Shown piece by piece: positions 1 through 64,000 of a stretch of DNA of 64,000 bases (positions are counted from its first letter, which is position 1; each line of letters begins with the position of its first letter). A program made the position numbers and the translations under genes. The notes under the pieces were generated by a model that saw only the letters and a program-made list of their open reading frames with translations, did not search any database and was not told the origin of the DNA. This stretch comes from Candidatus Omnitrophota bacterium. GTDB lineage: Bacteria > Omnitrophota > Gorgyraeia > B26-G9. The DNA lies in contig JAHITY010000062.1 in the NCBI GenBank assembly GCA_018817165.1, forward strand, positions 26,958 to 90,957, given 5' to 3'.

Positions 1-945
1 ATTCCTCAAGACGGGAGATTTAAAGTAAGGCTTGGTGAAAAAGAAGTTGATTTTCGTGTTTCTGTTTTGCCAATAAGTTTTGGCGAAAAAGTAGTAATGC
101 GTGCTTTGGATAAAGCTAATCTTAGCATTGGTCTTGAAGCTTTAGGGTTTTTACCGCAAGCAATGGATGCTTTTGCTTACGCGGTTGCTCAGCCTTATGG
201 AATGATTTTGGTAACCGGTCCAACGGGAAGCGGAAAGTCTACCACTTTGTATTCAGTTTTAAATAAGCTTAATATCCCTGAGCGAAATTTGATTACAATT
301 GAAGATCCGGTTGAATATCAGGTTGATGGGATAACTCAGGTTCAGGTAAAAGCAGATGTTGGGCTTACTTTTGGCCAAGGACTGCGGGCAATTTTGCGTC
401 AGAATCCTGATATTCTGATGGTTGGAGAAATTCGTGATTTTGAGACAGGGGATATCGCGGTAAAAGCTGCTTTGACGGGAGCATTGCTCTTGAGCACTTT
501 ACATACTAATGATGCTCCGGGCGCGGTAACTCGAATGATCGATATGGGGATTGAGCCTTTTTTGATCGCGAGTAGTGTTATCGCGGTTGCCGCGCAGCGT
601 TTAGCGCGTTCAATTTGTAAGAACTGTAAGGAGCCTTATAAAATTCCTCAATCGGTTTTAGATCGCATGGGGCTGGTGGTGGATGCGGAAACAATTACAG
701 TATATCGCGGCAAAGGTTGTGATAATTGCGGCGGGACGGGATATAAAGGGCGTTTTGCGATTTTGGAAGTAATGGTGGTGAATGATCATATCAGAGAAAT
801 GATCATGAATCGAAATTCCAGTGATGAAATAAAACGTTATGCTCGAAAAAACGGGATGTTGACATTGCGTGATTCCGGTATTCAGAATTTTCTTAGAGGT
901 CAGACAACCTTGGAAGAAGTATTAAGAGTGACAGCTAAAGATTAA
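1..945 (+). CDS. pilB: Type IV pilus assembly ATPase PilB/GspE family, C-terminal part (5' end outside window)
   Basis: Frame is open from base 1. Walker A GPTGSGKSTTLYS, Asp box ITIEDPVEYQ, His box/RQNPDILMVGEIRD, and C-terminal tetracysteine CKNC...CDNC motif typical of GspE/PilB. Confidence 0.9.
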   Translation: MPQDGRFKVRLGEKEVDFRVSVLPISFGEKVVMRALDKANLSIGLEALGFLPQAMDAFAYAVAQPYGMILVTGPTGSGKSTTLYSVLNKLNIPERNLITIEDPVEYQVDGITQVQVKADVGLTFGQGLRAILRQNPDILMVGEIRDFETGDIAVKAALTGALLLSTLHTNDAPGAVTRMIDMGIEPFLIASSVIAVAAQRLARSICKNCKEPYKIPQSVLDRMGLVVDAETITVYRGKGCDNCGGTGYKGRFAILEVMVVNDHIREMIMNRNSSDEIKRYARKNGMLTLRDSGIQNFLRGQTTLEEVLRVTAKD

Positions 946-1047
946 ATTTTTGAAATTATTAAAATATAGTTATAAAAAAATATTTTTGTTGTATAATAAC
1001 TGTAAGTAAAATTAAAAACATCTGCTTTGATTTAATAAGGAGGAGAA

Positions 1048-2256
1048 ATGCCTTTATTTAAGTATGTCGCAAAAGATGAAGACGGCAATGCGGTTAATGA
1101 TCTGATTGAAGCAAAAGACGAAATGGTTGCTCTGGATATGCTCAGGGTTAAAAACCTGATCATTATCTCGATTACTGAACAAAAAGCCGAGAAAGTAGCC
1201 AAGGCAAAAATGGGGAGTAAAAAAATTAAACCGGAAGAGCTGGTTATTTTTTCCCGCCAGTTGGCTACAATGGTAAATGCTGGAATTCCGCTTGTGCAAA
1301 GTCTGGATATTTTAAGCGAACAGATGGAAAGTATAACTTTTAGAAATGTGGTAACCACGATCAGAAGTGATGTTGAATCAGGATCAAGTTTGTCCGCGGC
1401 TTTGGAAAAACATCCAAAAGTTTTTACTATGCTCTATACGAATATGGTAAGAGCCGGTGAAACCAGCGGTATGCTTGATGAAATTCTTGAGAGACTTGCC
1501 GGTTATTTAGAAAAAAGCGGGTCTTTGGCGCGTAAAGTAAAATCGGCAATGGTTTATCCAGCAGTTGTTTCACTGATGGCTATGGGTATTACTTTAGTCC
1601 TTTTACTTAAAGTTATTCCAACATTTAAAGAAATATTTGCTTCTTTGGGCGGAACGCTTCCCATGCCTACACAAATATTGATTAATATTTCAGATACATT
1701 ACAAGCTTATTTTATATATTGCGTTGCTGTGGTTGTTGGTTTAGGTTTTGCTGTTGCTAAGCTTGTGGAGACTCCTCAGGGTAAATTGCGTTTTGACCAG
1801 ATAAAACTTAGCTTGCCTGTTTTTGGGCCATTGCTGAGAAAAGTTGCTGTTGCCCGGTTTTCTCGAACCTTATCAACTTTGATTAGAAGCGGTGTTCCGA
1901 TTTTAGGCGCTTTGGAGATTGTGGGGAAAACATCGGGAAATGTGGTGATTGAAGCAGCGGTAGAGGGCGCTCGCGTGGGGATTCGTGAAGGTGAAAGTAT
2001 TTCTTCGCCCTTGGCAAAGAGTAAAGCTTTTCCTCCGATGGTAACAAGAATGATTTCTGTGGGAGAAGAATCTGGAGAACTGGAAAAAATGCTTACAAAA
2101 ATTGCTGATTTTTATGAAGATCAGGTTGATGCCGCGGTAAGCGGTTTGACTAGTTTGATTGAGCCATTGATTATTGCTTTTTTAGGTATTGTTGTGGGTT
2201 CAATTGTTATTGCGATGTTTTTACCGATATTCAAGATCAGCGAGCTAATTGGGTAA
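1048..2256 (+). CDS. pilC: Type IV pilus inner-membrane platform protein PilC (GspF family)
   Basis: 402 aa with two GspF-like repeats and three TM segments; AGGAGA RBS upstream; directly follows pilB. Confidence 0.9.
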   Translation: MPLFKYVAKDEDGNAVNDLIEAKDEMVALDMLRVKNLIIISITEQKAEKVAKAKMGSKKIKPEELVIFSRQLATMVNAGIPLVQSLDILSEQMESITFRNVVTTIRSDVESGSSLSAALEKHPKVFTMLYTNMVRAGETSGMLDEILERLAGYLEKSGSLARKVKSAMVYPAVVSLMAMGITLVLLLKVIPTFKEIFASLGGTLPMPTQILINISDTLQAYFIYCVAVVVGLGFAVAKLVETPQGKLRFDQIKLSLPVFGPLLRKVAVARFSRTLSTLIRSGVPILGALEIVGKTSGNVVIEAAVEGARVGIREGESISSPLAKSKAFPPMVTRMISVGEESGELEKMLTKIADFYEDQVDAAVSGLTSLIEPLIIAFLGIVVGSIVIAMFLPIFKISELIG

Positions 2257-2312
2257 ATTTATAAACTATTGATATATTTAAAGTTGTTTATGTTAAATAC
2301 TTTTAAAAAGTA

Positions 2313-2341
2313 TTGACAAATGATTGTAGCTCATGTATACT
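2313..2341 (+). promoter_or_regulatory. sigma70-like promoter (TTGACA-17 nt-TATACT) for the minor-pilin operon leader
   Basis: TTGACA at 2313-2318, 17-nt spacer, TATACT at 2336-2341; followed by a perfect 9-bp hairpin GGTAAAAAT/ATTTTTACC at 2360-2381. Confidence 0.45.
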
Positions 2342-2392
2342 TGTATTGTAGGAAAGTACAGGTAAAAATATAATTTTTACCCTTTTATCGAT

Positions 2393-2552
2393 AATGGCAA
2401 ACCCACTGAAAGGTGGGGGCGTTTCTCTGAGATTGCTTACTGGTTAATCCATCAATGAAACTTCGAATGATCTGCTAAATCATATGGGATCAGTCGGAGC
2501 AAAGCTACGGGTCTAATGGTGTTCCTTAATAGACGGCCGGGTTACCGAAATA
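2393..2552 (+). promoter_or_regulatory. c-di-GMP-I (GEMM)-like riboswitch candidate with an atypical ~75-nt insertion
   Basis: Hairpin GGCAAACC-CACU-GAAA-GGUGGG (2396-2418) resembles the GEMM P2 hairpin with GNRA tetraloop. GCAAAGCUACGGGUCUAAUGGUG (2499-2520) and CCGGGUUACCGAAAU (2537-2551) resemble the conserved P3 and 3' P1 segments recalled from the Vibrio Vc2 aptamer. Lies in the 380-nt pilC to minor-pilin spacer. Confidence 0.5.
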
Positions 2553-2577
2553 AAAAGGAAAAGCCAATGATAGCCGA

Positions 2578-2608
2578 GCTACCGAAATAAAAGGTAGGTC
2601 GGTTTTTT
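2578..2608 (+). terminator. Putative intrinsic terminator/expression platform of the leader RNA
   Basis: CTACC-GAAATAAAA-GGTAG hairpin followed by GTCGGTTTTTTGT. The motif ACCGAAATAAAA(A)GG occurs twice (2543-2557 and 2581-2594), compatible with alternative pairing. Confidence 0.4.
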
Positions 2609-2635
2609 GTCTAAAAAAGGGGAGTTGGATAATTT

Positions 2636-3106
2636 ATGCGAAGAAAAAAGGGGTTTACGCTGGTTGAAGTTTTAGTGTCTACATTAATTATGGCAATTGC
2701 GATTACTTCAACTTTACAGATTTTAATTTATTTGCTGCAGATGAATGAAGCCAATCAATCTTCAGTCACTTGTATGAATGAAGTTCAGGGGCGGATGGAT
2801 GCAATAAAAAGTGTGCTTTATGAAGATATTGTGGGTAGTTATAATCGGCTTAATTTTACGTCTGCTGAATTAACCAGTCGCGGAGTTCGGCATAGCGGAA
2901 TAATTTATGCTACTGAAATCCAGCCGCCTTTTCTGATTGATGTTAAAATAGTTGTTTGTTGGGAAAACAAAAATAGAATAATCGGTGAAGATACTAATTT
3001 GAATGGGTTGCTTGATGGCGGAGAAGATACAAATGGTAATGGGATTATTGATTCACCGACAATGATTGAAGGTACAATTTTAAATAGAGCGTATCAGGGG
3101 AGTTGA
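2636..3106 (+). CDS. Minor pilin with prepilin-type N-terminal cleavage/methylation domain
   Basis: N-terminus MRRKKG|FTLVEVLVSTLIMAIAI: class III signal peptide with Gly-1, Phe+1 and Glu+5; 156 aa. Confidence 0.8.
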   Translation: MRRKKGFTLVEVLVSTLIMAIAITSTLQILIYLLQMNEANQSSVTCMNEVQGRMDAIKSVLYEDIVGSYNRLNFTSAELTSRGVRHSGIIYATEIQPPFLIDVKIVVCWENKNRIIGEDTNLNGLLDGGEDTNGNGIIDSPTMIEGTILNRAYQGS

Positions 3107-3109
3107 AAA

Positions 3110-3754
3110 ATGTTGAAGAATAATAATGCTTATACATTGGCTGAACTTTTAGTTTCACTGGCAATTTTCAGTGTGGTTATTGGCTCATTAATGACGATCT
3201 TAATTTCCCAAAATGCTTTTTTTAGTCGGGCTTCAGCATCTGTTGAAGTCGGCGCTAATGCCCGAAAAGTAATGTCTTTGATGGTTAAAGAGCTGCGTTT
3301 GTCTAAAGTAGATCGGGTAGAGGTTTATGATAAAAATGGCAATAAGTATGATAAGGATACGCATCCAGATGGGGCGGATATTTATTTTAAGGTGCCGATA
3401 GATTGTGACAACGACGGAGATAGATTTGATGTGAATGGTAATATCGAATGGGGTTGTGAAGGCGGTTTGGAGTGGTTTATTGAATATTATTTTGACGAAG
3501 CTAATAAAAGAGTTATGCGCCGTTTATTAGACGCGTCTAAAATTGCTCAATCAGAAACTGTGATTGCGAATAATATTAGTGGTTTTTTAATTCAAGGATT
3601 TCATTATAATTTTACAAATAAAATATATGAACCAGATTCTGCGTGCAATGTTCTGCGAATAACGATTACTTCGGAAAGAGATTCTATTTCCGGGCGGATA
3701 TTAGATACTCCTTTGACTTATACTCTAACAAATCAAGTTTCATGGCGCAATTAA
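3110..3754 (+). CDS. Pilin-like protein with non-canonical prepilin leader (no Gly at -1)
   Basis: N-terminus MLKNNNA|YTLAELLVSLAIFSVVIG: a hydrophobic pilin helix with Glu at +5 only if cleavage follows Ala; 214 aa; next gene in the minor-pilin operon. Confidence 0.6.
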   Translation: MLKNNNAYTLAELLVSLAIFSVVIGSLMTILISQNAFFSRASASVEVGANARKVMSLMVKELRLSKVDRVEVYDKNGNKYDKDTHPDGADIYFKVPIDCDNDGDRFDVNGNIEWGCEGGLEWFIEYYFDEANKRVMRRLLDASKIAQSETVIANNISGFLIQGFHYNFTNKIYEPDSACNVLRITITSERDSISGRILDTPLTYTLTNQVSWRN

Positions 3755-3770
3755 CTTTAAGGAGGGGGCA

Positions 3771-6548
3771 ATGAAAATAATTATGAATAGAAAAGGAACG
3801 ATTCTTGTCGCGACTTATATGGTCTTATGCGTAATCATTGTTGTTGCCAGCTCTTTTTTTTCCATGGTGCTTACGGATAATAAAGCAGTTACCAGAAGTA
3901 ATGATGGAGCAAGAGCTTTGTCAAACGCGGAAAGAGGTATAGCTTATGCTTATTTTGAAGCCTATAATCTTGGCTGGGATTGGAAAACCCATGATTGGCA
4001 TAATGCTGCGCATAAAGTTGAACTTAAGGTAGTGCCTCCAGGCCAGCAGCTTAAAACCCGGCCGGATTGTGATTTTAATGCTGATGGTTTTTTTGTGCAT
4101 GATTCAGGTGATTTCATGATAAAAGCATATCCTGATATGACTCGGGAAAATGATACTGTAGTTGTTTCCATGGGGATTTGCGGCAAAGAGACTAAAGTAT
4201 TAATGTATTATTTAACCCGCAGGGGAATATATGATTTTTTTCTCTATACTCCGTATAATTTAGATCTTTATGCTGCTGTGGGCAATCATCCTGACTTGAA
4301 TGGCGGCGGGATTCATTCAAATGGCGATATTCATATTGATAGCGCGATGCGCCTTGAGGATATTTCTGAATTAAGTACCGGAGAAACCGGCAGAATTTAT
4401 TATGAAGGCAATCAATATATTCCACCTTATTACGCGGATCGTTTGGATGGAATTATGGATGGAAAATCCCCGATAACTAGGTTGGATAGATTGGGTGATG
4501 TATTTCGCGATGACCTTAAATTAGAAACGGGCCCTTTTGGTTATTATAATGCTTATGGTCAATGGAATTGGGATAGCGGAGCAACTTATTTTGTAAATAC
4601 ATCTATTGGTCTGCAAAATTCTTTTCAAAGCACTGAGGGGCATTTTGCCGGTTCAATATTAGATGTTTATAATGTTGCTCCAGGCAAGACGAATATTGTT
4701 AAAAATGACAGCACGGATACATTAAATTCGCAAAATTGTTGGATAAAACCATATATTCTTGATGCGGATGGTAATAAAGTTGCTACAACTTGGACGGAAA
4801 TCCCTGCGGAAATGGATACGCAATGGGAATGGGATAAATACGGTTGGAATAAATATGGCACAGTTGCCGGAGAACAGCCGGTCAGCTTTTATACCTATAA
4901 AGATGATGGAACTAGTGTGGGGGTTGCGAACACGTATTGGGAAATAAATGCCAGTAATAAAGTTGAAATGCTTGATCCGCCAATCGGCGGGACTCCGGAA
5001 CAGTGGGCGGCTTTTAATGCGGCGCATCCTAGCGCAAAGCAGTATTGGGATATGTATTCTACCCCGGAATTTTGGAATGCAACCTATGGCAATTCATCGC
5101 GTGAATACTATGCAGAGATGATCAATCCTGAAGTGCTTGATGGGACTTATGGGGATGAACGCTTAAATAATGATAGTATAATGGTTAATCATACTGATTC
5201 CTTAAAACAACCGAATGATTGGAAAAGTTTTCTTACTAAGTCAGGCTTAGATAATATCGTAAGAGATGGGAATACCGGCGGTGAGTATCTGTCACCGCCT
5301 GATTTTGATCAAACCTACTCCCGCTTAGCAGCGACTGATGGATTATTGCTCGATTTAGATTCTAGTTTTGATGGTGATTATGATGATTATGCTGAATGGC
5401 AGGCTGTGTTGGAAAAAAGTATTGATGCTGCGGTGGATAATCTGAATAAAGATACTAAACATAATGATGTGGCAAAAAAAGTTAAATTCATTAATACTTT
5501 TACCGGTGAATGGAATGTTGTTTTGGAAATTGATTTTGAGAATATGCAAAAAGAAAGCAAGTATCCGAAGAATGGGATTTTGTACACTCGCGTGCCGGTG
5601 AGAATTACCAATGCGGCCAAACTTGCTAGAGCAAAGCCCAAATACGGATTCACTATTTTAGGCGAAGAAAATGTCTATTTAAAAGGGGATTATAATACGG
5701 ATCAATGGGTAACCAGCGCGATTATTTCCAAAAAACGGATATTTACTTTATCGGATGATTTTAATGATCCCCAGGTTAAGCCGGCTTTGGAGCATTATCC
5801 TGACTATCCTTATATTTATGTTAAAAATGATGGCAGTGATAATTATGCCGAAGTTGCCAAAGGAACTGTGGGCGGACAATGGGTAATATTAGATTATTTG
5901 GATGCTGATGGATCAATTGATAAAATTGATTATTATCCGACAATTGATGATGTCAATGAAGCCAATTTGCGGGCAACAATTCTAAACAAAGAAGCGGATT
6001 ATCGCAGTGTGTTTAATAAGGATGATCCCACTGGTGCAGCAGAATCTACCTGGGTCTGGAGCGGAACCGGAGAAAGCTATACTTCCGGGATGATGCCGAA
6101 TAAAGTGCTAAATGATACAACTTATAATGCTTTGATGGCATCTAATCGCTGGTTAGAGTCGTATCAAAGTAATAAGGGGGATATTCTGGAAAATTGGTAT
6201 TATAATGACGGAACAAAAAATATTTCCAAAAAACGTAATTTAAACGGAGCTTTTTTTGTTTTAGAAAATGCGTCAGCCGGCGGTTTTGCCGCGGCAAATA
6301 ATGAATTTGTTGATTATCGCAATGAATCCGGGCTGGGGTATGATCAAAGAGGCCGTTCCCCGGGAACCGGCGATAATTATTCTTATAATCGGGGTTCTTT
6401 TCTGCGGACTTATGATGCGGCGGAATCTATTTCTTATGATGAACAGTTTAGAACTGCTACCAGAGCGCCTTCAGATGTGTTTTTTGGCGGGGCTGAGTCT
6501 TTATGGGCAGAATCAACAGAAGAGTTTTTCTATCAGATGAAATTTTAA
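3771..6548 (+). CDS. Large PilX-N-terminal-domain protein, candidate PilY1-like pilus tip/adhesin
   Basis: N-terminus MNRKGTILVATYMVLCVIIVVASSFFSMVLTDNK resembles a PilX_N helix. 925 aa, rich in W/Y/D/N/G (beta-rich). Sits in the minor-pilin operon where pilX/pilY1 normally sit. Confidence 0.5.
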   Translation: MKIIMNRKGTILVATYMVLCVIIVVASSFFSMVLTDNKAVTRSNDGARALSNAERGIAYAYFEAYNLGWDWKTHDWHNAAHKVELKVVPPGQQLKTRPDCDFNADGFFVHDSGDFMIKAYPDMTRENDTVVVSMGICGKETKVLMYYLTRRGIYDFFLYTPYNLDLYAAVGNHPDLNGGGIHSNGDIHIDSAMRLEDISELSTGETGRIYYEGNQYIPPYYADRLDGIMDGKSPITRLDRLGDVFRDDLKLETGPFGYYNAYGQWNWDSGATYFVNTSIGLQNSFQSTEGHFAGSILDVYNVAPGKTNIVKNDSTDTLNSQNCWIKPYILDADGNKVATTWTEIPAEMDTQWEWDKYGWNKYGTVAGEQPVSFYTYKDDGTSVGVANTYWEINASNKVEMLDPPIGGTPEQWAAFNAAHPSAKQYWDMYSTPEFWNATYGNSSREYYAEMINPEVLDGTYGDERLNNDSIMVNHTDSLKQPNDWKSFLTKSGLDNIVRDGNTGGEYLSPPDFDQTYSRLAATDGLLLDLDSSFDGDYDDYAEWQAVLEKSIDAAVDNLNKDTKHNDVAKKVKFINTFTGEWNVVLEIDFENMQKESKYPKNGILYTRVPVRITNAAKLARAKPKYGFTILGEENVYLKGDYNTDQWVTSAIISKKRIFTLSDDFNDPQVKPALEHYPDYPYIYVKNDGSDNYAEVAKGTVGGQWVILDYLDADGSIDKIDYYPTIDDVNEANLRATILNKEADYRSVFNKDDPTGAAESTWVWSGTGESYTSGMMPNKVLNDTTYNALMASNRWLESYQSNKGDILENWYYNDGTKNISKKRNLNGAFFVLENASAGGFAAANNEFVDYRNESGLGYDQRGRSPGTGDNYSYNRGSFLRTYDAAESISYDEQFRTATRAPSDVFFGGAESLWAESTEEFFYQMKF

Positions 6549-6582
6549 TTTTAATATTTGTGAAAATTAAATTGGGGGGAAC

Positions 6583-7005
6583 ATGGATATCAAAGTTAAA
6601 ATAACCTTGATCACAACCAGTGTTTTGCTAGTGCTGATTATTAGTACAGGTTTGTACAATACTCTTAATCCAAAAATAAGCTCTATAGTAGAGATTAAGC
6701 CGGTTATTACGCAAAGTTCGCAGAATAATGTGGCGCGGGTAAGACCTAAATTAGGGGAAAAATCAAATTTGCCGCTTAAATTAAATGATTATTATTTTCC
6801 GCAGAGAAATACTGTAAAAGCAAAAGTTGATCCTAATGGGGCTTTAAATCAAGAGGAGCAGGAAGAGGATGCTTTTTTTGAACCAGAGCAGCCGAAGCCT
6901 TTTGATATTATAGCAGACTTTGATGATGATTATGTTCAAGCTCCTGATGCAGCTGGGTCAATGGATTTAAATCCGAGCGGTGATTTGGAACCGCCTGAAG
7001 ATTAA
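6583..7005 (+). CDS. Hypothetical membrane-anchored protein with acidic C-terminus
   Basis: One N-terminal TM (ITLITTSVLLVLIISTGL) and an Asp/Glu-rich tail; no recognisable family. Confidence 0.35.
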   Translation: MDIKVKITLITTSVLLVLIISTGLYNTLNPKISSIVEIKPVITQSSQNNVARVRPKLGEKSNLPLKLNDYYFPQRNTVKAKVDPNGALNQEEQEEDAFFEPEQPKPFDIIADFDDDYVQAPDAAGSMDLNPSGDLEPPED

Positions 7006-7063
7006 GCTGTTTAGATTATTAGGATAAGAGGGGTTGATTTAATTTATAGAGGAAGAACTGAGA

Positions 7064-8350
7064 TTGACTTTTTGTTCTTCCTCTTCTATAATAGGGGCAA
7101 TGCAAGTAGACAGAAATTCAATTTATTCAGTAATTTTTTTCCGATTTGCCATTGCCACAGTGATTTTTATTGTCAATACAACGCTTTTTGGCTTAGGGCG
7201 TATTCCGGTTTATTTTATAATTACCGCTATCTATGGTCTGACAATAATGTATTCCTTGCTGACTTTAGCAAATATCTTTAATCGGAAATTTCTTTATGTT
7301 CAGATTTTTCTTGATTTGATTATGGAAACATTATTGGTTCATTATACCGGAGGGGTTAATTCGGTATTGAGCATTTTGTTTCCCTTGTCGAGTATAGCGG
7401 CGAGTATTATAATTTCTCCGGCAGCGGCAATAATTATTGCTCTTTCAGGTAGTATTATGTATGCGGGCATAGTAACCTTGGAATCTTTGAATATTTTTTC
7501 TGTGCCTGCTCTGGGAGTAAACGCGCTGGTAACTCCCAGCGATTATGTTTTTTCTTTATTGTATTTTAGGGTTACAGTATTTATTGTGATCGGCTTTTTG
7601 AGTTCATACATTGCTGATCAGCTGAGAAAACAAAATAAAGTCGTTCTATCATTACAGGAGAAACTGCGCCGAGAAGACCGTTTGTCGGCTATCGGCAAAC
7701 TTGCGGCAAGTACAGCCCATGAGATCCGTAATCCATTGGCTTCAATATCCGGCTGTGTCGAGGCTTTAAAAGATACGATTTATTTAGAAGCAAAAGATAA
7801 AAAATTGTTTGATCTTATTTTAAAAGAAACAGCGCGTTTAAATGATATTATTAATGGTTTGCTTGAATATGTCAAACCGCGAAAACTTAAACTGGAAAAA
7901 ATATCAGTGGATGAGTTGATTGATGAAGTGGTATTTTTGCTTAAAAGCAGCAAGAAATTCAATCAAAATATAATTATAAAAAAAGAAAACTCTTTGCCTG
8001 AGGTAATGATTAGCTGTGATCCCCAGCAGATAAAGCAGGTTTTGTTTAATCTTTTGATTAATGCTGTGGAAGCCGTTGATAGTCAAGGGAAAATCATAAT
8101 CAAGCAGAATGTTAAGAAAGATATTAAGGGAATTGAATTAGATATAATTGATAATGGAATCGGCATGTCCAAAGAACAATTAGGTACTCTTTTTGAACCA
8201 TTTTCCAGTGGAAAGGATCAGGGGGTTGGTTTGGGGTTGCCGATAGTAAGTACAATTATAAAGGAACATGGCGGAACTATTAATATTCAAAGTGCTTTAG
8301 GTAAAGGGACGACATTTTCTATCTTTTTACCAGAAAAAATAAAGGAATAG
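7064..8350 (+). CDS. pilS: PilS-like sensor histidine kinase (polytopic membrane N-domain, HisKA, HATPase_c)
   Basis: About 6 TM segments; H-box AASTAHEIRNPLASISG; N/G boxes DNGIGMS...GLGLPIV. Probable TTG start at 7064 (ATG at 7100 is an alternative). Confidence 0.8.
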   Translation: MTFCSSSSIIGAMQVDRNSIYSVIFFRFAIATVIFIVNTTLFGLGRIPVYFIITAIYGLTIMYSLLTLANIFNRKFLYVQIFLDLIMETLLVHYTGGVNSVLSILFPLSSIAASIIISPAAAIIIALSGSIMYAGIVTLESLNIFSVPALGVNALVTPSDYVFSLLYFRVTVFIVIGFLSSYIADQLRKQNKVVLSLQEKLRREDRLSAIGKLAASTAHEIRNPLASISGCVEALKDTIYLEAKDKKLFDLILKETARLNDIINGLLEYVKPRKLKLEKISVDELIDEVVFLLKSSKKFNQNIIIKKENSLPEVMISCDPQQIKQVLFNLLINAVEAVDSQGKIIIKQNVKKDIKGIELDIIDNGIGMSKEQLGTLFEPFSSGKDQGVGLGLPIVSTIIKEHGGTINIQSALGKGTTFSIFLPEKIKE

Positions 8351-8351
8351 T

Positions 8352-9704
8352 ATGCAGGCGAGAATACTCTTGGTTGATGATGAAAAAGATCTGCTTGAAT
8401 GGTTGAGCATTGTTTTAGAAAAAGAAGGTTATCAGATTAAATGCGCTACTTCCGGAGAAGAAGCGCTTAAGTTGTTTGCTCAAGAACAGTTTGACATGGT
8501 AATCAGCGATATTCGGATGACTCCGATCAATGGTTTAGACCTGCTTAAAAAACTCAAAGCGATAAACCCGGAAATTATCGTGCTGATGGTTACGGCTTAT
8601 GCTTCTGTTGATACAGCGGTTAAAGCTCTAAGATATGGAGCATATGATTATTTGTTTAAACCGTTTAAACTAGATGATATTAAGCTGATTATAAAGAAGG
8701 CCTTTAGCCAAAGAAGAATTTTCGCGGATGATAAAAACAGTGAGAAGAAATTAAAAGAGCGGTACCGGTTTGCGAATATTATTGGCAAAAGCGCTCCGAT
8801 GCAGAAAATATTTGATATGATTGATAAAATTGCCAAGACCAATACAACAGTTTTAATTAATGGAGAGAGCGGTACAGGAAAAGAGCTTATTGCCAAAGCG
8901 ATTCATTATAATAGTTTAAAATCGAATAAACCTTTTGTTTCGATAGATTGCGGTGCCTTGCCGGAAGAACTTTTGGAAAGTGAATTGTTTGGGCATGTAA
9001 AAGGTTCTTTTACCGGAGCTATTTCCAGCAAACAGGGATTATTTGAAGTTGCCAGCGGAGGCACATTGTTTTTAGATGAAATTGGTGAAACCTCACAGGC
9101 GATGCAGGCTAAAATGCTGCGAGCGCTTCAGGAACGGGAAATCAGAGCTGTGGGCGCGACTAAAACCATAAAAGTCGATGTCCGGGTGATTGCCGCGACA
9201 AATAGAAATTTAGAAGATGAAGTGCGCCGAGAAAATTTTCGCAAGGATCTTTTTTATCGAATAAGTGTTATTAGTTTGGGTCTCCCTAAATTAGCGCAGC
9301 GTAGAGAAGATATTGGCTTGTTGGTAAATCATTTTCTGAAAAAATATCAATTAGCCGGAAAATCAGTTAAATCAATATCCAAAGAATGCATGGATTTATT
9401 TATTCAATACTCCTGGCCTGGTAATGTTCGCGAGCTGGAGAATGCGATTGAAAGCGCGGTGGCGCTTTCTGAGTCTAATGAAATCAAAGTCAATGATCTG
9501 CCCGAGCGAATCCAGGATCAATCCTCCTCAGCCGAATCGGAAGTAGTTACAAGCGATTCTTTAAAAGGTAAGGTTGAGCAGTTTGAGAAAGAACTTATTG
9601 CTAAAACCTTAAAAGAAGTGGGTGGGAACAAAAATCTGGTGGCTAAAATCCTTAAGATGACTCGGCGCAATCTGGATTATAAAATTAAGCGCTATGAGAT
9701 ATGA
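8352..9704 (+). CDS. pilR: Sigma-54-dependent response regulator (NtrC/PilR family)
   Basis: REC domain (LLVDDE...D), AAA+ sigma-54 activator domain (GESGTGKE, GSFTGA variant of GAFTGA), C-terminal Fis-type HTH. Starts 2 nt after pilS. Confidence 0.9.
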   Translation: MQARILLVDDEKDLLEWLSIVLEKEGYQIKCATSGEEALKLFAQEQFDMVISDIRMTPINGLDLLKKLKAINPEIIVLMVTAYASVDTAVKALRYGAYDYLFKPFKLDDIKLIIKKAFSQRRIFADDKNSEKKLKERYRFANIIGKSAPMQKIFDMIDKIAKTNTTVLINGESGTGKELIAKAIHYNSLKSNKPFVSIDCGALPEELLESELFGHVKGSFTGAISSKQGLFEVASGGTLFLDEIGETSQAMQAKMLRALQEREIRAVGATKTIKVDVRVIAATNRNLEDEVRRENFRKDLFYRISVISLGLPKLAQRREDIGLLVNHFLKKYQLAGKSVKSISKECMDLFIQYSWPGNVRELENAIESAVALSESNEIKVNDLPERIQDQSSSAESEVVTSDSLKGKVEQFEKELIAKTLKEVGGNKNLVAKILKMTRRNLDYKIKRYEI

Positions 9705-9711
9705 TCTAACC

Positions 9712-9803
9712 GTAGGGGCGCTGCTTGCCTGCGCCCGGTTATCAATAATTTTGATATATGATAATTGTATATTATTTTGGGTCGAGACAAGCACGGCCCC
9801 TAC
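9712..9803 (+). promoter_or_regulatory. GC-rich nested inverted repeats immediately downstream of pilR (candidate PilR upstream-activating site or RNA structure)
   Basis: GTAGGGGC (9712-9719) pairs with GCCCCTAC (9796-9803), enclosing hairpin GGGCGC-tgcttgcct-GCGCCC (9716-9736) and an AT-rich stretch. About 200 nt upstream of the sigma-54 promoter. Confidence 0.3.
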
Positions 9804-10008
9804 ATTGTGAATAGGTGTCCCTATATCTTCTGCTAAACGCTGCGTTCCTGTTTTTAGGAAAAAGTTTTCATATTCTGGAAAAAAATTTCTAAGTTTATTT
9901 TTTGCTTAATTTTTGTCCCCAAATTCAGTAATAAAAATCTAAATCTTAAGTGCTTGCATTTAAACGAGTTAATTGATATTTCAAAAAAATAAAAAAATAA
10001 AATTATCT

Positions 10009-10024
10009 TGGCATATCCATTGCT
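10009..10024 (+). promoter_or_regulatory. Sigma-54 (-24/-12) promoter for the major pilin gene
   Basis: TGGCAT-atcca-TTGCT: GG at 10010-10011 and GC at 10022-10023 with the canonical spacing, about 65 nt upstream of pilA; the cognate activator PilR is encoded just upstream. Confidence 0.7.
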
Positions 10025-10090
10025 ATTACATACCTGGAATCAACTATTTATTAACGGGTAATTTGTGGTAATTAAAGAAAGGGGTGTTGT

Positions 10091-10570
10091 ATGAATCGTA
10101 AGGGCTTTACATTGGTAGAAATCATGATTGTTGTAGCGATTATTGCCTTATTGGCAGCTATTGCTATACCTAACCTTATGCGTGCAAGGTTAAACGCGAA
10201 TGAAGCGGCTGCGCAATCGACATTAAAAACAGTAGCTACCGCAGCGGAAAGTTTTAGAGCAGCGCAAACGAATCCTTTATATCCGGCAAATGCGGCCGCG
10301 ATGACAGGGGCAACTCCGGCTTATTGTGATGCGGGAATTTTTGCCGCGGCGGGAAGACAAGGGTATTTACTTACTTATACTCAATTAGATGCTGGTCTGA
10401 GATATGTTGCGGCAGCCCAACCAGTAACTTTTCAGGTAACTGGGGTAAGAACATTTGCAATTAATCAAACTGGTGTTCTCAGAGCAACAGATGCAGGAGC
10501 AGCAGCGGTAACAGCTGGGCCAGCGACAACAGCTGCGTATGAAGCTGCAGCTTTCGTGGCTGTCCAATAA
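10091..10570 (+). CDS. pilA: Type IVa major pilin PilA (paralog 1)
   Basis: MNRKG|FTLVEIMIVVAIIALLAAIAIPNL, the canonical T4a pilin N-terminus. 159 aa; Ala/Thr-rich C-terminal half with a single Cys; GC content locally much higher than neighbours. Confidence 0.9.
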   Translation: MNRKGFTLVEIMIVVAIIALLAAIAIPNLMRARLNANEAAAQSTLKTVATAAESFRAAQTNPLYPANAAAMTGATPAYCDAGIFAAAGRQGYLLTYTQLDAGLRYVAAAQPVTFQVTGVRTFAINQTGVLRATDAGAAAVTAGPATTAAYEAAAFVAVQ

Positions 10571-10589
10571 TTAGTGCGATAAAATCTAA

Positions 10590-10631
10590 AAGAGGGATTG
10601 TATAGAAATATATGATTCCTCTTTTTTTATT
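10590..10631 (+). terminator. Intrinsic terminator after pilA paralog 1
   Basis: AGAGGGA...TTCCTCT hairpin followed by TTTTTTTATTT. Confidence 0.6.
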
Positions 10632-10730
10632 TCAGGTTATTGTTGAGATTGAAAAGAATATTTGTTATAATAAAAAAAAGTTATAATGTTTGTCTCTAAT
10701 TAATTTGGTTAATTAGTTGAAAGGCTTGCG

Positions 10731-11279
10731 ATGAATTCAATAAAATCATTATTACTATTAAAATCGTTTAAGAATAAAATTAATCGATTTATCAAATCAG
10801 TAAATCTGAACAATAATAAATTAGGGTATAGTTTGGTGGAAATAATGATTGTTATCGCGATTATTGCTTTATTAGCCGCGGTTTCCATTCCTAATATGTT
10901 AAGAACTAAACTTAATGCCAATGAACAGGCGGCCCAAACCACTTTAAAAGAAATTTCTAAAGCATGTGAAAGTTATCGAATTACTCAGTCAGTAACTACT
11001 TATCCCGCGGTTATTGCTGACTTGACTGAGGCCGATGATCCATATATTTCCGCTTTGGTTTTTGATTTAAATGGGCATCGAGGCTATTTGTTTACTTTTA
11101 CTGCCGGACCAACTGCAGCATTCGAAGGGGTTATTCAGACATTTGATTGCGGCGCAAGGCCGGTTTCTGCTAATGTTACGGGAAACCGCTGGTTTGTAAT
11201 TGATGAAACCGGAGTATTAAGAGAAGATCTTGATGCTGATGGTATTGCTGATGCCTCAGATACGGCAATTCAGGATTAG
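10731..11279 (+). CDS. Type IV pilin paralog 2 with unusually long (about 32 aa) leader
   Basis: ...NNNKLG|YSLVEIMIVIAIIALLAAVSIPNML; two Cys in the C-terminal half; AAAGG RBS before the ATG at 10731. Confidence 0.75.
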   Translation: MNSIKSLLLLKSFKNKINRFIKSVNLNNNKLGYSLVEIMIVIAIIALLAAVSIPNMLRTKLNANEQAAQTTLKEISKACESYRITQSVTTYPAVIADLTEADDPYISALVFDLNGHRGYLFTFTAGPTAAFEGVIQTFDCGARPVSANVTGNRWFVIDETGVLREDLDADGIADASDTAIQD

Positions 11280-11327
11280 TTATGATGAATTGAAATAAAT
11301 TGTAAATTTGCAAAAGAAAGCATTTTT

Positions 11328-11804
11328 ATGCAATTGAAAATAAAACATGGATTTACATTGGTTGAAATATTAATCGTTGTCGCCATAATTGCCATGCTTG
11401 CAGCTTTGGCAATTCCTAATCTTATATACGCGCGTTTAAATTCAAATGAAGCCAATGCTCAAGGCACGTTAAAAGTTATTGGCAGTGCCTGTGAGAGTTT
11501 TCGGGTTGTTCAGGCAATTCCTCAATTTCCGGTTGATTTAGCGGCAGTAACTGATGCGACTCCGCCTTATTTAGCCGCGATTATTGATACCGCGACAACC
11601 GGGTCGCCGAAAAACGGTTATAATTATACGTATACGAGAATTGGTTTTCAGCAGTTTGTTTGCTGTGCAACACCAGAAACTTATCAGGTTACGGGAATCA
11701 GGACTTTTGCTTTAAACGAGAGCGGTGTGATCAGAGCGATTGACAATACTGCTGCGGTGGTAAATACGGAAGCTGCATATGATTTGATGACTCCGACCAA
11801 TTAA
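11328..11804 (+). CDS. Type IVa pilin paralog 3
   Basis: MQLKIKHG|FTLVEILIVVAIIAMLAALAIPNL; Cys pair present (SACESFR...FVCCATPE). Confidence 0.85.
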   Translation: MQLKIKHGFTLVEILIVVAIIAMLAALAIPNLIYARLNSNEANAQGTLKVIGSACESFRVVQAIPQFPVDLAAVTDATPPYLAAIIDTATTGSPKNGYNYTYTRIGFQQFVCCATPETYQVTGIRTFALNESGVIRAIDNTAAVVNTEAAYDLMTPTN

Positions 11805-12144
11805 ATATTTTTATGAAATGATTATTTTACGTAAGTCATTTGAAGTAATGATTTTCATTGACAAAAATAAAAAAAAATGCTAAATTAAAATAGTAATAAA
11901 TAGAGGAAGAATTTTTACTAAAAAATGGAGTTTGAGAAATGACAGGGAAATGTCTTTCTAGAAAAAGAAGTATACCCTCTAATTCTATGTATGACTGCAA
12001 TTATTTTTTCCCCTCATATTTTTTAAAACTCATATCTCTTGTGTATAATAAAGCATACAGCTTTTCGATTAAGCCTGAAAATGATTCAAATCTTATTATT
12101 TGTGGGAATTGTCGAACCAGTTTAAAAAAAAGGTTTAGGTATTA

Positions 12145-13416
12145 ATGGACAAAGTGATAACTTTATTGCCATTTATCAGCATTTTATTTTTAATTGTTTT
12201 TTGGGTTTTTAGTCCGAATATGGGGGCGGCTCTATTAACAATTACTATTCCTTTTGTTATTTTTGCCGTTTATTCTAATTTAAAAAGAAAAGAATTACTC
12301 TCGGAATTAAGGGATACTGTTAAATCTTTTCAAGCGGAAAAAGAAGAAATTATAAAAGAAATTCAGAAAAAAGAAAAAAAACAAAGAGCGCAAAATGAAG
12401 AATTAAGACAGTTTGGAAAAAGTCTTTCCACGGCAATTAATAAAGATCAGCTTTTGCGTTTAATTGTAAAAAATTTCAGCAAGGTTACTGAATCTAAAGA
12501 AGGCGAAAGCCAATGTTTTCTTTTAAGCCGGCAGCAAGGGACAGATGAGTTTATTTACGAAGCCGGACATAATTTTGACAGCAATACCTTGAAATCAATG
12601 AGGTTTAGTGAGAATGATGAAATTATTCAGGCAGTAGTAAAAAGCAAAAAAATCAATACTTTTATTAGTGATATATTTGGCGGAGATTCAAATATTAGAT
12701 ATTTTCTTAAAGAGGAACGGACAACTTATTTATCGCAATTAGGATCACTGGCGCTTATCCCTTTAATAATGGAAGAGGAAGTGTGGGGAATTATTGTAAT
12801 TTTTTGCCGAGAAGGGGCTGCGGCTAATATAAAAAATGATGAAGCTTTTTTTCGGCTTTTGGTCGCGCAGGCTTCAATTGCTTTAGGTAGCGCGATTCAT
12901 CGCGGTCTTGCTTCGATCGATAAACTAACTCAGTTGTATAATCGTACTTTTTTGCAAAAACGAATGAATGAAGAAGTCGAATTTTGTAATCGGCAGCTTC
13001 TGCCTTTAAGTTTGTTGATGCTGGATATTGATCATTTTAAATTAATTAATGATACTTATGGGCATCAAGAAGGCGATATGGTGCTTAAAAAAATAGCGCA
13101 GATTATCAGTAAAAGTGTGAGATTAACTGATATTTGCGCGCGTTATGGCGGAGAAGAATTTGTTATTGTTTTACCGGGAATTGAGGAAATCGCGAACGAT
13201 AAATTTTCTATAGCTGAAAAATTAAGGCAGGCTGTTGAAAGTTCTGATTTTGTTGTGCTGGGTGATAAGCATATAAAAGTTACTATTAGTATTGGGGTTA
13301 CTGTAGGCAGATATCCTGAGGATAAAGACTTAGGGATGGACGCGTTTATCCAAAAAGCGGATCTATTGCTCTATAAAGCAAAAGAAGCTGGTAGAAATAG
13401 GGTGTGTTATAGTTAA
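12145..13416 (+). CDS. Membrane-anchored GAF-GGDEF diguanylate cyclase
   Basis: Two N-terminal TM helices, a coiled-coil, a GAF-like middle domain, and a C-terminal GGDEF domain with an intact active site RYGGEEFVIVLPG. A sigma70-like promoter TTGACA-17-TAAATT sits at about 11868-11896. Confidence 0.85.
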   Translation: MDKVITLLPFISILFLIVFWVFSPNMGAALLTITIPFVIFAVYSNLKRKELLSELRDTVKSFQAEKEEIIKEIQKKEKKQRAQNEELRQFGKSLSTAINKDQLLRLIVKNFSKVTESKEGESQCFLLSRQQGTDEFIYEAGHNFDSNTLKSMRFSENDEIIQAVVKSKKINTFISDIFGGDSNIRYFLKEERTTYLSQLGSLALIPLIMEEEVWGIIVIFCREGAAANIKNDEAFFRLLVAQASIALGSAIHRGLASIDKLTQLYNRTFLQKRMNEEVEFCNRQLLPLSLLMLDIDHFKLINDTYGHQEGDMVLKKIAQIISKSVRLTDICARYGGEEFVIVLPGIEEIANDKFSIAEKLRQAVESSDFVVLGDKHIKVTISIGVTVGRYPEDKDLGMDAFIQKADLLLYKAKEAGRNRVCYS

Positions 13417-13452
13417 GATGCTAAAAACCTTTTTGTTTAAAATGGGAGAGTA

Positions 13453-15123
13453 ATGTTTCAAAAAAACAATGATTCTATAGGACTGGAAATAGGTGACGGT
13501 TTAGTTAAGGCAATGCATATGCGTTGTTCGGCTAAAGAAAACAGGTTGCTGGGATACGAGATTGTACCAGTGAATTTTCGCGAAGGTCGCCAAGGAATTG
13601 TCAATGCAATGAATGAGGTATTGACGCGTCTTGCCCTTAATAAGAAAAAGCATAAAGTTAATATCTCTGTTTCTGGCGAATCAGTTATGGTTCGAGATAT
13701 CCATTGGCCGCAAATGGCTGATGAGGAGATCCGTAAGGCATTGAAATTTGAAGTGGAACGACAGGTCCATTATAAAACTGATGAAATTGTATTTGATTAT
13801 TATTCTGTTTTGGATAAAACGATTGCTGAAACAAAAACAAGAGTTATTCTGGTTGCTGCTAAAAAAGATCTTATTGAAAATTATGTTAGCCTGATTGATT
13901 CGACGGGTTTTCTGCCGGGTTTTATTGAAGTAGACACCTTTAGTCTGCTGAATTGTTTTTATGTTAATGGGCCAAAACTGGCTGCTGAAAAAACAATAGC
14001 GATTATTAATATAGGCATGGAAGTTACTAATATTGATATAATTCGAGGGAGAATTGTCGGTTTAACAAAAGATGCTTTTGTTGCCTGGAGCAATTTGATT
14101 GATGCTTTGCCGGAAGATGTTGAATTAGACTTTTCGGATGTGACTTCGCTTAAAGGCGTGATGGGTACTGATGATATTTATGAATTGAGTCTGTTTATCA
14201 TGAACGCGCTTTCAAATCAGATAAGGCGTACGATTGAATTTTATGAAAGTCAGGGACGGGATACGGTAGAGGAAATATACTTAAGCGGCAAAGTGGCAAT
14301 GTATAAGAATCTGGATAAGTATCTGCAGAATATTCTGGGATTACAGGTTACTATTTGGGATCCGCTGGCTAATGTGCAATATGACCCCAAATTGTTCGCG
14401 GACAAGAAAATAAAGGAACAGGCTTTAATGCTGGCAGTTTGTACTGGGCTTGCCTGCTTTAGATCTTTTAATATAAATTTGGCTAGCAATAAAAAAGAAG
14501 TTAAAAAAAGCAAGCTGATGAAGTTTGTTAATCAAAATAAGATATTGTTTTATCTGGTATCAATTGCAATTATTTGTTTGATCGGGGTTTGGGTCATTTT
14601 GAGTAGTCAGCTTAAAATTAAAGAAGTTAATAAACAAAAATTGCTTGATCAAAATCAAAAATTGGAAGGGATTTTGCAGGACATTGAAAATTTAAAACAG
14701 GCTAGGTTTACTTTGCAGCAGCATATGCAGATAGCTAAGGCTTTACTTTCCCGAAGAATAATCTGGGGTAAAAAATTTCATCAAATAAGTACTAGTTTAC
14801 CGGAAGAAATGTGGCTGACGGATTTATATCTCAAAGACGCGTCAGTATCTCCAGCTAAGAGTCAATTTGAAGTAATAACTGATATTGGTGGGGCTGATTC
14901 TTTTAGGCCAAAGGATACTGTCCAGATCTTAATCATCAAAGGAACGGCATTTTCCAAAGCAAGTGATAATATGCTTAAAATAATAAATGATTTTATTAAT
15001 GCTTTAAAGTATAACCAGGAATTTGCTAAAGATTTTTCAACAATAGAATTAAAGCGCTCCCAACGTGTTGATATCGGTGATAGAGCGATTATGAAATTTA
15101 GTATGGAGTGTGTTTTAAAATAA
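13453..15123 (+). CDS. pilMN: Fused PilM-PilN (actin-like ATPase domain, then a TM helix, then a PilN-like periplasmic coiled-coil domain)
   Basis: Residues 1 to about 345 are PilM-like. Then comes FNINLASN (resembling the PilN INLLP motif) and a TM helix ILFYLVSIAIICLIGVWVILSS, followed by a coiled-coil and a C-terminal domain. 556 aa in total. Confidence 0.75.
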   Translation: MFQKNNDSIGLEIGDGLVKAMHMRCSAKENRLLGYEIVPVNFREGRQGIVNAMNEVLTRLALNKKKHKVNISVSGESVMVRDIHWPQMADEEIRKALKFEVERQVHYKTDEIVFDYYSVLDKTIAETKTRVILVAAKKDLIENYVSLIDSTGFLPGFIEVDTFSLLNCFYVNGPKLAAEKTIAIINIGMEVTNIDIIRGRIVGLTKDAFVAWSNLIDALPEDVELDFSDVTSLKGVMGTDDIYELSLFIMNALSNQIRRTIEFYESQGRDTVEEIYLSGKVAMYKNLDKYLQNILGLQVTIWDPLANVQYDPKLFADKKIKEQALMLAVCTGLACFRSFNINLASNKKEVKKSKLMKFVNQNKILFYLVSIAIICLIGVWVILSSQLKIKEVNKQKLLDQNQKLEGILQDIENLKQARFTLQQHMQIAKALLSRRIIWGKKFHQISTSLPEEMWLTDLYLKDASVSPAKSQFEVITDIGGADSFRPKDTVQILIIKGTAFSKASDNMLKIINDFINALKYNQEFAKDFSTIELKRSQRVDIGDRAIMKFSMECVLK

Positions 15124-15132
15124 GGGAAAATA

Positions 15133-15726
15133 ATGAAAAAAGAACTTTCTAAAAAAGATCAGACATTAATCGCGGGAATTATTGGAATTTTTATTCTAGT
15201 GGTTCTGTCTTTTGTGACCGTATTCCAGCCTTTAATTACAAAAATTTTAAATTATAATAAACAGGAAAAGACAATGAGTGAACAGTTGGCTAAAGTTGAA
15301 AGCATGTCAGCTGATAAAGAAAAACTATCAAGGGAATTAGAAATTATTACTAAGAAAATAGATTATTATGAAAAAAAATTACCGCAACAGACTGATATCC
15401 CGGAAATACTCGCGGAATTGATTAAAATAGGCGAAAAAAGCAATGTTACATTTATTATGATTGAGCCGCAGAACACAAAGCAGATAGCTGTGGGAGATTC
15501 TCAGAATAAAACATATTTAGAAATCCCCATAGAAATTAAGCTCAAGGCAGGGTATCATCAGTTCGCGGCTTTTGTTAATGGTGTGGAAAATTTTCAAAGA
15601 TTCATGAAAGTGGATAATATAAAGATTACTTCTAAAGATGACAGCGCTGAGAAATTACATGAGGCGAGTTTAACGGTTAGCGCATTTGCTATAGAAAGAA
15701 AAAATACTGATGAAAAAACAAATTAA
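15133..15726 (+). CDS. pilO: PilO-like inner-membrane pilus alignment protein
   Basis: N-terminal TM, coiled-coil and a small periplasmic domain; position between pilMN and pilP. Confidence 0.6.
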   Translation: MKKELSKKDQTLIAGIIGIFILVVLSFVTVFQPLITKILNYNKQEKTMSEQLAKVESMSADKEKLSRELEIITKKIDYYEKKLPQQTDIPEILAELIKIGEKSNVTFIMIEPQNTKQIAVGDSQNKTYLEIPIEIKLKAGYHQFAAFVNGVENFQRFMKVDNIKITSKDDSAEKLHEASLTVSAFAIERKNTDEKTN

Positions 15727-16150
15727 ATCGAAAGTAATTTTATTAGTGATATTAATAATCATTATTAATTCAATGGCTTTAGGGCTTAATGCATTGTTAA
15801 CTGATGCTTTTGCGCAACAACCTATAGTAAGTGATGAATCAACGGAGGTATTTGTTTATACTCGGAATGAAAGACCTGATCCGTTTGTTAGTTTAATAAA
15901 TAAAAGCGGAGATTTTAAAGATAATGTTCCCAGCGCAAGAGAAGAAATGATGGATTTAGTTCAACTGATTAAAGTTGATGGAATCCTTTGGGATTCTCAA
16001 ATGCCCTTGGTAATGATCAATAAAGAAATTCATAAAATCGGTGATATAGTCAATAGGCTGACTGTTAAAGAAATTACTGCTGAATCAGTTACTTTTGCGT
16101 ATTCAGATTTAACGTATACAATTACTATTATAGAAAAGAAATATTTTTGA
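15710..16150 (+). CDS. pilP: PilP-like protein
   Basis: Signal-anchor N-terminus plus a small beta domain; overlaps pilO and the pilQ start (ATGA); position in the operon. Confidence 0.5.
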   Translation: MKKQIKSKVILLVILIIIINSMALGLNALLTDAFAQQPIVSDESTEVFVYTRNERPDPFVSLINKSGDFKDNVPSAREEMMDLVQLIKVDGILWDSQMPLVMINKEIHKIGDIVNRLTVKEITAESVTFAYSDLTYTITIIEKKYF

Positions 16151-17880
16151 ATATCAAGGAGGAGTTAATGGACGTTAAAAATTTAATCTCAAGGAAGAGA
16201 ATTACACTGTGTTTGTTTTTATTGAGCATGATCTGCTGTTTTTCTTTAAACTCAGAGCTGAAATTCGCGTATGCTCAGCAGAGCGTTGAAAATCAATCAG
16301 ATTTTTCAGAACAGCTGAAAAATAATGATACTAGTGAGGATAAATTAATTTCGATTACTCTTAAGGAAACGGATATTAGAGAAGTGCTTAATATCCTGGC
16401 ATTTAAGGGGGGAGTCAATATCGTTGCGGGTGATGATGTTGTGGCGAAAATATCTGTTCAGCTTAAAGATGTTCCTTGGGAGCAGGCGCTGGATGTTATT
16501 TTGAAGACTTATAATTTCACTTATAAGCGCGATGGAAGCCTGATTCGGGTCATGAGCCTGGCTCGCGCATTGGAAGAAGAAGGTAAGACACCGCTTAAAA
16601 CTAAAATATTAGCGCTTAATTTTGCTGATGTTGTAGAATTGAAAGAGTCATTGAACAAAATGTTGAGTAAAAGAGGCACAATGGAGGTTGATAAACGCAC
16701 TAATTCTTTGATTATTACCGATATCCCGGAAATGGTAGATGCAATTGAGGAATCAGCAACTAGGCTGGATACTCTGACGCCACAGGTATTGATTGAAGCG
16801 ATGATGGTTGATATTAAAATAACTGACAAAAATCAATGGGGAACATTATTGAATGTATTAGATTTAAAAAATAGTCCGAATGGTTTAGACTCAGTATTGT
16901 CTGACGGCTCAGGCACTGGTCTTTTAAACTTTGGCACAATAACAGATAATTTTGATTTAACTGGGGCAATCGTGTCCCTGGTTTCACAAGGTATGGCTTC
17001 AATCCTGGCTAATCCAAAGGTGCTTACTTTAGATAATCAAAAGGCAATGATAGAAATAATCACGGAAATTCCTTATCAAGAGTCTGTTGATTCCGGTGGA
17101 GCAATTACTACTACGATTAAGTTTAAAGATGCGGGAATTAAATTGTCAGTAACTCCGCATATTACCAGTGGCAGATTTATTTCGATGAATGTTATGCCTG
17201 AACAAAGTTTTCAGTCTGGTTTTGCTGAAAACACAACGCAGCCGATTATTGATAAACGCTCGGCAGAAACAAATCTTCTGGTTAAAGATGGCCAGACAAT
17301 TGTGATTGGCGGTTTAAGACAAACTACTGATAACATCGATCAAGGAAAAATTCCTTTTTTTGGGGATATACCCTTTTTCGGATTGTTTTTTAGAAGCAAA
17401 TTAAGAACAAAAGTGGAGACAGAATTGGTTATTTTTGTTACTCCGCATATTGTGGAAACAGCGCTTTTAAGTGATCGAGAAATAGAATTGTTTGAAAAAC
17501 TAGATAATACCGCTAGGTTATGTTTTGACGAACGGTCTGAAATGGAAAAATTCAAAGCTTTTATGAATATTAAAAAAGATGTAAATAAAGCTGAAAAAAT
17601 TGCTGAGCATGAAAGTAAACGCTTACGCTTAGAACAAGAAGTAAAATCAGATCCCTTGATTGAGGCCAATTATCAATCAACAGCTTCGGAACCACTAAAA
17701 ACGCAATTACGCCAGAGGCGTAAGCAAATTATCGAAAAAGATGCGCCGGCACCGGTTCAAGAGGTTCCGGTAGTTTTTGAGCAGGATTTTTCATCCGAGG
17801 TTTATCAACAAAACAAAGCTTTAGAACTGGAAGCTGATCAATTTCGCAAATCAATGGATTTGCTGAAAAGTGAACATTAA
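16147..17880 (+). CDS. pilQ: Type IV pilus secretin PilQ
   Basis: Signal peptide, N0/N1-like domains, and the secretin C-domain signature IPFFGDIPFFGLFFRS...ELVIFVTPHIV; 577 aa. Confidence 0.9.
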   Translation: MNIKEELMDVKNLISRKRITLCLFLLSMICCFSLNSELKFAYAQQSVENQSDFSEQLKNNDTSEDKLISITLKETDIREVLNILAFKGGVNIVAGDDVVAKISVQLKDVPWEQALDVILKTYNFTYKRDGSLIRVMSLARALEEEGKTPLKTKILALNFADVVELKESLNKMLSKRGTMEVDKRTNSLIITDIPEMVDAIEESATRLDTLTPQVLIEAMMVDIKITDKNQWGTLLNVLDLKNSPNGLDSVLSDGSGTGLLNFGTITDNFDLTGAIVSLVSQGMASILANPKVLTLDNQKAMIEIITEIPYQESVDSGGAITTTIKFKDAGIKLSVTPHITSGRFISMNVMPEQSFQSGFAENTTQPIIDKRSAETNLLVKDGQTIVIGGLRQTTDNIDQGKIPFFGDIPFFGLFFRSKLRTKVETELVIFVTPHIVETALLSDREIELFEKLDNTARLCFDERSEMEKFKAFMNIKKDVNKAEKIAEHESKRLRLEQEVKSDPLIEANYQSTASEPLKTQLRQRRKQIIEKDAPAPVQEVPVVFEQDFSSEVYQQNKALELEADQFRKSMDLLKSEH

Positions 17881-17941
17881 GGAAAATAAAGCGATGTAAT
17901 TAAGAAATAAATCATATTTTCATACAATTATGTTTGGGGGC

Positions 17942-17969
17942 TTGACAATTGTATATTTAAGAGTATACT
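17942..17969 (+). promoter_or_regulatory. sigma70-like promoter (TTGACA-16-TATACT) for the rimP-nusA-infB operon
   Basis: Sequence match upstream of rimP. Confidence 0.4.
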
Positions 17970-17985
17970 AATAAGAACGGCAATC

Positions 17986-18501
17986 ATGAGTTTAAGTCAA
18001 AAAGTGGGAATTAGTTCCCGCTTTTTTTGTGGAGTAAAGCAGATGGATTTTAATCCAAAAGTTAAAAAGGTAGTCCAGGAAGTATTGGAACTTTATCCAG
18101 ATATTGAACTTGTGGATCTTAGTATTAGATCGCAAGACGGTATTCAGATGATTACATTGCTAATTGATACTTCTAAAGGTGTGCGTTTAGATCAATGTGT
18201 GAAAATTAATAAGCAGATTGGGTATAAGCTGGAAGAAACCGAGGGATTTAAGCCAAAATACAAAATTGAGGTTTGTTCTCCAGGAATTGACAGAATCCTT
18301 AAAACCGCTGTTGATTTTAAACGGGTTTGTGGAAAAACTATAAAATTAACAATGTTAAATCCTGGATTAAATGAGCATGTTTTAGTTGGGGTTTTAAATC
18401 AAGTTGCGGAAGATAATATAGTTTTAGAACTTAGTAAAGATAATCAAGTGCAAGTAAATATTGATAATATTAAACAAGCGAGATTGGAAATCGGGTGGTA
18501 G
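17986..18501 (+). CDS. rimP: Ribosome maturation factor RimP
   Basis: RimP-like N- and C-domains; canonical position upstream of nusA. True start may be the internal Met at about 18046. Confidence 0.7.
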   Translation: MSLSQKVGISSRFFCGVKQMDFNPKVKKVVQEVLELYPDIELVDLSIRSQDGIQMITLLIDTSKGVRLDQCVKINKQIGYKLEETEGFKPKYKIEVCSPGIDRILKTAVDFKRVCGKTIKLTMLNPGLNEHVLVGVLNQVAEDNIVLELSKDNQVQVNIDNIKQARLEIGW

Positions 18502-19652
18502 CTATGAGTAATGAACTTATAACAGTACTGGATTATATAGAAAGGGAAAAGGGCATTGACCGTGAAATTATTGTCAAAGCCATTGAATCAGCTTTACTTT
18601 CAGCAGCGAAAAAACGTTATGGGGAAGAGGCGGATTTAGAAGTTTCTATTGATTCAAAAACTGGAAATATTAATGTTATGCACGATGGTGTAGATGTGAA
18701 GTCTGGAGAATTCGGAAGAATCGCGGCGCAAACTGCTCGTCAAATAATTACCCAGAAAATACGCGAAGCAGAACGGGAAGTTATTTTTCAGGATTACCAA
18801 ACTAAAATCGGCGATATTACTAATGGGATTGTCCATCGTTTTGAAAAAGGGAATATTATTGTCGATTTGGGGAAATCTGAAGGAGTTTTGTCTTTTAAAG
18901 AAATTTTACCCAAAGAGGAATTCAAGCAAGGCAACAGAGTGCGCGCGCTTATTTTAGATGTTAAAAAGACAAATAAAGGGCCGCAAATAGTGCTTTCAAG
19001 AACTAATGCTGGTTTTGTCAGCAGATTATTTGAATTGGAAGTTCCGGAAATATATGAAGGGATTGTGGAAATAAAGGCAATTTCTCGTCTTGCCGGGGAA
19101 CGCACTAAAGTCGCTGTTTCTTCAAAGGATGATAAAATTGATTGCGTGGGTGCTTGTGTCGGAGTTAGAGGCTCGAGGATTAAAAACATTGTACGGGAAC
19201 TCCAAGGGGAAAAAGTGGATATTGTTCGCTGGAGTGAGGATATTAAGGAATATGTTAAAGCCGCGATTAGTCCGGCAAAAGTTGCCAGCATTGAGCTTTA
19301 TTTAGATGAGAAAAAACTCGATATTGAAGTTGAGGATGATCAGCTTTCGCTAGCTATTGGAAAGCGCGGTCAGAATGTTAGGCTTGCTTCTAAACTGGTT
19401 AATTGGTCGATTAATATCAAAAGTCAATCACAGGGACATGCTGTTATTGAAGAAAAAAAGTTAGATAAGCAGGAATCAGTTTTAGATAAAATATCCGGTA
19501 TCGGCAAGAAAACGCTGGATGCATTGGTCGAAGCTGGTTTTGATGATATTGATGTTTTAAATAATTCTACAGCAGATGATCTTACTAAAGTAAAGGGCGT
19601 TGGTAAAAAACGCGCAGAACAGATAATCGAAGAATTAAAAGATCTTACTTAA
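18495..19652 (+). CDS. nusA: Transcription termination/antitermination factor NusA
   Basis: N-terminal domain, S1 and two KH domains (GACVGVRGSRIKNI), C-terminal HhH region. Confidence 0.9.
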   Translation: MVAMSNELITVLDYIEREKGIDREIIVKAIESALLSAAKKRYGEEADLEVSIDSKTGNINVMHDGVDVKSGEFGRIAAQTARQIITQKIREAEREVIFQDYQTKIGDITNGIVHRFEKGNIIVDLGKSEGVLSFKEILPKEEFKQGNRVRALILDVKKTNKGPQIVLSRTNAGFVSRLFELEVPEIYEGIVEIKAISRLAGERTKVAVSSKDDKIDCVGACVGVRGSRIKNIVRELQGEKVDIVRWSEDIKEYVKAAISPAKVASIELYLDEKKLDIEVEDDQLSLAIGKRGQNVRLASKLVNWSINIKSQSQGHAVIEEKKLDKQESVLDKISGIGKKTLDALVEAGFDDIDVLNNSTADDLTKVKGVGKKRAEQIIEELKDLT

Positions 19653-19682
19653 TAGATTCTATAAACATAAGAAAAGGATGCT

Positions 19683-21689
19683 ATGGGCGTTAGAGTATAC
19701 GAATTAGCTAAAGAATTCGGGATTAGCAGCAAGGACATGGTGCTTAAATTAGAGAAGTTAAATGTCATTGTTAAAGGGCATATGAGCGCTATTGATGAAG
19801 ATACCGCAGAGTTGGTTCGTCATGAATTTGCTCCAAGCCATTCTGAAAAAATTAAAGTTCCCAAAAAAGAAGCGAAAAAAGAATTAAAAAAAGTTGTGGA
19901 AAAAGTTGTGGAAAAAGAAGCAGTTAATCCTGCGGCCAAGACAATTATTGGGAAAGTGCCGATGAGTGTAAAAGAGCTTTCCGCAAAAATGCAAATCAAT
20001 CCTGCCGAGATAATAAAAAAATTGATGGGTTTGAAAATTATGGCAACGGTCAATCAAAGCTTGGATAAAGATGTTTTAGAGCTTATTTGTTTGGAATTTG
20101 ATTGTCATTTTGAAAAAGAACTTAATGCTGAGGAAAAGCTTTTAGTAAAACATATTCACTCTGAGGATAAATCAAGACATCCTCGTCCTGCAGTAGTTAC
20201 TCTTATGGGGCATGTTGATCATGGAAAAACATCATTATTAGATGTAATTAGAAAGTCTAATATCACTAATAAAGAATCCGGAGGAATTACCCAGCATATC
20301 GGTGCTTATGAAGTTATGCTGGAAAAGGGAAGTATAACTTTTCTTGATACTCCTGGACATCAAGCTTTTACTGCTATGCGTGCGCGGGGAGCAAATATAA
20401 CTGACATTGTAATAATTGTTGTGGCAGCTGATGACGGGTTAATGCCACAGACTATTGAAGCAATCAATCATGCTAAAGCTGCGCAAGTCCCGATAATAGT
20501 GGCGGTTAATAAAATGGATGTGCGCGGGGCTGATATTGATAATGTAAAACGTCAATTAGCTGAGATTAATTTAACTCCTGAGGATTGGGGAGGAAAAACA
20601 ATGACTATTCCTGTTTCAGCTAAAGAAGGGACCGGGATAGATCATTTGCTGGAAATGATCATTCTTGAGGCAGAAATGCTAGAATTAAAAGCTAATGAAG
20701 AAGGTTTGGCTAGAGGGGCAATAATCGAAAGTAAGCTTTCTAAAGGAAGTGGACCAACAGCAACTATTTTGGTCCAGAACGGGACATTGAGAATTGGTGA
20801 TATTTTTGTTTGCGGTAATACTTTTGGTAAAGTCCGTTCAATGATTAATGATGCTGGACAAAGAGTTGAGCAAGCTGGACCTTCTGTTCCGGTTGAAATA
20901 TCAGGATTGTCTCAAGTCCCTCAGGTCGGTGATGAGTTCTTTGTGGTTGAAGATGAACGCAAAGCTAAAGAAATATGTATTAATAAACATGAAGCTCTAA
21001 GACGGGAAAGATTAGTCCCGGCGCAAAGAGCGACATTAGAACAGATTTTTGAACAAGCCCTAACCGGTAAGATAAAAGAACTGTATTTGATAATAAAAGC
21101 GGATGTTCAGGGATCTTTAGAGGCCTTAAGTAGTTCTTTAGAAGATTTGTCTACTGATGACATTAGAGTAAGGATAATTCATTCTCAGGTCGGCAATATT
21201 AATGAATCAGATGTTATGCTGGCAATAGCAAGTAAAGCGATTATTCTTGGCTTTCATGTGGGTGTTGAATTAAAGGCTAATGAAACAGCCGCGAAAAAGG
21301 GCGTGGATATTAGATTATATAGAATAATTTATGAAGCCATAAATGAAGTTCGTTTAAGTATGGAAGGGTTGCTTGATCCAACAATAAGAGAAACTTTTAT
21401 TGGCCGGGCAAAAGTACTGCAGGTTTTTGCGGTTTCTAAAGTGGGCAAGATTGCCGGATCAACTGTTGTTAAAGGTAAATTTGTTCGCAATTCTGATCTG
21501 TTGAGAGTTTTTAGAGGTGAGCAGTGTGTTTATGAAGGAAAAATGGATTCTTTAAAACGATATAAAGACGATGTTAAAGAAGTTGGAGAAGGTCTTGAAT
21601 GCGGAATAGGTTTTGATAAGTTCAGCTCGATTGAGCCGGATGATATCATTGAATGTTACCGCGTTGAAAAGATCGCTCGCAAACTCTAA
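19683..21689 (+). CDS. infB: Translation initiation factor IF-2
   Basis: G domain [12 protein letters not shown]...DTPGH...NKMD; 668 aa. Confidence 0.95.
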
Positions 21690-21697
21690 TTTAGCCC

Positions 21698-22681
21698 ATG
21701 AAAAAAAAGATTCTAAGCGGGATGCGCCCCACCGGAAAACTTCATTTAGGCCACCTTGTTGGTGCGCTTAAAAACTGGAGTAAATTGCAGGATGAGTATG
21801 ATTGCTTGTTTATGGTTGCTGATTGGCATGCCTTGATGAGTGAATACAAAAATCCTGAAAACCTAAAAGAATATGCTTTGGATAATGTTATTGATTGGAT
21901 CAGTTGTGGTATTGATCCGGAAAAATCAACTTTATTCATTCAGTCCCAGGTTCAGGAACATTTGGAGCTATATATGACTCTTTCCTGTATTACTCCTTTG
22001 GGCTTGCTGGAGAGATGTCCTACTTATAAAGAACAGTTGCGTGAGCTTAAGACCCGGGAAGTAAATAATTATGCTTTTCTGGGTTATCCTGTTTTGCAGG
22101 CTGCAGACATTTTGCTGTATAAGGCTGAGGTTGTGCCAGTGGGTGAGGATCAATTACCCCACTTGGAACTTACGCGGGAGCTTTCCAATCGATTTAATTC
22201 AAATTTTAAACAGCAGGTATTTCCTGAACCTCAAGCTATGTTAACCCAGTTTCCGCGTCTGCTTGGGCTTGACGGAAGAAAAATGTCTAAAAGTTATGAT
22301 AATTATATTGGCTTAAGTGATGATTCGGATATCATATTTGCTAAAGTAAAAACCATGATCACTGATCCTAAAAGAATCAGAAAAACAGATCCCGGGGATC
22401 CTGAGGTTTGCAATGTTCATAGTTATTATAAGGTGTTTAGTGATCAACAAATGTGCGCAACTGTAGAGAAGCAGTGTCAAAATGCTGAGATTGGCTGTAC
22501 TGATTGTAAAAAAAGATTAGGGGACATCTTGGTGAAATTTCTCGAGCCAATACAGGCAAAAAGAAAAGAATTATTAAATGATAAGAAAATAATCTTAAAA
22601 ATTTTGGAAACAGGCCAAGAAAAGGCCGCAACTATTGCGGGAGCTACCATGAAGCAAGTCCGTCAGGCGGTAGGCTTATGA
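21698..22681 (+). CDS. trpS: Tryptophanyl-tRNA synthetase
   Basis: Class I motifs GKLHLGHLVGAL and KMSKS; 327 aa. Confidence 0.9.
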   Translation: MKKKILSGMRPTGKLHLGHLVGALKNWSKLQDEYDCLFMVADWHALMSEYKNPENLKEYALDNVIDWISCGIDPEKSTLFIQSQVQEHLELYMTLSCITPLGLLERCPTYKEQLRELKTREVNNYAFLGYPVLQAADILLYKAEVVPVGEDQLPHLELTRELSNRFNSNFKQQVFPEPQAMLTQFPRLLGLDGRKMSKSYDNYIGLSDDSDIIFAKVKTMITDPKRIRKTDPGDPEVCNVHSYYKVFSDQQMCATVEKQCQNAEIGCTDCKKRLGDILVKFLEPIQAKRKELLNDKKIILKILETGQEKAATIAGATMKQVRQAVGL

Positions 22682-23421
22682 GTTATAAAATTAAGTTAGA
22701 AATATTTGAGGGTCCATTAGACTTGCTGCTTTATTTGATTAAACGAAATCATTTGGATATTACGAATATCCCAATTGCTAAGGTAACAGAGCAATACATG
22801 CAGTATATGGAGCTGATGCGTTTGCTTGATTTGGGGATTGCCGGAGAGTTTTTGGTAATGGCAGCGACTTTAATGCACATAAAATCTAAAATGCTTTTGC
22901 CTCCGGATCAAACCGAAGAAGAAGTTTTGGAAGAGGATCCGCGAGCTGAGTTGATTAAAAAACTTTTAGAGTATAAAAAATTTAAGGAAGCAGCTAGTTT
23001 TTTAGAAAACAAAGAATCAATCCAGCGGAAAGTGTTTAAACGGGTAAATCCCTCGGCTAATGTGGAAGGCGAGGAAGAGATATTTTTTGAAACCCGACTG
23101 TTTGATTTAATTGGAGCTTTTTCAAAAGCATTACGTGATATTCCGAAGGATCTGTTTCGGGAAATCATGAAAGATGAATTTACTGTTGAAGGTAAAATTC
23201 ATGATTTGCTGCATACTCTTGTGGAAAAAAGAAAAATTCTTTTAAATGATCTCTTCGCGGAATCAAAAAATAAGTATGAAGTAATTGTGACTTTTCTGGC
23301 TGTTTTGGAACTTATCCGTCAAAAAGAAATTGTTGGTGCGCAAAAAGGACTATTTGGAGAAATCTTTATTTTTTTAAATGAAGAAAGAATCTTGCCGTCA
23401 ATGCATGTAAGTACAATATAG
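22678..23421 (+). CDS. scpA: Segregation and condensation protein A
   Basis: N-terminus IKLEIFEGPLDLLLYLIKRNHLDITNIPIAKVTEQY is typical of ScpA. Confidence 0.85.
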   Translation: MSYKIKLEIFEGPLDLLLYLIKRNHLDITNIPIAKVTEQYMQYMELMRLLDLGIAGEFLVMAATLMHIKSKMLLPPDQTEEEVLEEDPRAELIKKLLEYKKFKEAASFLENKESIQRKVFKRVNPSANVEGEEEIFFETRLFDLIGAFSKALRDIPKDLFREIMKDEFTVEGKIHDLLHTLVEKRKILLNDLFAESKNKYEVIVTFLAVLELIRQKEIVGAQKGLFGEIFIFLNEERILPSMHVSTI

Positions 23422-23432
23422 GAGTTTTTATT

Positions 23433-24332
23433 ATGATCGAACTGGAGTTAAATAAAATTATCGAGGCGCTTTTGTTTGTCAGCGAGAAACCTCTTACTAT
23501 AAAACAAATTATTGAGGTTTGCCCAAAAGCGACTCCTGGAGATATTAAAAAAACGCTTAAGGATTTAAAGGAGCAGTATAGCGCGCCGGAAAGAGGTGTG
23601 CAGATCATTGAAGTTGCTGGCGGGTATCAGTTTTGCTCTCATCCCGACTGTGAGCCATATCTGAGTAAGCTTTATAAAACAAAAAAAGTTTTTCGGTTGT
23701 CCGGCCCGGCATTAGAGACTTTAGCGATAATTACTTATAAACAGCCTGTAACCAAAGCGGAAATGGAATTTATTCGCGGGGTAAATGTTGATGGCGTTAT
23801 GAAAAGTTTGGAAGATCGTGAACTGATAAAGATTAAAGGTCGTAAAGAAGTTGCCGGCAGGCCGATTCTTTATGGAACTAGTGATAAGTTTTTACATTAT
23901 TTTGGCTTAAAATCATTACAGGATTTGCCTAGTCTGGAGGAGTTTGCCGCTACTGCTTTGGAAAAAGAAGCACAAATCAAGCAAGAGCATGATGAAGAAA
24001 ACGAGCTCAATGAACAAGTAGAGCAAAATGGAGAACAAGCTGATATAAAAAAGCAAGAGCCGGAAAACGTCGATTCAGATTCAGAGCAGGATTTATCAGA
24101 AAATGATTCCGAGCTTGAGATAGAAGAAATTGATCAGAAAAATGATAATTATGAAAATACTGATGATTCTGAAGCTGAAATAAAATTAGATTCTGAATTG
24201 GAATCAGGAGCAGCTGTGGAAGAGATTTTGGAATCTGAGGATGAAAAAACGCCTTCAGAACAAATGCAAACTCAAACAGGAGATGCATGTGATGAGCAAG
24301 ATGAACATACAGAAATTGCGAAAAGCAATTGA
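23433..24332 (+). CDS. scpB: Segregation and condensation protein B with long acidic C-terminal extension
   Basis: ScpB winged-helix domains (IIEALLFVSEKPL...), then about 110 aa of E/D/Q-rich low complexity. Confidence 0.8.
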   Translation: MIELELNKIIEALLFVSEKPLTIKQIIEVCPKATPGDIKKTLKDLKEQYSAPERGVQIIEVAGGYQFCSHPDCEPYLSKLYKTKKVFRLSGPALETLAIITYKQPVTKAEMEFIRGVNVDGVMKSLEDRELIKIKGRKEVAGRPILYGTSDKFLHYFGLKSLQDLPSLEEFAATALEKEAQIKQEHDEENELNEQVEQNGEQADIKKQEPENVDSDSEQDLSENDSELEIEEIDQKNDNYENTDDSEAEIKLDSELESGAAVEEILESEDEKTPSEQMQTQTGDACDEQDEHTEIAKSN

Positions 24333-25362
24333 TCTAATTGATGAAAAATTAATTGAGCTGCTAAATAAGCGTACCAATTATGCTATTGAAATCGGTAAGC
24401 TTAAAAAAATGACAGGCGAGCCTGTGTTTATGCCCGCCCGTGAGCAAAAAGTGTATGACAATGTGTGCAAATTCAATAAAGGCCCGCTTGATAGTAAAAT
24501 GCTTATGGCTATATACAGAGAAATAATGTCTTCAACGATTATGCTGCAGCATCCGATGAAAGTAGCTTATCTTGGTCCACAGGCAACTTTTACTAATTTG
24601 GCTTCGATTAAAAAATTTGGTTCTCAGGTTGAGTATATTGCCAGTCAAACAATTACTGATGTTTTTTCGGAAGTAGAAAGGGGTAATTGTGACTTTGGCG
24701 TAGTTCCAGTAGAAAATTCGATTGAAGGTGCTGTGAATCATACATTGGATATGCTGGTTGATTCTGATTTGAATATTTGTTCGGAAATTCGTTTGGATAT
24801 CGCCCATAATCTTATGGCTAAATGTCTGCTTAAAGATATAAAGCGGATATATAGCAAAGATCAGGTTTTTGGCCAATGCCGGATTTGGATTGAAACCCAT
24901 TTACCGAACTGTGAATTAATTGAGGTTAATAGTACAACTAAAGCTGCGGAAATTGCGGGCAAAGAGGAAAATTCAGCAGCTATTGCCAGCTCTTTGGCAG
25001 CCCAGGTTTATCAGCTTGATATCTTAGCTGAATCAATCGAAGATTCTCCGCATAATATGACCAGGTTTCTGGTCATTGGAAAAAAACAGGCAAAGCCGAC
25101 AAAGCGGGATAAGACTTCAATTGTTTTTTCAATAAAAGATAAGGTGGGAGCTTTGCACGATATGATTAATGTGTTTAGTTCTGCTAAAATAAATTTAACC
25201 AAAATCGAATCAAGACCTTCAAAAAGAAAAGCCTGGGATTATTATTTTTTCGTTGATATGCAGGGGCATATGAGTGACCCAAAATTAAAAAAAGCTTTTG
25301 CGCAGCTTGAGAAAAAATGTTATTTTCTTAAGGTTATTGGTTCCTATCCAATGAGTATTTAA
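24301..25362 (+). CDS. pheA: Bifunctional chorismate mutase / prephenate dehydratase (P-protein)
   Basis: CM domain (LRKAIDLIDEKLIELLNKR), PDT domain and C-terminal ACT. The ORF opens at 24241, but the start is more likely the Met at 24292 or 24301, to limit overlap with scpB. Confidence 0.75.
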   Translation: MNIQKLRKAIDLIDEKLIELLNKRTNYAIEIGKLKKMTGEPVFMPAREQKVYDNVCKFNKGPLDSKMLMAIYREIMSSTIMLQHPMKVAYLGPQATFTNLASIKKFGSQVEYIASQTITDVFSEVERGNCDFGVVPVENSIEGAVNHTLDMLVDSDLNICSEIRLDIAHNLMAKCLLKDIKRIYSKDQVFGQCRIWIETHLPNCELIEVNSTTKAAEIAGKEENSAAIASSLAAQVYQLDILAESIEDSPHNMTRFLVIGKKQAKPTKRDKTSIVFSIKDKVGALHDMINVFSSAKINLTKIESRPSKRKAWDYYFFVDMQGHMSDPKLKKAFAQLEKKCYFLKVIGSYPMSI

Positions 25363-25422
25363 AGCAAGCTATATATTTATAGACGTATTGTTGATTATTC
25401 AATATTTTTTGAGGGCTTTAAA

Positions 25423-26529
25423 ATGAATCTTAAAAAAGTAGTCAGAGAAGTTGTTGCCGGGATTAAGCCTTATATCCCGGGGAAACCGATCGAAGAAGTA
25501 AAAAGAGAGTATAAACTGAAAGAAGTTTATAAGATGGCTTCTAATGAAAATCCTTTGGGACCTTCACCGCGTGCAGTTTCCGCGATAAAAAAAGCTTTAG
25601 CCGGAATTAATTTATATCCAGATGGTTCTTGTTTTTATCTTAAAAAAGCTCTATCTGCAAAATATAAACTAGATATGGAAAATCTTGTAATTGGCAATGG
25701 TTCTGATGAGCTGATTGTTTTGGCTTTGCACGCGTTTATAAATAAAGGGGATGAAGTTATTATTGCTGATCCCACTTTTTTGGTATATAAGCTAGCGGCG
25801 ACATTGATCGAAGCAAAGGTAATCTCAGTGCCGCTTAAAGATTTTCAATATGATCTTGTGTCGATGAAGGCTAAAATTACTAAAAAAACAAAAATGATTT
25901 TCATTGCTAACCCGGATAATCCAACCGGAAGCTATGTGAATAATAAGCAGGTTGCGGAATTTCTAAAAGCATTGCCCAAACATGTAATTGTTTTTTTTGA
26001 TGAAGCTTATTTTGAATACGCGCAAAATATAAAAGATTATCCAGATACATTGAAATATTTAAATCAAGGTAATATCATTGTCAGCCGGACTTTTTCAAAA
26101 ATTTATGGTTTGGGTGGATTACGTGTTGGTTGGGCAGCGGCAAGCAAGGAGATTATTGGCTATTTAAATCAGGTGCGTGAACCGTTTAATGTTAATACTC
26201 TGGCCCAAGTCGGGGCAATTGCCGCTTTGAATGATAAAGCGCATATCGCTAAATCAAGAAAGCTGGTGGAAAAAGGACTTAAGTTTTTCACTCAAGAGTT
26301 TAAAATGCTTGATTTATTCTTTGTTCCCAGCGCGGCCAATTTTATCTTAGTTAAGGTGGGAGCAAATTCCAAAATTATTTATGAAAAATTGCTCAGCAAA
26401 GGAATAATTGTTCGGGAAATGTCAGCTTGGGGATTAAAGGGTTTTATTCGAATTACAATCGGCAATTCCAAAGAAAACAATTTATTTATAACGGAACTTA
26501 AAAAAACATTAAAAACAGGAAATAGCTAA
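25423..26529 (+). CDS. hisC: Histidinol-phosphate / aromatic aminotransferase (class II PLP aminotransferase)
   Basis: SNENPLGPSP motif and PLP-lysine region (SRTFSKIYGLGGLRVG). Confidence 0.8.
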   Translation: MNLKKVVREVVAGIKPYIPGKPIEEVKREYKLKEVYKMASNENPLGPSPRAVSAIKKALAGINLYPDGSCFYLKKALSAKYKLDMENLVIGNGSDELIVLALHAFINKGDEVIIADPTFLVYKLAATLIEAKVISVPLKDFQYDLVSMKAKITKKTKMIFIANPDNPTGSYVNNKQVAEFLKALPKHVIVFFDEAYFEYAQNIKDYPDTLKYLNQGNIIVSRTFSKIYGLGGLRVGWAAASKEIIGYLNQVREPFNVNTLAQVGAIAALNDKAHIAKSRKLVEKGLKFFTQEFKMLDLFFVPSAANFILVKVGANSKIIYEKLLSKGIIVREMSAWGLKGFIRITIGNSKENNLFITELKKTLKTGNS

Positions 26530-26546
26530 ATAGAGGAGACGTCAAA

Positions 26547-27560
26547 ATGATTATAGTTCTTAAGCCGCATACGTCAAAAGAAGATAAGGATAAAATACTG
26601 GATAAAATCCATTCGCTTGGTTTGAAAACTTTGGTTTCCGAGGGAGTTGAACGTTCGATAATCGGGATCATTGGAGAAGAAGATATTATTCGCATGCAGC
26701 CTTTAGAAGCCTATCATGGAGTGGAAAGTGTTATTCCTGTGTTGGCGCCTTATAAGCTTGTTTCTCGAGAATTTAAACCGGAAAACAGTATTATTAAAAT
26801 TAAAGACCAGGAAATCGGCAGTCAGAGAATAAGTATAATGGCCGGTCCTTGCGCTATTGAAAATTATGATTCACTGCGGGCGATTGCTCGAGTAGTTAAA
26901 CAAAAAGGGGCAACGATATTAAGAGGCGGCGCGTTCAAACCGAGAACTTCACCATATTCTTTTCAGGGCTTAGGCGAAGAAGGCTTAAAAATAATGAAAC
27001 AGGTTTGTGATGAGTTTGGGCTGCTGAGTGTTACGGAAATTATGGATCCGCGTGACATGCCTTTGATGCACAAATATGTGGACATTATTCAGATCGGGGC
27101 AAGAAATATGCAGAATTTTAATTTGCTCAAAGAAGTGGGTAAATCAAAAATTCCGGTTTTGCTCAAACGAGGAATGATGTCGACAATAAATGAGTTTTTA
27201 ATGAGCGCGGAATATATATTAAGCGAAGGTAATTTTAATGTTATTCTCTGTGAAAGAGGAATTAGAACGTTCGAGACTTATACCCGTAACACTTTGGATA
27301 TCAATGCTGTGCCGGTGATAAAAAAACTTTCCCATCTGCCGATAATTGTTGACCCCAGTCATGCTACAGGAAAGTGGGAATTAGTTATTCCGGCAAGCCT
27401 TGCTTCTATTGCGGCTGGTGCTGATGGGTTAATCATTGAAGTGCATACTAATCCGGAAATTGCCGCTTCTGATGGGTCTCAGACCTTGAACCCGAAAAAT
27501 TTTGAAAAATTAGTTAAAGAAGTCAGCGCAATAGCAAATGCAGTTGGCCGAAAAATTTAA
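26547..27560 (+). CDS. aroF: DAHP synthase, class I-beta with N-terminal regulatory domain
   Basis: N-terminal ferredoxin-like domain plus a KDO8P/DAHP synthase core (AGPCAIE, KPRTSPYSFQG, DPSH). Confidence 0.85.
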   Translation: MIIVLKPHTSKEDKDKILDKIHSLGLKTLVSEGVERSIIGIIGEEDIIRMQPLEAYHGVESVIPVLAPYKLVSREFKPENSIIKIKDQEIGSQRISIMAGPCAIENYDSLRAIARVVKQKGATILRGGAFKPRTSPYSFQGLGEEGLKIMKQVCDEFGLLSVTEIMDPRDMPLMHKYVDIIQIGARNMQNFNLLKEVGKSKIPVLLKRGMMSTINEFLMSAEYILSEGNFNVILCERGIRTFETYTRNTLDINAVPVIKKLSHLPIIVDPSHATGKWELVIPASLASIAAGADGLIIEVHTNPEIAASDGSQTLNPKNFEKLVKEVSAIANAVGRKI

Positions 27561-27580
27561 AAACACAAAAAGATTAGCTT

Positions 27581-28426
27581 ATGAAAATAAAATTTAAAAA
27601 TGTAGTGATTGTTGGCCCGGGATTGATCGGCGGCTCAATCGGCTTGGTTTTACGCAAGCAAAAAATGGCGGAAAATATTATCGGAGTTGCCCGCCATAAA
27701 GCTACTTTGCTTAAGGCTAAGAAAAAAGAATCAATTATAACCGGAGTTACTGATTTAAAAAAAGCGGTGGCTGATGCTGATTTAGTTGTGTTGGCAACGC
27801 CGGTTATGACGATTAAAGGGATTCTTAGCAGTATTAGTCATTTGCTGAAAAAAGATTGTATTGTTATGGATGTAGGGAGTACAAAGGCAGAGATTGTGGC
27901 TTACGCGGAAAACGTTTTGCCGGATAATGTTTATTTTATTGGAACCCATCCCATGGCTGGTTCGGAAAAAGCCGGAGCCGAATTTGCTTCCGATGCATTA
28001 TTTGATGATTCAATATGTTTTATTACAAAAAATTCTAAATCTAATCGAGCAGCTTTGACAGTAGTAACAAATCTTTGGAAAATGCTCGGCGCAAGAACGG
28101 TGTTGATCGATCCTAAACAGCATGATGATATTGTGGCACAGATAAGTCACTTGCCGCATTTAGTTAGTGTTGCTTTGGTTGATTCTATTAGTTCGGGATT
28201 TTTTAAATTCGCCGCATCCGGGTTTAAAGATACTACCCGGATTGCCGCGGGTGATCCGCAAATTTGGCGGGATATATCTTTTAGCAATAAAGAAGCGATT
28301 TTAAACGCGATTGCTAATTTTGAGAAAAAACTGGCTTTAATTAAAAAAGCAATTAAAAACAATCAAAAACAAATTCTTGTTCGACAGCTAATAAATGTCA
28401 AAAGAAAAAGAGATTCTTTAAAGTGA
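27581..28426 (+). CDS. tyrA: Prephenate dehydrogenase
   Basis: Rossmann motif VIVGPGLIGGSIG and the THPMAGSEKAG catalytic region. Confidence 0.8.
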   Translation: MKIKFKNVVIVGPGLIGGSIGLVLRKQKMAENIIGVARHKATLLKAKKKESIITGVTDLKKAVADADLVVLATPVMTIKGILSSISHLLKKDCIVMDVGSTKAEIVAYAENVLPDNVYFIGTHPMAGSEKAGAEFASDALFDDSICFITKNSKSNRAALTVVTNLWKMLGARTVLIDPKQHDDIVAQISHLPHLVSVALVDSISSGFFKFAASGFKDTTRIAAGDPQIWRDISFSNKEAILNAIANFEKKLALIKKAIKNNQKQILVRQLINVKRKRDSLK

Positions 28427-28444
28427 GAGTATAATAGGATAGTT

Positions 28445-29113
28445 ATGATTATTGCTGTTGACGGACCTGCCGGTGCTGGAAAAAGTACAATTGCCAAATT
28501 GCTGGCTGAGAAATTAGGATTTCTATATGTTGATACCGGGGCTATGTATAGGGCTCTGACGCTAAAAGCGGACAATCAAAATATGGATTTTTCTGATATT
28601 CCGGGTTTGGTTAAAATGGCAGAAAAAACAAAAATTGTTTTAGAAAAAAATAAAAAGGGTAAAACAATTGTTTTTTTGGATGGATTTGATGTGAGTGACG
28701 CGATTCGCGAGCCAATTATCACCAATGCTGTTTATAAATTAGCGCGTTTAGCGGAAATACGCCAGATTATGGTATCTTGGCAGCGTGATTATGGAAAAAA
28801 ACACAGTATTGTTATGGAAGGCCGAGATATTGGTACAGTAGTTTTTCCTAAGGCTGAGATAAAATTTTATCTTGATGCTACTGCTGAAATTAGAGCAAAA
28901 CGCCGGATGATTGAGTTAAAAGAAAAAGAAATTGATATTTTACTCGAGGAACTTATTAAACAAATTGAAGAGCGTGATCATAAAGATAAAACTAGAAAAT
29001 GCGGGCCATTAAAAATTGATGATGATGCAATTTATATTGATTCATCTGCTTTGGATATCCCGCAAGTGGTGGATACAATGCTTAATTACTTAAAGGATTA
29101 TAATGAAAAATAG
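28445..29113 (+). CDS. cmk: Cytidylate kinase
   Basis: IIAVDGPAGAGKSTIAKLLAEKLGFLYVDTGAMYRA. Confidence 0.9.
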   Translation: MIIAVDGPAGAGKSTIAKLLAEKLGFLYVDTGAMYRALTLKADNQNMDFSDIPGLVKMAEKTKIVLEKNKKGKTIVFLDGFDVSDAIREPIITNAVYKLARLAEIRQIMVSWQRDYGKKHSIVMEGRDIGTVVFPKAEIKFYLDATAEIRAKRRMIELKEKEIDILLEELIKQIEERDHKDKTRKCGPLKIDDDAIYIDSSALDIPQVVDTMLNYLKDYNEK

Positions 29114-29735
29114 TTTTTATTTGTTCTGTAGATTTCTCCTTTTTTTAAAATTAAAGGTATTGTTTTTTTTTAAAGTTAAGGGCAGAGGTTTTGTTCCCAA
29201 GAGGGGCGGATGCATAATCGCTTCTAATCACTTGAGTTATTTAGATCCGATTGTTCTCGCGGTGGCTAGTCCCCGAATTCTCAGTTTTATGGCCAAAAAG
29301 GAGCTGTTTAGTCAGCATGGTAATTTTTTTAAATGGTTAATAACTGCTTTGAATGCTTTTCCTTTGGAACGAGGTACTGCGGATTTAAAGGCAATCCGGT
29401 TTGCTATAAATAAATTAAAAAATGGTCATTGCTTGATTGTTTTTCCCGAAGGTACGCGCAGTAAATCAGGAGAAGTAAAGGATCCGCAATCCGGCGTAAG
29501 CATGTTGGCGGCTAAAGCTAATGTCCCAGTAATTCCGGCTTTTATTACTGGTTCAGATAAGGCTTTACCTGCTGAATCTAAAAAAATCGCTTTTTTTACC
29601 CCAATGAGTGTGCGTTTTGGTCCTGCGCTTACATTTAAGCCAGATCCCAGCCGAAATGATATAAAAGCTGATTATCAAATATTTTCCAATCAGATTATCG
29701 AGCAGATCAGGCTTTTAGAGGATTTTGAAAAGTAG
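29103..29735 (+). CDS. plsC: 1-acyl-sn-glycerol-3-phosphate acyltransferase
   Basis: NHLSYLDP (HX4D) and FPEGTRS motifs. Confidence 0.8.
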   Translation: MKNSFYLFCRFLLFLKLKVLFFFKVKGRGFVPKRGGCIIASNHLSYLDPIVLAVASPRILSFMAKKELFSQHGNFFKWLITALNAFPLERGTADLKAIRFAINKLKNGHCLIVFPEGTRSKSGEVKDPQSGVSMLAAKANVPVIPAFITGSDKALPAESKKIAFFTPMSVRFGPALTFKPDPSRNDIKADYQIFSNQIIEQIRLLEDFEK

Positions 29736-29850
29736 AAATTGAATCCTGTTTATATTGTATATGTTTTCTTAAAAATAGCTTGAAAACAATATACATATTT
29801 GTTATACTCTACAGAACCAAATATAAAATAAAGAAGGAGGTTGTAATGAA

Positions 29851-31578
29851 ATGTCTAGAAAAAAGAAGAAGTTTGCCAGTTTCGAAGAATTAGAAGAAAG
29901 AAAGGATAGTGTATTTGCCAAAGAATTTGAGGCTTTTTACGCTAAAGGAGTTACTACGCTTGCCGAGGGTGAAATAATCCAGGGTAGGATCGTAGGGATA
30001 ACCGGAAAAGAGGTGTTAGTCGATATCGGTTATAAATCCGAAGGGATTCTTGCTTTAGAAGAATTTGATGATCCATCTGAGGTGCAAATTGATGCTGAAA
30101 TCAATGTTCTTTTAGAGAAAAAAGAAGATGAAAATGGTATGGTTATTGTCTCTAAGCGTAAAGCTGATCGTTCTCTCGGGTGGGAGCGAATTATAAATAA
30201 TTATAATGAAGGCGATAATATCGAAGGCAGAGTCTCGAGAAAAGTTAAAGGTGGATTAATGGTGGACATTGGTCTGGATGCTTTTTTACCTGCTTCTCAA
30301 ATATCATTAAGAGGTGCTAAAAATATTGATCAGTATATTGGCAATACTTATGAGTTTATGATTGTTAAAGTCAATAAGCCAAGAAAAAATATTGTTCTTT
30401 CCCGTAGAGAATTATTGCTTAAGGAAAGAGAAGTAAATAGAGATAAACTGCTTAAAGAAATTGAAGTCGGGCAGGTTAGAACCGGACTAGTTAAAAATAT
30501 CGCTGATTTTGGTGTGTTTATTGATTTAGGCGGGGTTGATGGTTTGCTGCATATTACTGATATGAGTTGGGGGCGGATCAGCCATCCTTCAGAAATGGTA
30601 GCGATCGGAGATAATATTGATGTTAAAATCCTGGGAATTGATAAGGAATCAAATAAAATCAGTTTAGGGTTAAAGCAAAAAAGCTCAAGCCCATGGGTCG
30701 GGATTGAAGAAAAATATCCAGCAGGCAGTAAATTAAAAGGTAAGGTTGTGAATTTAGTTCCTTATGGTGCGTTTATTGAACTGGAAAAAGGGGTTGAGGG
30801 TTTAATTCATATTTCTGAATTTTCCTGGACACGCCGGATAAGTCACCCATCAGAAATGTTGGCAATTGGCGATATGGTGGAAGCGGTTGTGCTGAACCTT
30901 GATATTGCGAATCAGAAAATTGCTTTAGGTATTAAGCAGACTGAATCAGATCCTTGGAAAGGGATAAGCGATAAATATCCAGCGGGAGCAAAAGTAAAAG
31001 GTAAAGTTAGAAACTTGACTGATTATGGCGCTTTTGTTGAATTGGAAGAAGGTATTGATGGTTTGATTCATATTTCGGATATGTCTTGGACTAAGAAGAT
31101 AAACAATCCTTCGGAATTTCTGAAAAAAGGTCAAAAGCTGGAAGTGGTTGTGGTAAGTGTTGATGAAGTTAATCACAAGATCTCACTGGGATTAAAACAG
31201 CTTACGGTTGATCCATGGACATCGTTAGTTGAGAAATATCAAATTGATACTCAGGTCGAAGGGACAATTACAAAAATAACTACTTTTGGGATTTTTGTAG
31301 AGATTGATACTGAGCTTGAAGGATTAGTTCATGTTACTGAAATTGTGCTTGATCCGTCAATGAAAGTTGAAGACTGTTTTAAAGTCGGAGACATGGTTAA
31401 AGCCAAAGTAATTAAAGTTGATAATGAACAAAGAAAAATTGGTCTTACTATGAAAGATGAACCATATCAAGGTGAGACTAAGGCTGAAACTAAAGCTAAG
31501 GTTGAGGTTGAAACTAAACCTGAGGTTGAAGCTGAGTTTGAAGAAGCGGCTGAGATTGAAAACGAAGAAGAGGCTTAA
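29851..31578 (+). CDS. rpsA: 30S ribosomal protein S1 (six S1 domains, acidic tail)
   Basis: Repeated S1 motifs (GxV...G.FV.L..G..GL.H.S....); AAGGAGG RBS; sigma70-like promoter TTGAAA-17-TATACT at about 29779-29807. Confidence 0.9.
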   Translation: MSRKKKKFASFEELEERKDSVFAKEFEAFYAKGVTTLAEGEIIQGRIVGITGKEVLVDIGYKSEGILALEEFDDPSEVQIDAEINVLLEKKEDENGMVIVSKRKADRSLGWERIINNYNEGDNIEGRVSRKVKGGLMVDIGLDAFLPASQISLRGAKNIDQYIGNTYEFMIVKVNKPRKNIVLSRRELLLKEREVNRDKLLKEIEVGQVRTGLVKNIADFGVFIDLGGVDGLLHITDMSWGRISHPSEMVAIGDNIDVKILGIDKESNKISLGLKQKSSSPWVGIEEKYPAGSKLKGKVVNLVPYGAFIELEKGVEGLIHISEFSWTRRISHPSEMLAIGDMVEAVVLNLDIANQKIALGIKQTESDPWKGISDKYPAGAKVKGKVRNLTDYGAFVELEEGIDGLIHISDMSWTKKINNPSEFLKKGQKLEVVVVSVDEVNHKISLGLKQLTVDPWTSLVEKYQIDTQVEGTITKITTFGIFVEIDTELEGLVHVTEIVLDPSMKVEDCFKVGDMVKAKVIKVDNEQRKIGLTMKDEPYQGETKAETKAKVEVETKPEVEAEFEEAAEIENEEEA

Positions 31579-31617
31579 GCTTTATTCTTAGTTGGATTTA
31601 AAACAGATAAACAAAAA

Positions 31618-31650
31618 GGCGAGCAGCAAAACTGCTCGCCTTTTTTTTAT
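31618..31650 (+). terminator. Strong intrinsic terminator after rpsA
   Basis: GGCGAGCAG-caaaa-CTGCTCGCC followed by TTTTTTTTATT. Confidence 0.8.
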
Positions 31651-31693
31651 TAAACTTTTTCATTCAATTAGAATTTTAAAAGTAACTTGGCTA

Positions 31694-31910
31694 CAAGATG
31701 CAGGTGAATTTTTAAGCTTTTCACAAATTTAGGTAAATACGTGTTGTATTTTTGGGGACCCGTTAGGGCACGAGGACCTGTTTGAGCTTATTCATTTAAA
31801 TTTAAGGGCGAGTTCCGCAGTGCCAGAAATACAGCGCGGATTTGCCGATCTTGATGTTTAAATCAAGAAAATTTGTGACTTGCGTAAAATTTGTCTGCAT
31901 CTTGTATACC
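31694..31910 (+). repeat. Structured ~215-nt intergenic element, copy A (paralog of 46108-46320); candidate ncRNA or MITE
   Basis: Terminal inverted repeat CAAGATGCAG...CTGCATCTTG. Internal hairpins AATAC-gtgtt-GTATT, CTTGAT-gtttaa-ATCAAG and GGGCAC...GTGCC, plus long-range pairing CACAAATTT/AAATTTGTG. More than 80% identical to copy B, with compensatory substitutions in several stems. Confidence 0.6.
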
Positions 31911-32544
31911 CCGTAAGTTGCTTTACAGGCAAAAACACATCTTTTCGCTAAGCCTGAGCCTGCATCGTGCAGGCCCAGCCGCGCGTTCTCTCTAAGGATT
32001 CCGAAAATATCTGCTAGGTCTCAGATATTTCGGACTAAATTCGAGCAGGCTGACTTGACCTCGCTAACACTCCGTAAGTCAGGCTCTCATTTAAAGCGCC
32101 GCTCAAAGAGAATTTTTGCCTATCGAGATTTTAACTTTATGAACTTTATAAGTTGATGACTGTTTTAGCTTTGTAACTCATAACTAATCATTCATAACTT
32201 CATGTTTGTGATTTTGTAGCCAACTTGTCGAAGTCGGTCCGGAATCAATCATTTCTGCTCATTCTCGTCCCGCATCGTGCGGGACTCCGAGGATGAATCT
32301 CTGATTTTGCCAGTCCTATCAAAATCAGGCTTCAAACCCGCTAAAATGATTATTCCTGCCCTCTACACAGCGTTTAGTTATTTAGCAGCTTGTATTTTTT
32401 TTTGCGCAATACGCAATACTCAATACGCTTTTGTCCTTGTGTAAATCATCTCAAGCTTGACTGTACGCAAGTGCTGCTATATTATATTAATGAGGTTTAG
32501 TGGATATTAAAAAAAATACGCTAAAAGAAAGAAAAGGGGGGATT

Positions 32545-33054
32545 TTGAGGAAATATATAAATTGTTTGATTTTTGGTTTAATCATTGGCTTGTTTAATTT
32601 TAATGCTTTTGCATTTGAGCTTGCTTCTGAGTTTGTTGATTCAGAATACGGCTATTCTATAAAGTATCCTTTGGATTGGTATTCAAAAATCAATCGCTCG
32701 GGTATGGTGCTGGCTGATATCAATACTAAAGATAATAAATCGGGTTTACAGATCAGAGTTACTCAGAGCAATCAGTCAATCGATGATTATGTGTTACGAT
32801 ACATTGATAAGTTTAAGCAGGATATGCAGGCGCAGTTAACCAATCAAGAATATATGCTGATTGATAATAAAAAAGCTTACAAAATAAGTTTTCAAGCTAA
32901 TCGCCGAGGCAAGGATTATTTGCTGTTAAGTTATATTATGGCTGATGATCAAACAGCCAGAGTTTTTATTTTTCAAGCAGGAGTTCTTTATGATCAAAGA
33001 TATGAAATTATTCCTGTGCTTGATGCAATTGCCGGTTCTTTTGAACTGAAATAG
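32545..33054 (+). CDS. Hypothetical secreted protein (possibly PsbP/DUF1795-like fold)
   Basis: The ORF opens at 32500 (GTG). A G-rich RBS (GGGGGG) followed by TTG at 32545 gives a clean signal peptide MRKYINCLIFGLIIGLFNFNAFA. Confidence 0.45.
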   Translation: MRKYINCLIFGLIIGLFNFNAFAFELASEFVDSEYGYSIKYPLDWYSKINRSGMVLADINTKDNKSGLQIRVTQSNQSIDDYVLRYIDKFKQDMQAQLTNQEYMLIDNKKAYKISFQANRRGKDYLLLSYIMADDQTARVFIFQAGVLYDQRYEIIPVLDAIAGSFELK

Positions 33055-33096
33055 AAGAACCTCAAAAACCAGAAAATTTCTTAAAAAGGATAAATA

Positions 33097-33603
33097 ATGC
33101 TTAAGAAAATAGTCAGTATCGCAGTTGTCCCTTATGTGCTTTGGTTGATTTTTGCTTATCAATATCATTTTATTGACGGAGCTAATCTACTTTTTCATGA
33201 AGCAGGACATTTAGTTCTTTCATTCATGGGGCCAGTTGTTCATTTTCTCGGAGGGACAATCGGGCAATTAGTTTTTCCTACTGTTTGTATTATTAGTTTT
33301 TTAAAGAAAAATCAGAAATTTGAAGCGGCGATCTGCGGCATATGGTTTGGTGAAAATATGGTTAATATTGCTTGGTATATGGGAGATGCCCAAACCATGA
33401 TGATCCCCTTGGTCGGTGGGGGAATTCACGATTGGAATTGGCTGCTTTATCGCGCTGGTTTATTAGCGCATTGTAAAATTTTAGCAGGATTAGTGCATAT
33501 TATTGCCGCTCTGATTCTGATTGGTAGTGTGATAGTATTATTTCAGCAGTCATTTTTTACTGATTCTCAGCAGCAGGGAAATGATCCTGATATCGGTTTT
33601 TAA
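33097..33603 (+). CDS. Small polytopic membrane protein with HExxH motif (DUF3267-like putative zincin)
   Basis: FHEAGHLVLSF motif within 4-5 TM helices; 168 aa. Confidence 0.45.
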   Translation: MLKKIVSIAVVPYVLWLIFAYQYHFIDGANLLFHEAGHLVLSFMGPVVHFLGGTIGQLVFPTVCIISFLKKNQKFEAAICGIWFGENMVNIAWYMGDAQTMMIPLVGGGIHDWNWLLYRAGLLAHCKILAGLVHIIAALILIGSVIVLFQQSFFTDSQQQGNDPDIGF

Positions 33604-33668
33604 GCGCTATCTTACGGTTTGACAACAACTTATTTGTATGTTATTATTACTGAAAAAAGGAAAATTCA

Positions 33669-34910
33669 ATGAAATTTAAATCAGTAAAAGAACAATTAGA
33701 AATTATTAAACGCGGAGCAATCGAGATTATTTCGGAAGGGGAATTAGAAAAGAAGCTGGAAAAGTCTTTTCAAACAGGCAAACCATTGGTAATAAAAGCT
33801 GGTTTTGACCCAAGTGCTCCGGATATTCATTTAGGACATACTGTTTTATTGCGGAAATTGAAACAGTTTCAAGATTTGGGCCATGATGTTAAATTTCTTA
33901 TTGGCGATTTTACCGGGATGATCGGAGATCCCACGGGAAAATCAGAATTGCGCAAGCAGTTGACCAAAGAGGAAGTGGAAGCTAATTCTAAAACTTATCA
34001 GGTTCAGGTCAGCAAAGTTCTTAAAAAGGAAATTCAGCCGGTATTTAACAGTACCTGGTTTGAAAAATTCACACCTTATGATTTTCTTAGATTAACCAGT
34101 CACTTAACAGTTGCCCAGATCTTGGCGCGTGATGATTTTAAAAAACGTTATAATAGCGGTAAAGATATAAGCGTGCTTGAATTTATTTATCCTTTATTGC
34201 AGGGATATGACTCCGTGGAGTTAAAAGCGGATGTTGAATTGGGTGGTACTGACCAGAAATTTAATCTCTTGGTGGGCAGGCAATTGCAAAAAGATTTTAA
34301 TTGCTCTTTGCAATGCGTTCTGACAATGCCTTTATTAGAAGGCCTTGACGGTGTTCAGAAAATGAGCAAGAGTTTGAATAATTATATTGGTATTGATGAA
34401 TCAGCGGATGATATGTTTGGTAAGATCATGTCGATAGCTGATGAGCTGATGTTTCGCTACTATGAATTGTTAACGGATATTCCAATTGCTGAGATTGAGC
34501 AAATGAAACAGCAGATAAGCCGGCAGGAACTCCATCCTAAGGATTGCAAACAAAAATTAGCTCAGATTATTATTGAGTTTTATTATGATTCTCAGGCAGC
34601 CGAAAAAGCAGCGGAAGTATTTGCTGCTCGGTTTAGCGGCGGAACAGATTGGGATAATAGTGATAATTTTGAAGACAGAGTTATCGATAAATCAGATTGG
34701 GTAGAGGGGAAACTGTGGATCTGTAAAGTTCTTACCTTGGCTAAAACTTGCAAAAGTAATTCTGATGCCAGACGTTTAATTGAGCAAAAAGCCGTGAGTT
34801 TAAATGGAGAAGTGATCACGGATTCTAATTTTGAGCTGGCTTTGCCAACTGAAGAATGTCTGCTTAAGGTGGGGAAAAAACAATTCATCCGCATAATTAT
34901 TAATGGATAA
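33669..34910 (+). CDS. tyrS: Tyrosyl-tRNA synthetase
   Basis: HLGH (HIGH) and KMSKS motifs, C-terminal S4-like domain; promoter TTGACA-17-TATTAT at about 33620-33648. The 65-nt leader leaves no room for a T-box. Confidence 0.9.
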
Positions 34911-37002
34911 TATTCAAACTATTAAGAAGAAACTGATCTTAAATCAGAGCGCACAGTTTGTAAAAGGTGTTGGGCCGCAGCGCATAAAGACCCTGGCTAA
35001 ACTTAATATTCATACAGTTAAAGATCTCCTGTTTTATTTTCCCCGGCGTTATGAAGATCGCAGCAATTTTAAACCAATAAATAAAGTAATAATTGGACAA
35101 GTCGAAACCGTGCGCGGTCGAGTGCTTACTTCGAGTCTGCGGCGAATAAAAGGCAATCGTACGATATTTACTCTGGCTTTAGGTGATGAGAGCGGAGTGA
35201 TATATGCTATTTGGTTTAATCAGCCTTATATGAAAAATGTTTTTGCCGTGGATGATGATGTAATACTTTATGGTAAGGTTGACCACTATGGAAAAATTCA
35301 AATTAACTCTCCGGAATATGAAATCTTAAAACCGGATGAAGACCATGATCCAGTGCATACGGGAAGAGTTGTGCCGATTTATCCTTTAAAAATGGATATT
35401 GGTCAGCGTTATCTGCGTAAAGTGATTAAATACAGCATTGACCATTATCTGGACAATGTATTGGAGTTTATTCCTCAAGAGATAGTTAAACGCAATTCCT
35501 TTTTAGAGCTTAAGCAGGCTTTGCTTAATATCCATTTTCCTGATAATTTTGATCAACTTGCGGCAGCGAGGAGAAGATTGATATTTGATGAGTTTTTCCT
35601 TTTGCAATTGGCTTTGGGTTTAAAACGCAAAGCACTAAAGGAAACAAAAAAAGCAATTAAATTTAAACTCAAGGCTGAGCTGATTGAACAGTTTAAAAAA
35701 TCCCTGCCTTTTGAGCTGACCTCAGCGCAGAAAAATGTTATTAATGAAATTGAAGCGGATATGGGGAAAAAGCAGCCGATGAATCGTCTCCTGCAGGGAG
35801 ATGTGGGTAGCGGGAAAACAATTGTCAGTATTTGGGCGATTGTTGTTTGTGTACAAAGCGGTTATCAGGCAGCATTAATGGTTCCAACTGAAATATTGGC
35901 AATGCAGCATTATGAAACTTTAAATAAAATTTTATCTCCCCTGGGTATTAAAGTAACCATGTTGACCAGCGGCTTGAAAAAAAAGGAAAAAGAAAAAGTC
36001 ATTCAGGATATTTGCGAACATAAATTCAGCGTGATTGTCGGCACTCATTCCTTGATTCAAGGTGATATTAAATTTAAAAAATTAGGACTGATTATTGTCG
36101 ATGAACAACATAAATTTGGGGTTATGCAAAGAGTTAAACTGCAGCAAAAAGCAAATATGCCGGATATGCTGGTTATGAGCGCGACTCCGATTCCTCGAAC
36201 TTTGGCGATTACGGTATATGGCGATTTAGATATCTCGACAATCAGAGAACTTCCTCCGGGGAGAACACCGGTGGAGACTTATTGGATCAGTGAAAAAAAA
36301 CGCCAGGATTTATATATTTTTCTTAAGAAAAAAATCAAAGATAAAAATCAGATTTACGTGGTGTATCCTTTAGTAGAAAAATCAAAATCAATTGATTTAA
36401 AAGCAGCAACTAAAATGTATGAGCATTTTCGCGATGATATATTTGCGGAAAACAGGGTGGGACTTTTGCATGGCCGGATGAAGGATTTGGAAAAAAATCA
36501 GGTAATGCAGTTGTTTAAGGCCGGAGATTTAGATATCCTAGTGGCAACAACGGTTATTGAAGTCGGTATTGATGTGCCTAATGCTTCGGTTATTTTGATT
36601 GAACATGCTGAGCGTTTTGGTTTAAGTCAATTGCATCAATTGCGAGGACGGGTGGGAAGAGGTAAAAAACAAGCTTATTGTGTTCTTTTATCTGAAGGCA
36701 AAAGCGAAGACTCAGTAAAACGTTTAAGCGCGATGACGAAAACAACTGATGGCTTTAAAATCGCGGAATATGATCTGTTGATTCGCGGCCCAGGAGAGTT
36801 TTTTGGCACAAGGCAGCATGGTTTGCCTGAGCTGAAAATAGCTAATATCATCACCGATACTCAGCAGTTAATAGTTGCGCGAAAAGAAGCAACTGAGTTT
36901 TTAGAGCAGTTTTTCTCGGAAATCAATGATTCTAATAGCTTGATTGCTCAGGAATTGGCTGAAAAATTCCCGAAAACTGGCGATTCTTTGCTGGCAAGGT
37001 AA
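34903..37002 (+). CDS. recG: ATP-dependent DNA helicase RecG
   Basis: Wedge domain plus SF2 helicase motifs [31 protein letters not shown]. Confidence 0.9.
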
Positions 37003-37221
37003 TGTATAATTTGGGAGATTATTGATTCGGTAAGGTTTAACGGTAACGAAGCCCGTATCAGTAACGTTAACGGTTACGGTTAAAAATAATAAATTTTAGG
37101 CCGATAGACGTGCCCTAAAACGAAACGGGCATCGTAACCTTTACCTTAACTTTTTAAAGCTGTAACTGTAAACCCGACTCTGGAATTATACACCACAGAT
37201 AGTCACAGATGTTTATTTCTA

Positions 37222-37250
37222 TTGACTGAAACATGAATTTTTGGTATATT
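37222..37250 (+). promoter_or_regulatory. sigma70-like promoter (TTGACT-17-TATATT) for the NSS transporter gene
   Basis: Consensus-like hexamers about 60 nt upstream of the ATG at 37313. Confidence 0.45.
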
Positions 37251-37312
37251 CAATTTTAAGTCATCGACGAATAGAATGTCTTTAAAAGCAATCTTACAGG
37301 AATGATTTTCTT

Positions 37313-38833
37313 ATGGCAAAAGACGTTTTTACCCAGCATAGACCTCAATGGAAGACACATATTGGGTTTTTGCTTGCGGCAATTGGTTCTGCTGTTGGTT
37401 TGGGGAATATATGGCGTTTTCCCTATCTTTGTTATAAAAACGGTGGTGGCGCTTTTCTCGTGCCTTATTTTATCGCATTGCTTGTTGTTGGTATTCCCTT
37501 AATGATTTTGGAAATAGGGCTGGGGCATAAAATGCGCGGGTCTGCGCCGGCAAGCATCGCGGTTATTTCCCGAAAGTGGGAATGGGCTGGCTGGTGGCAG
37601 GTAATACTGGGTATGTTTGGTATTCTGCTTTATTATTCCGTGGTTATATCCTGGTGTTTAAATTATTTCTTTTTTGCTTTCAATGGCCAATGGGGCTCTG
37701 ATCCCAATACTTTTTTCTTTAAACAGTTTTTAATGGTGTCTGAGGGACCATTTGAAATCGGTGATTTGAGAACCCCGATTTTACTTGGCTTGATGCTGGT
37801 TTGGTTTTTTAACTGGTTGATTGTTTTTGTCGGGGTGCAAAAAGGCCTGGAGCGGGCAAATAAAATATTCATGCCTTTGCTCATGGTTTTAACTGCTTTG
37901 ATCGTGTTTTGGGGAATTAGTCTTCCCGGAGCATCTGAAGGAATTAAACTTTATTTAAAACCGCAATTCAATCGTTTGTCAGATATCAGAGTTTGGATGG
38001 ATGCTTTTTCCCAGATTTTCTTTTCTTTGAGTTTAGGCTTTGGGGTGATTTTGGCTTATGCTTCATATTTGCCGAAAAAAAGCCAGATTGTTCGAGATGC
38101 GGTTATAATTAGTTTTGTAAATTGTTTATTTTCAGTTTTTGCCGGCTTTGGGGTTTTTTCGGTTTTGGGTTATATGGCGCATAATACCGGTCAGCCAATA
38201 AGTGAGGTTGTTACTGAGTCGATTGGACTGGCTTTTGTGGTTTATCCTAAAGCAATCAGCATGCTGCCGGCATTTTCCCGGGAATTCGGTTTGATGTTTT
38301 TCGCGATTCTGGTCATAGCCGGACTTTCTTCCGGAATATCAATTCTCGAAGGCATAACCTCAGCAATCATCGATAAATTTCATTATTCCCGAAAAGTGGT
38401 TGTTTCCGCTTTATCAATTATTGGATTTCTGGGGGGAATAATTTTCACTACGCGAGCCGGGATATTATGGCTGGATATAGTCGACCATTTTGTGACTAAT
38501 TATGGGATTATTATCGCCGCGATTTTAGAATGTATTATTATTGGCTGGATTTTTAAAGCTAAAAAATTAAGAGACCATATTAATCATTTCAGCAGCTGGA
38601 ATTTGAATAAATGCTGGTGGGATATTTCCGTGAAAGTGATTGCTCCGGTAATCTTAGGCGGGTTGCTGATTTCCACAATACTCGAAGAGATTGCCCGGCC
38701 TTATGGCGGATATACTCGTTTAGCGCTGCTGGTGATTGGCCGCGATTGGATTGTGTTGACTGTGTTTATGGCAATTTTGGTTAGTGCTAGTGCTTGGAAA
38801 GTTGAACCCAAGCATAGAATAATTGAGCATTGA
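37313..38833 (+). CDS. Neurotransmitter:sodium symporter (NSS/SNF) family transporter
   Basis: GNIWRFPYLCYKNGGGAFLVPY signature; 12 TM; 506 aa. Confidence 0.85.
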   Translation: MAKDVFTQHRPQWKTHIGFLLAAIGSAVGLGNIWRFPYLCYKNGGGAFLVPYFIALLVVGIPLMILEIGLGHKMRGSAPASIAVISRKWEWAGWWQVILGMFGILLYYSVVISWCLNYFFFAFNGQWGSDPNTFFFKQFLMVSEGPFEIGDLRTPILLGLMLVWFFNWLIVFVGVQKGLERANKIFMPLLMVLTALIVFWGISLPGASEGIKLYLKPQFNRLSDIRVWMDAFSQIFFSLSLGFGVILAYASYLPKKSQIVRDAVIISFVNCLFSVFAGFGVFSVLGYMAHNTGQPISEVVTESIGLAFVVYPKAISMLPAFSREFGLMFFAILVIAGLSSGISILEGITSAIIDKFHYSRKVVVSALSIIGFLGGIIFTTRAGILWLDIVDHFVTNYGIIIAAILECIIIGWIFKAKKLRDHINHFSSWNLNKCWWDISVKVIAPVILGGLLISTILEEIARPYGGYTRLALLVIGRDWIVLTVFMAILVSASAWKVEPKHRIIEH

Positions 38834-38889
38834 GCTAAACAGGTGATTTTTGATTATTTTTTACTTAACATAGCGAGGAGGTAACAAGA

Positions 38890-40950
38890 ATGGACAAATA
38901 TTCTGGAACTACTGTTCGTAATGTGATTTTGGTGTCTCACTCCGGTGCGGGAAAAACATCGCTAGCAGATGCGATGCTGTTTTCTTGTGGACAGGTGAGC
39001 CGCCAGGGTAATGTCGATGAGGGGAATTCGGTCAGTGATTATGATGCATTGGAAGTCAATCATAAGATATCAATTAATGCGTCAATTTTACATTGTATAT
39101 CGGGTAATACCAAAATAAATATTATTGATGCTCCCGGTTATGCTGATTTTGTCACAGAACTGCGTAATGCGGTTCCAGCTTCTGATGCGGGGATTATTGT
39201 GATCAGCGCGGTTGATGGAATTGAAGTCGGGACACAAAGAGTTTGGCAGATATTGGCAAACAATAATGTTCCGCGGGCAATATTTATCAGTAAGATGGAG
39301 AAAGATAATGCTGATTTTTATAAAGTAATTGAAGAAATTAAAAATGAATTTGGAAAACAATGCACGCCATTATTTTTACCTATAGGATCGCAATCAGATT
39401 TTAAAGCTGTTGCTAATCTTTTGACCAAAGAAAAATGGGATGAACTCTCGCTTGAAGAACAGGCAAAGGCCGCAATGTTTCGCGAAGCGTTTATTGAGAG
39501 TGTTGCTGAAGCCGATGATGCTATGGTTGAAAAATATCTTAATGGCGAAGAATTAACCCATGAGGAAATCTGTAAATATTTTAAAATTGCTTTTAAACAA
39601 AATAAAGTCGTTCCGATTTTCTGCGGAAGCTCAGTAAAACAGCTGGGGGTCAAACAGCTGATTGAAAAAATAGTCAGTTATTTCCCATCGCCTGCTTGCT
39701 GGGAAACAATGCCGGCAACAGATCCGGAGACTGGTGAGAAAAAAGAAGTTTTAACCACTGAAGATCAGCCTTTTTCCGGATATATTTTTAAAACAGTATC
39801 GGATCCTTATGTTGGACAGTTAAGCATATTCAGAGTAGTGTCCGGAGTACTTAGCTCAAACACCGAATTCTTTAATGTGCAGGCAAATGCAGTAGAACGT
39901 ATCGGACAATTATATGTTTTGCAAGGCAAGGAACAGCTGCCAGTGGATGCTATTTTGGCCGGAGATATCGGAGCTGTGGCTAAGCTTAAAAATACGCATA
40001 CTAGTGATTCTATTTGTGATCCAAAAAGAAAATTAGTGTTTAATGTGAAAAAAGAAGCATCTCCGGCTATAGCTTTTTCTTTAAAACCAAAAACCCGACA
40101 AGATGAAGAGAAGATATCACATGCTTTGTCAAAAATGACAAGTGAGGATCAAGGGCTAAAAGTCAGCCGGGATCCGCAGACTAAGGAATTAATTCTTTCC
40201 GGTATGGGTAATATGCATCTGCAGCTTGCGATTGAACGTTTAAAAACAAAATATCATGTTGACGTTGAAGTCGGTACCCCAAAAGTCGCTTATAAAGAAA
40301 CAATAAAGAAATCAACTAAAATACATCATAAATATAAGAAGCAGTCTGGCGGACGTGGTCAATATGGTGATGTTTGGCTGGAAATCGCGCCTTTAGAAAG
40401 AGGTCAGGAATTTGAATTTTTGAATAAAGTTGTCGGCGGAGCAATCCCTAGGCAATATATTCCTTCGGTTGAAAAGGGTGTGAGAAGTAAAATGCTTCAA
40501 GGCGTATTAGCCGGGTATCCGTTGGTAGATATTCAGGTAACTGTTTATGACGGTTCTTATCATGATGTTGATTCTTCGGATATGGCTTTTCAAATCGCGG
40601 GAGGAATTGCTTTGAAAAAAGGGGTGTTAGAAGCCTCGCCGATATTACTAGAACCAGTGATGGAGGTTGAAATTGTTATTCCAGATGAATGTATGGGGGC
40701 AATAACCGGGGATCTTAGTTCCCGCCGAGGCAGAGTCCAAGGTATGGAGCAGGCCGGCAGGAATGAAAAAGTAAAGGCTCAGGTTCCTTTATCCGAAATG
40801 TTGCGTTACGCGACTGATCTGCGCTCAATGACTCAAGGCAGAGGATCATATACCATGACATTTTCTCATTATGATGAAGTGCCGCATAAGAATGCGGAAA
40901 AGATAATTTCCGAGGCAAAAATTGAGGACGATGAAGAGCATCATCATTAA
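38890..40950 (+). CDS. Elongation factor G paralog (EF-G2-like translational GTPase) with His-rich C-terminal tail
   Basis: G domain HSGAGKTSLADAML, DAPGYADF; domain IV motif QSGGRGQYG; ends EDDEEHHH. Divergent from canonical fusA, which is not at an str-operon position here. Confidence 0.75.
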   Translation: MDKYSGTTVRNVILVSHSGAGKTSLADAMLFSCGQVSRQGNVDEGNSVSDYDALEVNHKISINASILHCISGNTKINIIDAPGYADFVTELRNAVPASDAGIIVISAVDGIEVGTQRVWQILANNNVPRAIFISKMEKDNADFYKVIEEIKNEFGKQCTPLFLPIGSQSDFKAVANLLTKEKWDELSLEEQAKAAMFREAFIESVAEADDAMVEKYLNGEELTHEEICKYFKIAFKQNKVVPIFCGSSVKQLGVKQLIEKIVSYFPSPACWETMPATDPETGEKKEVLTTEDQPFSGYIFKTVSDPYVGQLSIFRVVSGVLSSNTEFFNVQANAVERIGQLYVLQGKEQLPVDAILAGDIGAVAKLKNTHTSDSICDPKRKLVFNVKKEASPAIAFSLKPKTRQDEEKISHALSKMTSEDQGLKVSRDPQTKELILSGMGNMHLQLAIERLKTKYHVDVEVGTPKVAYKETIKKSTKIHHKYKKQSGGRGQYGDVWLEIAPLERGQEFEFLNKVVGGAIPRQYIPSVEKGVRSKMLQGVLAGYPLVDIQVTVYDGSYHDVDSSDMAFQIAGGIALKKGVLEASPILLEPVMEVEIVIPDECMGAITGDLSSRRGRVQGMEQAGRNEKVKAQVPLSEMLRYATDLRSMTQGRGSYTMTFSHYDEVPHKNAEKIISEAKIEDDEEHHH

Positions 40951-40970
40951 AACAATAGCTGTTAAGGTGG

Positions 40971-41372
40971 ATGTCTATGATTAAGCGAAAAACTGGGTTT
41001 ACTTTGATTGAAATAATCATGGCTTTAGCTATTCTGGGGATTGGGATAGTGTCGGTAATGGGCTATTTGCCAATTGCTTTAGACGCAGCTAAAAAAGCTT
41101 CTGATTTGACCCGGGCGTCGATGGTCGGGCAAAGAGTCTTAGAAGAAGTTAAATTAGCAGGATTAGATAATATTATTGGCGCTGACAGTTTACATACTGG
41201 AACCAACTTTCAAAGTGATCCTTTTCATAGTGAGTTTGAGTATAGGGTAATCGTTAATCCACTTTTAGCGGCAAATGCTAAGGATATAACCGTCATTGTA
41301 CGTTGGCAGTCTCGGGGAAATCTGATTACTGAAGAATTTGAAACTAGAATCCCGAAATATAATCCGCATTGA
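40971..41372 (+). CDS. Orphan pseudopilin/minor pilin (prepilin-type N-terminal domain)
   Basis: MSMIKRKTG|FTLIEIIMALAILGIGIV: canonical Gly-1/Phe+1/Glu+5; 133 aa; located outside the main T4P locus. Confidence 0.7.
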   Translation: MSMIKRKTGFTLIEIIMALAILGIGIVSVMGYLPIALDAAKKASDLTRASMVGQRVLEEVKLAGLDNIIGADSLHTGTNFQSDPFHSEFEYRVIVNPLLAANAKDITVIVRWQSRGNLITEEFETRIPKYNPH

Positions 41373-41432
41373 TTATGTGTGTTTAATTTTTAGATATTAT
41401 TGAGTATTATTTAAAAAAAGGAGTTAAAGTTT

Positions 41433-42185
41433 ATGTCAGGACATTCAAAGTGGGCAAGTATAAAACATAAAAAAGCCGCGACTGATCAGAAAAGAGGTAA
41501 AGCGTTTACTAAGCTGATCAAAGAGATAACTGTAGGCGCGCGCGAAGGCGGCGGTGATCCGGACGCGAATCCACGTTTACGTTTGGCAATTCAAAAAGCT
41601 AAAGACGCGAACATGCCAAAGGACAATATCTCTAATGCGATTAAAAAAGGAACTGGTGAGTTGCCGGGGGTTGTTTATGAATCAATTTTGTATGAGGGGT
41701 ATGGTCCGGCTGGAGTAGCAATATTAGTTGATGTTTTAACTGATAATAAAAACCGCGCGGCAGCGGAAATTCGCAGCATTTTTACCAAGAGAAACGGTAA
41801 TATGGCTGGAGCGGGATCAGTTGCGTGGCAGTTTAAGCAAAAAGGAATAATTATTGTTGATAAAGATAAAAGTGATGAAGATAAATTAATGAATATTATC
41901 CTGGAAAACGGCGCTGATGATATGGTGGTAGAAGATACTTGCTTTGAGATCAGCGTGCAGTTAAAGGATTTTGAAACTGTGAAAAAAGCAATTGAAGACA
42001 ATGGAATCGCCATGACTCAAGCGGAGATAACCATGGTCCCGGATACAACTGTAAAGATAAATGAAAAAGCGGTGGCTCAGCAAGTCGTAAATTTAGTCAG
42101 TTTTCTGGAAGATTATGATGATGTTCAGAATGTTTATTCCAATTTTGATATTCCAGATGATATCCTAAATGAAATAGTAACTTAA
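41433..42185 (+). CDS. yebC: YebC/PmpR family DNA-binding regulator
   Basis: MSGHSKWASIKHKKAATDQKRGKAFTKL N-terminus is diagnostic. Confidence 0.9.
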   Translation: MSGHSKWASIKHKKAATDQKRGKAFTKLIKEITVGAREGGGDPDANPRLRLAIQKAKDANMPKDNISNAIKKGTGELPGVVYESILYEGYGPAGVAILVDVLTDNKNRAAAEIRSIFTKRNGNMAGAGSVAWQFKQKGIIIVDKDKSDEDKLMNIILENGADDMVVEDTCFEISVQLKDFETVKKAIEDNGIAMTQAEITMVPDTTVKINEKAVAQQVVNLVSFLEDYDDVQNVYSNFDIPDDILNEIVT

Positions 42186-42193
42186 GGATATCT

Positions 42194-42706
42194 ATGCGTG
42201 TTTTAGGTGTTGATCCTGGTTTGCGGTGTGTGGGATACGGAATTGTGGAAAGTAATAATACCGGATACTTTCCGAGTCAAGGGAGAAATAAAAATCTTAA
42301 ACTAATTGAAGCTGGGATTATCAGAACAACCGCGAAACAAGAGTTGCCTGTAAGACTTAAAAAAATATATGCTGGTTTATTAGAGGTGGTTGAAACTTAT
42401 CATCCTCAGGTTTTAGCTTTAGAGGAATTATTCTCTCATTATAAAAATCCTAAAACAGCAATAATGATGGCTCATGCCCGGGGAGTTATTTGTCTGATTG
42501 CTGCTCAGCAGAACATCCAGGTATTTGGCTATGCGCCAAAGAAAATTAAAAAAGCAATCACCGGTGCTGGTGCCGCGCAAAAAGCACAAGTCCAAAAAGT
42601 AATAAAAGAAATTCTCGGATTAAAAACAGTGCCTGAGCCGAATGACGTGGCTGATGCTTTGGCAATTGCCCTAACCCATATTAACATAAGTAGCAGGCAA
42701 ATATGA
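42194..42706 (+). CDS. ruvC: Holliday junction resolvase RuvC
   Basis: MRVLGVDPGLRCVGYGIVE with catalytic acidic residues; 170 aa. Confidence 0.9.
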   Translation: MRVLGVDPGLRCVGYGIVESNNTGYFPSQGRNKNLKLIEAGIIRTTAKQELPVRLKKIYAGLLEVVETYHPQVLALEELFSHYKNPKTAIMMAHARGVICLIAAQQNIQVFGYAPKKIKKAITGAGAAQKAQVQKVIKEILGLKTVPEPNDVADALAIALTHINISSRQI

Positions 42707-43323
42707 TTTGTAGAATAGCCGGTAAAATAGTGCAGCGTAAAGAAAGCTCTTTGATTATAAATGTCCAGGGCCTGGGATATGAAGTGTTTATTCCCAAAGG
42801 CGTGTTTATGTCTTTGCCATTGCAAAATGCAGAGTGTGAGTTGTTTACATTCCATTATTTGCAGACAGATCCCAGTAAAAGTTTTCCGATATTAATTGGG
42901 TTTGTAAATGAAATTGAAAAAGAATTCTTTGAAAAGTTTATCACGGTTTCGGGAATTGGTCCGAAAGCAGCAGTGCGCTGCTTGAGTGAACCGATAGCGC
43001 ATATTGCCCGGGCAATTGATGCGGGGGATGTGCTTTTTTTAAAATCATTGCCGGGAATCGGTACGCAAAGAGCTAGGGAAATAGTCGCTAAACTGCAGGG
43101 GAAGGTGGGAAAATTCAGTCTTATTCAGGTCTCGGGACAAGCTCAAATTGTGCCTGAGATTAAAACGGATCTTGAACAGGAAGCATTGACTGTCCTCTTA
43201 CAGCTACAGTATAAAAAACCAGAAGCAGAGCTTATGGTTAAAAAAGCAATGCAAAGGAATAATAATATTACTAATTCGGAAGAGCTATTAAATGAAGTCT
43301 ATAGACAAAAATCTAAACAATAA
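42703..43323 (+). CDS. ruvA: Holliday junction branch-migration protein RuvA
   Basis: Domain I OB fold and HhH motifs (GIGPKAA, LPGIGTQRA); overlaps ruvC by 4 nt. Confidence 0.85.
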   Translation: MICRIAGKIVQRKESSLIINVQGLGYEVFIPKGVFMSLPLQNAECELFTFHYLQTDPSKSFPILIGFVNEIEKEFFEKFITVSGIGPKAAVRCLSEPIAHIARAIDAGDVLFLKSLPGIGTQRAREIVAKLQGKVGKFSLIQVSGQAQIVPEIKTDLEQEALTVLLQLQYKKPEAELMVKKAMQRNNNITNSEELLNEVYRQKSKQ

Positions 43324-44371
43324 TAATGATTCAAAAATACTCAGGGAGCCTGTGCTGATTCAGCAGGAAACCGAAGAAGATCTTGTCCTGAATTTATCTT
43401 TACGGCCGATCAAATTTGCCGATTTTATTGGTCAGGATAAATTAAAAGAAAATCTGCTGATTGGGATTGAAGCCGCAAAAGCCAGACAAGAACCTTTGGA
43501 GCATCTTATCTGTGCTGGCCCTCCTGGTCTGGGAAAAACAACTTTGGCGCATATTGTGGCTCATGAAATGGGTACAAAAATTACCACAACATCTGGTCCA
43601 GCAATTGAGCGGGCTGGGGATTTGATCGGTATTCTGACTAATCTTGAACAGGGCGATATTTTATTTATTGATGAGATCCATCGCTTGTCTAAAGTTGTTG
43701 AAGAATTTCTTTATCCGGCAATGGAAGATTATAAAATTGATTTTATAATTGATAAAGGTCCATATGCTAAGACGATTCAATTTAATTTAAAACCATTTAC
43801 TTTAATTGGCGCGACCACTCGATCCGGTTTATTAACTGCTGCTTTACGCAGCCGTTTCGGGATGAATTATCATCTTGATTTTTATCCTTGGGAAGAACTG
43901 GTTAATATTGTTATAAAATCCGCGGAAAAGCTTAGTTTGCCGATTGATCAAGAAAGCGCGATTTTAATTGCCAAACGTTCTCGGGGCACTCCCCGGGTGG
44001 CTAATCGGCTTTTACGCCGCGTGCGGGATTATTGTCAGGTAAAAGCGCAAGGTAAGCTTACTCCTGAACTGACTGATGCAGCGCTTAATCTTCAGGGGAT
44101 TGATAATTTGGGGCTTGATGATATTGACCGGAGAGTTTTAAGCGTGATTATTGATACTTATGATGGCGGGCCAGTGGGAATTGAATCTTTGGCTGCTACT
44201 TTAAATGAAGAAAATGATACAATTGTTGATGTAGTTGAACCTTATTTATTAAAAATGGGTTTGCTTAAACGCTCGCCAAGAGGCAGGCAGGCAACGCAAT
44301 TGGCTTATCAGCATTTAAGCCGTAATCGGGTAAAGGATGAGCAAAAGGATATAATCAGCGATGAAGTCTAA
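43292..44371 (+). CDS. ruvB: Holliday junction ATP-dependent DNA helicase RuvB
   Basis: AAA+ motifs GPPGLGKTTLA, DEIHRL and the winged-helix C-terminus. Confidence 0.95.
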   Translation: MKSIDKNLNNNNDSKILREPVLIQQETEEDLVLNLSLRPIKFADFIGQDKLKENLLIGIEAAKARQEPLEHLICAGPPGLGKTTLAHIVAHEMGTKITTTSGPAIERAGDLIGILTNLEQGDILFIDEIHRLSKVVEEFLYPAMEDYKIDFIIDKGPYAKTIQFNLKPFTLIGATTRSGLLTAALRSRFGMNYHLDFYPWEELVNIVIKSAEKLSLPIDQESAILIAKRSRGTPRVANRLLRRVRDYCQVKAQGKLTPELTDAALNLQGIDNLGLDDIDRRVLSVIIDTYDGGPVGIESLAATLNEENDTIVDVVEPYLLKMGLLKRSPRGRQATQLAYQHLSRNRVKDEQKDIISDEV

Positions 44372-44927
44372 AACTATCTTACTGCATGTCTGTTGCGCTC
44401 CCTGTATGATCGTTCCTTTAGAACGCTTGAGAAAACAGAGTTTTCAAGTCAATGGGTTTTTTTATAATCCGAACATTGAGCCAAAAGAAGAACTAGAAAA
44501 ACGTAAAACAAATGTATTGGCTTATTCCAAGCGTAATGATTGCGCCATGTTTTTTGATCAAAACGAAAATAGTGAACAGTTTTTTGCTGCTTTTGCCGGA
44601 AAATTAGAAGGTCCTGAGCGTTGTCATACCTGTTGGTATTTTAGGCTTAAAAAAACTGCGGAACACGCTAAAAAAAATAATGCTGATTATTTTACTACAA
44701 CTTTATTGGTAAGTCCTTATCAGGATGGGGAGAAAATCCGGGAGATCGGAGAAAAAGCAGCCGCGGAAACAGGAGTTATGTTTCATTATGAAAATTTTAG
44801 CACTGGATATCAGCAAGCAGTACAGATTTCCCGCTTGGAAAATATGTATCGTCAAAAGTACTGCGGCTGCAAACTAAGTTTAGCGCAAAGACAGGCTGCT
44901 AAAAAAACAAGAATAAAGCCTAGCTAA
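44361..44927 (+). CDS. queH: Epoxyqueuosine reductase QueH (DUF208)
   Basis: LLHVCCAPC...CHTCW...YCGC cysteine pattern and overall collinearity with the QueH family; 188 aa. Confidence 0.8.
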   Translation: MKSKTILLHVCCAPCMIVPLERLRKQSFQVNGFFYNPNIEPKEELEKRKTNVLAYSKRNDCAMFFDQNENSEQFFAAFAGKLEGPERCHTCWYFRLKKTAEHAKKNNADYFTTTLLVSPYQDGEKIREIGEKAAAETGVMFHYENFSTGYQQAVQISRLENMYRQKYCGCKLSLAQRQAAKKTRIKPS

Positions 44928-45967
44928 TGCAGATAAATGAATTTGACTATCATCTTCCGACAAAGCTTATTGCCCAGTATCCCGCCGAGCAGCGTGATCA
45001 ATCCCGACTTTTAATTGTGAATCGCAAAACTAATAAAATCACTCACAGTATGTTTAAAGATATTAGCAATATGTTTGAGCCGGGTGATGCTTTGGTTTTA
45101 AATGATACTAAAGTAAAGCCAGTGCGATTGATTGGAAAAATTCAGGAAAAAGAAATTGATATTCTCCTGGTTGAACGCCTAGAAAAAAATAAGTACTTGG
45201 TTTTTGCTAAACCCGGAAAAAAATTAAAAGATAAAATAAACATCAGCTTTGCTGATGGGCAATATACAGCGATTGTCGAGGATATAGAGCCAGCTAGAGA
45301 AAAAGGGATGAAGTGTATTAAGTTTCAGCTAGAGTTTGATATTGAAGCTGTTTTAGAAGAATTTGGAATGATGCCTTTGCCTCCATATATTAAACGCTGT
45401 GTAATGAATGCGGATAGTGCGAGATATCAAACTGTATATGCGAAAAATTCCGGAGCAATCGCTTCGCCAACTGCTGGGCTGCATTTCACTCAGGGAATAT
45501 TAGACCAGCTGCATAAGAAAAAGATAAATACAATCTATGTTACTTTGCATGTGGGACTGGGAACTTTTTTACCAGTTAAAGTGGATGATATTGAACAGCA
45601 TCAGATGCACAAAGAAGCTTATGACTTGACAAATTCAGCGGCGCAGGAAATTGAGGCGGTTAAAAAAGCAAAACATCGGATTTGCGCTGTGGGCACAACC
45701 GCCTGCCGCGTTTTGGAAAGCTGTGCTAATATTGATAATGGCTTTTCTATTGCCGCGGCAAAAGGCTCAACAGAAATTTTTATTTATCCGCCGTATAAGT
45801 TTAAAGCCGTTGATATGCTATTAACTAATTTTCATTTACCAAAAACAACTTTGCTGATGCTGATCAGTGCTTTTGCCGGTAAAGATCTGATCATGGAAGC
45901 CTATCGGCAGGCAGTAGAGCAGGAATATCGGTTTTTTAGCTATGGCGATGCCATGTTGATTATTTAG
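44927..45967 (+). CDS. queA: S-adenosylmethionine:tRNA ribosyltransferase-isomerase QueA
   Basis: FDYHLP..LIAQYP...R..SRLL N-terminus and the GTTxxR region; start overlaps the queH stop (TAATG). Confidence 0.9.
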   Translation: MQINEFDYHLPTKLIAQYPAEQRDQSRLLIVNRKTNKITHSMFKDISNMFEPGDALVLNDTKVKPVRLIGKIQEKEIDILLVERLEKNKYLVFAKPGKKLKDKINISFADGQYTAIVEDIEPAREKGMKCIKFQLEFDIEAVLEEFGMMPLPPYIKRCVMNADSARYQTVYAKNSGAIASPTAGLHFTQGILDQLHKKKINTIYVTLHVGLGTFLPVKVDDIEQHQMHKEAYDLTNSAAQEIEAVKKAKHRICAVGTTACRVLESCANIDNGFSIAAAKGSTEIFIYPPYKFKAVDMLLTNFHLPKTTLLMLISAFAGKDLIMEAYRQAVEQEYRFFSYGDAMLII

Positions 45968-46107
45968 CGTATAGCGATTAGCGGATAGCGGTTAGGAGAA
46001 ATAGAAGACATCAAACCGAGGGATGAGGGACGATCGCTACGCTAGGAAGATGGACGATAAAGCAGAAAAAGACATTAGGTCTCATGGGGCCCTACGTCAT
46101 CAGGTTA

Positions 46108-47449
<1,342 letters not shown>

Positions 47450-47469
47450 TAATTCATTCAATAAGAACA

Positions 47470-47498
47470 TTGACAATCTTTAATAAATCTTGTAAAAT
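47470..47498 (+). promoter_or_regulatory. Near-consensus sigma70 promoter (TTGACA-17-TAAAAT) for the H-NOX gene
   Basis: Exact -35 hexamer and 17-nt spacer; AAGGAGG RBS 7 nt before the GTG start. Confidence 0.5.
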
Positions 47499-47552
47499 TA
47501 AAAAAGGGAATAAAACTTAATAACAGTAACATGCAAATCAAGGAGGAAAATT

Positions 47553-48074
47553 GTGAAGGGAGTAATTCCAAAATGTTTAGGAGAATTAGTTGTAAGTAAA
47601 TTTGGTAAAGACAGATGGAAAAAAATTTTATCAGAATCCGGGCTTAGTGAGAATACTCTGTTTATGGCTGTACAGGATATTGATGATGGGGCTGTAATAA
47701 AAGTTATTGAAAATACATGCAAAATATTAAATATTACTTTAATTCAGGCCGCTGATGCTTTTGGTGAATATTGGGTCTGTGAATTCGCGCCTAAACTTTA
47801 TTCAGGGTATTATAAAAATAAAACAACTACAAAAGATTTTCTTGCAGCTATGGATGAAGTGCATCAAAAAACAACGATAAACATTCCCGGGGCTCATCCT
47901 CCGCGCTTTGAGTATGAATGGACATCTGAGGATACACTCATAATGCATTATAAATCATCAAGAGGTTTAATTGATTTCTTGGTGGGTTTAGTTAAGGGGG
48001 TTGTTAAATATTTTAAAGAAAATCATAAAGTGACAAAATTAAGCGATACTAAAGTGCAGATTGTGTTTAAATAA
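47553..48074 (+). CDS. hnoX: Stand-alone H-NOX (haem nitric oxide/oxygen-binding) domain protein
   Basis: MKGVI N-terminus, candidate proximal His about 104 (DEVHQ), Pro-rich IPGAHPPRF, and the Y-x-S-x-R haem-propionate motif (HYKSSRG). Collinear along its 173-aa length with the Thermoanaerobacter H-NOX sequence as recalled from memory. Confidence 0.8.
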   Translation: MKGVIPKCLGELVVSKFGKDRWKKILSESGLSENTLFMAVQDIDDGAVIKVIENTCKILNITLIQAADAFGEYWVCEFAPKLYSGYYKNKTTTKDFLAAMDEVHQKTTINIPGAHPPRFEYEWTSEDTLIMHYKSSRGLIDFLVGLVKGVVKYFKENHKVTKLSDTKVQIVFK

Positions 48075-48127
48075 GCAATGTGTTAAATAAATATTTGTAG
48101 ATTTAGTTGTGCGGTAAAATAATAAAT

Positions 48128-48176
48128 AGGGGAAGTTTTTAAGTTATCTTAACTTAAGACTTCTCCTGTTTTTTTT
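48128..48176 (+). terminator. Intrinsic terminator after hnoX
   Basis: Long hairpin GGGGAAGTTTTTAAGTT...AACTTAAGACTTCTCC followed by a T9 run. Confidence 0.7.
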
Positions 48177-48516
48177 TAAAATATATTATTTGTTCGGTTG
48201 CGTATATAAGGGGGCATCAAATAATTATTTCTTAAAAAAATCAAAAATGAATAATTAAATCACGCATTTTAATAATATTTTAGCTCGTCTTTTTTGTAGA
48301 TTGCTTAATTATTAGTTTGAAAAATCCTGATTTAAAACCGCTAATTTGTTAAGGATCCTAAATTATTAAACTTAAAAATTTAAAATATTTATTGTTTTAT
48401 CGTATCTTGTTTGAATCCAATTAGTTGTGAGTGTGGGTATATTTGCAATATAGTTTTATTTGTGGTAGACTTTACAGTTCATATATATTGTCTAAAACTA
48501 TTGGGAAAACTAAGTA

Positions 48517-51500
48517 ATGAAATTTTTTAATAAAAAATCAATTCAATTAAAAATTATTGCTTTGCTATTATTAAATAGCTTTTCTGGAATTAATAGCAGC
48601 AATGCTTTTGACTTTAAAATAGAGCATAATTCTCAGCAACATTGTCTTGCTCCTGTGCTCCAGCTTGACAACTCAATCTTTTCTAAGCTTCTTATTGATT
48701 ATAATCGTGAAGTATTAAGTATCCTGCATACCATGAAGTATGCGCCTCAGCTTGCCCTAGGTAATGACCGGGTGATCGGGGCTGCCATACAAAAAAATTC
48801 AAACCAAGAAGATCCCGAATACTGGCTGATGCTTTCTCATCGCGGTTCTCCCATGGCTGCGGATATTAATTTTCTCCCAGACAATCTTGAGCAAAAAGGT
48901 AATGGTCTAGGCGTATTTAATCCTGATCAAGATGATTATGTTTATGAGCTTGTCGAATTTTTTGATAATAATCAATCGGATATTAATTCAATTATTAATC
49001 CCAAACGCATGTTGGTAACCGGGCGTTCTTTGCGGGTATTGGGAATGGGTTTTTATCAGCCTTTGCCGATTTCAGTAACAAAGATATACAAATTTAGAAA
49101 AGTAGCCGCGCAAATTCCTAGTCAAGATAAAGCTGATTATAATGTATTGTTAAAATACTCATTATTAAATTATAAACGGTTTGCTCCCCAATACCGGATG
49201 GAGAACAGTTTTATCGCTAGAGAAATAATTAAAGCACTTAATGCCGGCAGTGTTGAATTTACGGGATTATTTTACGCTTTATCTGAAATGATTGATGACG
49301 ATCAGAAAATTGACTTTAGTGAATTAAGCCGCATATTTAGTGATATTATTTTTTATGGTGATCAGCAGTTAAAAGATAATGCCCAAAAAATTTTGATTGA
49401 TATTGCGATTGCTGGGCAAATCAAAGAAATTTCAGTCCATGGTTTAGCCAAAGCTTCAATTGTTGGCGCGCGTTCTAGTGAAAACGCGATTAAGCTCTTA
49501 CGCAGTTCGACTGTGGGTGAAATAGTGCTTACTTCTCCGGAAAGTTTATGGAGTACTGGAACAGGAGGAATGGCTTTGTATGTTTCTGATCTGGCCAAAG
49601 AACTCGCGGCCTTGGGAATCCCGGTCACTGTTATTGTCCCATTGTTTAATGAACCTATTCGAAAAAAAGAGATTTTTCAATCATATAATTTGCATGATAC
49701 AGGCCGAGGGATAAATTTAAACTTCGGTAGGGCGGGGGATGAAACCGCGCATGCAAAAATTTACGAAGCTAATCAGGAGGGGGTAAGAATATTATATTTG
49801 GAGAATGATAAGTATTTTAATCTGCTAAAAGGTTCTGATGGCGGAGATAATGCTTACAATGGATCAGTTAGTTTTCGCTTGCGGTTTGCCCGGATGCTTT
49901 CCTTAGGAACTTTGTTGGCAATCCGGGAAATGAATATTCATCCTCGAATTATTCAGACCAATGATTGGACAACTGCTTACTTAAAAGCTTATTTAGAAGG
50001 CAGAGAGCGGATTGATCCAAGTCTTGAAGGCTTACGCTTTGATCCTCATTTGCAGTCAACAAAAGTTTTAAGCATATTGCATAATTCACATGCTTATTAT
50101 CAAGGGAATATGTGGGTTCCTGATTTAGCGCAGAGAGATAAGCACATTTGGGATGATCTGGGATTTAATCCGGAAAAAGACACGGATATTCTTGTTTTGG
50201 GCCATGATCATACCCAGCATGATCATAATCCTGTTTTAAGAGCCAGAGCGTGGCTGGATATTAATCCGACTTATACTGCGGTCAGAACAGGAGATAATAT
50301 TATAGATGTAAGTGAAGGTCATCGAGATCGAAGTATTAATCCTGTTTATGCTCCGGAATTCGGATATCTTGATGGCGTTTTGGGCTGGAAAGCGAGTATT
50401 GGCGATTTTTATGGCCAGGCTAATGGTTTTGGCTTAGCGCAAAGGCAGCGCGATTTTTTAAGTAAAATGCTGATTGCTAATAAAGAATCCAAAGTATCAA
50501 TTAAAGACATGGCTGTTAATATTAGCAAAAAGAATTCCCAGAGTAAAATTGAAGAGGGGTATATTAATTGGCTGTCAAATCCTGAATCAATGTTGAGAGG
50601 TTTTTATGGCATTAGCTCAGACCAGGAAAAATCATGGCTGAATAAGTTGTGCAATGATTTAAAACCGCAAGACAAATCAATGGCTGAATTTAAGTTGGAG
50701 ATGCGCAAGCTTTTAGAAGCAGAATTGCTGCAAAAAACCACAAAGCTACTGCGTTCAAATATCTATATTGCTTTAGAAGATAAAAATTATTTTAAACATG
50801 ACTTGGAATATAGAAAAATGCTTCAGGATTTTCTTGATAAACCAGAACAGTCGATCAAGAGTTTTTTTGATATAGGCCATGAATCAGAGCGGAGGAGATT
50901 GGCAAATTTTCATTTTGAGTTTATCAAACCTTTACAAAAATCAATATTGCAGAATATTTTTGGCATAGAAAAAGATGAACAAAAATTTACTTATTCCATG
51001 CTTCACCGTGTTGGAGAACAAAAAGGGCATCAATTATTAACTGCAGAAATCTGGAATAGCCATAATCCCGGATCGCTTAAGGCTATAAAGGGAACAATTT
51101 TCTATGATAAGATTGAGAGTCATGATTATGAAATAGGCTTAAGTCTGGAAGATCAAAATAAATTATCTGATTTTGCCAATAAACATAATTTGATTAATTT
51201 GCGGGCCATGGAAGTGGCAATGATTTTAAATCATGATGTGCAATTTGTTATAGTTGGCTCAGCTGATGGTGATTTAGATAAAGCCTTTCAGGAAACATAT
51301 AAAATATTTAAACATACAAAACAATTTGCTTATTTGCCGGAATTTATCTCCATTAACAGTGCTTTGTATGATTTGATTTATTCAGGCTCAGATCGTTTTG
51401 GCATGCCTTCTTGGTATGAACCAGGCGGATTATCTAATCAAGAAGCGGCAGGATATGGTACCCCGCGGCATCTTACTCGGAGAGACGGATTACTTGACGG

Positions 51501-52161
51501 AGAAATAAAAGTTGAGGGTTTAAGAGAAAGTTTTGAGGAATTTAATCCTGTTGCTTGGCTTGTGTCCTTGCAGGAGCATAGTAAGTTTTTTAAAGAAAAT
51601 AAATCCGAGGAAAGAGAACTGCGTTATCAGGCGATAACTCAGGATAATCGCTGGCTGAACCGGGCGAGAAATTATGTTGAGCTTTACCGCAAACTTGCCG
51701 GCGCGGAAAGAATCCCGGAATTAAAATCCTTGGTAATGACTGCGGCAATTCATCAGGCGGCGATTCGCGCAGATAATGATCCGGCTGATGAAATTATGCG
51801 CAATGGATATACTGCTGAAGAAACAGTAGATAATCTGATTAATGTTGTTAAATCTTCATCAAATAATGTTTTGGTTTCGGCATTAATTGAAAAATATATC
51901 CCTTATTTAGCTAAAATTTTAGAAATCAGACAAACTTTAATTAATCGCATAGATGTGATTGTTGAAGAGTGTAGAATTAATGGTGATAGTGGAATTTTAT
52001 GCCAAAGATTTGAAATGCTTAGAGATAATATTATTCAATTAAATAAAATAACAGCTAAGGAAATTATGCCATACGCGAATGTGGATTTAGCTACTTTAAA
52101 ATTAAAGCAAAAAGAATATATCCTCAGTTTAAAATTTAGCTTTGTTGATCAGGCGATTTAG
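48517..52161 (+). CDS. Very large glycogen/starch-synthase-like (GT5) glycosyltransferase with N- and C-terminal extensions and internal insertions
   Basis: GT5 N-half motifs STGTGGMALYVSDLAKELAALGIPVTVIVP and IIQTNDWTTAYL (cf. KTGGLADV / HxHDWxTAL). GT5 C-half FVIVGSADGDL...IYSGSDRFGMPSWYEPGGLSNQEAAGYGTPRHLTRRDGLLD. 1214 aa, versus about 480 for GlgA. Confidence 0.6.
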   Translation: MKFFNKKSIQLKIIALLLLNSFSGINSSNAFDFKIEHNSQQHCLAPVLQLDNSIFSKLLIDYNREVLSILHTMKYAPQLALGNDRVIGAAIQKNSNQEDPEYWLMLSHRGSPMAADINFLPDNLEQKGNGLGVFNPDQDDYVYELVEFFDNNQSDINSIINPKRMLVTGRSLRVLGMGFYQPLPISVTKIYKFRKVAAQIPSQDKADYNVLLKYSLLNYKRFAPQYRMENSFIAREIIKALNAGSVEFTGLFYALSEMIDDDQKIDFSELSRIFSDIIFYGDQQLKDNAQKILIDIAIAGQIKEISVHGLAKASIVGARSSENAIKLLRSSTVGEIVLTSPESLWSTGTGGMALYVSDLAKELAALGIPVTVIVPLFNEPIRKKEIFQSYNLHDTGRGINLNFGRAGDETAHAKIYEANQEGVRILYLENDKYFNLLKGSDGGDNAYNGSVSFRLRFARMLSLGTLLAIREMNIHPRIIQTNDWTTAYLKAYLEGRERIDPSLEGLRFDPHLQSTKVLSILHNSHAYYQGNMWVPDLAQRDKHIWDDLGFNPEKDTDILVLGHDHTQHDHNPVLRARAWLDINPTYTAVRTGDNIIDVSEGHRDRSINPVYAPEFGYLDGVLGWKASIGDFYGQANGFGLAQRQRDFLSKMLIANKESKVSIKDMAVNISKKNSQSKIEEGYINWLSNPESMLRGFYGISSDQEKSWLNKLCNDLKPQDKSMAEFKLEMRKLLEAELLQKTTKLLRSNIYIALEDKNYFKHDLEYRKMLQDFLDKPEQSIKSFFDIGHESERRRLANFHFEFIKPLQKSILQNIFGIEKDEQKFTYSMLHRVGEQKGHQLLTAEIWNSHNPGSLKAIKGTIFYDKIESHDYEIGLSLEDQNKLSDFANKHNLINLRAMEVAMILNHDVQFVIVGSADGDLDKAFQETYKIFKHTKQFAYLPEFISINSALYDLIYSGSDRFGMPSWYEPGGLSNQEAAGYGTPRHLTRRDGLLDGEIKVEGLRESFEEFNPVAWLVSLQEHSKFFKENKSEERELRYQAITQDNRWLNRARNYVELYRKLAGAERIPELKSLVMTAAIHQAAIRADNDPADEIMRNGYTAEETVDNLINVVKSSSNNVLVSALIEKYIPYLAKILEIRQTLINRIDVIVEECRINGDSGILCQRFEMLRDNIIQLNKITAKEIMPYANVDLATLKLKQKEYILSLKFSFVDQAI

Positions 52162-52246
52162 AAATAATTAAGCTGTATGTTGTGTTAAAACTTGACTTTA
52201 AGCTGATAATATTTTATACTCTATTTAAATTATAAAATAAATTATC

Positions 52247-52296
52247 AGCCCTTACACGGATCGTATGGCGAGATCTGTAAGGGCTATTTTTATTTA
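52247..52296 (+). terminator. Hairpin plus T-tract (terminator of the upstream gene, or leader attenuator of the surface-protein cluster)
   Basis: AGCCCTTACA...TGTAAGGGCT 10-bp stem, followed by ATTTTTATTT; a TTGACT-17-TATACT promoter-like sequence lies just upstream at about 52189-52217. Confidence 0.5.
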
Positions 52297-52344
52297 ATGG
52301 CAAATTATTTAAAAAGAAAAACAATCTAGTTATTTAGGAATATA

Positions 52345-52674
52345 ATGCAAATATCAAAATTGTTTATAAGTATTATAATATCTATCTTTTGTTTGTTTTT
52401 GGTAATCTCCTCTTCTTACTGCCAAGAGGCAGTGCATACTGTTAGTGGTAATGTATCTAGTCTTAGCAGTGCCGGTCAGTTATTGTCGATTAATTATACT
52501 GATCAAACAAATTCTATTCAAAATGTCCAGCTTGTTATTGGAGAAGATACCGAATTTTTTGACCTGCCGGATATTTACTCCTTACACATAGGTGATGATA
52601 TTACAGTTGATTATATTATAGATGAGCAGGGTGATAATCAGGCTGTTTCTCTATATAAATTTGCAGCAAAATAA
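52345..52674 (+). CDS. Small secreted hypothetical protein
   Basis: Signal peptide followed by an ~85-aa acidic beta-rich domain. Confidence 0.4.
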   Translation: MQISKLFISIIISIFCLFLVISSSYCQEAVHTVSGNVSSLSSAGQLLSINYTDQTNSIQNVQLVIGEDTEFFDLPDIYSLHIGDDITVDYIIDEQGDNQAVSLYKFAAK

Positions 52675-52708
52675 GTTGTTTTGTGAAAAGTTAAACATCG
52701 GAGATACT

Positions 52709-53767
52709 TTGAGAATCACTAGTTGTTTACTGGTTATATTAGCTTGTATATCCTTTTTTGCCCCTTGTGCTGTTTTTGCGGCTGACCTAGCAGGTACTGC
52801 TAGTCTTAGTGGCTATGTAAAAGATTCAGTAACTGGGCAGCCGATTTTTGATGCGAGAATAAGCCTTAAGTGCGGGCCGGACAAGTTAAAAACAACCAGC
52901 AATTTTCAAGGTTATTATCAGTTTTCCGAGATTTTAATATACAGTAAAAATGGTGATTTGCTGGAATTCGCAGAAATAAAAATCTCCGCGCAGCAATACA
53001 TTTCAATAATAGATTTCAAAGATTTGCTTCCGGATCAATCATATACAATGGATTTTAATCTACATACCCGGTTTACCTATCCGATTGTAAGAGGTAAGGT
53101 TTTTGATACTTCCACATTATCCGGTATTCCTGAAGCAGTCGTAACTGCCAATAGTGATAATAACGTATTTACCACGGTTGCTGATTTAAATGGTAATTAT
53201 GTCCTGCGCATTGAATCTAAAAACCCTCAAGAATATTCAATTATTGCCAAAGCCGATGAATATTATGAAAGTTCACCTCAAATTATCAAAGTTTTTCCTT
53301 ATGATACATATAATATAGATTTCCCCCTTGATATTATGGCCTTGGGTGTCAGTGTGTCTCCGGACAGTTGGCAGATTGGCAGCATTGGACCTAATTCAGT
53401 AGCCACCATGCAGCTAGGGCAGCAAATTACTGTTACAAATACAGGTAATGATAATTTGACTTATAGTTTGATGTTAATAAGTCCAGAAGGCTGGACAGCT
53501 TCACAAACAGCTGTGGCAGCAGAACAATATATTCTTAATGTCTGCTTTTCATCAGAAATAGAAACAATATCATGGAATGATGAAAATCATTCTCTTCTTG
53601 AAATATTGCAACGCTGCTCAGAAATAAAATTTGCTGGTGATCAGAATGGCGTAGATATTATCCCCGGACAACAAAGAACTCTTTGGATGCAGTTTAAAGC
53701 ACCGCTTTCAACAATAATAGAAAATGAACAGGTAATTGAAGTTATCATTAATGCAGAAATGCCATAA
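52709..53767 (+). CDS. Secreted protein with two carboxypeptidase-regulatory-like (transthyretin-like) domains
   Basis: Probable TTG start at 52709 (GGAG RBS), giving signal peptide MRITSCLLVILACISFFAPCAVFA. Motifs GYVKDSVTGQPIFDARISL and GKVFDTSTLSGIPEAVVTA. The track's 52622 start would overlap the upstream gene. Confidence 0.45.
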   Translation: MRITSCLLVILACISFFAPCAVFAADLAGTASLSGYVKDSVTGQPIFDARISLKCGPDKLKTTSNFQGYYQFSEILIYSKNGDLLEFAEIKISAQQYISIIDFKDLLPDQSYTMDFNLHTRFTYPIVRGKVFDTSTLSGIPEAVVTANSDNNVFTTVADLNGNYVLRIESKNPQEYSIIAKADEYYESSPQIIKVFPYDTYNIDFPLDIMALGVSVSPDSWQIGSIGPNSVATMQLGQQITVTNTGNDNLTYSLMLISPEGWTASQTAVAAEQYILNVCFSSEIETISWNDENHSLLEILQRCSEIKFAGDQNGVDIIPGQQRTLWMQFKAPLSTIIENEQVIEVIINAEMP

Positions 53768-53846
53768 TTCTTTATTACGCTCAATAGCGTTTACATAGAA
53801 AGTATATTTTTTATAACTGCCTTAGGGCAAAAACAAGGAGGAAGAA

Positions 53847-54323
53847 GTGAAAAAGGGTTTAATTTTGGCTTTAATATTAACATTTGCATTTTCAGGGGCT
53901 GCTTTTGCTGCTGAGAGCGCACAAATTGCGGTAACTGTAACTATAACTCAAAGCGTATCTGTTACTGTAAATCCAGGCAGCTATGCCTTTGGGGCAACTG
54001 ATGCTGGAGCAACTCTATCAACAGCTCCAGATACTTTTACCGCAACTAATGATGGAAATGGCGCTGAAAACTTAGTAATTACAGTTGCTAATACAACTAA
54101 CTGGATAGCTGGTTCAACAGTTGGAACTGATCAGTTTGCAATGAATGTTGATACTGGAAGCGGATGGACATTAATTGATCCAGCAACTGGTTCTTCATTG
54201 GCAGCAGGGGTAGTGGCTGCAGGTACTCAGGATTTTGGATTGCAGTTGCTTGTTCCTAGTGCAACAACTAATGCAGGTGCGGAACAGTCAATAGCAGTTA
54301 CTGTAACAGCTTCAGCTCAATAA
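53847..54323 (+). CDS. Secreted Thr/Ala/Gly-rich beta protein, candidate surface-fibre subunit (SCPU/fimbrial-like pattern, no Cys)
   Basis: GTG start with AAGGAGG RBS; signal peptide ...GAAFA|AE. Alternating-hydrophobic beta strands at both termini (AQIAVTVTITQSVSVTV...IAVTVTASAQ); followed by a perfect 10-bp hairpin. Confidence 0.45.
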   Translation: MKKGLILALILTFAFSGAAFAAESAQIAVTVTITQSVSVTVNPGSYAFGATDAGATLSTAPDTFTATNDGNGAENLVITVANTTNWIAGSTVGTDQFAMNVDTGSGWTLIDPATGSSLAAGVVAAGTQDFGLQLLVPSATTNAGAEQSIAVTVTASAQ

Positions 54324-54350
54324 TAAGTAATTAATAGAATAAAGGGTTTA

Positions 54351-54377
54351 GGTGAAGAGCTGATTTTGCTCTTCACC
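54351..54377 (+). other. Perfect 10-bp stem-loop after the candidate fibre-subunit gene
   Basis: GGTGAAGAGC-tgatttt-GCTCTTCACC; no T-tract, so likely a partial terminator or mRNA-stabilising hairpin. Confidence 0.5.
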
Positions 54378-54408
54378 TGGGCTACTTTAAAAACGAGAAA
54401 GTTAGTCT

Positions 54409-54870
54409 ATGCTGAATTTAAAAAAATATCTTATTGCACTTATAATTATCTTAAATTTATTTATTACTCTCCCGGCCTTTGCCGGAGGACTTTCCTCGAA
54501 TTGGGGAGAAGTTCATATTGATAATCTTGAGGTCGGCAAGTCATATGATTTAAATGACTTTTTGAACACTACTTTTAAAATCATGAATAATTTTGACAAA
54601 GTTATTCTTTTAAATATTTCTATTGTAAAACCTGAATTATCAGAGTTAAAGCCTGGTTATTTAGTGATTGAAGATACTTCTTGGGTACAGGTAAAAAATG
54701 AAGTTATTATTCCGGCACAGTCACAGGGAGTTGTTCCCATAAATATTAGTATCCCTGATTCAGATGAGTATAAAGGTAAGAAATATCAGTTTTGGATATG
54801 GACCCGCACATCTGGTCAGGCAGTTGGCGTGGGATTGAAAAGTCGGATATTGATTAGTATTGTTAATTAG
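54409..54870 (+). CDS. Small secreted hypothetical beta-sandwich protein
   Basis: Signal peptide ...LPAFA|GG; 153 aa; no recognisable motif. Confidence 0.4.
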   Translation: MLNLKKYLIALIIILNLFITLPAFAGGLSSNWGEVHIDNLEVGKSYDLNDFLNTTFKIMNNFDKVILLNISIVKPELSELKPGYLVIEDTSWVQVKNEVIIPAQSQGVVPINISIPDSDEYKGKKYQFWIWTRTSGQAVGVGLKSRILISIVN

Positions 54871-54898
54871 AATTAATTTAGACAAAATTTATAATTAT

Positions 54899-57800
54899 AT
54901 GATAAAAAAACGCTTTTTAAAAATTATCGTAGGCATTCTTTTCATTACCGGTATGGTTGGCTCAGCTTATGCCCAGCCATTTGCTACTATTTTATTAAGC
55001 GTAACAGTAACTGATACCACAGCGCCATTAGCTCCTACAGGACTTACTGCTGTAGATGGTGATGGGATAATTAATCTTAACTGGAGTGCCAATCAAGAAG
55101 GAGATCTTGCTGGATATAATCTTTATAGATCTCTTACTTCAGAAAGTGGATACAGTAAATTAAATTCAGGATTGATCACAACAATATCTTATCAAGATAC
55201 AGGGCTTATAAATGGTAATATCTATTACTATAAAATAACCGCAGTAGATGCAAGTAATAATGAAAGTCTTTATTCCGGAGAAATAAGCGTCAGTCTTGAG
55301 CTTTTAGTTACGGATGAAGTTGAACCTAATGATAGTTTTGCCCAGGCAAATAATCTGGGGATTAATTCACTGATGAATGGAGCCATTGCTGATTTAGGAG
55401 ATATTGATTATTACCGGTTTACAGTTGATTCCCCCGGAATTTTAAATGTATCCTTAACAAATGTCCCGGCTAATATTAATGCCGCTGTCGTGATCTATGA
55501 TTCTATTTATTCAATGAAGACTTCCCAGGGCGCAGGTTATGGCTCAGATATAGTTATAAATTATGAGGTTGCTTCTTCGGGGGTATATTATGTGAGCATT
55601 TTTGATAGTGGTAATGATGGAATATCAGCTTCTTTGTATGATCTTAAGGTTACACATATTCCTGGACTTGATGTATATGAGCCAAACCCTGATTTTGCTC
55701 AAGCGACGAATATAAATTCTGGCGATGATATTCAGGCAACGATTTTTCCTGTAAGTGATAATGACTATTATAAGATTACCTCAAATAGTGTTAGCATGAT
55801 GCATGTTCACCTCACTAATGTTCCCAATAATATTAATGCTTATTTAACAGTTTATGATTCTAATTTTATTACAAAATCTGCGAAGGCTGGCATTAACGGT
55901 GCAGATATTGACTTAGAACTTGAGACAAAAGAAAATGAAGAATATTTTATTAGAGTATACGATACTACAAATGACAGTAGTTCTCTATTATTATATAATC
56001 TTCAGGCAATTGTTACCCTTGGACTGGATGCATATGAGCCTAATAATGATTTTGATAATGCTGCCGTAGTAAATCTAAATGAGCCTATCCAGGCAAATAT
56101 ATTTGGTATGGGTGATAATGACTACTATAAGGTTTCGGTAACAGAGCCGGGAGTGTTTACGGTCGCTTTATCTAATGTACCTGCAAATATAAGGCCGTAT
56201 GTTTATGCTTACAGAGCTGATCAAAGTTATTTGATGTCTAAGATGGGGCAAACAGGTGATAATCTTGAATTTAATTTTGAAGTTTCAGCGACCGGAGATT
56301 ATTATATAAGGGTTTATGATTCGTTAAACTATTTGGTTTCAACTGAGACATATGATTTACTAATTTCGCAGACACCGATTTCTCTGGATAATGTTGTCGA
56401 TACCCCAGATGCATTTAGTCCTAATGGAGATAATAATGCTGATATTAATACTATAACTTATTATCTAACAAAGAACGGGCTTGTTACAATAAAAATTTAT
56501 GATGCTCAGGATGCGCTTGTTAGAGTATTAAAAAACGAGCAAGCAGAAAATTACGGGACAAGGACTGCTGTTTGGGATGGAAAAAATGATACAGGGAATA
56601 TTCTCGCGGACGGGATTTATAAATATATTATTGAAGCCGTGGATTTGCAGGGCAATCCTGCTTTATCACATCAAAGTACAATTACCATTGAAAATAATTT
56701 TCTGGTCATTGTCGAACCATCAAGTCCGATTGCCGGACAGGTAACTTTTAGAGCTGTGCCTTCGCAAAATATTACTACTGTGCGCCAAGTGCGTTTTCGC
56801 TATAACCTTAAAGGCTCAATTTCTTCTTATGATGTAGATCCAGTCAATATTCTTGCCCAGGAGCAGGCTGATAGCAGCTGGACAGTATCATGGGATACAA
56901 CTAAAGTAAAGAACGGTGAGTATGAGATATCTGTTGGCGCGGCTTATTATGATTTAAATGGGATCCAGCGATATGAGACTTTGCCGCCAGTGAATTATAT
57001 AATATCTAATATTATTGTAATTAATAATCTTTCTGTTAGCTCAAATGCGTTTAGTCCTAATGGAGATAATTATAATGAAATTACAAATATAAATTATCTG
57101 ATCACCAAAGACGCGAATGTAACTATTAATATTTATGATGATCAGGGAACACTTGTGCGTGCGCTGATAACTGCCCAAGCAAAACTTGCTGGAGATAATT
57201 TGGAAATTTGGGATGGCAAGGATAATGATGCTGTGCTGCTGGATGAAGGTGTTTATACTTGTATTGTGACTGCCACTGAGAATTGGGGCGACGCAAGTCC
57301 TAAACAAATAGATATTGTTATTGATAATCATGCAATGACAATTACTGAACCTGTTGAGGGAAATATTTTATCAGGTGAAGTTAGCATTACAACAGTACCT
57401 TCTATATATGCTAATGCTTATTCTGTTTACTTGGAGTGCAAAGCAAAAAATGATCTTTGGTGGACAATGATCAATAATGCGGTAAAACAGCCTGATGCCA
57501 GCTGGATAAGCACATGGGATACAGCAGCTTTGCCCAGTGGGGAGTATGAACTCAGAGTGTGTGTTGCGTATCGGGATTTAAATAATCTAGGTAGGAGCGA
57601 ATTCTCCGCGCCGATTACTTGTTCAGTATCTAACAGTTTTGCAATATTAAGTTTCTCAGATCGGCCTGACGCGTTCAGCCCAAATAATGATTATAATGCT
57701 GATGTAACAATAATAAATTATTTAATTACTGCTGATGCTCAGGTAAGCCTGAAAATATTTGATCAAAATAATCTGCTAATTAGAACCCTTAAAGACAATG

Positions 57801-59815
57801 TTCAGGAATTAGCTGGTAGCATAAATACTGAATGGGATGGTAAAGATGATCTTGGAGTCCTGGTTCCCGAGGGAGAGTATACCTATATCTTAGATGCCAT
57901 GGATGCCCAGAATAATGCTGTTCAGAAACAGGGAACAATAACAGTTGATAATCATTTTCTAACGATTACAATTCCTGCTAGCGGAACTACATTAAGTGAT
58001 ACAGTAGTTTTGCAAGGAGTTCCTTCTGCAAATACAACTGTAACTTCAGGACAATTTCGCTATCGAATCTATAATGTCAATTATTGGATAAATATAGGTG
58101 CATGGGTAAAACAATCGGATGGAAGTATAACTGGTAGTTGGGATACCACAGTAATAGAAAACAACGATTATGAGGTGCAGGCTTATGTTAATTATATAGA
58201 TAAGGACGGATTGGCTAGAAGTGAATATACGATTCCTGTACTTTATACGGTAGATAATATTGCGGTGCTTAGTTGCTCTACGTGGCCTGTAATAATTTCA
58301 CCGAACGCTGATTCTGTAAAAGATACTACGACACTTATTGCTAATTTATCAGATGTATTTGATTGGATAATTACTATAAAGGATTCTTTGAATGTAGAAG
58401 TTAAGAGTTTTTCAGGTAATGGCAAGACTATATCATTGGACTGGGATGGAAAAGATACTAGTGATAGCATTGTTGCGGATGGAGTGTATACTTGTTATGT
58501 TCAAGCAATAGATCCCGATACTGGTTTGCCTGTTTCCACAAAATCCTGCGCAATTGAAATTGATAATACTCCAGCGCAGGCTGTTATTACATTTCCGGTA
58601 GCGGACAGTATTGTTTCTGGTAATTTGGATATAATAGGTACAGTTAATGATATTAATTTTAAATCAGCAGTGCTTCAGTATGGAGAAGGCAGCAATCCTT
58701 TGACATGGGTGGATATTGTTTCTATAAATACTGTGGTTATTGCTAATAAATTAGGCGAGATTGATACTGGTACTTTACCTAATGGGATTATAACTTTTAA
58801 AATTGTTGGAGAAGATAATGCCGGCAATATTAGCGAAGGCTCAGTCCAGGTTACTACTGATAATGTGAAGATTACAAATGTTTCTGCTAACCCAAGGACT
58901 ATTGATCCTGCTGTGTCAGAAAGCACATCAATTAATTTTAGTCTTGACCGCGATGCAAATGTAACGATAAGAATTTACAAAGCTGAAAATCCGTATGACT
59001 ATAATTATATTGTAACTTCATATGTAAAAACATATGTTTTTACTCCTGTTGATAATATACCTTATTCCTCCGGGCAACATGCATTTGTTTGGGACGGCAG
59101 AGATGGAAATGGCGAGTTGCTTCCAGTAGGTACCTATGTTTTTACTATGGAAGCTACCGCAGCAGGCGCAGGAGATGGCTATTATGATCCAGAGTATGTA
59201 GATGGTGATTCATTGATAGATAATACAGGTTTTAGTTTAATTTTTAATCCTTATAAAAATGAAAATTGTTTGATCGATTATGATATTGTATCACCTGCAT
59301 GGCTAACAATAATGACATTTTCCAGCGATGGACAGACTGTGCGAAAATTGGTTCGTTGGGAATTTCGTGATGCCGGAAGCTATACTGAATACTGGGATGG
59401 GCGTACATATGATGGTAATGTTGTTAGCGTGGGGTCATATAATATTCGAGGTTATACAAAACAGATGCCTGAGAACTACATTATTATTAAAAATTCTCCA
59501 ATTTCTGTCACCTCCTTGGAAACAGAAGCATATCTGATTTTACCTTTGTATGATCAGGTCAGCACAATTAAATACGCAATATCGCGTGATGCTTTTGTAA
59601 CCATAAAACTGTATGATCCTAATGGAAGTTATTATTGTACTTTAGAAGAAGGATCCATACTAAAACAAGGCGGTAACTATTCTGTGGAGTGGAATGGAAC
59701 TAATGATGATGGGAAATATATAAATGTTTCCGGTGATTATAGGGTTGAGATTACTTTAACTGATGCCGAGGGTGTGAGCATTGTGCGTAACGGTAATATA
59801 GTTGTTTATAAATAG
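54899..59815 (+). CDS. Giant surface protein: Fn3 domain, four pre-peptidase C-terminal (PPC) domains, then about six FlgD-Ig-like repeats alternating with Ig-like modules
   Basis: Signal peptide MIKKRFLKIIVGILFITGMVGSAYA. PPC signatures EPNDSFAQAN...GDIDYYRF occur four times. FlgD-Ig signatures DAFSPNGDNNADI...IKIYD...VWDGKNDTGNILADGIY are repeated. The track start at 54860 overlaps the previous gene. Confidence 0.7.
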   Translation: MIKKRFLKIIVGILFITGMVGSAYAQPFATILLSVTVTDTTAPLAPTGLTAVDGDGIINLNWSANQEGDLAGYNLYRSLTSESGYSKLNSGLITTISYQDTGLINGNIYYYKITAVDASNNESLYSGEISVSLELLVTDEVEPNDSFAQANNLGINSLMNGAIADLGDIDYYRFTVDSPGILNVSLTNVPANINAAVVIYDSIYSMKTSQGAGYGSDIVINYEVASSGVYYVSIFDSGNDGISASLYDLKVTHIPGLDVYEPNPDFAQATNINSGDDIQATIFPVSDNDYYKITSNSVSMMHVHLTNVPNNINAYLTVYDSNFITKSAKAGINGADIDLELETKENEEYFIRVYDTTNDSSSLLLYNLQAIVTLGLDAYEPNNDFDNAAVVNLNEPIQANIFGMGDNDYYKVSVTEPGVFTVALSNVPANIRPYVYAYRADQSYLMSKMGQTGDNLEFNFEVSATGDYYIRVYDSLNYLVSTETYDLLISQTPISLDNVVDTPDAFSPNGDNNADINTITYYLTKNGLVTIKIYDAQDALVRVLKNEQAENYGTRTAVWDGKNDTGNILADGIYKYIIEAVDLQGNPALSHQSTITIENNFLVIVEPSSPIAGQVTFRAVPSQNITTVRQVRFRYNLKGSISSYDVDPVNILAQEQADSSWTVSWDTTKVKNGEYEISVGAAYYDLNGIQRYETLPPVNYIISNIIVINNLSVSSNAFSPNGDNYNEITNINYLITKDANVTINIYDDQGTLVRALITAQAKLAGDNLEIWDGKDNDAVLLDEGVYTCIVTATENWGDASPKQIDIVIDNHAMTITEPVEGNILSGEVSITTVPSIYANAYSVYLECKAKNDLWWTMINNAVKQPDASWISTWDTAALPSGEYELRVCVAYRDLNNLGRSEFSAPITCSVSNSFAILSFSDRPDAFSPNNDYNADVTIINYLITADAQVSLKIFDQNNLLIRTLKDNVQELAGSINTEWDGKDDLGVLVPEGEYTYILDAMDAQNNAVQKQGTITVDNHFLTITIPASGTTLSDTVVLQGVPSANTTVTSGQFRYRIYNVNYWINIGAWVKQSDGSITGSWDTTVIENNDYEVQAYVNYIDKDGLARSEYTIPVLYTVDNIAVLSCSTWPVIISPNADSVKDTTTLIANLSDVFDWIITIKDSLNVEVKSFSGNGKTISLDWDGKDTSDSIVADGVYTCYVQAIDPDTGLPVSTKSCAIEIDNTPAQAVITFPVADSIVSGNLDIIGTVNDINFKSAVLQYGEGSNPLTWVDIVSINTVVIANKLGEIDTGTLPNGIITFKIVGEDNAGNISEGSVQVTTDNVKITNVSANPRTIDPAVSESTSINFSLDRDANVTIRIYKAENPYDYNYIVTSYVKTYVFTPVDNIPYSSGQHAFVWDGRDGNGELLPVGTYVFTMEATAAGAGDGYYDPEYVDGDSLIDNTGFSLIFNPYKNENCLIDYDIVSPAWLTIMTFSSDGQTVRKLVRWEFRDAGSYTEYWDGRTYDGNVVSVGSYNIRGYTKQMPENYIIIKNSPISVTSLETEAYLILPLYDQVSTIKYAISRDAFVTIKLYDPNGSYYCTLEEGSILKQGGNYSVEWNGTNDDGKYINVSGDYRVEITLTDAEGVSIVRNGNIVVYK

Positions 59816-59828
59816 GGTTTTGATTTAT

Positions 59829-60695
59829 ATGAAAAAGAAAATAATAATATTCCTTGGCTTATTTTTTATTGTAACAAATGCTTTTGCTCAAGGTTTAGAG
59901 AATAAGATTATATATTCCAGATTTACCAATGGGTATTGGCAGATTTGGAGTTATTCTTTAGATTTAAACCAGCATGAGCAATTAACAAAATCAGCATATG
60001 ATAAACGCAATCCTATTTGTATAGATATTAAGGGAAAGATAATTTTCCGTTCAAGCAATGCTAATATGTATTTACTGGATACAAATACTGCTAAAGAAGA
60101 ACAGATTTTAAAAGATCTGGGGAGAATTGCCTATCCTGCCTGGTCAGAGCAAAATAATTCACTGGCTTTTACAAGATATGATGATACATTAACTGATGAA
60201 AGTGAACTTTGGACAGTGGCTTTAGACGGCACAGGACAAAGAGTTCTGACTAATTTACCGGGCATGCAGTATGACGCTTCCTGGTCAAATGACGGCAAAC
60301 ATATCTTATATTCAGCGCTTGAGTCTTATGGCAAACATCATATCTGGATTATGGATATTGACGGCAAGAATAGTAAACAGCTTACTTCTAATGACAAAGC
60401 GTATGATTTATCCGCAGTGTTTTCACCAGATGATAAAACTATTGCTTTTGCTTCAAATCAAACTGGAAATTTTGAAATATGGCTAATGGATAATAATGGA
60501 AAAAACCTTAAAAATATCACAAACAACAATGCGTTTGACGCAAAACCAACATTTTCTCCTGATGCAAAACAAATAGCTTTTGTTTCATCAAGAAGCAATA
60601 GTTTACAGATCTGGATTATGAATACTGATGGATCAAATCCTGTCATGATAAGTGACGGTAAAGAAGAGGCGCAGGATCCTTTTTGGGTGAAATAG
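59829..60695 (+). CDS. TolB-like periplasmic beta-propeller protein (PD40 repeats)
   Basis: Signal peptide, then repeated FSPDGK/WSNDGK-type PD40 motifs; no N-terminal TolB domain. Confidence 0.6.
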   Translation: MKKKIIIFLGLFFIVTNAFAQGLENKIIYSRFTNGYWQIWSYSLDLNQHEQLTKSAYDKRNPICIDIKGKIIFRSSNANMYLLDTNTAKEEQILKDLGRIAYPAWSEQNNSLAFTRYDDTLTDESELWTVALDGTGQRVLTNLPGMQYDASWSNDGKHILYSALESYGKHHIWIMDIDGKNSKQLTSNDKAYDLSAVFSPDDKTIAFASNQTGNFEIWLMDNNGKNLKNITNNNAFDAKPTFSPDAKQIAFVSSRSNSLQIWIMNTDGSNPVMISDGKEEAQDPFWVK

Positions 60696-60708
60696 ATAAG
60701 GTGACGTA

Positions 60709-61854
60709 ATGTTAAGACAAATAAACAAAATAAACGCAATACTTTTTATTATATTGGGACTACTTTTATTTAGTCTGGTTAATTATTCTTATGCGGATAG
60801 TCAAAAGTTTCAAACAGCTCAAGCAGGAAAAAATTCAGCTAAAAAAAAATTAAAACTATTAATAACCAATGTTTCTTTAGATAAAAAAGCAATCAATCCT
60901 GTAAAGAATGAAGCAGCTAGCATAAGATTCCGGCTTAATAAAAAAGCGCAAATAAGCGCGAAAATATATAATTCTCTTGACCAGCTTGTCAGGGAAATTA
61001 AATCGCGGGATATGTGTAAATCTGGTTATAATGAAATTATCTGGGATGGTAAAGACAAAGACGGGCAAATTGTTATCCCGGATGCTTATGTTTACACCTT
61101 AACTGGTTATGATCAAAAAAATAATGAATTAATGGTCTTTGATCCGGCTGATGAAACCGGGGGGTTAACTCTTGCGATAAGAGAATTCGCTACGGATAGT
61201 ACAAGGGGCCAGATTACTTATGTATTGCCCAAAGCTGCTAGAGTAAGAATTCGCATTGGCTTAAAAAATGGGGGGCCTTTATTACGCACGCTTATTGATT
61301 TTAAACCACAGCCAGCAGGCAGAAATAATCTGATCTGGGATGGCTTTGACAGTTCTCATGTTTTTAATTTTCTGGGCAATGAAAATCTGTTTATAAATAT
61401 ATCGGCTTTTAGTTTGGCGGAAAACAGTATTATTGTTGATTATTCGCAACCAATTATTTCTAATGAAACTAAAAACTATTCAGACGCGGAAATGAGGATT
61501 AAGAAAGAAACTGATTTGCCAAAAGATATGCATGCTTTGCATGAAAGAGATAAATGTCATGAGCCTGATTTTGGATTTCAAGTCATGTATGAAAACAAGA
61601 AGGATGATATTATTCCTATAAAAATCAGACTTTCAGATAAAGATAAAATTGAATTGATTGGCACTCGTTATGAAATTGTATTTTTTTTGGATAATGTTTT
61701 TATTTTTGAAGAAGAAGAAGGAATATCTCCGCTTACTTATCAATTTGATACTAAAGGGATTAATTCAGGCAAGCATTTATTGACTATAAATCTTCATGGT
61801 TTTGATAATCATGTGGCAACCAGGTCTGAGGAAATTATTATAAAGAGGGAATAA
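60709..61854 (+). CDS. Secreted protein with FlgD-Ig-like domain
   Basis: Signal peptide; ASIRFRLNKKAQISAKIYNSLDQLVREIK...IWDGKDKDGQIVIPDAYVY. Confidence 0.5.
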   Translation: MLRQINKINAILFIILGLLLFSLVNYSYADSQKFQTAQAGKNSAKKKLKLLITNVSLDKKAINPVKNEAASIRFRLNKKAQISAKIYNSLDQLVREIKSRDMCKSGYNEIIWDGKDKDGQIVIPDAYVYTLTGYDQKNNELMVFDPADETGGLTLAIREFATDSTRGQITYVLPKAARVRIRIGLKNGGPLLRTLIDFKPQPAGRNNLIWDGFDSSHVFNFLGNENLFINISAFSLAENSIIVDYSQPIISNETKNYSDAEMRIKKETDLPKDMHALHERDKCHEPDFGFQVMYENKKDDIIPIKIRLSDKDKIELIGTRYEIVFFLDNVFIFEEEEGISPLTYQFDTKGINSGKHLLTINLHGFDNHVATRSEEIIIKRE

Positions 61855-64000
61855 TGAAAAGATTAAAAAAACTAATCGCAAGTTTATTAATAATCCTGTT
61901 TATATTGCAAACAAGTGGTATTCAAACTTTGCGTGCTGATTGCTGGAATGGAAGCGGGGATAGTTTTGGCGTTGTAGAAGCTATTGTGGATGTAATGATG
62001 CATTATGCAGGAGCTAAGAACTCCAATGAAAATGCTAATGAAAGTGAGGGGATTGATCCTGTTTATTTGAATAGCGGTGAATACAATTATTCTCAGCAGG
62101 ATTTATTTATTCCAAGCCGTGCTATGCCTATTGAAATAAAGCGCTATTATAAAAGCCAAAAAGATGTTAATGGAGTTTTAGGCTTTGGCTGGTTTTTAAG
62201 CTGTAATATCAGGTTAAAGCGTTTAATAAATAATAATATTGTAGTTATTCAGGGTGATGGCAGAAAAGATGAATATCTTAGAGATTATGTAAATGATCAA
62301 TATATTCCGCCTGCGGGAATTTATTCAGACTTGGTACAGAACCAAGACGGCACAGTTACGCTCACAGAGAAAAACGGTAAAAAATACAAATTTGATATTA
62401 ACGGCAATCTGGCAACAATAATTGATCGCAATAATAATAGTATGAGTTTTAGCTATTCTGCTTTAAAAGAACCGATTGTCGGCAAATCACCTTATTTTGT
62501 TAATCAAGTGCAGGGTTTGCTGGGCTATGAATATAAACTGCAGAAAATAACTGATACTGTTGGCAGGGATATAGATTTTACTTATAATTCTAATGGTCGG
62601 CTTGAGAAAATAAAAGATTTTACCGGCAGGGAAATAATCTACAGTTTTGACAGCAATGATGATTTGGCTTCAGTACAGGATCCAATGGGTAATCTTGTTC
62701 ATTATACTTATGATACAAACCATAATCTTTTGACGATTAAAGATAAAAAAGACCAGACCTATGTAACCAATGAATATAATGCTTCAGATAAACTTATAAC
62801 CCAGAATTACGGTGGTTATACCAGTACAGTTAACTATGATGAAGAAAACAGTATTACCACAGTTACTGACCGCAGAGGCTACACAACTGTTTCCACCTTT
62901 GATGATGCGGGAAATCCAATAAAGAAGGAAGTATTTACTGATAATGTGCGGACTGGTGATCCTGCATCCTATGTAACTCAAACAGAATATAATCCTGATA
63001 AAGAAGTAACAAAGATTATATATCCAAAAGGCAATTCTCTTAGCAAAGAATACGATGCAAAGGGTAATGTTTTAAAAATCATAAGAAGTCCTGTTGCTGG
63101 ATCAAGTGAGCCGGATATTGTAACCGAGTTTACATATGATTCGGTGTTTAATTTTATTAAGACAGTAAAAGACCCTTTAGGACGAATTACAATATATGAC
63201 TATGATAATGATGGCAATATTATAACCATAACTTATCCTGAAGTTGATTCTCAAATACCGGAAGTGACATTTACCTATAATCAATACGGACAGCTGGAAA
63301 CCAAAACCGATCAAAACGGAGTAATTACCAAATTTGAATATTATCCTGCTACAGGATATTTGCATAAAACAATCACGGATTTTGGAGATATTACCCATAA
63401 TAATGTCACAACGGAATTCACATATGATGATAGAGGAAATATATTAACAGTAACTGATGCCAAGGGTAATATAACAACAATGGAGTATGATGTTTTAAAC
63501 AGACTGACTAAAACCATATCGCCTGCACCGTTTAATTATCAGACTAAATATACATATGATGAAAATGATAATCTGATCAAGCTGGAAAGACAAAAAGACG
63601 CAGCTGCAACCCAGTGGCAGCTAACAGAATATGAATACGATAATCTTGATCAATTAGTTCTAACCAAACAATATCTAACAGATGTAGATATTTATACAAC
63701 TGCTTTTGAATATGACGGAAGTCAAAACAGAACTAAAATCATTGATGCGGAAAATAAACAAACAAACTATGTTTACGATGAACGCGGACTATTGTATACA
63801 GTTACAGATGCTGAAAATAATATTACCACTTACAGCTATGATGCTAATGGTAATTTAAAAGAGATTATGGATGCAAAGACCAATACGACAGACTATGAAT
63901 ATGATGATTTCAACAGGGTTTTAAAGACAATATATCCTGATACTTCTTATGAAGAATTTACTTATGATGCTAATTCAAATCTAAAAACCAAACGCACCAG
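61854..64000 (+). CDS. RHS/YD-repeat protein, N-terminal ~715 aa (continues beyond window end)
   Basis: ATG at 61854 overlaps the upstream stop (TAATG). Signal peptide, then more than 10 YD repeats (YTYDTNHNLLTI, FTYNQYGQLETKTD, YTYDENDNLIKLE, YVYDERGLLYTVTD, YSYDANGNLKEI, FTYDANSNLKTK). The frame is open to base 64000. Confidence 0.8.
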   Translation, partial: MKRLKKLIASLLIILFILQTSGIQTLRADCWNGSGDSFGVVEAIVDVMMHYAGAKNSNENANESEGIDPVYLNSGEYNYSQQDLFIPSRAMPIEIKRYYKSQKDVNGVLGFGWFLSCNIRLKRLINNNIVVIQGDGRKDEYLRDYVNDQYIPPAGIYSDLVQNQDGTVTLTEKNGKKYKFDINGNLATIIDRNNNSMSFSYSALKEPIVGKSPYFVNQVQGLLGYEYKLQKITDTVGRDIDFTYNSNGRLEKIKDFTGREIIYSFDSNDDLASVQDPMGNLVHYTYDTNHNLLTIKDKKDQTYVTNEYNASDKLITQNYGGYTSTVNYDEENSITTVTDRRGYTTVSTFDDAGNPIKKEVFTDNVRTGDPASYVTQTEYNPDKEVTKIIYPKGNSLSKEYDAKGNVLKIIRSPVAGSSEPDIVTEFTYDSVFNFIKTVKDPLGRITIYDYDNDGNIITITYPEVDSQIPEVTFTYNQYGQLETKTDQNGVITKFEYYPATGYLHKTITDFGDITHNNVTTEFTYDDRGNILTVTDAKGNITTMEYDVLNRLTKTISPAPFNYQTKYTYDENDNLIKLERQKDAAATQWQLTEYEYDNLDQLVLTKQYLTDVDIYTTAFEYDGSQNRTKIIDAENKQTNYVYDERGLLYTVTDAENNITTYSYDANGNLKEIMDAKTNTTDYEYDDFNRVLKTIYPDTSYEEFTYDANSNLKTKRT

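Follow-up and report, generated by a model that had tools for sequence, protein, structure and literature searches.

Among the described systems that come closest to the locus analysed here, TasA and AbpA fibres have a second protein, TapA or AbpB, that may start or anchor the fibre (PMC9245690); these fibres assemble with neither chaperone nor usher. The WxL clusters of the Lactobacillales encode a small protein made of the domain only, a large one that has the domain C-terminally, and a partner of Ig fold (WxLIP) with a C-terminal transmembrane helix; in AF2 models a WxLIP hairpin inserts beside the WxL N-terminus without polymerisation (PMC9772566, PMC10599100), and the paired WxL motifs lie 68-106 residues apart (PMC9772566). 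Chaperone-usher pili, in turn, combine a tip adhesin of two domains, the C-terminal one being a pilin domain without a donor strand, with small subunits that carry an N-terminal donor strand and with a PapD-fold chaperone of two Ig domains.

The CPR/Patescibacteria and the Omnitrophota are ultra-small; those CPR bacteria that are in cultivation live on other cells as episymbionts, and traits of host dependence have been reported for Omnitrophota. Attachment is central to such a lifestyle, and in the literature that we found type IV pili are the only fibres studied there. Here we describe a set of three genes, L, S and P (tip, building block and chaperone-like partner), that is widespread and unannotated in Omnitrophota and CPR/Patescibacteria and that looks like the makings of a pilus-like, strand-swapped fibre. 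Full-text literature searches returned no paper describing this module in CPR bacteria or Omnitrophota. Because it is compact, occurs in many lineages and joins swappable tip domains to a chaperone-like partner, the triad is a tangible candidate for an adhesion system beside type IV pili, and it allows the idea of donor-strand assembly that uses a chaperone-like protein but no usher to be put to the test.

The L-S-P triad and its neighbourhood

The window (the whole stretch of 64,000 nucleotides that was analysed) carries the following features, given with coordinates, strand and the basis of each assignment.

52709..53767, + strand: L gene, long subunit, candidate tip (Pfam, hhalign, BLASTP)
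53835..53841, + strand: Shine-Dalgarno sequence AAGGAGG, 5 nt before the S GTG (read from sequence)
53847-54323, + strand: S open reading frame, 158 aa, GTG start (open reading frame)
53847..53909, + strand: S predicted signal peptide, aa 1-21, cleavage after AFA (read from sequence)
53919..53951, + strand: S N-terminal extension AQIAVTVTITQ, aa 25-35, proposed donor strand (AF2 and family conservation)
53952..54323, + strand: S beta-sandwich core, aa 36-158, plus stop codon (AF2, Foldseek, invariant columns)
54344..54384, + strand: stem-loop between the S and P genes (folding energy, position conservation)
54409..54870, + strand: P gene, 153-aa secreted single-domain PapD-like/ASH Ig protein (AF2, Foldseek, synteny)
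54860..59815, + strand: 1651-aa multi-Ig giant (seven FlgD_ig, CHU_C-like, PPC), lineage-specific accessory (Pfam)
59802-60695, + strand: PD40/TolB-like beta-propeller, accessory (common to the window and its close relative L001 only)
60709-61854, + strand: FlgD_ig protein, accessory (common to the window and L001 only)

S is the middle gene of an L-S-P triad that is conserved across Omnitrophota and many CPR lineages. Related loci were found with alignment A1, and in most of the 34 that we fetched the three genes are adjacent on one strand, with two adjacent members present where contig ends limit the view. These loci come from Omnitrophota, Saccharibacteria, Daviesbacteria, Roizmanbacteria, Pacebacteria, Minisyncoccales and others; an earlier, sequence-only reading of this DNA had proposed to look for homologue clusters in related genomes. 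P adjoins S, and the whole triad is present, in almost every locus with sufficient context, most loci hold a single S gene, and most members of the S family are found in CPR bacteria, where P is membrane-anchored.

The sequence-only reading had also placed S amid small secreted proteins and a giant adhesin, and both are indeed nearby, the giant being the 1651-aa multi-Ig protein that follows P. This giant has a counterpart in L001; SpvB/TcdB/RHS genes are found instead in a second related Omnitrophota locus, L004, and the giant is absent from the CPR loci, such that this neighbour of the triad is kept in close relatives only. Three candidates for membership of the system core, the giant, the PD40 propeller and the FlgD_ig protein, were rejected because they are shared with the closest relative only.

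The window encodes a secretin, and the organism therefore has an outer membrane. Scans of window proteins against Pfam and NCBIfam, which took in the neighbours and most of the larger open reading frames, detected no usher, and none appears in the precomputed Pfam annotation of called genes at related loci; for the diderm Omnitrophota neither an usher nor an alternative outer-membrane exit was identified. Likewise, no signal peptidase gene lies within ~6 kb of S. Since no usher was found, the earlier guess that assembly would take a different route still stands.

Sequence family, fold and N-terminal strand of S

The S protein of the window is identical to the hypothetical protein KJ915_05595 of a MAG assigned to Candidatus Omnitrophica. 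Its GTG start and AAGGAGG lie 5 nt apart, in agreement with the strong ribosome binding site that had been noted. The predicted signal peptide, MKKGLILALILTFAFSGAAFA (cleaved before AE), ends in what appears on inspection to be an AxA-type cleavage site; its position is kept in alignment A1, and residues 3-17 are helical in the AF2 model. Mature S comprises 137 aa (13.4 kDa, pI ~4.05), consists largely of A (17.5%), T (16.8%), G (10.2%), V (10.2%) and S (8.8%), and contains no Cys, Lys, Arg or His, with K+R+H averaging 3.2% across the S family. Open reading frame, signal peptide and composition therefore all bear out the description of S as a 158-aa secreted, Thr/Ala/Gly-rich, Cys-free protein. 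A composition free of K, R, H and C fits an exposed, protease-resistant structural protein.

The S family is widespread, with 2,634 cluster representatives (50% identity) at E<=1e-3, and is without a Pfam, NCBIfam or PDB sequence match; nearly all members with a source name are labelled 'hypothetical protein'. Scans of S against Pfam and NCBIfam at E<=1 yielded no informative model, and the same was true of 149 relatives; the models left unmatched at this threshold include SCPU (PF05229), Fimbrial (PF00419) and the TasA-family model PF12389 (Peptidase_M73). Neither S nor the 149 relatives matched the WxL model PF13731. Weak Pfam similarities among the relatives are to NEW3 and Ig-type domains, and sub-threshold matches of S itself to OspI-like (18.8 bits), ExtJ and choice_anchor_T models were dismissed as chance. 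PDB sequences searched with profiles A1, A4 and A3 gave nothing meaningful, and the searches with A1 and A4 recovered no pilin, TasA, AbpA or CanX. At the level of sequence, then, S is no SCPU or chaperone-usher pilin, of which its pattern had seemed reminiscent, as neither S nor its 149 relatives match such a protein in Pfam, NCBIfam or the PDB.

AF2 models the S monomer as a beta-sandwich (pLDDT 89.3, with 94-97 in the core), and the core bears a TATNDGN motif, W86 and P137 before the protein ends in the C-terminal strand VTVTASAQ. Foldseek searches of the PDB returned top matches that are almost all donor-strand fibre subunits. The TasA fibre 8aur ranks first (E 7e-4, TMq 0.49), followed within the TasA superfamily by 9bab, 7ueg, 9h8b and 7pnb; the TLP-1 chains 9ikk and 9ikj rank second and sixth; and TLP-1a/b, the Hyper2 tube, cannulae, AbpA (7ueg), Caf1, FimG, the Sulfolobus 0406 thread, Csu, PapA and CfaB are also among the matches. 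These matches are weak overall (TM 0.35 to ~0.5, best E 7e-4, with chaperone-usher pilins at E 0.02-0.1 and TM 0.35-0.46), and beta-sandwiches are promiscuous in fold searches. Within these limits the fold agrees with the donor-strand-fibre-like pattern first recognized in the sequence.

Both termini of S carry the alternating-hydrophobic strands that had been pointed out, AQIAVTVTITQSVSVTV (aa 25-41) and IAVTVTASAQ (aa 149-158), and these are among the best-kept parts of the family, at 2.5 and 2.7 bits per position vs 2.1 elsewhere. The N-terminal extension taken separately has an information content of 2.48 bits vs 2.14 for the core, with T30, V31 and T32 nearly invariant in the family alignment. 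In the AF2 monomer, however, aa 18-38 lie outside any strand, and the proposed donor strand (aa 25-35) is modelled as non-strand with a pLDDT of 65-81. Structure prediction thus leaves a conserved N-terminal strand unpaired, and known donor strands are likewise disordered in AF2 monomers (CryoSeek, PMC11494351; cannulae, PMC12518558).

The distribution of this strand within the family follows the length of the protein. Among 149 aligned family sequences, the 111 short forms align from the signal peptide onward and all carry an xVxATVTVxQ strand. The alignment of the 38 long forms starts at a median HMM position of 31 and stops within ~1 residue of the C-terminus, and the strand is missing from them, the sole exception (P0043) being a mis-called short gene. 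The presence of the strand in short members, and not in long ones with a C-terminal domain, speaks for the donor-strand interpretation. A 132-aa neighbour in L004 has a similar signal peptide and N-terminal strand on a different Ig domain (domain E ~4e-5 to 7e-5, a value inflated by the signal peptide), which suggests that the N-terminal strand may be a transferable module and that this protein is a possible terminator.

Partners of S and a proposed assembly

The L protein has a signal peptide, two CarboxypepD_reg-like domains (Pfam CarboxypepD_reg, 5.6e-15) and a C-terminal S-homologous domain without the N-terminal donor-type strand (hhalign of A1 against L residues 227-379, 93% probability, E 3e-7). 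As read from the sequence, its likely true start is the TTG at 52709, with a GGAGA ribosome binding site at 52700-52704, where the open reading frame listing gives an ATG at 52622 and so a protein of 381 aa. L has a 353-aa orthologue in L001 and matches the L protein of L004 by BLASTP (E 8e-33), the latter itself matching the A1 HMM at 5e-17. The N-terminal domains of L vary, from CarboxypepD_reg here to subtilase, Gly-rich, fn3 and lectin-like domains elsewhere. The residues right before the shared domain are often beta-strand-like (e.g. ITYT), so that the strand position in L is possibly filled in cis, in which case this strand would belong to the protein's own fold and would not be a donor.

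P is a single Ig domain (AF2 pLDDT 92.3, ~125 aa mature) with 121 Foldseek matches in the PDB at E<=1e-3. The leading fold matches are the CEP192 ASH domain, the HYDIN PapD-like domain and the chaperones FaeE, Caf1M, EcpB, FimC, SafB and DraB, with WxLIP (9i1y_B, E 1e-4) also present. The P of the window is homologous to the transmembrane-anchored P of CPR bacteria (hhalign 95.6%, E 1e-8), the C-terminal transmembrane helix being present outside Omnitrophota and absent within. Searches of P against Pfam and NCBIfam gave no informative family; in Pfam P has no PapD_N or PapD_C match, and neither DUF916 nor DUF3324 was matched by P of the window or by its CPR counterparts. P as a diverged copy of S was ruled out, with hhalign aligning the signal peptides alone. 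The sequence-only reading had stated that neither chaperone nor usher is encoded nearby. The adjacent, always co-occurring PapD-like gene (54409-54870) contradicts the first half of this statement at the level of fold, and the second half holds for the scanned window proteins. We propose that P acts as a chaperone and/or base cap.

Between S and P lies a hairpin with a perfect 11-bp stem (54350-54360/54368-54378) around a 7-nt loop, which extends to ~16 pairs and has a free energy of -29.4 kcal/mol (z = -5.7, with 0 of 200 shuffles folding equally well). The perfect hairpin described earlier thus exists, with a stem 11 rather than 10 bp long. L001 (z = -6.0) and L004 (z = -5.0) have strong hairpins of unrelated sequence in the equivalent position, and the CPR loci have none. 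The comparison with highly expressed structural subunit genes gains from this equal position in three divergent Omnitrophota loci, and a stem-loop after the major-subunit gene resembles the pap operon. An Rfam search returned no family, no U-tract follows the hairpin and the terminator scan made no call there; a known RNA and an intrinsic terminator were ruled out on these grounds, the missing U-tract in particular being incompatible with a canonical terminator of the latter kind. We propose that the hairpin is an attenuator or a 3' mRNA stabiliser that lifts S over the downstream genes.

Taken together, we lean towards reading S as the short subunit of a conserved three-gene surface-assembly module, L-S-P, that forms a donor-strand fibre. 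Fold, unpaired strand, long and short architectures and hairpin all favour the earlier candidate of a major fibre subunit; what is not borne out is a sequence kinship to SCPU and chaperone-usher pilins. Under this model, Sec export and signal-peptide cleavage would yield a 13-kDa acidic beta-sandwich with a free 10-residue N-terminal strand, which would enter the sandwich of a neighbouring S (donor-strand complementation) and so build a thin, head-to-tail S fibre, presumably of open-ended length and at the cell surface. L, with its acceptor domain at the extreme C-terminus and no donor strand, could occupy one chain end only and would form the distal tip, showing its variable N-terminal domains. 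P would cap the open groove of the newly exported or proximal S, as the chaperone of chaperone-usher systems does, and the C-terminal transmembrane helix of P in the CPR-type (monoderm-like) systems would also tether the fibre base to the membrane; in the diderm Omnitrophota P would be soluble and presumably periplasmic, with the fibre probably crossing the outer membrane by some route other than an usher. With the stem-loop behind its gene, S would stay more abundant than the products of the genes downstream.

The best-surviving alternative, which we regard as possible if rather unlikely, is a non-polymeric WxL-type envelope complex of one L, one S and one P, perhaps with one strand insertion each, in which S would be an adaptor or stabiliser, P a tether, and L the protein that presents binding or enzymatic domains. 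The gene content of the triad mirrors WxL clusters exactly (PMC9772566, PMC10599100), P has WxLIP 9i1y among its fold matches, most loci have one S gene, and the modelled WxLIP hairpin is inserted next to the WxL N-terminus with no polymerisation. Against it, the best fold matches of S are subunits that polymerise, the strong ribosome binding site and the Omnitrophota stem-loop suggest production of S in excess, and a free donor strand and an acceptor domain within one small protein are the minimum for open-ended polymerisation.

It is improbable, in our view, that S is a monomeric secreted or periplasmic beta-sandwich (a binding module or lectin-like protein) linked to L and P by a shared surface function, its N-terminal strand then belonging to its own fold or serving as a flexible linker. 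The fold-search scores are modest, assembly is deduced from models and gene order, beta-sandwiches with N-x-G turns are common in non-fibre proteins, and the weak Pfam similarities of the relatives are to NEW3 and Ig-type domains. Such a monomer would, however, have an N-terminal strand that is conserved like the core yet unplaced by AF2 and missing from the long forms, and it would be left unexplained why the domain is strictly C-terminal and why it is invariably paired with a PapD-like gene. Finally, that S is a true chaperone-usher or SCPU pilin served by a classical usher elsewhere in the genome is very improbable, in spite of the same logic (a tip of two domains, a small subunit and a PapD-like protein), of fold matches to Caf1, Fim, Pap and Csu subunits and to the chaperones of these, and of the outer membrane of the organism, given that S, P and the scanned window proteins match no SCPU, Fimbrial, PapD_N/C or Usher model, that P is single-domain, and that the family is mostly in CPR bacteria with a membrane-anchored P.

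Comparison with known systems

Returning to the proposed donor-strand fibre, S is like TasA, AbpA and CanX in being a small Sec-secreted beta-sandwich/jelly-roll with an N-terminal strand that is unstructured in the AF2 monomer and with no usher, and in both cases a second protein accompanies the subunit. At 137 aa, mature S is shorter than the ~180-235 aa of the TasA-superfamily chains 7ueg, 7pnb and 8aur, and its locus is unlike that of TasA in having no adjacent SipW-type signal peptidase and in a partner that is PapD-like Ig, not TapA-like. The L form, with the domain at the C-terminus, has no described TasA counterpart. The environmental TLP-1a/b fibrils resemble what we propose for S in that a signal-peptide-bearing, unannotated bacterial protein assembles by N-terminal donor-strand exchange (PMC11494351); the TLP-1 protomer, however, is ~237 aa long and 9% identical to S, the assembly is a tubule in which strands are donated n+4, and its origin and genomic context are not known.

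In relation to chaperone-usher pili, L corresponds to the tip adhesin, S to the small subunits that bear the N-terminal donor strand, and P to the PapD-fold partner. By fold, S resembles Caf1, FimG, PapA and Csu, and P resembles FaeE, Caf1M, EcpB, FimC, SafB and DraB; the domain shared by L and S always ends at the C-terminus, as it does in those pili. In contrast to the two Ig domains of the chaperone-usher chaperones, P has one and is transmembrane-anchored in most lineages, and L-S-P differs further in having no usher, no sequence membership and a family mainly in CPR bacteria. CPR bacteria are, to our knowledge, regarded as being without an outer membrane, and so offer no place for an usher.

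L-S-P shares its cluster grammar with the WxL/Csc loci of the Lactobacillales, a match of organisation and not of sequence, and large WxL proteins carry their domain strictly C-terminally behind adhesin-type domains, as L does. The WTL motifs of S raised the possibility that S is itself a WxL domain, which was rejected on model match and motif spacing: the conserved W86 and W107 are separated by 21 residues, vs the WxL spacing of 68-106, and S terminates in VTVTASAQ, the domain ending in VTVxA. WxLIP is built as DUF916-DUF3324-TM with two Ig domains, whereas P has one Ig domain and neither DUF; L-S-P has no LPxTG partner and is found in different phyla; and WxL proteins are thought to bind peptidoglycan, with no polymers described for them.

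More speculatively, and with considerable doubt, L-S-P may be an unrecognized, ancient class of donor-strand pilus, in which the anchored, single-domain PapD-like P would be both chaperone and base anchor and would thereby make an usher needless. It could then be the main surface fibre other than type IV pili in CPR/Patescibacteria and Omnitrophota, with interchangeable tip domains (adhesins, proteases) for host contact, and an evolutionary link between WxL/WxLIP complexes and the chaperones of chaperone-usher systems. L-S-P in any case bears on the origin of chaperone-usher pili and of WxL surface complexes. It is best read as an usher-free fibre of tip, shaft and chaperone/anchor, whose organisation is that of chaperone-usher pili and of the Gram-positive WxL loci but which by sequence belongs to neither.

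S and its protein family

S, a small secreted protein, is encoded between a long-subunit gene (L) and a gene for a PapD-like protein (P), the three forming the L-S-P triad:

From 52709 (probable TTG start; ribosome-binding site GGAGA, 52700-52704): L, 352 aa, with a normal signal peptide and two CarboxypepD_reg-like domains
53847-54323, + strand: S, 158 aa, GTG start (ribosome-binding site AAGGAGG, 53835-53841, 5 nt before the GTG)
54409-54870: P, 153 aa, secreted

The open reading frame of S, proposed in the sequence-only reading, proved to be real, and the alternating strands described at its termini (AQIAVTVTITQSVSVTV and IAVTVTASAQ) are both found in the sequence. S is identical to a 'hypothetical protein' from a Candidatus Omnitrophica MAG. 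Judged by its sequence, the N-terminus is a Sec signal peptide with probable cleavage between AFA and AE, giving a mature protein of 137 aa (13.4 kDa, pI ~4.05; A 17.5%, T 16.8%, G 10.2%, V 10.2%, S 8.8%) with zero Cys, Lys, Arg and His.

A word-indexed search recovered 35 relatives, 155-182 aa long and all lacking a Pfam domain. An exhaustive profile search covering 1.84 billion cluster representatives returned 2,634 at E<=1e-3, of which 1,200 reached E<=1e-10. A second profile search added 365 members, with taxon labels from CPR lineages (WWE3, Roizmanbacteria, Saccharimonadales); those named by their source were each a 'hypothetical protein', save for a single 'ComGC' label that is evidently spurious. 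S and 149 relatives were all without a match to SCPU, Fimbrial, TasA (PF12389), WxL, DUF916, DUF4402 or any other informative Pfam/NCBIfam model, so the earlier guess of an SCPU/chaperone-usher family did not hold, and no solved structure was matched by sequence with the profile of S relatives (A1) or of the broad family (A4).

The N-terminal strand is conserved at least as well as the core, with 2.48 bits per position in that strand, where T30, V31 and T32 are nearly invariant, 2.14 in the core (G49, a TATNDGN motif with N68 and G70, W86, P137) and 2.72 in the C-terminal VTVxA strand, with which the protein ends. The family is acidic, basic residues being scarce (3.2% K+R+H). Exactly two Cys occur in 48 of 108 short representatives, in an inserted loop (e.g. 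FCNTGTGTPDPCD), and zero in 43; the Omnitrophota group that includes S is Cys-free and lacks this loop.

When S and 148 representatives, 149 sequences in all, were re-aligned against the family HMM, two architectures separated. In short forms (n = 111, none above 215 aa) the match begins with the signal peptide (median HMM start 4), and all those listed carry an xVxATVTVxQ strand directly ahead of the first core strand, VSVSVxDG. In long forms (n = 38, 228-954 aa) the shared domain is terminal (median 1 residue from the C-terminus) and the match begins at median HMM position 31, leaving out the conserved N-terminal strand; the sole exception, P0043, is a mis-called short gene. Ahead of the shared domain the long forms differ, with subtilase S8 (as in the 891-aa P0131), Gly_rich_2, fn3, lectin-like or no known domains. 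Several CPR-type long forms (P0050, P0054, P0060) share a conserved N-terminal motif after a hydrophobic segment (e.g. GWIFSGRPQIWQNPSIPPRVKEAKA), which has the look of a signal dedicated to processing or sorting.

The AF2 monomer of S, built from a 35-sequence alignment (pLDDT 89.3, pTM 0.73), has an all-beta core that begins at residue 39 and whose pLDDT block means lie at 91-97 from residue 41 on; residues 18-38, including the conserved N-terminal strand, form no strand (pLDDT 65-81). Its best PDB match by Foldseek was the TasA fibre 8aur (E 7e-4, TMq 0.49), followed in rank by TLP-1b, the Hyper2 cannula-like tube, Pyrobaculum AbpA, Caf1 and TLP-1a, and lower down by FimG, the Sulfolobus 0406 thread, Pyrodictium cannulae, Csu, CupB6, PapE/PapA and CfaB. 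Subunits of donor-strand-complementation polymers thus dominate the list; given the modest scores and the many fold hits that beta-sandwiches attract, we treat the resemblance as one of fold, not homology. The donor strand of TLP-1 is unstructured in AF2 monomer models (PMC11494351), and AF2 monomers of cannulae likewise leave the true donor strand unstructured (PMC12518558), as is equally the case for the N-terminal strand of S.

Partners of S in the triad

The C-terminal domain of L is homologous to S (hhalign probability 93%, E 3e-7). Started at TTG 52709, L has an orthologue of 353 aa; the mechanically called start, ATG at 52622, makes the gene overlap the preceding 109-aa open reading frame by 53 nt. 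L matches its counterpart in the related locus L004 (BLASTP E 8e-33), which in turn matches the S HMM (5e-17).

P has 23 relatives, many of them on contigs with S relatives, and highly conserved termini (mature N-terminus GGLSSNWGEV, C-terminus GQAVGVGLKSRIL). Its AF2 model (pLDDT 92.3) has a PapD-like/ASH fold matching 121 PDB entries at E<=1e-3, led by the CEP192 ASH and HYDIN PapD-like domains; the leading matches also include the chaperone-usher chaperones FaeE, Caf1M, EcpB, FimC, SafB and DraB and the Enterococcus faecium WxLIP 9i1y. The statement that no chaperone is encoded nearby is therefore contradicted, at the level of fold, by the gene adjoining S. P as a diverged copy of S was considered and rejected. 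Outside Omnitrophota, P is ~200-230 aa long and ends in a hydrophobic helix and a basic tail; Omnitrophota P lacks this helix, and the two forms are homologous (hhalign 95.6%, E 1e-8). Since the window encodes a secretin this organism has an outer membrane, which CPR bacteria are regarded as lacking, so the presence or absence of the P anchor tracks envelope type.

The hairpin noted 3' of S is stronger than described, with a perfect stem of 11 rather than 10 bp (54350-54360/54368-54378) extending to ~16 pairs (-29.4 kcal/mol, z = -5.7; 0 of 200 shuffles folded equally well). It is followed by no U-run, drew no call in a terminator scan and matched no Rfam family. Strong stem-loops lie between S and P in all three divergent Omnitrophota loci (z = -5.7, -6.0 and -5.0) and in none of the CPR-type loci checked. 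Their sequences are unrelated, and conservation of position without sequence argues for function. In pilus operons such as pap, stem-loops behind major-subunit genes raise subunit excess; the strong ribosome-binding site and stem-loop would fit production of S in excess over the downstream genes.

Triad loci and their surroundings

We compared 34 loci, of which exact-protein look-up gave 8 and a scan of GTDB species genomes 26. L, S and P are adjacent, in that order and on one strand, in most of them. There are a few rearrangements, among them S-P with L following on the opposite strand in L003 and L027, and S-L-P in L013 and L028; a contig end near the triad genes limits L006, L014 and L034. 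The loci derive from Omnitrophota, Saccharibacteria, Daviesbacteria, Roizmanbacteria, Pacebacteria, Minisyncoccales, Staskawiczbacteria and other Patescibacteria. Triads also occur in MAGs labelled Gammaproteobacteria (L012, L014, L022), actinobacterium (L013) and Bathyarchaeia archaeon (L026); in these P is TM-anchored wherever it is on the contig (L014 ends before P). They reflect either horizontal spread or mis-binned CPR contigs; these bin labels may be unreliable. Further features of the window and of two related loci are:

67-17880: type IV pilus/T2SS-like cluster
67-945: T2SSE ATPase
1048-2256: T2SSF
2386-2549, + strand: c-di-GMP-I riboswitch (RF01051, 37.7 bits, gathering score 35)
2636-3106, 3110-3754, 10091-10570, 10731-11279, 11328-11804: five N_methyl pilins
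3771-6548: unannotated 925-aa protein within the pilus cluster
7064-9704: histidine kinase and sigma-54 response regulator, interspersed
12145-13416: GGDEF protein, interspersed
13453-15123: PilM
16147-17880: secretin
48517-52161, + strand: 1214-aa protein with a signal-like N-terminus
61857-64000, + strand, past the window end: RHS-repeat protein (DUF6531, at least 5 RHS repeats), directly after the gene cluster that holds the triad
L004, 11014-11412, + strand: 132-aa secreted protein with an S-like signal peptide and first strand (AAQTATIVLTVTPNA)
L007, 9199-10798, + strand: following the triad, a protein with a dockerin-like/EF-hand C-terminus (Dockerin_1, E 5.6e-4)

Three genes of the window are accessory and are shared only with the closest relative: those for the giant FlgD_ig protein, for the PD40 propeller and for a further FlgD_ig protein downstream. 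L004 has SpvB/TcdB/RHS genes in their place. Its triad, too, is followed by SpvB, TcdB_toxin_midN and RHS/YD-shell genes, and such genes behind both triads may link triad and toxin delivery in Omnitrophota. The L004 132-aa protein carries a different, Big_7-like Ig domain and matches the S HMM over positions 1-46 (domain E ~4e-5 to 7e-5, a score inflated by the signal peptide); from this weak match, it is possibly a minor subunit or chain terminator. In L007, of uncertain taxonomy and with a TM-anchored P, the triad is also followed by a cohesin-domain membrane protein (E 1.7e-6), which hints at cohesin-dockerin attachment beside fibre genes.

The riboswitch lies directly upstream of the first type IV pilin gene (2636-3106, N_methyl motif), which points to regulation of pilin expression by c-di-GMP in this genome. 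In the 1214-aa protein only a starch/glycogen-synthase catalytic core can be recognised (Glyco_transf_5, aa 336-603); the large regions on either side are unannotated.

Proposed assembly and relation to known systems

The idea of a donor-strand fibre subunit has gained support, indirectly, from several independent kinds of evidence, and S most likely serves an L-S-P surface assembly as its small, strand-donating subunit. What is shown is the family, its fold and architectures, the synteny and the hairpins; beyond that, we infer that the free N-terminal strand of S would insert into the sandwich of the next subunit; the reach of such a polymer and its surface localisation belong to the same proposal. 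As L has an acceptor domain and no donor strand, it could occupy only one chain end, and would form a distal tip bearing variable adhesive or enzymatic domains. For P we propose a capping role, in which it would cover the open groove of S subunits that are new or proximal; forms equipped with a membrane helix would anchor the base as well. No usher is needed in cells that have no outer membrane. The P of Omnitrophota would act in the periplasm as a soluble chaperone, and the mechanism offers no explanation of how the assembly would cross the outer membrane there.

The same cluster grammar is found in WxL loci, which makes a WxL-type 1:1:1 surface complex without polymerisation a serious alternative, if on balance an unlikely one. 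A monomeric beta-sandwich protein without strand exchange seems considerably less probable, as it would leave unexplained the conserved unpaired N-terminal strand and its absence from long forms, the strictly C-terminal domain position and the obligatory PapD-like neighbour. That S is a classical chaperone-usher or SCPU pilin is scarcely credible, membership being excluded by the missing model match, by the lack of any usher among the window proteins scanned (the neighbours and most of the larger open reading frames) and in the Pfam lists of related loci, and by a P that is single-domain and often membrane-anchored.

Full-text literature searches found no published description of an L-S-P module in CPR or Omnitrophota; the Omnitrophota and Saccharibacteria literature they returned concerns type IV or Tad pili. 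While L-S-P fails the sequence and motif tests for chaperone-usher pili, TasA-type fibres and WxL clusters alike, it is organised like the last, and the strand-donating assembly proposed here would work in the manner of the first two.
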